A DNA stretch of 60,976 nucleotides, taken from NCBI RefSeq assembly GCF_037042905.1, contig NC_087252.1, positions 4,340,001 to 4,400,976 on the forward strand, given 5' to 3'. This document shows, one piece after another, positions 1-60,976 of this stretch. Source of the DNA: Lytechinus pictus. Taxonomy: Eukaryota. The translations under genes were made by a program, and so were the position numbers. Each line of letters starts with the position of its first letter. Position 1 is the stretch's first letter. The notes under the pieces were generated by a model that saw only the letters and a list, made by a program, of their open reading frames with translations, was not told where the DNA came from and did not search any database.

Positions 1-1540
1 GGATGATCACTCTGGAACCCCAGAGGATTATGTAATCTTCTATTGACAACTCGTCCTTCTTACTTGAGAAGGGCTTCAGTTCATCTGGCAGATTTCTTGT
101 TGCTGGCCATCCATTCAGGATATGATGCTTTACTTTGGGCAATACTCTGTCTTTCTTGGTGGCACGTTTCACCTCATGTGCATCAACAGGGCGTATTTCA
201 AGGTCAGTCAGCATGTTGATTCGGGGCATTGGTGCTTCATCTAGCTCTGCGAGTTCTGGATGATTCCATGAAGTGTCTTCTCCTTGGAGTGGTAGGCGAG
301 ACAACGCATCTGCGTTTTGGTGCTTCTTTCCTTCACGATGTACTATCCTGTAGCTGTATGCCGACAAGATCATGTGCCATCTTGCAACACGAGCTGAGGC
401 CATCGTGCTCGCTGGTTTGTGGTCTCCAAAGAGTCCCATCAATGGCTTGTGGTCTGTCACAATCGTAAATGACCTTCCATGAAGTTGCTTGTGGAATTTC
501 TTCAGTCCGAAGATTATCGACAGACTCTCTTTCTCATGCTGTGCATAGTTGACTTCACTTGGTTTGAGGGTGCGTGAAGCAAATGCTATAGGGTGTTCGT
601 GTCCGTCCGATTCCACATGGCTTATCACCGCACCTAATCCATATGGGCTGGCATCTGTCTGTAGCAGAATAGGTTTGGCTGGATCATAATGCGTCAGGAT
701 GCTGTCAGTCTGTAGGAGACGCTTTGATTTCTGGAATGCTTTTTCTGCTTCTGTCCTCACTTGAACTTAGGGTCAGGCTGGCTGCTTCTCTTTCCACTGG
801 AGTTTGATCTGAATTCTGCTTTCAGCATTTCAGTCAAGTGTACGATCTCCTGGGATAGATTGGGTATAAACTTGCGGTAATATCCAAGTAAACCAAGATA
901 AGCCTGGAGTTGGCTTTGATTCACTGGGCGTTCTGCCTGGCGTATGGCATCAAGTTTGTCTTGAAGAGGCCGGAGACCTTTCATGTCAAGGCGATGACCA
1001 AGGTAGTCAACTGAGTCTTTCATCAGTTCGCACTTCTCCTTCTTCAAGCGTAAATCATTGCTTTCTAGTCTTGAAAGAACCGCTTCCAGATTTCTCAGAT
1101 GATCTTCATCAGTCTTGCCACTGATAATTATGTCATAAAGATATGGCTTGCACATAGGGATGTCTGCCAAGAGGCTCTCCATAGTCCTCTGAAACATAGC
1201 TGGAGCGCTAGCTATCCCAAAAGGTAGTCTTGTATACTCAAAGAGTCCTCTATGTGTGTTGATTGTTGTGTACTTGCGGGCTTCCAGATCTATTTCTATC
1301 TGATGATAGGCGTGGCTTAAATATAGCTTGGTGAATTTTTTTCCACCTTCAAGTTCCTGTAGGAGGTCTTCCAGAGTCGGCAGGGGGTACTGTTCTACCT
1401 TTAGGACTTTGTTTGCAGTTAGCTTGTAATTACCACAGATTCTCATTCGTCCATCTGGCTTAGGGACTGCAATGATTGGGCATGCAAAATCTGCGGTCTT
1501 CACTGGCTTGATGATGCCGTCCTCCAACAAGCTATCTAAT
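1..1540 (-). pseudogene. Gypsy A pol fragment: reverse transcriptase (757-1530), RNase H and start of the integrase region
   Basis: RT motifs PIIAVPKPDG, RLPFGIASAP, YLGH. Both catalytic Asp positions are mutated to Tyr (KLYLSHAY, YLYD instead of YLDD). After a frameshift near 757, RNase H reads LLQTDASPYGLGAVISH...FASRTL...TDHKPL...ADALSRLP. Confidence 0.9.
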
Positions 1541-2744
1541 TTTATTTATTTTTATTTATTGATATATTCATATTCCACAATCATCAAAGTACATTTCGTA
1601 ATCAATCATTTTTACAATGAAAACATGCATAAAACATGCAGGATTGAAACATAGCAATGAAATGAAAAAAAATGGAGGGGCCTACTAAAAAGCAAAGCTT
1701 GTAAGATGTAGACCCCCTATCAAAATTTTATACAAGGGTAATATGATATAAGAAGAGTAAAATGATCAGCAAAATTATGTAAAATTATATAGATATAAAC
1801 ACTGTAACACAAATGTATATACACTATATACAAAATTAAATATTGACTTTAAAATAATCAATACAACCGTGGATAAGTATGAAGTTCACAAAATGTTTGA
1901 TTGAATCAATAAGAATTCAGAAGAAATTTTTTGATGAGTAATTTAAATCAGTTCAGATTAGCTGCCTCTTTTATTACTCTGTCCAGAGAATTCCAGAGTT
2001 TTGGTCCTGTGAAAAATACAGTTTTGCTAGAAAATAATGTTCTACTTTTAGGTAAGTGATAGTCATTTAGTTGTCTCGTATTATATGAATGTAAAGTATT
2101 GTTTATCATAAATTCATTTTGTAGGACATTAGGTACACTATTTATATCTAGCTGATACATGAATTGGAATAGTTGCAAGCGGTACAGGTCGACTTTAAGG
2201 ATACGTTTCTGACGAAACAATTAATCCGTATGAGCTCTAAAGGACATATTGCATATTATTCTCAGTACTTTTTTCTGAAGTAGCAAGACTTTATTGAGTC
2301 TCGTTACATACAGGAAGAATTGTAAGAGTAATTACATTCATTTATTTAGTTATTTCCTCTTTAAGAATATTTTGGAATGATTAAGAATGTTCCAGAAGGC
2401 TCTATAGCAGGGATTCTCAAATGGTGGCGCGCGCGCCATTTGTGGCGCACCGAGCCTTTCGGAGTGGCGCGTGGGAGCCGGTATAGAAAAAGAAAAAGCA
2501 TTAGAAAATAAAAATTTGATCTACTATTAATCTGGAATTGAGGTTTGATCATTTAATTACAAAGGGAAAATAAAAACTCAGCTCTTTTTGAAATCTAAAT
2601 GCTATTTGATTTCCTCTGATTTGTGTAATCTAACATTCGATAACCCCTATTATGGAGGATCTATTTAATGTATTCATTTACGATTGGTACAAAGAGTCAA
2701 AGACTAAGTACATAATATGTAAACATAGATTTGTGAACAGTGAT

Positions 2745-2980
2745 TTTAATAATAACAATAATCATAATTACGTTTTATTTACTCAGGGTAGCCATTTCGG
2801 TTAGGGCCCTGCATTTCCATGTATGTTATTACTACCCTTCTCCAATCTAAATGCTGAGCGCCAAGCAAGAAGGCAGAAGGTTCCATTCTTATATATATGT
2901 TTTTTGTATGGCTCTGTTGGGGATCGAACCCACGGCCTCCCGTTCATGAGGCTAACGCTCTACCACTAATCAACATACCC
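2745..2980 (-). mobile_element. tRNA-derived SINE (degenerate)
   Basis: Minus strand reads AGTGGTAGAGCG...GGTTCGATCCCC (A- and B-box-like, 2919-2967), followed by a CTTGCTTGGCGCTCAGCATT core and an AAT-type tail near 2748-2770. Confidence 0.65.
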
Positions 2981-3163
2981 GGTTTGCTTTTCAAACACGA
3001 CCCTCATCAAGAAGAAAATTTAATACAGAAACATAATAATTAACACTAATTTGAGCAAGTTCACTTATCATTTGTTTTAAATAAATTGTGTAGTATGTTG
3101 GTATTTTTATATCTTCTGTTGATTGAGAACCCCTGTCGGTCATTTAAAAGGCTTTCTACTTAA

Positions 3164-3760
3164 AGGACACGTCCACCCCAACAAAAATTTGATGTGAATA
3201 AAAAGGGGAAAATCCAACAAGCATAACACAGAAAAATTTCATCAAAATCGGATGTAAAACAAGAAAGTTATGACACTTTAAAGTTTTGCTTAATTTCAGA
3301 AATCAGTAGTTATATGCACATCCTGGTGGGTATGCAAATGAGGAGACTGATGACGACATCCACTCACTATTTCTTTTGTATTTAATTATATGAAATAGAG
3401 AATATTCTAATTTTCGCCTCATTGTCAAGCGAGACAACGATTAATTCCTCCCTGAACATGTGGAATGAGCATTGTTTCATACTATATGATTCAGTCAAGT
3501 CGGTCCTTATTGTCAAATCTATAAAAAATGAGAATATTGTATAATTCAAACAATAAAAAAACAAAAGAAATAGTGAGTGAGGGACATCATCGAATGTCTC
3601 ATTTGAGTTGTGCATATCACTGTTTTGTGAAAAATAAGCAAAAATTTAAATTGTTATAACTTTCTTATTTTACATCCAATTGTTATGAAATTTTCAGCGT
3701 TTTGCTAGTTTGATTTTTCTCTATTTATTCAAATCAAAATTTTTCTGGAATACTTGACCT
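3164..3760. mobile_element. TTAA-flanked non-autonomous DNA element (Kolobok-like MITE)
   Basis: TTAA|AGGACAC...TTGACCT|TTAA (TTAA at 3160-3163 and 3761-3764). A related copy ends at 56960 and a fragment lies near 45200-45440. Confidence 0.7.
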
Positions 3761-4729
3761 TTAAGCTCTTCAGGTGATCCTGCATCCCCCCAATACCACA
3801 ATATTTCGCTCGTCGCGTGTTGGATAGCGGAGCAGTCCAGATTCTCAAAAAGAAATTTGGCGCTTCAACAAAATTAATTGAGAATGGCTGCTCTATAGTA
3901 TAGCTGTGTTACACATGAGTAATCTTTGAATACTCTTTGTTATTTTTTAATAGAGACTGCCAAACAATAGGCTTAGCTATTTTGTTGACACTGTTGAGTT
4001 CAATGAGACTGCTCCTAAAAGGAGAATGCTTTTTATAGAAAATACTAGAACCTTCTATAATAGACAATAATAGAAGCCTCTAGAATAGTGAATGTTCTAG
4101 AATAGTTGAAATGGGTATATCGAAGCTGCAGTTTCTTCATGAACATCATCACATCATATGAGATCACTTGATCATATCAGATCACTTCATCATATCAGAT
4201 CAGAACTCAGAGTTTCATGCCAGACTTTATGTCAGAGCAGAGTTTATTTTCACCTGGAATATTGATCTTCTGTGGAATTATTTACCCGCCATCAATGAAC
4301 TGTTTGCTGTTATTTTGAGAGAGGAATTCTCAGTTCTCATCGAGATCATCAACATCATCAACCTGTTCAATGAACGCTTTTCAACCCATGGATTGCTGAA
4401 TTTGACTGTTAATCATCATCAACATCGTCTTCACGGACATTTTAACTCGTTACAGTGACTCTTGTTATTCATCGTGCTTCAACATCAGTTTCATCGTCGC
4501 CATCTTTGTAAACAGAGTTTTCGCCAGCCAACTGGGATACTATCATTTGGATCATAAATTTGGAATAACACCAGAACTGATTTCAAGAGACGTAAGATTA
4601 TGATTATTACGTTATGATTTGTTTGTATATATGGTGAATTAATTTCCTGTAATAAAAAAAAAGGAAATTCAACTTCAACACTCAATAATATTTCATTGTT
4701 ATTTGTTGCAGTATCGTAACAAATAATTT

Positions 4730-4746
4730 TGGGGGCTTGTCCGGGA
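4730..4746 (+). other. Primer-binding site complementary to the tRNA-Pro 3' end
   Basis: TGGGGGCTTGTCCGGGA, 8 nt after the LTR end; the canonical tRNA-Pro PBS is TGGGGGCTCGTCCGGGAT. Confidence 0.85.
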
Positions 4747-4854
4747 ATCGAAAGCCAATTTGTACAGAAAGCCAATTTGAAATCGAACCCCAATTTGGAA
4801 ACTAAAATCAGTTTTCCGAGACGAAAGTTAATTTGAAACAAGAGCCAATTTGAA

Positions 4855-7800
4855 TTGAAAACATTTTGGAAATTTTTGGAAAGTTCTAGAACATACTGTA
4901 CTGTGTTATTACTTGCTTGTATTTCTGGTTTAAAGAAGGCAGAGATAATTGACTTGTTAGCTAGTCACATGAAGCTTACAGAGGAGTCTGAAACTTCTGT
5001 TATTGTTTCAGATGATGCTCAGATTCAACTTGCAAAATATAAAATGGAAATGAAAATGAGAGAAAACCTTAAAATGGAGAAAATGAGATTGGAGTACCAG
5101 TTGAAGTTGAAAGAAATGGAGTTAGCTCATGCAAATACTAACTCTGTAAAAGATAAATCTCCCCAAGGTTTTGATGTGGCGAAAAACATTCGCCTTGTGC
5201 CAAAATTTGATGAAGAGGGAGTTGATACATATTTTGTGTCATTTGAAAAAGTGGCCAAGAGACTGAATTGGCCCGAGGAATACCGGACTCTTCTCCTCCA
5301 AAGTGTTTTTGTTGGAAAGGCTGCAAAAGTATATTCTTCGCTCTCTGAAATGCAATCATGTGACTATGCTACAGTGAAAGAAACAATTCTCAATGCATAT
5401 GAGTTTGTACCAGAAGCGTACAGAAATAAATTTAGGAACATGCAAAGACAATCAGGCCAGACTTATGTTGAATTTGCTAGGGAACAAGAAATGATGTTCG
5501 ATAAGTGGTATAGATCACTGAAAGTTGACAAAGATTTTGTTCACCTTAGGGAAGTTGTCCTCCTAGAAGAATTCAAAAAGAGTGTTCCTTTTGGCATTAA
5601 ATCTCACTTAGATGACCACAGAGTTACTGAAGTCAGTAAAGCAGCCATAGTAGCTGATGAATTTGAGGTCACACATAAAGGTAGTAGAGATAGGCCTCCT
5701 TTGACGAATTATTGGAAAAAGAAAGGTAAAGGGTCATTTGAATCCCACAATAAACCTAGTGAGGGAAAATATGCTAGCACGGACAAAGACACTAACAAGA
5801 ATCAGGCTAGTGGGGGCACAGAATCAACCAAAAGGTTTGAGAGTCGTAGTTCCAAAATTTGTACTCATTGTCATAAATCGGGACATTTGAAAGAATCATG
5901 TTGGAAATTGGTTGGAATGCCAACCAAAGTTAAGAAAGACATGGGTTTTGTCAAGCAAACAAGTGTTCCCTCGATGGAGTTTGTCCCATCTGAGCCCAAT
6001 CGAGATGTTGAGAGTGTTTCTCTGGTATTTGCTGATAAAGTCAAGCAGGTTGATGAAACCTTTAGAAGCTTTTTGTATGATGGTGAGGTATCCCCTTGTT
6101 CGACTGGTGCTGCTGGTAGGTCAGTGGTGATCCTTAGGGATACAGGGGCCGCACAGTCCCTGATGGTGCCAGGGGATTCGGCTCTTCCTCCGGAGAGTTC
6201 AGAGAATGCCAAAGTCTTAATTCAAGGTATTGGCCCAAATTTTATGTCGGTTCCTTTGCATAAGGTCGACTTAAGGTGTGACGTAGTTAATGGTCCTGTG
6301 ACTGTTGGTGTCGTTCCAGAATTACCCATGGAAGGTGTTGATTTCTTGTTAGGTAACGACTTGGCTGGAGATAGAGTTGTTGCATCTCCAGTGGTTTCGG
6401 AGAAGCCCGTTGAGGTAGCTGAAACTGAATTGTTGCAGGAAGATTTTCCAGGGATTTTCCCGGATTGTGTTGTTACTAGGTCTCAGACTCGTAGAGCTGA
6501 AAAGGATGATGCGGAATCTGCTGATGTAGAGGAGAGTACTGATGTCTGGTTAGCTGAAACCTTTTTCAAGGATTTGAATGGGGATAGTGTTGAAGGCTCT
6601 GTTGCTAACAATGATAGTTTGTTTAGTAAATCCTCCCTTGTACAGGCACAACAGGCAGACCCAGAATTAAAAAGCTTGTCACAGAAAGCATGTTCTGAGG
6701 CTGAGGCTGATAAGGTTCCTGGGTGCTTTTATGTCAAAGATGACATTTTGATGAGGAAGTGGAGACCTCCCCGGAGACCAGCTGATGAAGATTGGTTTAT
6801 AATTCACCAGGTAGTAGTTCCTCCCTGTTACCGCACATATATTCTGAAAATGGCTCATGATTTACCTATGGCAGGTCATGTCGGTATTCGGAAGACAGAA
6901 GATAGAATTATGAGGCATTTCTATTGGCCTAAGATGCACAAAGATGTTGTGCATTTTTATAAGACATGTCACACATGTCAGATTATTGGCAAGGCACAGC
7001 CTTCTATCAAGCCTGCTCCATTGATACCCATTCCTGCATTTGATGAACCTTTTACTAGGGTTCTTGTTGATTGTGTTGGACCGTTACCCAGAATGAGGTC
7101 GGGTCACAGATTTCTCCTGACGATTATGGACTTGTCTACACGTTTTCCAGAGGCGATACCTTTGAGAAGTATCACTGCAAAGGCAGTGGTACAAGCGTTA
7201 CTGCAGTTTTTCACTCGGTATGGTCTGCCTAAGGAAATTCAGTCTGATCAAGGGTCAAATTTCATGTCAGGAATATTTCAGCAAGTTATGAAGGAGTTGG
7301 GAATAAAGCAGATCAAGTCCTCTGCTTGTCACCCACAGTCCCAAAGAGCGTTAGAACGCTATCATCAGACCTTGAAGACTATGATTAGGGCTTATTGTGA
7401 AGACTATCCCGATGACTGGGATAAAGGGATCTCATTCCTACTGTTTGCAACTAGGGATTCCCCTAATGAGTCCACGGGTTTCAGTCCATTTGAATTGGTC
7501 TATGGTCATGAGGTTAGGGGTCCCTAAAGCTTATCAAAGAGAGGTTTATGGTTCAGGATGATGATGTAAACCTTCTAGACTATGTGTCAAAGTTTAGAGA
7601 AATGCTCTCAAAAGCTTGTGATGTGGCTAAGGAACACTTGAAAGTGTCGCAGGGAAAAATGAAAGCTCACGCTGACAAAAATGCAAAAGAGCGAAGTTTT
7701 AAGCCTGGAGACAAAGTGTTAGTGTTGTTGCCTTTGCAATGTGAGCCCTTGAAAGCTAGGTTTAGTGGTCCCTACATAGTCAAAAAGAAATTGAATGATG

Positions 7801-9606
7801 TCAACTATGTCATCAGTACCCCTGATCGAAGAAAGTCTCAAAGAGTTTGTCATGTAAACATGTTGAAAGAATATTTTGAGCGAGAGGCTAGTCAGCCAAT
7901 AGGTATGACACAGGTTAAAGAAGACAAGAAACATGTAGATGTACATGAAGAAGAATGCTATGGAAAGACAGATAATGAATTGTCTTATACAGATGTATCT
8001 AAGAATGAACCATGTGGTGTAAAGTTGTCTAACTCAGAGATGTTAGGAAATATGGATGAGGCATTAAAACACCTGCCTGAAGATCAGAGAAATGATATAT
8101 CTGGCCTGTTAAGAGAATATGAAAATGTGTGTAAAGACAAACCAGGTCGTACACCTTTAACTGTACATGATGTAGACGTAGGTGATGTAAGACCTATCAA
8201 ACAGAATCCTTAGAGGCTCAATCCAAGCAAGTTGGAAATGGTGAATAAGGAAATACAGTTTATGTTAGATAATGACATAATCGAACCGAATCAGAGTAGT
8301 TGGAGTTCTCCTATTGTAATGGTTCCAAAGCCAGACGGCTCTCAGAGATTTTGCATTGATTACCGAAAGGTAAATGCAGTAACTAAGACTGACTCGTATC
8401 CAATTCCTAGGTTAGAAGATTGTATTGATAGGGTTGGAAATTCTGCCTATATCACAAAGATAGACTTGCTTAAAGGATATTGGCAAGTGCCACTGACTGA
8501 CCGGGCCAAAGAGATATCAGCCTTTGTTACACCTGAAGGCTTATTTCAATGCAAAGTCATGCCTTTTGGAATGAAAAATGCACCAGCAACCTTCCAAAGG
8601 TTAACAAATCAAGTAATTGCCGGACTTGACAATTGTGTCGTATATATAGACGACATCCTAGTGTACAGTGATACATGGAATGATCATCTGGATCATTTGA
8701 GAGCACTGTTTGACAGGCTGGATAAAGCCAATCTAGTAGTGAATCTGATGAAGAGTGAATTTTCCAAGGCAAAGGTCACATATCTTGGTCATGTGGTTGG
8801 TCAAGGGCAAGTGCTACCAAGAGAAGCCAAGATACAAGCTATCTTAGACTTCCCAATTCCCACAACTAAGAAAGAATTGCTCAGAGTCTTAGGTATGAGT
8901 GGCTTCTACAGGAAATTTGTTCCAAATTACAATACAGTGGTTAGCCCTCTGACAAACCTGCTGTAGGCAAAAGTGAAGTATGTTTGGTCTGACAAATGTC
9001 AGAGATCATTTGAGAAATTAAAGGCCATTTTGGTGAATGGGCCAGTTTTGGCTGCTCCAAACTTCACAAAGCCATTCAAAGTAGCAATTGATGCATCTGA
9101 TGTTGGAGTAGGAGCAGTATTGCTCCAAGAAGATGAAGAAGGCATCGAAAAACCAGTGTGCTACTTCTCTAAGAAACTCAATCGGTTTCAGAAGAAGTAC
9201 TCAACTATTGAAAAAGAGGCCCTGAGTCTCGTACTAGCCCTTCAGCAGTTTGAGGTATATCTAACCAATGGAGAGATTACAGTCTATACAGACCACAATC
9301 CTCTTGTGTTTTTGGAGAAATTCAAAACAAAGAATCAAAGACTGTATATATGGAGCCTAATACCTTGGTCACATTTGCTCTACGGCGGCCGTACGGCGAG
9401 TCGAAAACAGCCGTTTTAACATTTTCTTGTACCAACTACATACAGGTGGTTTAAATTAAAATTAATAAAACGGCTGTTTTCGACTCGCCGTACGGCCGCC
9501 GTAGAGCAAATGTGACCAAGGTATTATGCTCCAACCATTCCCTTTGAAAATTATACACATAAAGGGAAAGAATAATGTAATTGCTGATGCTCTTTCAAGA
9601 GTATAA
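4855..9606 (+). pseudogene. Gypsy B gag-pol polyprotein (capsid/SCAN-like, CCHC knuckle, protease, integrase, RT, RNase H), disrupted
   Basis: CTHCHKSGHLKESC; ILRDTGA; integrase H..H..CHTC zinc finger plus VDCVGP/SDQGSNF/ERYHQ core and GPY; RT YIDD; RNase H DASDVGVG; ends ADALSRV* at 9606. Lesions: frameshift near 7525, stops at 8211-8213 and 8964-8966, MITE at 9361-9523. Confidence 0.93.
9361..9523. mobile_element. PIF/Harbinger-like MITE with ~58-bp perfect TIRs
   Basis: TACCTTGGTCACATTTGCTCTACGGCGGCCGTACGGCGAGTCGAAAACAGCCGTTTTA and its reverse complement, with TAA/TTA 3-bp flanks. Removing it restores the RNase H frame WSLMLQPFPLKIIHIKG. Confidence 0.85.
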
Positions 9607-9817
9607 AAAGTGAAAATATTCATGCTTTTGACCAAGTGTGTCATTTGAAGAAAGAGTATTTGATGTTCATTTATTTAAACATGTTTGTGTAGTACACATT
9701 TGTACACGATAACTGTAAACAATTTATCAAGATGACTTAGAAAAGTAAAAGGAAAAAAAAGGTAATCTTAAAGAAACCTTAACTACGATAAAGCTTTCTT
9801 TTCCCCAGTGGGGGAGG

Positions 9818-10748
9818 TGTTACATATAGGAAGAATTGTAAGAGTATATTACATTCATTTATTTAGTTATTTCCTCTTTAAGAATATTTTGGAATGATTA
9901 AGAATGTTCCCGAAGGCTCTATAGTATAGCTGTGTTACACATGAGTAATCTTTGAATACTCTTTGTAATTTTTGAATAGAGACTGCCAAACAATAGGCTT
10001 AGCTATTTTGTTGACACTGTTGAGTTCAATGAGACTGCTCCTAAAAGGAGAATGCTTTTTATAGAAAATACTAGAACCTTCTATAATAGACAATAATAGA
10101 AGCCTCTAGAATAGTGAATGTTCTAGAAAAGATGAAATGGGTATATAAAAGCGGCAGTTTCTTCACGAACATCATCACATCATATGAGATCACTTGATCA
10201 TATCAGATCACTTCATCATATCAGATCAGAACGCAAAGTTTCATGCCAGACTTTATGTCAGAGCAGAGTTTATTTCCATCTGGAATATTGATCTTCTGTG
10301 GAATTATTTACCCGCCATCAATGAACTGTTTGCTGTTATTTTGAGAGAGGAATTCTCAGTTCTCATCGAGATCATCAACATCATCAACCTGTTCAATGAA
10401 CGCTTTTCAACCCATGGATTGCTGAATTTGACTGTTAATCATCATCAACATCGTCTTCACGGACATTTTAACTCGTTACAGTGACTCTTGTTATTCATCG
10501 TGCTTCAACATCAGTTTCATCGTCGCCATCTTTGTAAACAGAGTTTTCGCCAGCCCAACTGGGATACTATCATTTGGATCATAAATTTGGAATAACACCA
10601 GAACTGATTTCAAGAGACGTAAGATTATGATTATTACGTTATGATTTGTTTGTATATATGGTAAATTAATTTCCTGTAATAAAAAAAAAGGAAATTCAAC
10701 TTCAACACTCAATAATATTTCATTGTTATTTGTTGCAGTATCGTAACA
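9818..10748 (+). repeat. 3' LTR of Gypsy B
   Basis: TGTTACA...TCGTAACA, immediately after the polypurine tract. Confidence 0.95.
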
Positions 10749-11999
10749 ATAGTCATTTAGTTGTCTCGTATTATATGAATGTAAAGTATTGTTTCTCATA
10801 AATTTAGTTTGTAGGACATTAGGTACACTATTTCTATCTAGCTGATACATGAATTGGAATAGTTGCAAGCGGTACAGGTCATTGACTTTAAGGATACGTT
10901 TCTGACGAAACAATTAATTCATCCGTATGAGCTCTAAAGGACATATTGCATATTATTCTCAGTACTTTTTTTCTGAAGTAGCAAGACTTTATTGAGTCTC
11001 GTTTGAGAGGCATTACCCCATGCCAGAATTCCATAATTAAGATATGGTAGAATTAATGCACAGTACAACATGGATAGCGCCTGTGCTGGAAGAACGTTTT
11101 TAAGCTTATTGATGACTCCAATATTTCTTGCCACAGTTTTGCAAATATTGTTGATATGAGCATTCCACGTAAGCTTGTTATCAATAGTAAGACCTAAGAA
11201 TGTTGTTGTTTGCACTTCTTTGATTTCAGTATTATCTAAAAGTATTTGATGCGATAGATGTTTCAATGAATGACTAAGAAGCATATAATTAGTTTTTTGC
11301 AGATTCAATGACAGTTTGTTTGCTTTTATAATCCAGTTTGTTACTTTTTTAAATTCTGCATTCATAGTGCTCACAAGTACATGTGGATCATGATGTGTAT
11401 AGAAAATATTGGAATCATCAGCAAAGAGAACAAATGAGAGAACATGAGATGAATTTTTCATATCATTAACATAAAATACAAATAGCAAAGGGCCAAGAAT
11501 ACTACCTTGTGGAATTCCACAGGAAACTGGCCTTGTTGAAGATTCTGATTCATTTACTGTGACAAACTGAATTCTATCAGTAAGATAACTCTTAAACCAT
11601 TGTAAAGCTGTCCCTCTGATACCGTAATTTGATAGCTTACATAATAGTATTTCATGATCTATTGTATCAAACGCTTTTGAGAAGTCGAGGAATAACCCTA
11701 CGGTATGATCAGAATCGTCAAAAGAAGTAGATATTTTATTTATTAATGTAAATATAGCATGAGTTGTATTATGTTTTTCTCTAAAACCGAATTGATTATC
11801 ACATATAATACTCTATTTCTTAAGGAAAGCAACTGTCCTTTTATAGATTATCCTTTCAAGAATTTTTGAAAAGGAAGTTAACAAAGATATTGGGCGGTAA
11901 TTACTAGTAATTAATTGGTCTCCCTTCTTGAAAATGGGTATAACTTTAGCTATTTTCATCTTCTTAGGGACCTGGCCAAGCTGCAATGATAAATTAAAT

Positions 12000-12897
12000 A
12001 CAAGTGGAATGCCTCTGGCCGTCTCACCTGCATCACGCGATTCAATATAGCAGCAGTGCTGATTTTGAAAACTACTACATGTATAACTCGCACAAGATGT
12101 TCAGTGATACTTGGTTACTCTTATTTCCACGTTTTATGAACTAGACCAATACACTTATAGAGATATGATGGCAATTCAACAAATACCCCCAACGTGGCCA
12201 AAGTTCTTTGACCTTACATGACCTTTGACCTTGATCATGTGACCTGAAACTCGCACAGGATGTTCAGTGATACTTGATTACTATTATGTCCAAGTTTTAT
12301 GAACTAGACCAACACACTTTCAAATTTATGGCTGTAATTCAACAAATACCCCAATTTGGCCAAAGTTCATTGACCCTAAATGACCTTTGACCTTGATCAT
12401 GTGACCTGAAACTTGCACAGGATGTTCAGTAATACTTGATTACTATTATGTCCAAGTTTCATGAATCAGATCCATAAACTTTCAAAGTTATGATGGTAAT
12501 TCAACAGATACCCCCAATTCGGCCAAAGTTCATTGACCCTAAATGACCTTTGACCTTGGTCATGTGACGTGAAACTCATGCAGGATGTTCAGTGATACTT
12601 GATTAACCTTATGTATAAGTTTCATGAACTAGGTCCATATATTTTCTAAGTTATGATGACATTTCAAAAACTTAACCTTAGGTTAAGATTTTGATGTTGA
12701 TTCCCCCAACATGGTCTAAGTTCATTGACCCTAAATGACCTTTGACCTTAGTCATGTGACATGAAACTCAGGCAGAATGTTCAGTAATACTTGATTAACC
12801 TTATGGCCAAGTTTCATGAACTAGGTCCATATACTTTCTAAGTTATGCTGTCATTTCAAAAACTTAACCTCAGGTTAAGATTTGGTGTTGACGCCGC

Positions 12898-12928
<31 letters not shown>

Positions 12929-12994
12929 GCCGCCGCCGCCGTCGCCGTCGGAAAAGCGGCGCCTATAGTCTCACTCTGCTATGCAGGTGAGACA
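12000..12994 (-). mobile_element. Helentron/Helitron2-type non-autonomous element (HINE/DINE-like) with internal tandem repeats
   Basis: Asymmetric inverted repeats GTCTCACCTGCAT (12021-12033) / ATGCAGGTGAGAC (12981-12993) and a terminal hairpin. About five 160-190-bp repeats containing TGACCTTTGACCTT, and (GCC)n at ~12892-12950. No TSD; removal restores the LINE frame PLLHIFNLSLQ. Confidence 0.75.
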
Positions 12995-13458
12995 ATATGA
13001 AGCAGAGGATCAGCAAGAGAATGTATAAGGTTATTCACAACTCTATTTGTAATGCCATCATAACCGGGAGTCTTTTATGCTTTCAAATTAAATACAATCT
13101 CAAGTAATTCTTCTCTATGAACTGGAGTAAGAAATATTGAACTATCATTTTGTTTATCCAAAAAGTCCTTAAACGAATTTTCTACAGGCATAATATTTCT
13201 AGCTAACTTTGGTCCAATTTGAGAGAAAAAATGTATTAAATTCATTTGCTATAGAATGAGTATCTTCAACCATATTTCCATCTACACATAATTTATTAAC
13301 AGCACTAGATTTGTTAATTTTGTTTAGGGCCCCATTTATTGTTTTCCATGTATTTTTAAGGTCGTTTTTATATGATTGTAATTTTTCTGTATAAAACCTC
13401 TTTTTTGCTATTCGGAGAGTAGTTGTTAAGATATTTCATAAGACGTGTATCTATTCCG

Positions 13459-14739
13459 TTAAGTATCATTTGGAATTGATATACAAGAAACATACAGATT
13501 ATTTTTCCGATTGATATACCTTAATATCGATTTTGAAACCCATGGGAGCTTTGGAACACGTTTATAATCGTAATTTCGATATATCTTTAAAGGAACACAT
13601 GAATCTAAGCAGTCATTGAGAGATTTCAAAAATATGTCAAATGAGTCATCGACATTCTCTTTCGAGTTATAAACGTCAGACCAATCAACAGAGCTTAAAT
13701 CTTCTTGGAGACGTTCAATAGTTTTATCACTAAAGTTGCGACAGATTCTATATTTCTTATCCATTTTTGCGAATGATTGCATTGTTTGGATATGGGTAAA
13801 AATAATAAAATGATCAGATATGTCTGTCGTAACAATACCAGCTTTCGGAAGAGGATGAGAGTTACAGAATATATTATCTATAAGCGTAGCAGAATGATCA
13901 GTAATACGGGTTGGTCTAGAAATAATAGGCAAAAAAGTAGAAGTTAACATTAATTCAAGGAAATCATTTGTTAAAGAGTGATTACTAGTCAAGAGATTAA
14001 TATTGAAATCACCAGTGATGATACAATTGTTATTAATTAATTCTCCGTTTTGCAAAAGTTCATTAGTAGCAAGTAAAAAATCTTCTATACAAGAAGTTTG
14101 AGGAGGTCTGTAAATGACACCTATTAGAATTTTCTTAGCTTTTTGAATTTTTACTTCTACAAATAAGGATTCAATGATATCATTCATATATTCAAATTCA
14201 TGTCTAATTGCATAATCAAATGAAGACGGAATATATAATGCTATTCCACCTCCAATTTTATTTTTCCTATTGTTTATAACAATATCATAATTCGGGAGGG
14301 TGCATAAGGAATTCGGTGTTTCCGTGAACCAAGTTTCAGTAAGAGCAATGATTGGGGGATTGGCAAACTGTGTATTTTCTAATAATAATCGTAATTTCTC
14401 AAAGTTTTGGTTAGCGCTTCTTATATTCAAATGCAAAATAAAAACATCATCTTCTCCAATCAATTTAGCATAGTCTTTGAATGAATTTTCTGTATAATAT
14501 GGAGACGAGGAAAGATTGTATGCTTTATCATGAATATCGAATTCAACTTGAAGTTCATCAAAATTATTAGTAAGAATGTCAGTAGAAAATCTATCAAATG
14601 GAGTATGATGATTTGAGATAATATTGCTTTTATCTTGATGATTTAGTAATAAGAAATCATCATTATTCAGATGATAAAAGGGGAAATCACGCATATTATC
14701 CACCATTATGAAATAGAATATATTGCCATTTAAAAACAA
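13459..14739 (-). pseudogene. LINE ORF2 N-terminus, apurinic-like (APE) endonuclease
   Basis: LHLNIRS, IIALTETW, GVIYRPP, ITGDFNINL, LIDNIF and SDHF motifs. Confidence 0.9.
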
Positions 14740-15087
14740 AATCTTTGTAAGCTAGGCATATGAAGCATCTTTTAGATTTGATACCATCATGACCCAAAAT
14801 TCGAGTTTGGAAAATACTGCAGTTGTAATATTTAACAAAATAAAGATTATTTAATACAATTATTAACGATCGATGAAGAATATTTGCACACAAAAATAAG
14901 GAAAATGACCTCCATAAAATGTCTGGTAATGAAACATTATTTAAAGGGCAGTGAAAGAATGCAATATATACCACGGAAAATAACACAGATATTGATCGAT
15001 GCGAAAAATTTTGTGACAAGAATTTCATAATAAATGAAAAGAATACTGGAAAATCAAATAAAATGGAATGGATGAAGGATAGGCCTA

Positions 15088-15533
15088 CTACAGCTTGGAA
15101 AAGTCCTCTCTAGAATGAATGATGATGGGTTGACACTTCTCATCCTTCCTTACAAAAATTCGGCCATTCTGGGTCCACAGGAACTTGTATCCGGCATCTC
15201 GGCGGGCCTTGTTGAGATCGTTCATTAGCTCCTTAGTGGAAGCGATCAGGTTTTCATTGAGGTAGATCTTGCCATCGCCGTTGTATCCAAGATCCTTTGT
15301 GCTGAGGGTCTTCAGCTTCCTTCTCCCATCATACATGATGTTCCGAGCACGTCTTGTGGTGAATCGCACGATGATCGGACGGGCTTTGTTGTCAGCTTGG
15401 CGCTTGGAAGCTGCAAGCTCAGGGCTGATGTGTTTTGCGATATTTAACACGATCTTTTCAGGAACCTCTCCCGGTCGTTCTGGTACACCTGCCACTTCCA
15501 AGTTGACTCTCCTGTGGTACTGGTCAAGATCGT
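15088..15533 (-). pseudogene. LINE ORF1 C-terminal part (RRM/CTD type)
   Basis: LDQYHRRVNLEVAGVPE, RPIIVRF, IYLNENL, YKFLWTQNGRIFVRK; lies upstream of the APE ORF on the same strand. Confidence 0.8.
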
Positions 15534-16986
15534 TAATGCTTTGTCTATCTGCTTCCTGGCAGCATAGGAAACAGGGGCTGCTTTATAGAACTTGGGTCAT
15601 TGTTCTCTTCTTGAGGATACACTTTGGCCTGGCATCCTATCAGTTTTCCAACTGAACTATCATCAAACAACTCTGCATGCTTTTTTAATCCATCTTGCAT
15701 AACATCTTGCAAATTATGCATACTGCTGGGGCTTGCTTCTTGTGCAATATGGTTGGCTAACTGTGCTAACAGTTGTGGATACTTCTGTAACCAATCTCTT
15801 CCAATTAGGCTGGCACCTCTTTGGACAACAACTAGCTTCAGTTTGTCCGGCTTCATCTGTGTTTCAAGCTGAACATCAACTGTGGCTTCACCAGAAATAT
15901 CTAATTTTCCTTCTGTATAGGACTTGAGTCTAATGTTACAAGAAGTTAGCTTGGAATCCTTGCTGATTCTACTGTACACTGCCTTTGAAACAATAGACCA
16001 TGGACTTCCAGTATCAATTTCGAGCTCGACTTCTGCGCCATTCACTATCACAGTAGTCATGTATGGATCAGAATTTGATAATTTGTAAATCGATTCGTCT
16101 TCCAAATGATCCGTTTTTCCGTCTTCGGAGTTTGATGCAGACTCTTCATCATCTAGTGATGTGCTTTCTTTGAAGATTGTGTTTTCTTTTGATAGAATTT
16201 CTGCTGGTAGGCTTTTACTAGTTCACACTGGCTCTTCGTGTGACCAGTTTTGGAACATTTGTAGCATTGTTCGTCGCGAAATTTACAAGTCGCTGGCTCA
16301 TGGCTGCTACCACCACATCTCCAACATCTCTTTGGGCTTGGAGTAGAACGCTTGTCCTTGGACTTTACCGTCTTTGCTGGAGTCCTATTCTGCGGTTCAG
16401 CGGTCACCTTCCTTTGAAGTTTATGAACCGATGTAGGATCATCATGTGGCTTTTGTATCTGCTTGATCTGTTCCACATCTTGCTTAGCTACTTCCATTGC
16501 TGTCGCAATGTTGACTGCTTTTTCAAAAGTCAACTGGGGCATTCCCAATAGCTTTCGTTGTATGTTGACATCTGAACATCCTACTACTAGTCTGTCTCTC
16601 AGCATATTATCAAGTTCTTTGAAGTTGCAACCATCGCTAAGCTGTCTGAGCTTTGCTAAGAACTGAGGGATTGTTTCATTTGTTTGCTGAGTGCATGTGT
16701 AACACCTGTATCTTTGTACGATTTCTGTAGGCTTTGGCGAATATTGTGTAGTCAGTGCATCTTTACATTGCTTGTATGTTTTAGCTAATGGCTTATCTGG
16801 CTGTAACAGTGCTCGAAGGGTGTGATAACCTTTGCTACCTAATCCTGTTAAGAACAATGCTTTTTGCTTTTCATCTAATTTTATGTCATTAGAAGCGAAC
16901 CATGCTTCTAAGACTTCGGTCCATTCTTCAAATGTATAACCAGAATCTAACTGGGGGGCATTCCCAATAACTTGATTAGCCATCAT
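15534..16986 (-). pseudogene. Gypsy A gag and aspartic protease
   Basis: Gag with LRDRLVVG and two CCHC knuckles (CWRCGGSSHEPATC, CYKCSKTGHTKSQC); protease EIDTGS...LIGRDWL. Frameshifts near 16155 and 15597 break what looks like a single gag-pol ORF. Confidence 0.9.
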
Positions 16987-17918
16987 GGGTACTTAACTAG
17001 TACTTACACTTAACTGAATTACAACATAGGCTGTAGGTATGTACTGTAAAATACTTCTACTAGACCTGCATAGGCTTAGTCTATATTTAACTAGACCTGG
17101 TCTTAAGACTACACTCTTGCAATATGGCTATAATTCACACTCAATAACTCAAAATCCGTGTGCAACAAGACTATGAATTTCTGTACAACATGCACTCTAG
17201 TTTCATACAAAATTAAAGGGCTGCTGTATTTATAGGGCTAGACCAATGTTACTGTACACTATTTGGTCCTAGGCTTTCATCACTAGTGATCAATGCACAC
17301 TCCTGGTACCTATTGATCACTCCATTAATCAAACAAGTCCTGGTCCTGTTAATATTGGACTAAATTCTTTTAGTTCTTGGTCCTAGCAAGTTAGACCAAC
17401 TTAAATGTATTCCTGGTCCTAGCAACTGGACCAAAACTAGTAGTGTATATATATCTAGACTAACTCTTCAGGTCTCAAGGTTCAAACTTAGGTGTAGGTC
17501 CTGGACCTTATTAATACTCGGGCTATGTAAGTTAGACTAGCTAAATAGACTAAAGGCTATAGATCTACCATGGCAATGGACTTAGACATCTTTTGATAAT
17601 CGGCAACATTAATCATGTACCAAAAGCTTACCATTTGTCACCTTACTTTAGGCACTGGGGCTGTAAATGCTTGTGTTGGCTCACCTGCAATCAATGCTTG
17701 TTTTAGCACAATAGCATTACAATTCAATGGTAACTTAAATACATTTCATCAATTTTATGCATCAAATATCAAGCATAAAAAACTGAGTTCAAGGTCTTTA
17801 CACTGAGTCCATTTTCAGTTATCAAGTCTAGAGACTTATTTGCTTGCGAAGTTTCAGTTTCAATGTTTTATCCATTCATTGTGTAACTGTTCTGAGGCTG
17901 AGCTTGATTCGTCCTTCA

Positions 17919-18240
17919 GGCTTGGCTGGACCTGGGCTGGACCGGGCAGGGTCATGGGCTATGCGAGGCTTGGCAGGGCTGGACCGGGCAGGGTCTTACT
18001 CATGGGCTGTGTGAGGCTTGGCAGGGCCTGGCGGCTGGGCTGGACCGGGCAGGGTCACTAGCAGTGCGAGACTTGGCTTCGAACTGGCGGTTGGGCTAGG
18101 TCGCATCTGCACTGGAGCAAGGCTGGGCTGGGTTAGGCTGAGACTGGACCAACAATGGGCTGGGCTAGGCTGCGACTGGTCCTGTACTGATCAGGCTGGA
18201 CCAAAAGTTCATAAACAGATGCTAGGGCTTGGGCTGTGTA
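17919..18240 (+). repeat. G-rich GGGCT / GGGCTGGACCGGGCAGGGTC tandem-like repeats in the Gypsy A 5' leader
   Basis: Three near-identical GGGCTGGACCGGGCAGGGTC units and many GGGCT/AGGCT pentamers. Confidence 0.7.
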
Positions 18241-18606
18241 GAGACTACAGTTCTTGGGCTTTGCTGGTTCCAAATAGGCCAAATTCTACACCGGAACTAG
18301 GCTTCAGTCTAGACTGTTTGCTATAGTCCTGATCTAATTCAAATGGCTGACAAGTGTAAATTATGGTTTAGCCACCTATTCTGACTGTGGCTCACAGCTG
18401 CATAGCGTCCATAATACACCACTACATGTGACTTATTACTGCATAGCGTCCATACACATATTTTCATACCTGGGACTGTAGACAGATATGGCACTGACTG
18501 AATCACACAAAATTGTTTCACAATCCAAAATTGCAATCCATCCACATCCACTATTTTCCTGGGGCTCAGGCAAAATTATTCAAATACAGTTGATCCCTAG
18601 CATATC

Positions 18607-19533
18607 TAGCCTCTTGTCGAGGCCCTGTCGGCTGCTTTCCGAGCGAACATGGCAAAGCAAGGGAGAGAGCGAAGCAGAGCGCCTCGAGACAGGGCCTCTT
18701 GACATCTGACCCGAATTTCACCGACTTTCTTTTGTTTTTTATTGTTTTTACCAATTCACCGACCAAAAACTGGTCGGTGAAAATCATCAAATGAGAGCGC
18801 GAGCTACTATGACGTCATATTAAATATTCATGAGCTCATATTGAATGGCGACCCTTGGATTATTGGCGAGGAGTGACGACGAAATATCAAAGAGCGCTGA
18901 ATATGACTCTAAAATGCTGAATATTGACCGATTTAATGATTTGCAAGTCGATGAAATTAACTCTGCACTGAAAGGACGAGATGTCTTTGTAAATCTACCC
19001 ACAGGATATGGAAAAAATGTAATATTTCATGCGATTCCACCGGTCGAACCGGGGCGTCGATTATCGATCTCCGCTGTGCAGTGCAGTGAGGGAAGCTGGG
19101 GTGGAGTTGCTGGGAGTTGACTCGAGTCTGACCAGCGGCTGAGCAGTATCTCCCGGGAAGTTTCGGGGCGGTGATGGGTCTGTTACGGCCAGTAGTAGTA
19201 GTAGTAGTACCACTACTTAGTACTTGTAGCATTTTGCTGGTTATATCCCCTTTAGTGTCCCGCAATTAAATGAATCCCCTGCAGAATAATGGACTACTAT
19301 ACTATATAGTATTCCGAACCCAAAACGAAACAGCTCTGACATTTCATTGGTTTACTCGGTGACCGGTAATATCATGACTCATGTATATTCATTAGGAAGA
19401 CGTTCCTCATGAATATATAATTCAGTTCAGATGTCAAGAGGCCCTGGCTCGCGCCAGGCCTAATTCGCTTCGCGAATTAGGGAATCCCTCGCTTCGCTCG
19501 GGAAGCAGCCGCCAGGGCCTCGACAAGAGGCTA
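18607..19533 (+). mobile_element. Non-autonomous AcademH-like DNA transposon retaining a RecQ-type helicase fragment
   Basis: TIRs TAGCCTCTTGTCGAGGCCCTG.../...CAGGGCCTCGACAAGAGGCTA; 9-bp TSD TAGCATATC (18598-18606, 19534-19542). ORF 18845-19120 contains LKGRDVFVNLPTGYGK (SF2/RecQ motif I). Confidence 0.75.
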
Positions 19534-19548
19534 TAGCATATCCCGCAT

Positions 19549-19558
19549 CTCGTCGCCA
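19549..19558 (-). other. Primer-binding site of Gypsy A (tRNA-Ser(GCU)-like)
   Basis: Minus strand TGGCGACGAG(ATGCGGGAT), 5 nt inside the LTR end. Confidence 0.75.
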
Positions 19559-19563
19559 AATTT

Positions 19564-19805
19564 TGTTATGTTTTGGGGTTCATCCAGCCTAATAATGACA
19601 AATAAAAGTCTCCAGTTTTGCTTAACTCAAAATGTCTGTTGACTCTTTATTGCTCCTTCATTGTACAGTCTCTCTGTGTGTGTTGTACAATCTCCACTTA
19701 TGCATGTGTATACATAATACAGATTCATACATGTTGCTAGTCTGTACATGCAGACCTTATTACACATTTATGTTATTCTTTACATTCAAACCTTCATATA
19801 TAACA
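19564..19805 (-). repeat. 5' LTR of Gypsy A
   Basis: TGTTA...TAACA termini, next to the PBS and abutting L2 sequence. The partner LTR is outside the window. Confidence 0.7.
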
Positions 19806-20435
19806 TGGGTGGTATCGAATAAGCTGAAACTGAACCAAGCCAAATTGAGCTTGTAATATTTGCTTCAAAGGTCCATCAGCGTCTGCTGAAGAACTTTACA
19901 CTAACCTTACATGATAACACTGAGCTGAAGCCATCACCAAATCTTCGCATCCTTGGAGTCGTTTTTGACAATCTCATGCTGCTGGATGATCATGTTCCGA
20001 AAGATATCAGGAATGTTGAATATCAAATCCGTAATCTAAGCAGAATCAGGAAATACTAGTACCTGGATGAACACTCTGCGCATGCTGCTGTTCGTGCCCT
20101 GGTTCTGTAACGTCTAGACTATTGCAACAGTCTTTCCAGCACTACAACTAAGAACATCCATCTTCTTCAGCTGCTCCAAAACCATTCTGCTCGTCGTATC
20201 TTTTGTCAGCCCAAGAATACTCACACCTCACCAGTACTTGACTGATCTGACTACATGTACAACAAAGACCCCAGTTTAAGACTGCTACACTCTTAACGAT
20301 AATTTGCCCTCATATCTGTGTGATTTTATTCCTGTAAATCAATCTAGTTTTCATCTAAGATCTAATGTCAATAAAGTTATCCCTATCCACAGATGTTGAA
20401 CCAATGCTGGCAAGCGGGCATTCCTAGCCACTGCC
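19806..20435 (+). mobile_element. Old L2-type LINE RT/C-terminal fragment
   Basis: Degenerate translation SNKLKLNQAK, IRNLSRIRKY, RALVL*RLDYCNSL, GKRAF, with many stops and frameshifts. Confidence 0.7.
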
Positions 20436-21005
20436 CCTGGGGGCCACTTACATTGACGAGTGGATACCATACGCGACCAAAAAAAAACACGTAAAAAGGA
20501 TGTCTTTTTAAAGATAGGGAACGTTACGTACGTAACGTAATAAGTGTGTCAAAAACACCAGAATAATGAAAAAAGGGTATCTTTTTCGCTAGGAAAGCTA
20601 CGTGTTTAGGGTCAAATTTGCGAGGGTATAAACAGTCAAGGCTAAAATGTTTTATAAAGGATGTACTTTTTGCCCCAGGAGTCAACACCTACGTGTTTAG
20701 GGTACGATTTGCGCGAGTTGAGCTGTACTAAAACCAAATGATGTAGGTAAAGGTAAAACCGACGACCGACGTATTAGAAATATCGCTCTACTTGTTTAGG
20801 GGTTCAATTCAGGGAATACTTGCCAATAGTATCGTTTTGTTTCCAATACTTGTTAAGGGTAGGTTTTCACACGCCGGTTCATACGCCAATACTTGTTAAG
20901 GGGCATTTTCAGAATATGGAAAATACGTGTTTAGGGTGCTTTTGAAATATCATGGTCTCGCATGGTATCCACGCGTGAATGGAAGTGCCCCCCCCCCCCC
21001 CCGGG
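20435..21005. mobile_element. Non-autonomous TIR DNA element with CCC(T/G)GGGG termini and internal TACGTGTTTAGGG repeats
   Basis: ~45-bp imperfect TIRs (GGGCCACTTACATTGACGAGTGGATACCAT / ATGGTATCCACGCGTGAATGGAAGTGCCC). CCACTGC(C) is repeated on both flanks; about six internal TAC(G/T)TGTT(T)AGGG motifs. Confidence 0.7.
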
Positions 21006-21269
21006 CCACTGCCACAGAGCATATGACAGTTTGTTTTTTTAAAACGCAGTATCAGTCAATATATTTAAGAAAAGTCTTTTAAAAAGTCTTTTAGAAAGTC
21101 TATTCCAATAACGCATGATTGCCAGTATTGGTCTTTCAATATTCTTCAATTTTCATTCACATTTATGTATATGTTTATGTCTATATGTTTCATTAATGTG
21201 TTACAGGTTTGTTATGACAACACAATGAGGCAGTGGAATATTTAGTATGTTATTTCAGTAGACACTAGT

Positions 21270-23442
21270 GGGCGATTCCTCACTAGAACTTCAAAAATAT
21301 CATAAATTTCAACATGCTTTCAATAAGTCATAAGTAGTGTAATATTGTATTATGATACCTAAATTTTAGGAAAATAATGAGTTTTAACCAAAAGTGAAGT
21401 CAGATATAGTTTTTTTTTTTGGGGGGGGGGACAATGGAATTCTCAATTTTCAAGAATTTTGCTAATTAAATAGTCAAGTACAAACACTGCCTGAAACCAT
21501 TATTGGCAAAGCACGAGAAGATTGAAAATATTGCAGGACAATGGATAATGTATCATTGATGGTTCCAAATAATATCTTCAACATTTTCATGGTCCATAAT
21601 AGGGGCAGCCCTGATTTTTCTAAACCTATTTTTGGCAATGCCCCGTACAACGCATTGAAATGCAAAAGTTTTCCCTACAATTTTATTTTTGATGATGCAG
21701 TCTCACAATATCAGTTTCTCTATCTTTGACCCATGGGTGATCGATTTATCCCATAAGGATCTAATTACTGCCCTTCATTTTTCAATAATTGTCCTATTAA
21801 AAGTTGTCTCGTACGACACAGTGTGTGTCGTATGGGACATGTCCCGTACGACACACAATATATACTGCATTTGATTGCAGGATTTGGAATCAGAAACTAT
21901 AAATAGTAGGCCTATTTTAATTTAAGTAATTGATTCGACATAAAGTGAACTGAAAAAGTATTTTTTTATCACCATAGAACATGAAATAGGTGATTCTAAC
22001 CATTTTAATTGACTTCATGTACATGATGTAGGCGAATTTGTGAATCCCTTCAGCTAAACTGGTGATTTTCACTGGTCAGAGTAGGTTATTTTCTTTGTTA
22101 TTGAAGATGAAAAGAAAACCTTTATAATTGCTTCACCCTAGCCTGGAAATGAATGTGAAATTATTATAAGATGTAAAAAAATATATATATTTACATATCA
22201 ATCATCTATTTGGACCTCCCTTGATGATCATTATTTTTTTACATACAGTATTGAAACTCCTTACTTTTTTCAAGTTCTAAAAAAAATCTGCAAAATAAGA
22301 CAAACCATGTTTTTCCAAAAAAAATCTGAAAAATAAGACAAACCATATGGTTTCATGAAATGCAGAAAGGTTTGAAAAAGTAGAATCGTATTTCTTTAGA
22401 AAAAAATATTTTGTGGAATTACAAGTGACAGTTGTGACATATCATGTATATATACATTTTATATGAAAAATCATAACATTTTAGCCCCATAATTTACACA
22501 AGCAGTTTCATTCATTCATTGTTTAAATAGTGTATTGGAAATCATAAATTAATTCACTAAATCTCAATTCACACAAACCTCAAGTTTTTCAGCTCGTAAA
22601 AATGCTGTGAACCATTGTACATTTCCCATCATGAAAAGAATGACAATATATTTCTCTCGATTGTATATATAATAGATAGAATGGGGCTTCTTAATTACAT
22701 AGTCCTGAATGACTACTTATTAAGGGTTTTCATTAAAAAAGAAGAATTTAGGGGCAATGCTCCCCTTCTGATTGATAAAAAGTTTATTGTTTTATTCAGG
22801 CTGTCCAGTACAACACGCAAGTGCTTGTTCAACACACAAGTGTCCCGTACGACACGTTATTTTGTTTATGATATATTGACAGAAATATTCAGCCAGTAGC
22901 GGTTTCTAACATAATGAATGTCTTTAGTTTGATAGGGTAATCATTATCATCAGCCAATTTAAGTGATTGAAGAAATCAAAGAGACACAAAGTAGGAAAGT
23001 TTGGCTTCAATTTAGAGATGTCCCGTACGACACATTTTGAGTGTCCCGTACGCCACAATGTTCTCGAAAATTGTAATTTATTTTGCTTTATTTATTCATG
23101 AATGTTTATTTTGCTTTCTTTCATAGATGTGTTTGTTCTTGGGTAATTGAATATCAATTTGAGTTCAGTTTCTATGAAAATTATCTGTCCAACTCACATA
23201 CTTTAGAGTACAAACTTGAGGTTTCTAAATAACCACTTTTTATGCGTCCCGTACGACACATTACTATTTTAAATCTGTATTATACAGGATGTGAATTCAA
23301 GTCATGTTAAGTCTTAGTTTTCCTAACACCTTGGCAGTACTTGATGATCACCTTTAGTTACTGGAATATATTTTTGTTTTTCTTGTCAAAAAAACTGTCA
23401 AATGTTCTCTAAATGTCCCGTACGACACGTATGGAATCACCC
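21270..23442. mobile_element. Non-autonomous DNA transposon, Sola2-like (GGG termini, 4-bp TSD)
   Basis: TAGT|GGGCGATTCC...GGAATCACCC|TAGT, with about nine copies of TGTCCCGTACGACAC. Confidence 0.6.
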
Positions 23443-23619
23443 TAGTGATATCTGCCAAGTATAAGGACAATTGGATGTACAATATATTGATTGATGATAA
23501 TCTATTATGTTTTACACAGTTAAAAAATAGCACGTTGTTTAAGCCTGTCACTAAAAACAATTACAAAACAGTTTAAACAACCTGTTGTTAGAGTGACAGC
23601 GTTTTTACAGTGTATGTGT

Positions 23620-24194
23620 ATGTTGTTAATTATTATATTTATGCTATCAATTATACTGAGGTCAAGCGAACTTCAAGAAGAAATGAGAATGGTCTTGTGA
23701 TAGATAAGACTCAAAGTTCTAGAAGATTGGAAATTGAAACAAAAGGCTGAGAGATCTTTTAGGGATATCAGAACCTGAAAATTTCAGCGCACATAATCAT
23801 GATAATTGCAGATCGATAGACTTTACCTTCTTAAGGAATTCAACATTAATGTATGTAGAATTGTTCTCATCGCATTAACAAACTGTTTGCAACCATTTTA
23901 GTTCTAAACAAGAGCATCAACCTGTTATGGAGAAGATTCTTTAATCAATGAATTGCTGAAATCAACTGTTTATCATATAATCATCATCAACTTTAATTTG
24001 CCTTCATGGACATTTCAGCTCACTACAGTGACTGTGATCTCCCATGGTATTTCAAAATGACTTCCCATCGTGGCCCTCATTTTGGACCCTTCATTCTTCA
24101 ACTTACCCGCTGATTCATTTGTTTTAATAATAAAAGAGAATCATAAAATTTTATCATATCATCTCTGTTATTATGGTGCTTCTGTATCGTAATA
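23620..24194 (+). mobile_element. Diverged solo LTR related to the Gypsy B LTR (left boundary approximate)
   Basis: Colinear similarity to the Gypsy B LTR (CATCAACCTGTT, ATTGCTGAA, AATCATCATCAAC, GGACATTT..ACAGTGACT) and an ending GTATCGTAATA versus GTATCGTAACA. Confidence 0.6.
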
Positions 24195-25463
24195 CATAGG
24201 AGTATCGACGGTTTGCTGATCGCGCATATTAAAAGTGAGGTCATGTCAGTTGTTGTACACACTATGTCATAATCTAAACTACTGAAATAGCAAGCATGTA
24301 GCCCCTTTTTTTCTAATTCTCACCTTGGTTTTGTGCAATAATAAAGATATAAATGTTAGGCGATTGTTTCGGTCTTCCTTACCAACTACCGTCAATCCTT
24401 ATGGCATTGAAATTATTTGTAAGGCTTGGGACATAAAGTGGCAATTATACTGTACTTTGCAGTTGGTTTCGCGCTGTCGTATATAGACCAATTCTGTTCG
24501 GATGCTGTTTATTATGGTAATTTATAACTGTGGGGAGGGGGGGGTGGGCTTCAAGTTTGACAAAAAATTGATGATTTATGCACTGACATAACAACGCGGC
24601 TGGCCCGATGTATAATCCATTAAAGATGCTTTTTTCTCAGCTTATGGCGGCCATATATTAGAGAGCTCCAAGTCGATTTGTCATGATTACAGCTTATGTC
24701 GAAGTGTTGCGGTGAGATGCGTTGTGGTTTTACGCTAACCACACCCTTCGAGAAAGCCCCCCCCCCCCTCCCTTTGTCTCAAATGGTTGTGTTAAGAACC
24801 AATTGGTGCGTTAACGCAACATTCGAGATAAACGACGAGGATGGGGCTTGACTCGAAAGGTTGCAATAATGTAATTAAATACTGAACATGACATTCAGCT
24901 TGACTGTCTTATGAATATCAATATAACTGAAATGTATTTGTAAAAACTTTGCACAATTGACAGGGGCCACGGAACCGAAGGTGCTCCAGCCCCCCCCCCC
25001 CCCCCCACACGCACTTATTCCAAGGCCGTGTAGAAAAACTCAAAACTACCATCTGAAAGTATTTTTTGTACAGTTTCATAAAAGTTCTCTGACCCCTGCT
25101 ACATTACACATTTTTATACATTTAAGTTAACTATTTGATATTGTTTGTTATTAGACTAGTTTACATGAAAACAAATCCAAGCGGGAGGCTTTTCTCAAAG
25201 GGTTGGGTTAAAGCACTGCACCGCAATTAAATACTTCGAGATAAGCCCATGGTTAAATGGATCGTCAAATGAATTTCCCTTGTTTTAATTAAGTAAGTTA
25301 CAAGCTTTATTCCAGTGTGGTCTACAGTTACAGTGAATACATTTCAGAAGTGCATTTTTTATATATACAGTATAACTCTACTTTTGAAGGGAAAAAAAGA
25401 AGACCACAACTGGTAGCCTGATATTTAGAATGACCTTAACTAATTCTACTTTCAGAAAGCAGC

Positions 25464-28400
25464 ATGCCATTTGCAGCACCAGACACAGTCTCAGAGCTGA
25501 ACGAGCAGAAAGATGGTTTTAATGCTGAGTTATACGCAAGCATGGACGTACTTCATAAACGGGAAATCCGAAATCACCTGAGAGATATTGTCGAACTGAG
25601 ACATAAAGGTACGTACAGTACTGATGAAACGATGATCAGCAAGCTTGATCAGTTGAGGCAATTGATGAATGTACCTAAGGAAAAATGGATCGAACATTAT
25701 GATGATGAAATTATTGATGACATGATTACCAATATGCTATCCGACATAAAGCACCTTGAACAATTAGTTGAAGGTAAACCAAAAAATAGTGCAGCAGAAA
25801 TTCTGGAAAATGCTTCAGGAGGGTTAGCTTTGAGGGGTATTCTAGTGGGGGAAGCATATCATGATGATTGCATGAAATGTGTTGTGCTTAGCACACCAAC
25901 GGATATTAAACTAATGAATCCTACAATGAAACAAATTGACGGTGCAGTGCACTTCTCCTCCAAAGCACAGTCCGATCATTTCCACCAATCTCTAGATACA
26001 ATGGGATACAGTGTTGCCTGTCTTGTGAAAGACGGGGGCTGGGGCTTTAAAGCGGAGGCCAGTTTTTCCAAGATGTTCGAGAAGGCAGATGAAAAAGAAT
26101 CAGAATCTTACGAACGTACCCATTTTGAATCAAGTGTAAAATATTCTGTTATTCCAACTGCTGCTTGTGAGCTGAATCCACACAGCTTAAAACTATCCTC
26201 ACAAGCTTTGGACGAGCTCAAAACCATTGACAAACTTTTGGTAGGAGACAAAAACCCAGACCTTGTGTACGAAAAATGTGAGGGATTTCTTAAAGCATAT
26301 GGGTCACACATCAATGCTGGGATACTTCATTTCGGTGGGGTTTACCACATTGCAGCTACATGCACAAGCGAGTCTAAATCCGAAGAAGTTAAGAATATGG
26401 TTCGAGGTGCACTAAGTGCATATGCTTCAGCCAGCTATTTTGGATTCGGAGCCAGTATGGATGCCAATAACATAAAACCGACTGACAATTTAACAGATAT
26501 CCATGATGAATCAGACCAGGCCGAAACCACCTTGCACACTACCAGAATAGGTGGGCCACAGGAAGTAAGTGCCTTTCCACTGTGGAAAATTGGTCTTGTG
26601 ACATGCAGTAACACCTGGGCTCTTATAGATAGAGGAAAGTCGCTTTTCACCGATCTAGTTGGAATCTGGAAGCTGATTCCTAACCATAAAGATGACTTCC
26701 TAGAACCAGATGAACTTGAGTCTTCATTGATGACAGTATGGATGAGCAGTTTTCTTGGATCCAGTGACCAAGGACGAACTTTCGTAGAAAGTTTTGATGA
26801 AATAGATCTACTGGTTGACAGGATTGGCAAATGGAATTCTAATCCAATACGACCAGAAAAGTGCATTGAATACCTCCAAGACGTGCTGAAAACGGTGGAA
26901 CAGGTTGAGGCTCAGACTAACACGACTAAGTACTGGGATGACAAGTTATGCACTGGCGTAAACATAAGCAACTTCTTTAGGAAGATCATGGAACTGACCA
27001 AAAATCTTGACTCAAAAGACGTGTTTATGGTACAGTATTTGATTGCAAAGCTTGTTAGTGTGGTTGGACCTAGAGAGTTCCCTGAAAAACATAAGATTAA
27101 TGCGTGGCTTCAGGTTATCACAAAAACCGTGAAAATCCAACCTATACTAGCTAATGTTATCGTCCAGAGCATACCTGATCTTTTACAGAATCTTAATGAA
27201 AGATTCATACCATCATTTCAATCTGAACATGCACGTAAAGAAGAGCTAAACGTGTATGTATTTGACTGTATCAATGCAGGAGCGACAGTTGAATTGTCCA
27301 TTTGTGTTGGTCAGCTTCTGAACAATTTGCAAGCATCTGGGGAAGCACATGAAATGTTCTTTTTGAAAATTGCCCTATTGTCGCTTCAATATCATTGGCC
27401 TACAAAGAGGTTTAAAACCCCTATTGTAGTGACGAAGCTTCGGGAATTTGTTCAGTCAACAGAAGTGTTGTGGAAAGAATTTCAAGTAAAGAAAGAGAAA
27501 GGGATAATCCAGCTCGAGGCGTTTCTTATCCAGACCCTTCTGACCTCTGGCCAGTTCGATGAAGGAAATAATTCATCAGAAGATGAATTGTCTGAGATAA
27601 CTAGGGATATTAGGCAGGTGTTATCACCCGAATTAAACAAAGTCATGAACGATTATGCCACTCATTCACCTTATCAATGGGTTGAGATCCTTACTACTAC
27701 TGCTGAACTAGCAAATGGGAACATGGCAAGTTCTAAGGAAAAAGAAATGGACATCGGAGATTTGAAAAGCATACTTGGCTCCCAAGACAGAAATTCACAA
27801 TTAGATAGATCACGTAAAATAACCAATTCAGATCTCCCCGCACAAGAAAATTTTTCAGATATTCTGAATACTCTTGGCTTAGACATGTACTATCCATCAA
27901 AGATTACCCTCTTGGATGTCACGGTCATTAAAAAGGCCACTGGGCCCCTCAAGCTGGTTGACCTTCCCTGGAGGATTATACACAAAATCCTGATGATTGA
28001 TTTTCATGCAAGAGACGAATTTTTGCCAATGGTGAGCAAATCACGAAAACAAGAGATATCTAATGCATCTAATGAGGGAGGTCAATTAGACTTTGAAGCA
28101 ATTCTTCGTAAAGTGAAAGACACTAGTGATGGCGGAGGTAAGATAAAACATCTTAACACTTTGGATGTACTGGTGGCAACATTTACTTGCTGCGACAACT
28201 TTCTAAAACAAACACTTGCTCAAAAGATGTTTGTTTGCAAACTTGCCATTCCTTTTCTTTACCCTCTAAGATCAGAAGGAATTATGGGGATGTCACTATG
28301 GGCACTCAGGGCGATAACTGTTCAGTGGCAAACTAACGAAAATGTAGTTTCCGAAGCGTCAGTGACAGAAAAACCTTTCCCATTGGTGACGTTTGTCAGA

Positions 28401-31400
28401 TTGGGCAGGCCACCGCTTTCTAAGTCCAAGCTAGTTAATGATATCATTAGGGATGAAAGCCATGACACCTTTTTCCATCATGATTGCAACAGTGGTACCA
28501 TACCGAGAAGGATTACTGATGGTCTTGTGGAATGTTCCTGGTTCATATCAGGGGGAAAGGAGAAAGAACACCTACCAGCCACAACAATGCTCCTAAATCT
28601 GAGAGGCGATGGCTCGTTAATGATAAAACAGATGCAAATCTTGCAGGAAATATCATCTGTAATGTTGGTCATGGCCACTGCTAAGGACCTAGCAAGAGCC
28701 CCAAACACTAACACATGTCAACAGATTTTGAAATCTAGATGTAATGTCATCCTCTTCGTGATTAGTGAGTATAACAAACAAGGTAAACAGGAACTAAGTA
28801 AGGAACTGCGAGCAGGTTTCAAGGCAGTTGGCCATGGTCTTTTGAAAGGAGTTCCAATTATTCTATCGAGCACATTCCAAGGTAGTAAGAAAAATGCCAG
28901 TGAGCTCAAGACTGAAATTCGAGTAGAGCTCTCAGAGCTCATTGCTGGTTGTTCTGCTATATCCATAGAAAAGTATGCTCGACGTGCGAAGGAATTTGGG
29001 GTCATGATAGATGAGTACGATGGTGAAGCCTGCTTGAAAGGTAAGCGCTTTGCAGAAAATGTTGTCAAACACTTGAAAGGTATAGACATCGCTGACTGTA
29101 AACGCCTCCTTCTTCCCCTGCAGGGTGCTGAATGGATTGATTACTGCAAGCTGGTAAAGATGCATCACAGAACAAGTGGCAAGGGTTCGCAGTCGTCATC
29201 AGAATACCATGCTGATAGGATGAAACAGAAGATCGACCTTCTTCGTGAAAAACAAGTGGAAATATGCCACAACAGACTCAGTCCTTTCATTACAGACTTT
29301 ATGTCAACTCTGAATGAGGACCGTGAGATTGTAATGTATTTCCTAAAATGGATGACCATCCTATTCGACGAGAAATCGAGGACCTACTTGCCAGGTTTGC
29401 GCAGGAGATATCACGAGGTATGGTTAGAGTTCCAGGTGGCAAAGAAAATACAGAGGAATGGAGACTTGCAGGACTTGAAACAAAAAGTGGATTTAGTAGA
29501 AAATCAGCTGGCCCGTGCATCACTTGGAGTGGAAAATCTTTTCAGAGAACTAGGACAGATTTACGAGGCAATGAAAAGCAGCAAAATAGGAAAAAATACT
29601 AAGGCAGTCGTAGAGAATCTGCCAGAAATAGCAGCAAATTTGCTATTAATTGGCATCCCCTTGGAGTTGGTAGATGGAGACGCATCAAGTGTACCTATTG
29701 AATGGGTGAGCGCAGTGCTATGCAAGCTTGAAAACATTATCGGCGAAAAGAAACTTTTTGTCATCGCTGTCTTAGGCATCCAGAGCTCTGGAAAATCTAC
29801 ACTTCTAAACACCATGTTTGGGTTGCAGTTTGCTGTCAGTGCAGGCAGATGCACAAGGGGAGCATACATGCAGCTCATACCAGTAGAAGAAGACGCATAT
29901 CTGCCATTCAGTTATGTTGTTGTGATTGATACAGAGGGCCTCCGGTCACCAGAGCTAGAACAACTTAATTACGACCACGATAATGAGCTGGCAACCCTCG
30001 TAATTGGACTGGGAGATGTAACCATGATCAACATAAAAGGAGAAAACACGACCGAAATTAAAGACATTCTACAGATTGCAGTGCATGCATCCTTAAGAAG
30101 GAATCTGGTCAGGAAACACATCCGAGACCACGCAACATGTATATTTGTTCATCAGAATGTCCCAGCAGCTAACGCAGAAGAACTGATGATGCATGGATGC
30201 CAGAGGCTACAGGAGGACTTAGATGATATCACCAAAGAGGCAGCCCTTAGTGAGAGCATAGCAAACGTTAACAGTTTCTCACAGATTATCAGCTTTGATG
30301 TCCAAAACCACGTTTGGTACTTTTCTGATCTCTGGCATGGCGATCCACCCATGGCCCCTGCAAACCCTGGCTACAGTGAAAAGGTAGATGCAGTCAGGTT
30401 TAACCTTTTGGGAGAGATTGCAGAGGGGCAGAAAACATTTCTGACAACTTCAGATCTGGCAATTCGCCTTAATGATCTATGGAATGGGGTCCTTGCTGAT
30501 GACTTTGTATTTAGCTTCCGTAACAGTCTTGAGGTGAAAGTCTACAATGGTTTGCAATCGAAGTACTACACTTTGGAATGGGATATGCAAAATAAGATGA
30601 AATATTGGTTGCTGACCGCAGAGACCAAGTTGAAGATGTGTGTAACTGTGAATGACCTAGAAAGTTCCTTTGTGTCTCTTAAAGGAGAACTCTTACGAGT
30701 TCTGAGTGAAAAAGCCATGGAAATTGAATTTCGTCTGAGAGATTACTTCGAAGAGAGTAACCTACAAGGAATAGTAATCCAGTGGCAGCATTCCAAGTTC
30801 AACCAATTCGACTCAGCAGTACAACAACAACAATATGAAAGCAAAGCAGATCTGCTCTCAATAAAAGAAGCACGCCGAGTGGAAATCTTGCAGACTCAAA
30901 AGTGGTCAGAGCATGAGGCATACATCATGGACAAAGCAGTTGAATTGGCAGACAAACTGAAAGGCAACGAAGCGAGTAATAATGAACTGGAAAAGAGGTT
31001 TGATATCATGTGGAGATTAATGGTGCGCGAACTGGCAGCAGAGACTGAAGACACGAAGCTGCAAATGGATATAGTGATGGAAGAAATTCTTCGCATAAGA
31101 TTTTTTTCACATAGAGCCGTTCTTAAACTTGAGCTAAAGCAATCTCCTCTGAGTTCTTCACTAGAGCAGATGTCCTTGGAAAACAGTATCACTTATGGTG
31201 ATATTTCAAACGAACACATCTGTTTGAAAGCCACTCGATGGGAAAATGGCAAGAACCTTGTTGGTTTCGGCGATAATTTACGGGCCGCCAAGCAAATGAC
31301 AGTTGTGCTGACAAACAGAATCTTCAAAGAAATCGACACTTATTTAAAAGGTCTGTCTAATCAGGACGTAAAATTCCAAAAGGGTCATGCGACAGAGGTC

Positions 31401-32780
31401 ATACAAAAGCTTGTAACGGAAATAGACGCTTACAATCAAGAAGCACTTATGTCTAAAAATTACAATTTCACGATTCTCCCCGACTATGTGGTAAAATTAG
31501 CAGTTCATGTAAGCCGTCACTGTGTCCAGGTGTTCAGCTTGATGCAATCTGAGTATAACAGCAAATATGGCGTAAAGGCAAAAATACAAGACTACAAGAA
31601 CACCGCCTTCAGTCTTTTCAAGAACCAGGTCAAACAGAGCACTGAAGAGGTCGTGGCAGGTGACCTCTTGTGCACACATTTGATGAAGGTTGTAGAGGAG
31701 GCGGTAAAGAAGGCAATTCCGAGACAATGCGTAGATGAAGTTCTCAGAGACTTCCAGATGAGCAAGTACCACCTGATGGTGAAAATTATGGAAGACCTGG
31801 CTGTGAAAGCAAACTTCAAGGAATACGAATCCTTCATCAATAATGCCGAAGCATTTGCTTTTAGATGGATTACCGAGTACACAAATGAGAAGATGTTTAC
31901 GAGAAAAGATGGAGATGACATGTCTCGGTACGCACAGTTAGCTGCGTGTCATATAAAAAATATCATAAAATGTATTACCAAAAGTGTCAAGTATGCAACT
32001 GCTGAGGTCGAAGGGGGCAAAGGCATGAGGATGCCAATGTGGATTGAAAAGTTCTGCCACAAACTCTCGGCGAGAATAGCGGTACCAGTCAGCACTCTTA
32101 ACTGTGTGAGTGCTCGACCAATAGTTGATTTCAAGAATATGCAAAGGGTCATTCTTGATAAGTTAGATGAACAGGAAAATAATCTGATGTGCAGCTTTGC
32201 CAATGAAACAGCAAACACTATTGCTTGGGACGGGAAACCCCCACCACAGCAAATTCTAGACAAGATTTGGGGTTGTACTGAGAAGTGCCCATTCTGTGGG
32301 GAGCCATGTGCAGACACCACACCTGACCATTATTCATTATATAAGAGAAGTCACACGTGTGTGCAACACAGACCAAAAGGAATAAAGGGAATTTTCTGGC
32401 GTAGTGACTCTATTCGTGATGGCATCATAGTCTACAAGAAACAGCTAAATCACGAAAGCTGCAACTATTCCGTACAGCAAAAGGAACTTGAATTCTCGTG
32501 CCATGCCTGTAATTTCAAGTGCCGAAAATATGGAAAATGTACAACTACTGGCACAAACTGGGTGTCCCACAATAATACAGAGTACAAGACTTATCTTCAG
32601 GACTGGGACATAGCTCCTGATCCTACCAACAGCGTATCAAAATATTGGATGTGGTTTATGGCGACCTACCAACACCAGCTAAGGGATATGTACAACGTTC
32701 GATTACCGTCCATACCCGTTTCGTGGAGGACAATTACAAAACAAGAAGCCTTAACAGACCTGCGCAAAATCCACCACTAG
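25464..32780 (+). CDS. GVIN1: Interferon-induced very large GTPase 1-like protein (VLIG/GVIN1 family), 2438 aa, single long coding exon, with an N-terminal MACPF-like region
   Basis: Uninterrupted ORF. G1 GIQSSGKS (29775-29798), G2 RCTRG, G3 DTEG (29928-29939), FVHQNV, LWHGDPPMAP, FVFSFRN, and C-terminal CPFC...HRP...YWMWF, as in VLIG/URGCP proteins. A splice acceptor TTTCAG at 25450-25455 precedes the ATG, so an upstream exon is likely. Confidence 0.92.
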   Translation: MPFAAPDTVSELNEQKDGFNAELYASMDVLHKREIRNHLRDIVELRHKGTYSTDETMISKLDQLRQLMNVPKEKWIEHYDDEIIDDMITNMLSDIKHLEQLVEGKPKNSAAEILENASGGLALRGILVGEAYHDDCMKCVVLSTPTDIKLMNPTMKQIDGAVHFSSKAQSDHFHQSLDTMGYSVACLVKDGGWGFKAEASFSKMFEKADEKESESYERTHFESSVKYSVIPTAACELNPHSLKLSSQALDELKTIDKLLVGDKNPDLVYEKCEGFLKAYGSHINAGILHFGGVYHIAATCTSESKSEEVKNMVRGALSAYASASYFGFGASMDANNIKPTDNLTDIHDESDQAETTLHTTRIGGPQEVSAFPLWKIGLVTCSNTWALIDRGKSLFTDLVGIWKLIPNHKDDFLEPDELESSLMTVWMSSFLGSSDQGRTFVESFDEIDLLVDRIGKWNSNPIRPEKCIEYLQDVLKTVEQVEAQTNTTKYWDDKLCTGVNISNFFRKIMELTKNLDSKDVFMVQYLIAKLVSVVGPREFPEKHKINAWLQVITKTVKIQPILANVIVQSIPDLLQNLNERFIPSFQSEHARKEELNVYVFDCINAGATVELSICVGQLLNNLQASGEAHEMFFLKIALLSLQYHWPTKRFKTPIVVTKLREFVQSTEVLWKEFQVKKEKGIIQLEAFLIQTLLTSGQFDEGNNSSEDELSEITRDIRQVLSPELNKVMNDYATHSPYQWVEILTTTAELANGNMASSKEKEMDIGDLKSILGSQDRNSQLDRSRKITNSDLPAQENFSDILNTLGLDMYYPSKITLLDVTVIKKATGPLKLVDLPWRIIHKILMIDFHARDEFLPMVSKSRKQEISNASNEGGQLDFEAILRKVKDTSDGGGKIKHLNTLDVLVATFTCCDNFLKQTLAQKMFVCKLAIPFLYPLRSEGIMGMSLWALRAITVQWQTNENVVSEASVTEKPFPLVTFVRLGRPPLSKSKLVNDIIRDESHDTFFHHDCNSGTIPRRITDGLVECSWFISGGKEKEHLPATTMLLNLRGDGSLMIKQMQILQEISSVMLVMATAKDLARAPNTNTCQQILKSRCNVILFVISEYNKQGKQELSKELRAGFKAVGHGLLKGVPIILSSTFQGSKKNASELKTEIRVELSELIAGCSAISIEKYARRAKEFGVMIDEYDGEACLKGKRFAENVVKHLKGIDIADCKRLLLPLQGAEWIDYCKLVKMHHRTSGKGSQSSSEYHADRMKQKIDLLREKQVEICHNRLSPFITDFMSTLNEDREIVMYFLKWMTILFDEKSRTYLPGLRRRYHEVWLEFQVAKKIQRNGDLQDLKQKVDLVENQLARASLGVENLFRELGQIYEAMKSSKIGKNTKAVVENLPEIAANLLLIGIPLELVDGDASSVPIEWVSAVLCKLENIIGEKKLFVIAVLGIQSSGKSTLLNTMFGLQFAVSAGRCTRGAYMQLIPVEEDAYLPFSYVVVIDTEGLRSPELEQLNYDHDNELATLVIGLGDVTMINIKGENTTEIKDILQIAVHASLRRNLVRKHIRDHATCIFVHQNVPAANAEELMMHGCQRLQEDLDDITKEAALSESIANVNSFSQIISFDVQNHVWYFSDLWHGDPPMAPANPGYSEKVDAVRFNLLGEIAEGQKTFLTTSDLAIRLNDLWNGVLADDFVFSFRNSLEVKVYNGLQSKYYTLEWDMQNKMKYWLLTAETKLKMCVTVNDLESSFVSLKGELLRVLSEKAMEIEFRLRDYFEESNLQGIVIQWQHSKFNQFDSAVQQQQYESKADLLSIKEARRVEILQTQKWSEHEAYIMDKAVELADKLKGNEASNNELEKRFDIMWRLMVRELAAETEDTKLQMDIVMEEILRIRFFSHRAVLKLELKQSPLSSSLEQMSLENSITYGDISNEHICLKATRWENGKNLVGFGDNLRAAKQMTVVLTNRIFKEIDTYLKGLSNQDVKFQKGHATEVIQKLVTEIDAYNQEALMSKNYNFTILPDYVVKLAVHVSRHCVQVFSLMQSEYNSKYGVKAKIQDYKNTAFSLFKNQVKQSTEEVVAGDLLCTHLMKVVEEAVKKAIPRQCVDEVLRDFQMSKYHLMVKIMEDLAVKANFKEYESFINNAEAFAFRWITEYTNEKMFTRKDGDDMSRYAQLAACHIKNIIKCITKSVKYATAEVEGGKGMRMPMWIEKFCHKLSARIAVPVSTLNCVSARPIVDFKNMQRVILDKLDEQENNLMCSFANETANTIAWDGKPPPQQILDKIWGCTEKCPFCGEPCADTTPDHYSLYKRSHTCVQHRPKGIKGIFWRSDSIRDGIIVYKKQLNHESCNYSVQQKELEFSCHACNFKCRKYGKCTTTGTNWVSHNNTEYKTYLQDWDIAPDPTNSVSKYWMWFMATYQHQLRDMYNVRLPSIPVSWRTITKQEALTDLRKIHH

Positions 32781-33415
32781 ATCATCACTAAACTGCGGTG
32801 TGATACGGTAGAAAATGTCAGGGATATAAAAGTCAGTGGCAAAAAATACAACACATGTTTTCCTTCTCATTCATTTGTTAGTTTACTTAACGTATTCACT
32901 AACCTGTGACTTCCAGTGTCATCTGAATAATGTTCCCTTTATATTTTTCTACTTTGGTCCTAAGACGTCAATTAGTCCATGAGTTGAAAGAAGCAGGCGG
33001 TGAGTAAACACTGATCCTTTTAATGATCAGAGTCATCAGATATGCCTTGATAGACAAAATAGGTAATACACCTGCGTGTTCTCATTAAGATGCGCATAAT
33101 CAGGTGGTGACTATCGTCTAATTCTTTATGAACTTTCAGAAGCTAACTGACATAACAGGTAGAGGGGCTTTCGTGGATGAAAAAATATTAAAATCCATAT
33201 TTCATTGTTCGAAATAGACATAAGAAATGAAATATTCCGAAAAATTTGTTTTGCCAATTATTGATCGTGGACCTGGCAGCCGCTGTGCAGCGCCAGATCG
33301 GCGAGGCTCTATCATGTCTATACCTATAAGAACGCCAAACAGCGTACAGGATAGCAGCAACTTCCATCCTCCCGGTAGTGAGAAGGACACTCTACCAACT
33401 GAGCCAACACACCTG

Positions 33416-33528
33416 GGGCCTGTTGCATAAAAATTTGCCATATAAAACTCTGGCAATTTTTTTTTTGCAAGAAATTTGTAATTTTCAATGGCATAATGTT
33501 GTTTGCCAGAGTTTTATGCAACGGGCCC
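33416..33528. mobile_element. Harbinger-like MITE (CTG TSD)
   Basis: CTG|GGGCCTGTTGCATAAAA...TTTTATGCAACGGGCCC|CTG. A degenerate minus-strand tRNA-like SINE head lies just to the left (~33360-33410). Confidence 0.7.
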
Positions 33529-35055
33529 CTGATCTCGGCTAGTGAATGTTGCATTTCACAAGATGTTTTCCTGAAATTACTGTAAATAACAAAACTGTCG
33601 AATGCTCGAAGTTGTACGGGTGGATGTAGAGTGGACGAATCAATTTCGACCGTAATTCCAAGTGTTGATTATGGAATATATTTCAGCAACAGTGACTGCT
33701 TGAAATGCATGATGAATTGTTCATGGCGCTTCAAGAATATAAATATACACATAAACAAATACTGAAATAGAATAAGAATATAAATTGACATTCTCCTGAA
33801 CATAATTTTTTTTTAGATACTTACTATGGTTAATGAGAGGGGAACAAATATGTCTTATTTGGAAATTGCATGTTTTTGTTGATGAAAGCTCGCGTAATTG
33901 CATAGGTGAGTAAGGTAGGTTTCCTTCACTTTGTTCACATAGTGGTGGATTATTTTTAAATGCTGTAGTATTTACAAGGTGCTATTAACTCCACATTTAT
34001 TTGTTTCTTCTAAGAAATGTTGCCAATTAGATGTCATTAACTTCGCATAAGTAATTTATAATGAGATATATTTCGTGCACGATGTCTATGTTGGATACTT
34101 TGGTGATGTATATTGTCTTTTTAAGAGGCAACCACCCGCACATGATTTTTTTGGTTTCTTGTGAGATGTAAGCAAGGTAAGATGTTGTAATACAGGCTTG
34201 CTGGGCAAATATCATGACGAAATCTCCTATATTGGGTACAAGAAATAAATTTATATAACTATAATATTTTGTAAATTGCAAAGCTTGTGGTTGTTATGAC
34301 ATATATTGGGTATAAGATATATGTGTTCTGAAATGCTTTGCCTCTGTTATATTGTTTATAGTAAAAGTTAAAGCTGTTCCGGCGAATTTCCGAACCATTC
34401 ATACATGTACATGTATTTCATAGGGAATTAATTTCAGCTTCACTTTAGTACTCCCGTCAGCTCTGCATCAGTAAATGATAAATGTTACCACGAACTCCTG
34501 AAACGAAGTCAGTTGATTCTGTGTAATTCTAGAAGTTATACCTAGAAAAGGTCTTCGTCGTATTTTCTATTACAGTCTTGGATTATGGCATTACAAAGAG
34601 TAACATTATTTTGAACTATTAGAAAATGCGAACAATCTTCAAGCTTTTAAAAGGAAGTATAAAGTATAATCATTTGAATCCTATTCGGAATTTCTGCTCT
34701 TTGTAACAAACATTTATCTCCATCATGATTTTAGCGGCACAATTCAAATGTAATTCACATTGTTTACGGGTGATGAAAATAATTCAGAATGCTTAGGCCA
34801 CCCACTGTCTCATCCTATTACTCTTTTTAAGTTTTATAGTAATTTTTTTTCCATGCTGTTCTTGTTATTTTGGCATTTAAATATAATTTGTATATATTCA
34901 TGGTTTATGTAATGGATTAACTTGAACAAACGATTGAATCGTTCGATGAGATATTCGTGAAAAAATAATAAACGAAATATAATCATTGCCTTAGAATGAA
35001 TATGTTCATATCATACAACTTTGGGGAAAATCTGAATAACTTTTTGGATTAGAGG

Positions 35056-38000
35056 AAACTTTATTTAATTCTACTTTTTTAGGTTGAACCCGAAATGTGC
35101 ATATTCAAACCTTGACTTATTTTTCTCCAGATAGAGTCCCTATTATTTAACAAACACAAAGTGAGAAGCTCATTTCAGGGACTTTGATTAGTGAAAGTTA
35201 ATATTTTCAGCAATGTTTGTTATTCCTAAACACTTAGGATATTATATAGGCCCAAATACATATCATGTCTCCCCCTCCCCATCCCCCAAAATGGGTACCT
35301 TAAACGTTTGAAATACAAAAATGTCCCTCAGTTTTGCAAACAAATGTAGAAGGAATCGTTACGATTTACATGGCGGTATTCAAAGCAAAACAGAAAATTC
35401 ATGTCCGAATTCCCTGAAAATTCGTAATACTCGTATCACATACAAATTAGAAATCTGAGGTAATCCTCAAAATTAATAGAAAGTCTCTGAAAGTCAAAAT
35501 ATGTAATGCATAGTTGTCTTGATAAGTGTTGTATATTGTCCTTTTCGATTTAAAACACAAACACACTCCATTTCAACGTACAACATTCTTGAATGTTATT
35601 AATGCCCCCCACATGCTTAATGACATATTTTCTTTATTAACGTGTGAAATGTTGGGCTTTCACCATTTCCTTCATCCACCAAAAGTATCAAAATGGGCTA
35701 TACGTTACTCCTCTAAGTTACCTAATGTACGCTTCGTTTGTTAGTACAGAAAATACATATAAATTCGATGAAAATTTGATTACAACCGGATTAAAACCAC
35801 AGGCATATTCATGGCCTTTGGATCCAGTAGTCTAATGGTTAAATACGTCAATTATGTTAATGGTATTTTGTGTACAGGCCTACATATACTTTGTTGAGTC
35901 ACGTGTAAGATCATCTTTATAGTATAGATTTGATTTGCAAAATTATCGAAATATCCAAATATAACAAGGTAACATAGTCTGTCAGTTTTATTGTGCCACT
36001 CCCATTATTTTTAAGATGTTTTTATTGGTTGCGTAAACATGGTAAATGGAGACCTAGAGAGTGTAAATATATAGATATCAGATTATGCATTCACTGTTGT
36101 AAATATTCGGCTATTTAGCTTGTTTGGTGTGACTAATTTAACTTATAGCAGCGAAACATCCTTTCAAACTGATATCATGTTATAATATAATGTTTCAAAA
36201 CAAACGTTGGCAATTAGAGGGCGTTTTCTATTACTATATGTAGGTAGCACGGTCAGGAGAGAAGCTGGCATGTGTTTTATTGCAGTGAAATATTATTTTA
36301 CAACCGTTATGCAGTTTGTCTTATCATTGTCTGTTAACATATATACTGTTCAAAATATCAATTCATGGTAATATATTCATTGTAATATATATGAGCGGGC
36401 AATATATTCAAGGCGGTATTGTACACCAGTTCTTTGTTTCAGGTCAATAATAAGTTTACAGTTAGCTCCATCCGTAAGCTTTGATATTCCCTCCTCAATA
36501 TTTCTTTTTAACTTAATATGTGTATGTAGCTGCATAGGCCTCATTTGTAAATATGTATTGCTATTTCGTGACATTTGTTTTGGTAATGTCCACAGTTTTG
36601 TGTGTATTTTTGTTATAGAAAATGAATTATGTACAAAGACATATCACGTTTTGCATGCTTGTCTATTTTATTATCCTGTTAATTACTGCCTGTTTAGGTT
36701 TGTACCATATTTGATACGTTGTAGATATCTTTCAAAACAAAACAATACCAGTTTACATTAAACATTTTCTAAATCTTTCAGTGTCTAAGGTTTTTTTCCT
36801 ACAGCATCTATTTCGCACTCGGTTCCTATATGATATGAAATAAAGGTACAAGGGGAAACTTTTAAAAAAATCTCAGATTAAAAGTACGTACATCATCATC
36901 TTCTTTGCTTCCGGTATTCGTTTCTTAATGTTCACATTTCTCTAATGTTAACGATCTTTAACCCTAAACGACTGGGCTATTTGAGATGAATTGAGGACCG
37001 GGGGCATGATATGCATCCCCCTCCCTTCTGATCTCAGCCGCGGTTTGTGCGATCGCGCCGGAATTTGGCACACACATTCTTTACCACATAAACTACAAAA
37101 TATGATTTTTTTTTTGCTAATTAGAGCAAACTTTATTCTACCTTTTTAGGCTGGAATCGAGATGTGCAACTTAAAACCTTGACTCATCCCCCCCCCCCCC
37201 CCAGATGTTTAGTATCCTTAGCATCTAATAAATAAACAGAGAGAAACTCATTTCAAGCAATTGATTAGCATTCTTAGTGAAAGTTAAGGTTTTCCATGTT
37301 TGTCCTTTCAAACAGCTTAGTTAAGGGGATATTATGTTGGCCTAAATATATTGCGATATGAAGAATTAAGCCCCTCCCCCTCCCCCCCCCCCAAAAAAAA
37401 AAAAATTATACCTAAGACATATGAAATACACCAATATCTCTCTCTCTCTCTCTCGCTTTAAAACAAATCGAGAAAGGGACGATTTACATGGCTGTATCAA
37501 AAGCAATGAAAAAAGAGAAAAGTCAAGTCCAAATTCCATGAAAACTCATTATACCCACATCACATTACAAAGTAGAAATCCGAGGTAATCCTCAAAATTA
37601 ATAGAAAGTCTCTGAAAGTCATACTATTTAAAGCATAGTTGTCTTGATAGATCCTTTTTTATTAAAAACACACTCCATTTCAACGTACAAAATGCATGAA
37701 TGTTATTAATAATGTTCTCCATCTGCTCAATGACATATTTTCTTTCTTAACGTGTGATATGTTTGTTAAGGCCTTCACCATTTCCCTGATCCACCATAAG
37801 TGTTGAAATTGGTACATTTGGTTTGTTAGTACTGAATTAAGATTTGATGAAAATTTGATTATAACCGGAATACAACCATAGACCTATTAACTCATGGTCA
37901 TTGGATCCAGTAGTCTAATGGTTACATACATCAATTATTTTCAACGTATTTTGTGTACAGGCCTACATATAATTTCTTGCGTCATGTATAAGATCATTTT

Positions 38001-39292
38001 ATAGAATAGACTTGGTTTGAAAAATTATCGAAATATCCAAATATAACAAGGTAACATAGTCTGTCAGTTTTATCGTGCCACCCCCATTATTTTTAAGATG
38101 TTTTTATTGGTTGCATAAATGGAGACCTAGAGAGTGTAAATATATAAAATTTCAGTTTAAACATTCACTGTTGTAAATATTCGGCTATTTAGCATGTTTG
38201 GTGTGACTATATATTACTTATAGCAGCGAAACATCCTTTCAAACTAGTATCATGTTACAATATAAATAATGTTTCAAAACGAACGTTGGCAATTAGAGCA
38301 CGTTTTCTATTACTATATGTAATTACTTTATCTTGCCACCCCCATTATTTTTAAGATGTCATATTGGTTGCATAAATGGAGACCTAGAGAGTGTGAATAT
38401 ATAAATTTCAGATTGTACATTCACTGTTGTAAATATTCGGCTATTTAGCATGTTTGGTGTGAATAATTTTTACTTATAACAGCGAAACATCCTTTCAAAC
38501 TAGTATTATGTTACAATATAAATGTTTCAAAACGAACGTTGGCAATTAGAGGACGTTTTCTATTACTATATGTAGGTAGCGCGGTCAGGATAGATGTCGG
38601 AGAGTTATTTCCTTTTCTAACTTACAATTTCGTTTATTGTCATTATGGCCGTGTAATATTTTGTACAACAGTTATGCAGTTTGTTTTATCATTTATATCT
38701 GTAAGCATGTTTTTTTATACTGTTCAAAATACCAATTCATTGAGCCACTGGTTGAGCGGGCAATAGTTAAGGCGTTATTGTACACAAATTCTTTGTTTCA
38801 AGTCAATAATAATAACTTTACATTTATTTGTAAAAAGGTGTTAATATTATGTTACTGTTGTTTGGGTAATTTCTATAGTTTTGTGTGTAAATATTTATGT
38901 TAAAAAAATTGTAAATGTACAAATACACATCACTTTTGCATGCTAGTCTATTTTATATATATATATATCATCCTTGAATTACTGCCTGTGTAGGTTTGTA
39001 TCCTGGTACCATACATTTGATACTTTGCAGATATCTTTCAAAACATAACATATCCAGATTCCATAATTTTTTTCCAAGAAATTCAACAGTGTCTAAGGTT
39101 TAGTCGTACAGCATGTGTTTCGCACTCGATTCCCAGTGACATGAAGCAAAGGTACAAGGGGAAACTTTTTTAAAATCTCAGACTTTAAGTACATGATCTT
39201 CTTTGCTTCCGGTATTCGTTTATTAATGTTCACATGAGAGGAATAGTGTGTAGGTCTGTTATTCATATTTATCTAATGTTAAGGATCTTTAA
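35056..39292. repeat. Diverged direct tandem duplication of a ~1.9-2.2-kb non-coding segment
   Basis: Copy 1 ~35056-36960, copy 2 ~37128-39292. A ~250-bp subunit occurs three times (~35994-36242, 38076-38320, 38334-38572). Confidence 0.85.
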
Positions 39293-39761
39293 GCTTTCTG
39301 ACCTTTTTAGTTTTCCTTTATTTCATTTACCTATACGACGGCATATCGCCATATCAACAATATGTTATGTCGTTACTTTTATTTTGTTTTATGTTGTTCT
39401 TTAATTTGATCATTATGTTATTTCAATTGTTTTATGTCGTTCAAGCATTCTGAGATTTTGGGCTTCCCTTTATTTCTCTTCCTTACTAAAAGTCATACTT
39501 TGACATATACCATATCCACAGTGTATCTTGTAATTATTTTTATTGTGTTCATCTTGTTATTTTGACGTTTTGAGTATTGATCTTACGATATGCTGGTTGA
39601 AGGTATCATCATAAGAAATGAAAGATCGAATAATCAACCATACTGAGTTTGGTGTGGATTACTTTCACGGTTCATTATCATTGACAAATCATTTAGCCAT
39701 ACAGTTTTAAAACACACAAAAAACACTTATTAGAAATTATACCTCCTGGATGCACCTTTAT

Positions 39762-39930
39762 CACTGCAAAAAAAAGAAGTACTAATTTAGCACTTGCAGT
39801 GCTTGTATAGTGACCGCACTTCGAGTGCTGATTTTCTAGTTCAAATTTGAACTAGTAAATCAGCACTGGTAGTGCAGTCACTATTCAAGCACTGAGAGTG
39901 CTAAATCAGCACTTCATTTGTTACTCAGTG
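39762..39930. mobile_element. Foldback MITE, CACT-ended family
   Basis: Near-perfect palindrome centred on TTCAAATTTGAA; a paralogue lies at 40317-40482. Confidence 0.8.
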
Positions 39931-40316
39931 TATAATAATTTAACCCATCAAATAGACTCCTTTTAATGACTTGCAAAAATAATTACATACAAGATCAACG
40001 GAGAAAGAGGAATAAAGAAATTCAAAGTTGAAAAATAGAGAAGAAAGAACTTGCCAAGAATGAAGGAAAATATGTTAACATATAGGAAACAAACGATGCA
40101 TGTACATGTGTGCGATCGCTAATTAGGTGCGTGTTGGTAGTTGTGACTTCTGAGTGAATTCTGTGTTGATGGAATTGTGTGATTGCAATAACTTACGGCC
40201 ATGTATAGCACTTTCACCGTCAAAGATTTTTCTGATAACTGAAAAATATAAGAATGATTAAATGTCACCGCAGCACCTTCCCGGTGAAAGAAGGAAGAAG
40301 TCAAAAGAGATCTGTA

Positions 40317-40482
40317 CACTGTAAATAATGAAGTGCTATTTTAGCACTTAAAGTGCTTGTATAGTGACTGCACTACGAGTGCTGATTTTCTAGTTTAAAT
40401 TTGAACTAAGAAATCAGCACTCGTAGTGCAGTCACTATACAAGCACTTTAAGTGCTGAATTAGCACTTAATTTTTTACAGTG
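40317..40482. mobile_element. Foldback MITE, CACT-ended family, TA flanks
   Basis: TA|CACTGTAAA...TTTACAGTG|TA, palindromic along its whole length. Confidence 0.85.
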
Positions 40483-40875
40483 TAAGGAAACAAAAAAGTC
40501 ATCGGAATTCTTTATCTGCCCCCAGAACACCCCCCTCCCCATGCTTCTGGTAAGACCTTGGGAGCGTTTCATCAACATTTCCATCGACAAGCTGTCAGAT
40601 CTGATAACTTTCCTTGATTTTGATTAACTGAGAAGCACTGTTACTATGGTAACTGTCGGATAAAAAAAGAACTTGTCGGGTAAAAATATCCGACAAGTCT
40701 TTTGATGAAATACTCCCCATTATTCTGGTAGGTGAAAGAGTTTGAACATGTGAGGGTGTGTGAGTGTATGGTTAGTGTCCGTGTTAGTCCACGTGAAAGC
40801 GTGTTTATACTTCTGTACACATGAAATCTAAACTTGCAAGAAATCAAAGACACACAAACAAATCTGATTCTTCAT

Positions 40876-40881
40876 TTTATT
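40876..40881 (-). terminator. Candidate polyadenylation signal of the P450 gene
   Basis: AATAAA on the minus strand followed by a GT-rich tract (TTTGTTTGTGTGTCTTTG), ~860 nt past the stop codon. Confidence 0.45.
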
Positions 40882-41205
40882 CCATTTACCACTGTACATA
40901 ATGAATATATATCTGACAATTGTCGAGTCTCTTTCAATTGTCTTCAGTCCAAGTTTGTTTAAGATGTTATCATTAATATCCCATCAAATCTTTTTCATTA
41001 CAGAATTTGTCTCAAAAAATTTTCATGAAAAATTAATATAAAAAATACATTAGTATGCATGTATATTTTCCATATTCCTGTAAATAAATGCTCTTTTCTT
41101 TGAGCAACAGAAGAGTGCGGTCTTTTGGAATTCAACTATTCTACATTGGCCAATGTAGTGCAAAGGCATTTAATCGACATTTCTTCTAAAGTGGACTGGG
41201 AGTAG

Positions 41206-41480
41206 CACTGTAAACGGAAAAGAGCTAATCTGATTCCTATTCACATTACTCTCATAGTGAGACGAGGGACCAGTCATTTTAGAGTGGGATTTACATCTTT
41301 TGAAAGTGCATTATTGCTGTTTCCGGAGTGAAAAGTGTATATTTTACATATTTGCACTCCAGAAACAGGTAAATCCACTTCTAAAAAAATGGAAACCCCG
41401 CTCCAAAATGAGGGTCCCTCGTCTCACTCTGAGAGGAATGTGATTAGGGACCAAATTAGCTTTTTTTTTCATTTAAAGTG
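41206..41480. mobile_element. CACT-ended inverted-repeat MITE in the putative P450 3' UTR
   Basis: Arms AGCTAATCTGATTCCTATTCACATT..GTGAGACGAGGGACC / GGTCCCTCGTCTCAC..AATGTGATTAGGGACCAAATTAGCT. Confidence 0.7.
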
Positions 41481-41741
41481 TATTCTTATTGTATCTACCA
41501 GTGACAAGAATAAGCTCAAAAAGTGCTCAGAAAATCACATTTTGCCTTGGCTTATTATGATAGGCCTATATTCAATACATTCTTACTTAAATTTTCAATT
41601 TAATGATTTAACTCTCAGTCAAAATGAACAGGGTAAAAGCAAGGAACATGATGTTTAACTTCCTTTCCCCGCAGTTGAAAATTCTTTAATATCTTAAATT
41701 GGGCAGGTTCATGATTACGCTGGCTGCATCATCGTTGGTCC

Positions 41742-44700
41742 TCACTTACGCTGTACAACTTTGAGTGTGTAGCTATCTTTCTTTGACATGAGCGAAGTAT
41801 TGTCGACAGGTGGTGGAATCTGAAATTAAAAACGGGTAAAATCATATAATTATGCATAAATATAATTATAATAAGGTATCTTTAAAGAAAAAATAAGACA
41901 AATGCTTCGAATTAGAACGTAGAGAGTGAGTCGATAGCAATAGTTCTACCTTTATCAAATTCAAAGGCTAACAACGATGTGAATGTTTTGTGACATTAAG
42001 CGAAGTTTTAAAACGCCATACCCTTCTTACTTTGCATCAAATTTTAAAGAAATTATCGGTAACATAATGGGTACATTTTTCTCTCTCTCTATTCAAATAA
42101 TTTTAGGCCGTGGACTTTACCTACTCAATAACATGATTTACTTGTGAACACTTATCAGACTCAAATATGCTCAAATCAACCTCCCTTCAGTAGAGATCTA
42201 TCAGCTTTATCATATTTCTGGTTGATTTGACAAAATATTATCACTCAATATCAATCAAACTTAACAGTTTTGTGAGACATACAAGAAAAAGAATGAAATG
42301 ACAGAACGATATTCTTTCATGTTTAAACGGGTATGTCGCGAAAAATGGCCAGGGCCCTTTGAGCCCCCCCCCCCCTCCACCACCACCAGTCTATAATAAA
42401 AAGAGATGTAAAAAGATGAAGAATGTTGATAACAGCTGACACTGAAAGAGCCTCGGACCCCCATACTTTGTAATGCTAAATTAAGCCTAAAAGAATAACC
42501 GAAGTCAGCTATAAAACGGAACACTAGACTCACACCCTGTTTATGGTTAAGTGTATCTACGATGTAAATACCTTGGTAAGTGGTGAAATCTCAAAACGAA
42601 CTTCTTGGAGAGATCGGACAAGCGCCATCTTTGCCTCCATGAGTGCGAATCTCATTCCGAGACAGATACGAGGACCAGCACCGAAAGGCATCCAGGTAAA
42701 TGGGTTACGACCCTCACGATTCTCCTTGGTGAATCTTATGAGGGGTGTGGAAAGGGGAGTAAGGAAGGTAAAAAGAATGGGGGAAATGCTGAGTTACATT
42801 GCCATCAAAACATTGGTCCGTATAAATTATTTTGAACTCGCGTTTGAGTTTAACTCTGTTCGAAGGTTGGATAGCAATGGTGGCACTCATCAGGCCATCT
42901 GTCACTCAGATCATTCACAGCTGTCTAGGGTTAATGACTAAACTAGTTATCATTGCAAGCATAACAGTCAGACCGCAGGTCCCTATGCTAATGAGCAAAA
43001 AGGCCAGATTCATCCAAATCATCTCGTGACTGAATCCTCCTCCTTGCAAAATCTCGTGATTCGTGAGATTTTCTTTCTCAAAGAATTTACCTGTTTTAAC
43101 CTCAAGTTAAATGAAATATTATTGCACCATCAAACAGAGTAAAAGTTACTCTTTCATATTGGTCATTTATTTTGTATACAATATTTGGTTAAATAAGTAA
43201 ATTTCTGGCCTGAAAATGTGCCTCAAAACTGAATTTTCTTCCTCTGTTTTCTTTTGCAAATTTCGCAAAACTTGTTATTTTGAGCCTCAATGATATCTAT
43301 ATCACCATAAAGCTGAATTTCTGTACTTTCTCACAATACCACTCTTGATATGCAGCACCTTTTAATCTGGTCAAGATCACACTTTTCCCAATAAGGTACA
43401 AGACGAGATTTCTGAAATTTTGTACTTGCATGAAATCCAGAGTTCTGATTGGCTGGATAAGGTTCACAGAACTACAGGCGCGGGGTATTTGAGGAGATTA
43501 CCACATGGGAAGTGTGACCTTCCCACGAACCCAGGCACTGGGACCGTTGGAATTTGCCATTGTGTGGTCTCTTTGACCAATCAGAGTGCAGTATTCTTGT
43601 TTTCAAACTGCTTTATGTACTTGACAAATGAAAAGTGTGATCTTGACCCGATTAAACCAATTCTTATTTTGAAACCTATATCATTTCAAAGCATACATAT
43701 TCAGCTTTATCATGATATAAAAATCATTTGGGCTCAAACAAAAATAAAGTGTGAAAATAGCAGCTTTTTTCAGGTGAAAATATTTCTTTTGTAGCATATT
43801 TTAGATCAAAATTTTAACCTATATTACAAAATCTTTGAATAAATCCAAACACATGACCTGAAAGAATGATTCTTCTTCTTTACAATGGTACCAAATTCAT
43901 GAAATTCGATGCACAATTAGAGCAGCAATGACCGAATGAGAAGAGGTGTTTTGGTCCTCATCAAGCTCATTAAATATGCAAAACATCTCAAGTCATGAAT
44001 ATCACTTGGATGAAAGAAGCCACTTTCTTGGGACCTGCAGTCTGACTGATAAAATGATGAGAGCATAGAGAGTATAAGAAAGCTAAAATTTTAACAAAGT
44101 TTCGACATTTGGGGCTTCACATAATTCTGGCACAGAGTTAGACAACAGCCTATAAACCAGACTTCAGAATACGGCCATTATATGTCTCAGCTCTGACTAC
44201 ACCGCGTACTACATACCCAGGCTTTAGCCCTTCAGCATAGATACGTATCCTGATCAGGTGCTCGACCATTCAAGGAATTCCTTCCTACCGGTAGTACACC
44301 CGGATGGAGAGTGGCGAAAAAAAATATACCGTCAAAAATGGGGCGAAATTAAATGAAAATTGAAAAGCCAGAGGGAGGCGCCATAGCCCAGTCGGGGGGG
44401 GGGTCGGATTCCGGTGACCCGGATTCGATTCCCACTTGGTCGTGCTCTTTGGTAAGGTATTAATCCTCATTACCAGGTCCCTCGTACAGGACTTTAAGTC
44501 ATCGGTCCTCTGGTTGCTTGCTAACAAGCATTCATGCTTTCTTAGCAATTATAGAAAAAATCATTCACATTAGCCATATGAAAACAATGAATGTATTCCC
44601 AGCTCACACATCTGTACACTCTAAAAAAAGAAGATCTAATTTAGCTCTTAAAGAGCGTATATAGTGACTGCACTTCGCAGTGCTGATTTTTCTCGTTCAA

Positions 44701-47700
44701 ATTTGAAGGAGACAAATCAGCGCTCCGAAATGCAGTCACTATACACGCTCTTTAAGAGCTAAATTAGATCTTCGTTTTTTAGAGTGTAGCCAGTTGTTTA
44801 CTCTCCCATACCTGTCTGGGTCAAACTTGAGAGGGTCAGGCCAGTGGGTATGGTCTCGCTGAATGGAGTATGTTGGTATCCAAATCTGAATTCCCTTGTC
44901 AATCCTACAACCGTTGTACGTACACGTCTCACCACATTCCCGGTCAGATCTGTCAAGTCAAAGAGAATAATGAAGTATGAAATGATGGACGTATAGGTCC
45001 ATGATGAATGTTAGTAACAAAGATAATTATGAAACAGAGAAAGGGAGAGACGGAGAGCGAAAGGATGAAAAATGATTTAGACTCGGATGTTAAATAAGAA
45101 CGCTATGACACTCACTATTCATTTTGTTTATATTTTTTATTGTTTGAACTATACAATACAATATTTCAATTTTTACAGATGGCGAACTTGATTAAACCAC
45201 AAAATGTTTTTAAAATGGTAACTATTTCATATAATGAAATACAAAATATTGTGAATGTGTGATGTCATCTACCCCCTCATTTGCATACTAACCAAGGATG
45301 TCTTTTGTGAAATTAACAGAAAATTACAAATGTCATAACTTTCTTATTTTACATCCAATTTTAATTTGCAGCGTTATGCTTCTTAGAAATTTCCCATTTA
45401 TACAAATCCACTTTTACTGAACGTACAGTTGTCCTTTAGATTATCATCATCATTTTCGAGTAATTATAATCATTATTTTCGAATAATTATGTAAAAAATG
45501 CACAGAATGGCGACCTATTAAATTCAGTCACTTTTGAGCTTTTTTTAAATCATTTTTAGAGTGATTGACTTACAGGACTCCAGGTGGGTATATCCTCAGC
45601 ACCTCACACACCACCTGATCCAAATAAGGCATCTTGGAGATTGACGTATAGCTGACGTCATCACGTTTTGGTACGACGTCATCAATCTCGGCAATGAGCT
45701 TGTCTTGACAGTCAGGGTTAGAGGCCAGTAAGTAGGAGGCATAGGTCAAAAGAGTCGCAGTAGTCTCGTACCCAGCCGAAAGGAATATAATGGACTAAAA
45801 CGAATGATAATGACAATGCCTAACTAATTCTCTTAATCGCAATGATTGACCAACAAGATTGTCGATTAAATCTAACAAATTTAGAATTTTATCTTTTCCT
45901 CTAACTAATTTTTTATTGGCTCCAAACAACAATGTTAGATTGATATATAATCTTTAGAAATTTGCATAGTAATCGTAACAAAATCACAAATAAGGGTGAC
46001 GATAATCATTATAAAGATCACACTTTGACAGGAGCGATGCAATTTTTATCGTTTTTTTTTAGGGTTGGCAAGATTGGACTACCCATACGACTTACTGTTT
46101 TATTTTCTCATATATCACGAAATGGATTTCATGAAGGGGAAATTAACAGAAAAGGGGATACATGTATAGAAAATGGATGACAATGAAGTGGCAATATGTC
46201 AACCCTGAATTCCATTATAATAGCCCATATATATGAATTATATTTTCCTGTTCCTCCCCATTATCACGAATGTCATGGCTGGTACAATTAAAACAACATT
46301 ATATATATGTAAATAATAAACATGATAAAGCAGGCAAAAATAGTTGAATAATGAAGACATAAAATAAGAGAACGAGAAAAGTATATCGAACAAAAAGAAT
46401 CATTGACAAGATTCAAACGAACAAATAGAAATAATATCAGGAAGAGCAGAGGCAATGAACATGAATAAAATCAAGGGATTGAAATGAATAAAATCACTAG
46501 CGTACCTACGGGGGAGGCAGACTGCCCCCCTGACGAGTCTTGAAGACCTTTTTTTTTTTTTTTTTTTTTTGCTTGTCAAATTTTTTTCTGGTACGAAATC
46601 CTTTATTTGGGGTTGAAGACCTTTCTTTTTTCTTTTTTTTTTTTTGCTGTCAATTTTTTTGGCGGACGAATTTGCCCCCCCCCCCTGTGGAAAATCCTAG
46701 GTACGCCACTGAATAAAATCAAAAGAAATAATCACGAGAGGATTATCTTTACCTGCCCAAATAGTTCCTCCTTCGTCAAATATTTCTTAGTTTTGGTCGA
46801 AACGCTTTCCTCAGCTCCTGCGTCTTTAAAATACTTGTTATGGACGTCATCGTCGTCGTTCTCGATCACCATCTTGGCTTTTCCATTTTTAGCGTCAATC
46901 AAAAGCTGCAGGAAGTCTTTTCCCTGTGTGTTTACAAAAAGAAGTAATGTGATATAGGCCTAACAAAAAATGTAAAAGTGTACAGACGCAGTATTCAAAT
47001 TACAATTCTACCGAACAGAAGTGGATAGGCCTACTGTTTGATCTCGGGAAGGTATTGTCATTCCATACCAATATCAAAAATACATTTAATTTAGTTTTTC
47101 TAATATTTTCAGAGATCTTATGTAGATATATTTTTCATACATAACGCCTCGGACGAGAAAAAAGCCTTTTAGCAAGAGATAAAGCTTTTGAAAATAGACG
47201 CAACAGGGAGTTTGTTTACAGTTAGAGGGGAAAACTTCAAGAGAGTCCTGCACACTACACTCTAAAAAATGTTGGGCAACATACGGTCCACACAACAATT
47301 GGTTAAAACTTTATCCAATTCTGGGTAGTTTTACACCAATAATATGTGCTTTGGGTGAAAACTACACAGTATTGGTTGAAAACTACCCAGAGTTGGATAA
47401 ATTTTTTAACCAATTGTTGTGTGGACCGTATGTTGCCCAACATTTTAAGAGTGTACAATTTGAGAAAAAATATAACCAAGCTCCGACTGAGCGCTCATAA
47501 TCTACCAATAGAAACAGGGAGGTACAAAAGACCGGAGAAGATAGCACCTAACCTGAGATTTTGTGAAGATTGTAATTTGAATTATGTCGGGGATGAGTTC
47601 CACATTATAATGAAATGTAACAAATATAAAGATTTGCGTAAAGATTTTTTTGAAAAGATAATTACCTTCAATATTAGGTTTACTGAAATGGAGTGCCAGG

Positions 47701-60976: not shown

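What the first reader, a model, noticed from the sequence alone, without database searches (positions are those of the whole stretch)
25800..26680. MACPF/perforin-like pore-forming module at the N-terminus of a giant VLIG GTPase
Seen: residues ~110-405 read, in order, an alternating small/hydrophobic segment (GYSVACLVKDGGWGFKAEASF), LKLSSQALDELKTI, FLKAYGSHINAGILHFGG (26298-26339), a second alternating segment (ALSAYASASYFGFGASM), TRIGG, a W, and WALIDR...LVGIWKLI. Established: the MACPF signature is (Y/W)G(T/S)H(F/Y)x6GG. It is flanked by two TMH segments that refold into transmembrane beta-hairpins, and is followed by a GG...W...I...L.PI..L pattern. The match here is imperfect (Ile at the F/Y position, 7-residue spacer), but the whole motif order fits. 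The ORF start has no obvious signal peptide. Inference: a cytosolic immune protein coupling a MACPF/CDC membrane-attack domain to a dynamin/GBP-like GTPase, i.e. a possible GTPase-gated intracellular pore former. From memory, vertebrate GVIN1 has a similar GSH...GG motif, so the module may be a family-wide cryptic feature rather than unique to this locus.
Basis: partly seen in the sequence, partly recalled or inferred. Interest (0 to 1): 0.82.

Follow-up and report, generated by a model that had tools for sequence, protein, structure and literature searches.

The report
Perforin-like domain in giant immune GTPase
A sea-urchin giant immune GTPase of the GVIN1/VLIG family starts with a real but divergent perforin-type (MACPF) domain and has no secretion signal; the same domain is present across the family, including human and mouse GVIN1, which suggests a testable way these proteins might attack microbial membranes from inside the cell.

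Summary
ORF 25464..32780 (+, 2438 aa, one exon, transcribed) is a GVIN1/VLIG-type GTPase.

Residues ~110-430 are a divergent MACPF domain:
- The window's own sequence misses Pfam MACPF.
- Two ~60%-identical paralogues pass its curated cut-off, and 52 of 119 family members match it (best E 6.4e-13).
- A family profile finds C8 alpha (E 3.6e-6), pleurotolysin B and C8 beta among solved structures.
- The GSH...HFGG and GG residues are nearly invariant. TMH1 (55 aa) and TMH2 (51 aa) have canonical lengths and partly conserved two-residue hydrophobic alternation.

The domain is family-wide. It occurs in urchins, a nemertean and birds, and the model superposes on human and mouse GVIN1 residues ~160-505. 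I found no signal peptide or TM helix.

Pore formation and GTP gating are inference and were not tested. No paper in the searched library links GVIN/VLIG to MACPF, although automatic Pfam annotation already flags some members.

Verdict: a new variant of a known kind, of high interest.

The parts
25464..32780 (+). Single-exon ORF of 2438 aa: GVIN1/VLIG-like ('interferon-induced very large GTPase 1-like') protein of a Lytechinus-type sea urchin.
   Evidence: ORF list and translation. Pfam URGCP_GTPase 415 bits and URGCP 230 bits. The nearest named homologues are Lytechinus GVIN1-like proteins.
25440..25463 (+). 3' splice site (ctaattctactttcag|AA) ending 8 nt before the ATG. This is the start of the large coding exon.
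   Evidence: Sequence. An RNA-like contig of run X1 (3484 nt, no mismatches) covers 25454-28500. It carries about 393 further upstream letters that do not lie on 22600-25453.
25791..26753 (+). MACPF domain, aa ~110-430.
25956..26120 (+). TMH1/CH1 region (aa 165-219, 55 aa) between core strands beta1 and beta2. It is helical in the model. The hairpin-like tip is MGYSVACLVK-DGG-WGFKAEASFS.
   Evidence: Model secondary structure. Own length equals the family median of 55. Hydrophobic alternation of arm b is in the top 2.6% of background windows, and arm a has the same phase in 102 of 119 sequences.
26199..26300 (+). Helix-turn-helix element (aa 246-279) preceding the signature motif.
   Evidence: Model helices 152-167 and 171-185. 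Includes the conserved L..LS..AL..L and C..F columns.
26298..26339 (+). MACPF signature variant YGSHINAGILHFGG (aa 279-292).
   Evidence: G, S, H, G and the GG pair are invariant or at least 90% conserved in 119 homologues. Aligned to YGTHYIT-SGSMGG of C8 alpha with one inserted residue.
26370..26522 (+). TMH2/CH2 region (aa 303-353, 51 aa) between beta3 and beta4. It carries the Ser/Ala/aromatic alternating segment ALSAYASASYFGFG. This copy lacks about 6 residues that its urchin paralogues have after the turn.
   Evidence: Model. Family median length is 54, and urchin paralogues have 55-57. Alternation of arm a is in the top 2.2% of background windows, with the same phase in 116 of 119 sequences; arm b is weak. 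The deletion is visible in alignment A1.
26544..26555 (+). Second conserved glycine pair (RIGG, aa 361-364) after core strand beta4.
   Evidence: GG is invariant in A1 and at least 90% conserved in A2.
28155..29063 (+). URGCP-like domain (aa 898-1200).
   Evidence: Pfam PF25496, E 4.5e-68.
29178..30377 (+). VLIG/URGCP-type GTPase domain (aa 1239-1638), with P-loop GIQSSGKST (aa 1438-1446) and DTEG (aa 1489-1492).
   Evidence: Pfam PF25683, E 2.9e-124; weak Dynamin_N and RHD3 matches at the P-loop. Motifs located.
32274..32540 (+). C-terminal Cys/His-rich stretch (CTEKCPFCGEPC ... SCHACNFKCRKYGKC, aa 2271-2359), possibly a zinc-binding module. Not analysed further.
   Evidence: Translation and coordinates. 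No local Pfam hit.

Best explanation
Shown: residues ~110-430 of this 2438-aa sea-urchin GVIN1/VLIG-like GTPase are a genuine, divergent MACPF (membrane-attack-complex/perforin) domain. It has the bent four-stranded core sheet, two ~50-55-residue helical TMH clusters, the helix-turn-helix element, a one-residue-longer version of the signature motif (YGSH-x8-GG), and the hinge glycines. The domain is an ancestral, family-wide part of the giant GVIN/VLIG GTPases, from echinoderms and nemerteans to birds, mouse and human. These proteins have no signal peptide or TM helix.

Inferred: the protein is cytosolic. Nucleotide-driven self-assembly of the GTPase part on a target surface, such as a cytosolic bacterium or a pathogen-containing vacuole, concentrates the MACPF domains. 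These then oligomerise, and TMH1 and TMH2 refold into amphipathic beta-hairpins that insert into the target membrane and perforate or destabilise it.
For: GVIN/VLIG identity:
- Pfam URGCP_GTPase 415 bits and URGCP 230 bits.

MACPF homology by sequence:
- Paralogues P0007 and P0009 (about 60% identical over the domain) hit Pfam MACPF at 32.2 and 28.2 bits, above the 21.5 cut-off.
- 52 of 119 family domains hit MACPF individually, best E 6.4e-13.
- The family profile hits C8 alpha (E 3.6e-6), pleurotolysin B (4.7e-4) and C8 beta (7.7e-4), with the signature motifs aligned.
- The nearest ESM Atlas feature clusters are MACPF, score 0.97.

Fold:
- AF2 model pLDDT 84.7, pTM 0.84, with the canonical element order.
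- All top 50 Foldseek hits are MACPF proteins; PlyB E 8.7e-12.

Family-wide:
- Invariant GSH..HFGG and GG in urchin, bird and nemertean sequences.
- The model superposes on human GVIN1 160-500 and mouse Gvin1 164-506 at TM 0.75.

Insertion competence:
- TMH lengths are 55 and 51 aa, against family medians of 55 and 54.
- Conserved period-2 hydrophobicity around central Gly-rich turns, strong for TMH1 arm b and TMH2 arm a, the latter with the same phase in 116 of 119 sequences.

Cytosolic location:
- No signal-peptide-like N-terminus in 58 of 59 full-length homologues, and no TM helix in the window protein.
- One paralogue has an N-terminal Death domain.
- Human GVIN1 coats cytosolic Burkholderia and disturbs an outer-membrane protein (bioRxiv 10.1101/2025.03.24.645074).

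The gene is intact and transcribed.
Against: - The window's own domain gives no Pfam MACPF hit even at E<=10 and no phmmer hit to solved structures. The assignment rests on family profiles and a predicted model.
- Pore formation, oligomerisation and GTP gating are untested. The homodimer prediction gave no verdict.
- Several MACPF proteins, such as astrotactin-2, are not known to form pores, on my general knowledge.
- Amphipathic alternation is only moderate for TMH1 arm a (17.5% of background windows equal it) and weak for TMH2 arm b.
- This copy has a TMH2 about 6 aa shorter than its paralogues.
- The GVIN1 study describes a coat that needs co-factors and does not report lysis. It is unclear whether the 1808-aa human ORF it used contains the MACPF part.
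- An unread upstream exon of about 393 nt could in principle change the N-terminus.
Confidence: 0.5

Rival explanations
1. A true MACPF domain that does not form pores. In GVIN/VLIG proteins it would serve as an oligomerisation scaffold or a surface-recognition and shallow membrane-anchoring module that helps build the coat on the target. Any membrane damage would be done by co-factors.
For: - All the homology evidence applies equally.
- Human GVIN1 forms a coat and needs additional interferon-induced co-factors. Loss of O antigen abolishes its effect, which points to surface recognition.
- Alternation is weak in TMH2 arm b and only moderate in TMH1 arm a.
- This copy has a shortened TMH2.
- On my general knowledge, non-lytic MACPF proteins exist (astrotactins, BRINPs).
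Against: - Both TMH regions keep canonical lengths across 119 diverged sequences.
- The hinge glycines and the signature motif are nearly invariant.
- Parts of both hairpins keep a phase-conserved period-2 pattern that a purely helical, non-refolding segment would not need.
Confidence: 0.42
2. The protein is secreted or lumenal after all. The unread upstream exon(s) would supply a signal peptide, so the MACPF domain would act like conventional extracellular or vacuolar perforins.
For: - A consensus splice acceptor lies 8 nt before the ATG, with no in-frame stop between them.
- The transcript contig carries about 393 nt of upstream sequence that I could not read.
Against: - 58 of 59 full-length homologues starting with Met have no hydrophobic N-terminus.
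- Longer paralogues extend with helical segments or a Death domain, which is a cytosolic module.
- The rest of the protein is a dynamin/GBP-like GTPase, and the one member of the family studied works in the cytosol.
- No paralogue-like N-terminal exon was found in the window.
Confidence: 0.04
3. Chance resemblance: the motif order mimics MACPF but the region has an unrelated fold.
For: The window protein alone has no Pfam or PDB sequence hit.
Against: - Family-level Pfam hits down to E 6.4e-13.
- Profile hits to several independent MACPF structures.
- An independent language-model feature search returns MACPF clusters.
Confidence: 0.02

Closest known systems
MPEG1 / perforin-2 (MACPF, Pfam PF01823)
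   Different: On my general knowledge, MPEG1 is a signal-peptide-bearing type I membrane protein that acts in the lumen of phagosomes and endosomes, and it has no GTPase. Here there is no signal peptide or TM helix, and about 2000 aa of URGCP/VLIG GTPase follow. Sequence identity is only about 14%.
Pleurotolysin B and complement C8 alpha / C8 beta / C9 / perforin-1
   Same: These are the best Foldseek hit (PlyB, E 8.7e-12) and the best sequence-profile hit (C8 alpha, E 3.6e-6, with the signature motifs aligned). TMH segments of about 50-55 residues lie between the core strands.
   Different: These are secreted pore formers with accessory domains (for example C2, TSP or LDLa) or a partner protein (OlyA). 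The GVIN version has one extra residue in the signature (x7 instead of x6 before GG), an aliphatic residue or Ala at the F/Y position, and an HFGG consensus.
Vertebrate GVIN1 / VLIG-1 (interferon-induced very large GTPase 1; Q7Z2Y8, Q80SU7)
   Same: Same architecture and same N-terminal domain. The model superposes on residues 160-500 (human) and 164-506 (mouse) at TM 0.75-0.76 with 27-31% identity. Same URGCP and GTPase domains. Human GVIN1 coats cytosolic bacteria.
   Different: This is an echinoderm paralogue and lacks the roughly 70-150-residue N-terminal extension of the vertebrate and some urchin members. The published GVIN1 work calls the N-terminal part only 'an N-terminal domain' and does not mention MACPF.
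GBP1 coat and gasdermins (functional analogues only)
   Same: On the published account, GBP1 is a dynamin-like, interferon-induced GTPase that polymerises on cytosolic Gram-negative bacteria and perturbs the outer membrane. On my general knowledge, gasdermins are cytosolic pore formers released from autoinhibition. The proposed mechanism combines both ideas.
   Different: There is no homology of the effector module. GBP1 inserts through a farnesylated tail, and gasdermins use a different fold. Here the putative inserting module is a MACPF domain.

Membership tests
MACPF superfamily (Pfam PF01823) | Significant match to the Pfam MACPF profile | tested here: inconclusive
   The window protein has no hit at E<=10. 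Paralogues P0007 and P0009 score 32.2 and 28.2 bits against a 21.5 cut-off. 52 of 119 homologous domains match at E<=0.01, best 6.4e-13. So the feature is met at family level but not by this sequence alone.
MACPF superfamily (Pfam PF01823) | Sequence-profile relationship to MACPF proteins of solved structure | tested here: met
   The profile of 119 homologues hits C8 alpha (E 3.6e-6), pleurotolysin B (4.7e-4), C8 beta (7.7e-4) and Photorhabdus Plu-MACPF (0.012).
MACPF superfamily (Pfam PF01823) | Signature (Y/W)-G-(T/S)-H-(F/Y)-x6-G-G | tested here: inconclusive
The sequence is YGSH-I-NAGILHF-GG. Y, G, S, H and GG are present, with Ile at the F/Y position and a 7-residue rather than 6-residue spacer. 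The variant (F/Y)GSH..xG..HFGG is nearly invariant in the family and aligns to the C8 alpha motif with one gap.
MACPF superfamily (Pfam PF01823) | Fold: bent four-stranded antiparallel sheet with two helical clusters (TMH1 between beta1 and beta2, TMH2 between beta3 and beta4) and a helix-turn-helix | tested here: met
MACPF superfamily (Pfam PF01823) | TMH regions able to refold into amphipathic transmembrane beta-hairpins | tested here: inconclusive
   The lengths are canonical. Period-2 hydrophobicity is strong and phase-conserved in TMH1 arm b and TMH2 arm a, moderate in TMH1 arm a, and weak in TMH2 arm b. The window copy has a 6-aa shorter TMH2.
MACPF superfamily (Pfam PF01823) | Ring or arc oligomerisation and pore formation | not testable with these tools
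   The homodimer prediction returned 'no answer'. This needs liposome, bacterial or EM assays.
GVIN / VLIG giant GTPases | URGCP-like domain plus VLIG-type G domain with an intact P-loop, in a protein of about 2400 aa encoded by one large exon | tested here: met
   PF25496 at E 4.5e-68 and PF25683 at E 2.9e-124. GIQSSGKST and DTEG are present. The ORF is a single 7.3-kb exon. The nearest named proteins are 'interferon-induced very large GTPase 1-like'.
GVIN / VLIG giant GTPases | Induction by interferon or by infection | not tested
   I have only evidence of transcription, in one run of unknown type. On general knowledge, sea urchins have no recognised interferon system.

The most novel reading that the evidence does not exclude
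GVIN/VLIG giant GTPases are cytosolic, nucleotide-gated MACPF pore formers. GTP-driven coat assembly on a cytosolic bacterium or pathogen vacuole would trigger the N-terminal perforin-like domains to form beta-barrel pores in the microbial or vacuolar membrane. That would be an ancient bilaterian 'intracellular membrane-attack complex', conserved from sea urchins to mammals. It would be the first MACPF executioner operating from the host cytosol and the first directly coupled to a dynamin-like GTPase.
Probability: 0.3. Interest if true: 0.92.

Novelty: new variant of a known kind. Interest (0 to 1): 0.72.

Why it matters
GVIN/VLIG proteins are the least understood of the four interferon-inducible GTPase families. 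Their first function, a coat on cytosolic Burkholderia that disturbs the outer membrane, was reported only in 2025, and how they engage the bacterial envelope is unknown.

A conserved MACPF domain at their N-terminus gives a concrete, directly testable mechanism: membrane insertion or perforation from the cytosolic side. It would also extend the perforin/complement superfamily to a cytosolic, GTPase-coupled setting.

The domain's presence in echinoderms, nemerteans and vertebrates dates the fusion to early bilaterians. That links invertebrate and mammalian cell-autonomous immunity.

No paper in the searched library connects GVIN/VLIG with MACPF. Automatic Pfam annotation already marks some members, so the observation has been hiding in plain sight.

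Tried and rejected
- Single-sequence searches of the window's N-terminus found no MACPF or structure hit: Pfam at E<=10 and phmmer against PDB sequences.
- A 14-sequence profile against PDB sequences gave only noise, and the AF2 model built from it was poor (pLDDT 56.9), although its Foldseek hits were already all MACPF. Both were superseded by the 119-sequence alignment.
- A Pfam MACPF search of the window's own genome in six frames found two other loci and not this one. That agrees with the divergence of this copy.
- Sliding-window hydrophobic moments on the single sequence did not discriminate: the TMH windows reached only the 93rd-94th percentile. Whole-region period-2 power was blurred by register shifts at the hairpin turns. 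I replaced both with a per-arm alternation test.
- The homodimer prediction of the MACPF domain returned no verdict: score 0.00, controls not run. It is evidence neither for nor against oligomerisation.
- tblastn of the paralogues' N-terminal extensions, including the Death-domain region, found no upstream exon in the window.
- Cluster look-ups returned no names or taxa for ten representative homologues.
- I could not establish whether the 1808-aa human GVIN1 ORF used experimentally contains the MACPF part.
- I could not identify the newer Pfam accessions PF26771-PF26773 listed for the family, because they are absent from the local library. Their distribution among members suggests they cover regions other than the MACPF domain, but that is my inference.
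Full report
**What is there.** The finding lies in a single open reading frame, 25464..32780 on the + strand, of 2438 codons. Pfam assigns residues 898-1200 to the URGCP-like domain (E 4.5e-68). It assigns residues 1239-1638 to the URGCP/VLIG-type GTPase domain (E 2.9e-124), with weak dynamin and RHD3 matches at the P-loop. The closest named proteins are 'interferon-induced very large GTPase 1-like' proteins of Lytechinus pictus and L. variegatus, at 81% and about 60% identity over the region of interest. The window is therefore sea-urchin DNA and the gene is a GVIN1/VLIG family member. The rest of the window holds only retrotransposon ORFs, and no second VLIG copy. The genome has at least two more copies, on another contig.

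**Check of the observation.** YGSHINAGILHFGG is aa 279-292, nt 26298-26339.

**Is it a MACPF domain? Sequence evidence.**
- On its own, the window sequence does not reach significance. There is no Pfam MACPF hit at E<=10 for aa 1-519 or 101-420, and no phmmer hit to any solved structure.
- The family does reach significance. Two paralogues about 60% identical over the domain (P0007, P0009) score 32.2 and 28.2 bits against Pfam MACPF, whose curated cut-off is 21.5.
- An exhaustive phmmer search with aa 1-470 found 417 cluster representatives at E<=0.001. Many of the 150 listed are about 2400 aa long.
- I aligned 119 of their N-terminal domains (A2; they are 23-40% identical to the window protein outside the urchins). 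Scanned one by one, 52 of the 119 match Pfam MACPF at E<=0.01, best 6.4e-13.
- A profile of A2 searched against all PDB sequences finds C8 alpha (E 3.6e-6), pleurotolysin B (4.7e-4), C8 beta (7.7e-4) and Photorhabdus Plu-MACPF (0.012). It aligns the family's FGSHvnqGplhFGG to C8 alpha's YGTHYIT-SGSMGG with a single gap.
- An independent language-model feature search with the window sequence alone returns MACPF clusters as its nearest neighbours, at score 0.97.

**Fold.**
- An AlphaFold2 model from the 14-sequence alignment A1 was poor (pLDDT 56.9), yet all of its listed top 50 Foldseek hits were MACPF proteins.
- With the 119-sequence alignment the model is confident: pLDDT 84.7 and pTM 0.84.
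- Its element order, in protein numbering, is beta1 (aa 158-164), a 55-residue helical cluster (165-219), the long beta2 (220-236), a helix-turn-helix (246-279), GSH plus the long beta3 (287-302), a 51-residue helical cluster (303-353), and beta4 (354-362) followed by the second GG.
- That is the MACPF topology, with TMH1 and TMH2 in their canonical positions.
- All top 50 Foldseek hits against the PDB are MACPF proteins, led by pleurotolysin B at E 8.7e-12.

**Family-wide, not locus-specific.**
- In A1 (urchins, two birds, the nemertean Lineus) the G-S-H, G, H-F-G-G, the second G-G, W-K and D-R-G columns are invariant. In the 119-sequence alignment they remain at least 90% conserved.
- Against the AlphaFold models of Swiss-Prot, the best matches are human GVIN1 residues 160-500 and mouse Gvin1 residues 164-506 (TM 0.75-0.76, 27-31% identity). 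They rank ahead of perivitellin-2, the plant MACPF proteins, C8, C9 and MPEG1.
The MACPF-GTPase fusion predates the split of these bilaterian lineages.

**Location in the cell.**
- The window protein has no hydrophobic N-terminus and no TM-helix-like segment. Of 59 full-length homologues starting with Met, 58 have no signal-peptide-like h-region. This is a crude hydropathy test.
- Some paralogues carry N-terminal extensions, and one of these contains a Death domain (E 1.8e-6), which is a cytosolic signalling module.
- Human GVIN1 acts on bacteria in the cytosol (bioRxiv 10.1101/2025.03.24.645074).
- One caveat applies. A consensus 3' splice site ends 8 nt before the ATG. A contig from a public run of unrecorded type matches 25454-28500 without mismatch and carries about 393 more upstream letters that do not lie on the adjacent 2.9 kb.
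- So the gene is transcribed and spliced, and it has an upstream exon that I could not read. I found no paralogue-like N-terminal exon in the window.

**Could it still insert into membranes?**
- TMH1 (55 aa) equals the family median. TMH2 (51 aa) is within the family range of 40-61 but shorter than in the urchin paralogues (55-57), because about 6 residues after the hairpin turn are missing.
- Column-averaged hydropathy over the 108 non-urchin homologues shows two-residue alternation on both sides of a central, Gly-rich turn in each TMH.
- The four hairpin arms differ in strength. TMH1 arm b and TMH2 arm a fall in the top 2-3% of equally long windows from the rest of the domain, and TMH2 arm a has the same phase in 116 of 119 sequences. 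TMH1 arm a is moderate, with the same phase in 102 of 119 but only at the 17.5% level against background. TMH2 arm b is weak.
- In the window protein, the TMH1 tip reads MGYSVACLVK-DGG-WGFKAEASFS, an almost ideal amphipathic hairpin.
- These features fit segments that are helical in the soluble state, as modelled, and can refold into beta-hairpins. They do not prove it.
- A dimer prediction of the domain gave no verdict.

**Mechanism.**
- Shown: MACPF homology and fold, conservation of the hinge and signature residues, the fusion to an apparently intact GTPase, the absence of secretion signals in the ORF and the family, and transcription.
- Inferred: that GTPase-driven assembly on a target membrane concentrates the MACPF domains, which then oligomerise and insert. 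I put this at about 0.5 when membrane destabilisation short of a full pore is included, and at about 0.3 for true GTP-gated beta-barrel pores.
- The main rival, at about 0.4, is a non-lytic MACPF used for coat oligomerisation or surface recognition. It fits the reported need of human GVIN1 for co-factors and for O antigen.

**Relation to what is known.** The domain belongs to the MACPF superfamily as a divergent subfamily, with a one-residue-longer signature and an HFGG consensus. The protein belongs to the GVIN/VLIG family. What is unusual is the combination: a MACPF domain without a signal peptide, fused to a dynamin/GBP-like giant GTPase.

**Literature.**
- Full-text searches of about 8.4 million papers and preprints found none that connects GVIN/VLIG with MACPF. 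The few co-occurrences are in transcriptome gene lists.
- The one functional study of GVIN1 speaks only of 'an N-terminal domain'.
- Precomputed Pfam annotation already lists PF01823 for some family members. So this is an unremarked database fact rather than something invisible.
- I classify it as a new variant of a known kind.

Noticed in passing
P0010 (Lytechinus variegatus paralogue) aa 21-90: One urchin paralogue has an N-terminal Death domain (Pfam E 1.8e-6) ahead of the MACPF domain and the GTPase. This Death-MACPF-VLIG architecture would tie the family to cytosolic death-fold signalling.
   Followed up: partly
P0107 aa 115-141 and P0057 aa 147-167: Two distant homologues show weak SAM_TNK-like (SAM domain-like) matches in their N-terminal extensions (E 5.4e-6 and 3.3e-3). 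P0024 appears to carry a second, partial MACPF-like segment (aa 143-223, E 9.4e-4) ahead of the main one.
   Followed up: no
window 25440-25463 and upstream: The giant coding exon is preceded by a consensus splice acceptor. A transcript contig carries about 393 nt of upstream exon sequence that is not located within 22600-25453. Whether it is a 5' UTR or an extra coding exon is unknown.
   Followed up: partly
window 32274-32540: A Cys/His-rich C-terminal stretch (CxxCxxCxxxC ... CxxCxxxC-like spacing, aa 2271-2359) looks like a zinc-binding module. The local Pfam copy gives no hit. Newer Pfam accessions (PF26772, PF26773) listed for the family may cover it.
   Followed up: no
window 26460 region (aa ~332), alignment A1 columns ~345-355: This copy lacks about 6 residues that all other urchin paralogues have in the second arm of TMH2 (TMH2 is 51 aa here against 55-57). 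This could weaken or retune membrane insertion in this particular paralogue.
   Followed up: partly
window 2059-11003, 13459-16986 and 57735-60932: The gene is embedded among retroelements. An LTR/integrase-RT element has a SCAN-domain gag-like ORF (4855-8966). There are endonuclease and gag-like ORFs on the minus strand (13459-16986). A 1065-aa LINE-type endonuclease-RT ORF lies at 57735-60932 (minus strand).
   Followed up: partly
window 22797-23781: Short contigs of run X1 pile up here at very high depth (about 90-1500), at 95-99% identity and with many loose ends. This is typical of a transcribed or high-copy repeat rather than an exon of the GTPase gene.
   Followed up: no
G000:C9:9797113-9798183 (+) and G000:C9:9845719-9846789 (-): Two further MACPF-VLIG copies lie about 48 kb apart in opposite orientation on another contig of the same genome, within open frames of 2188 and 2429 aa. 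This is a small local gene cluster.
   Followed up: no
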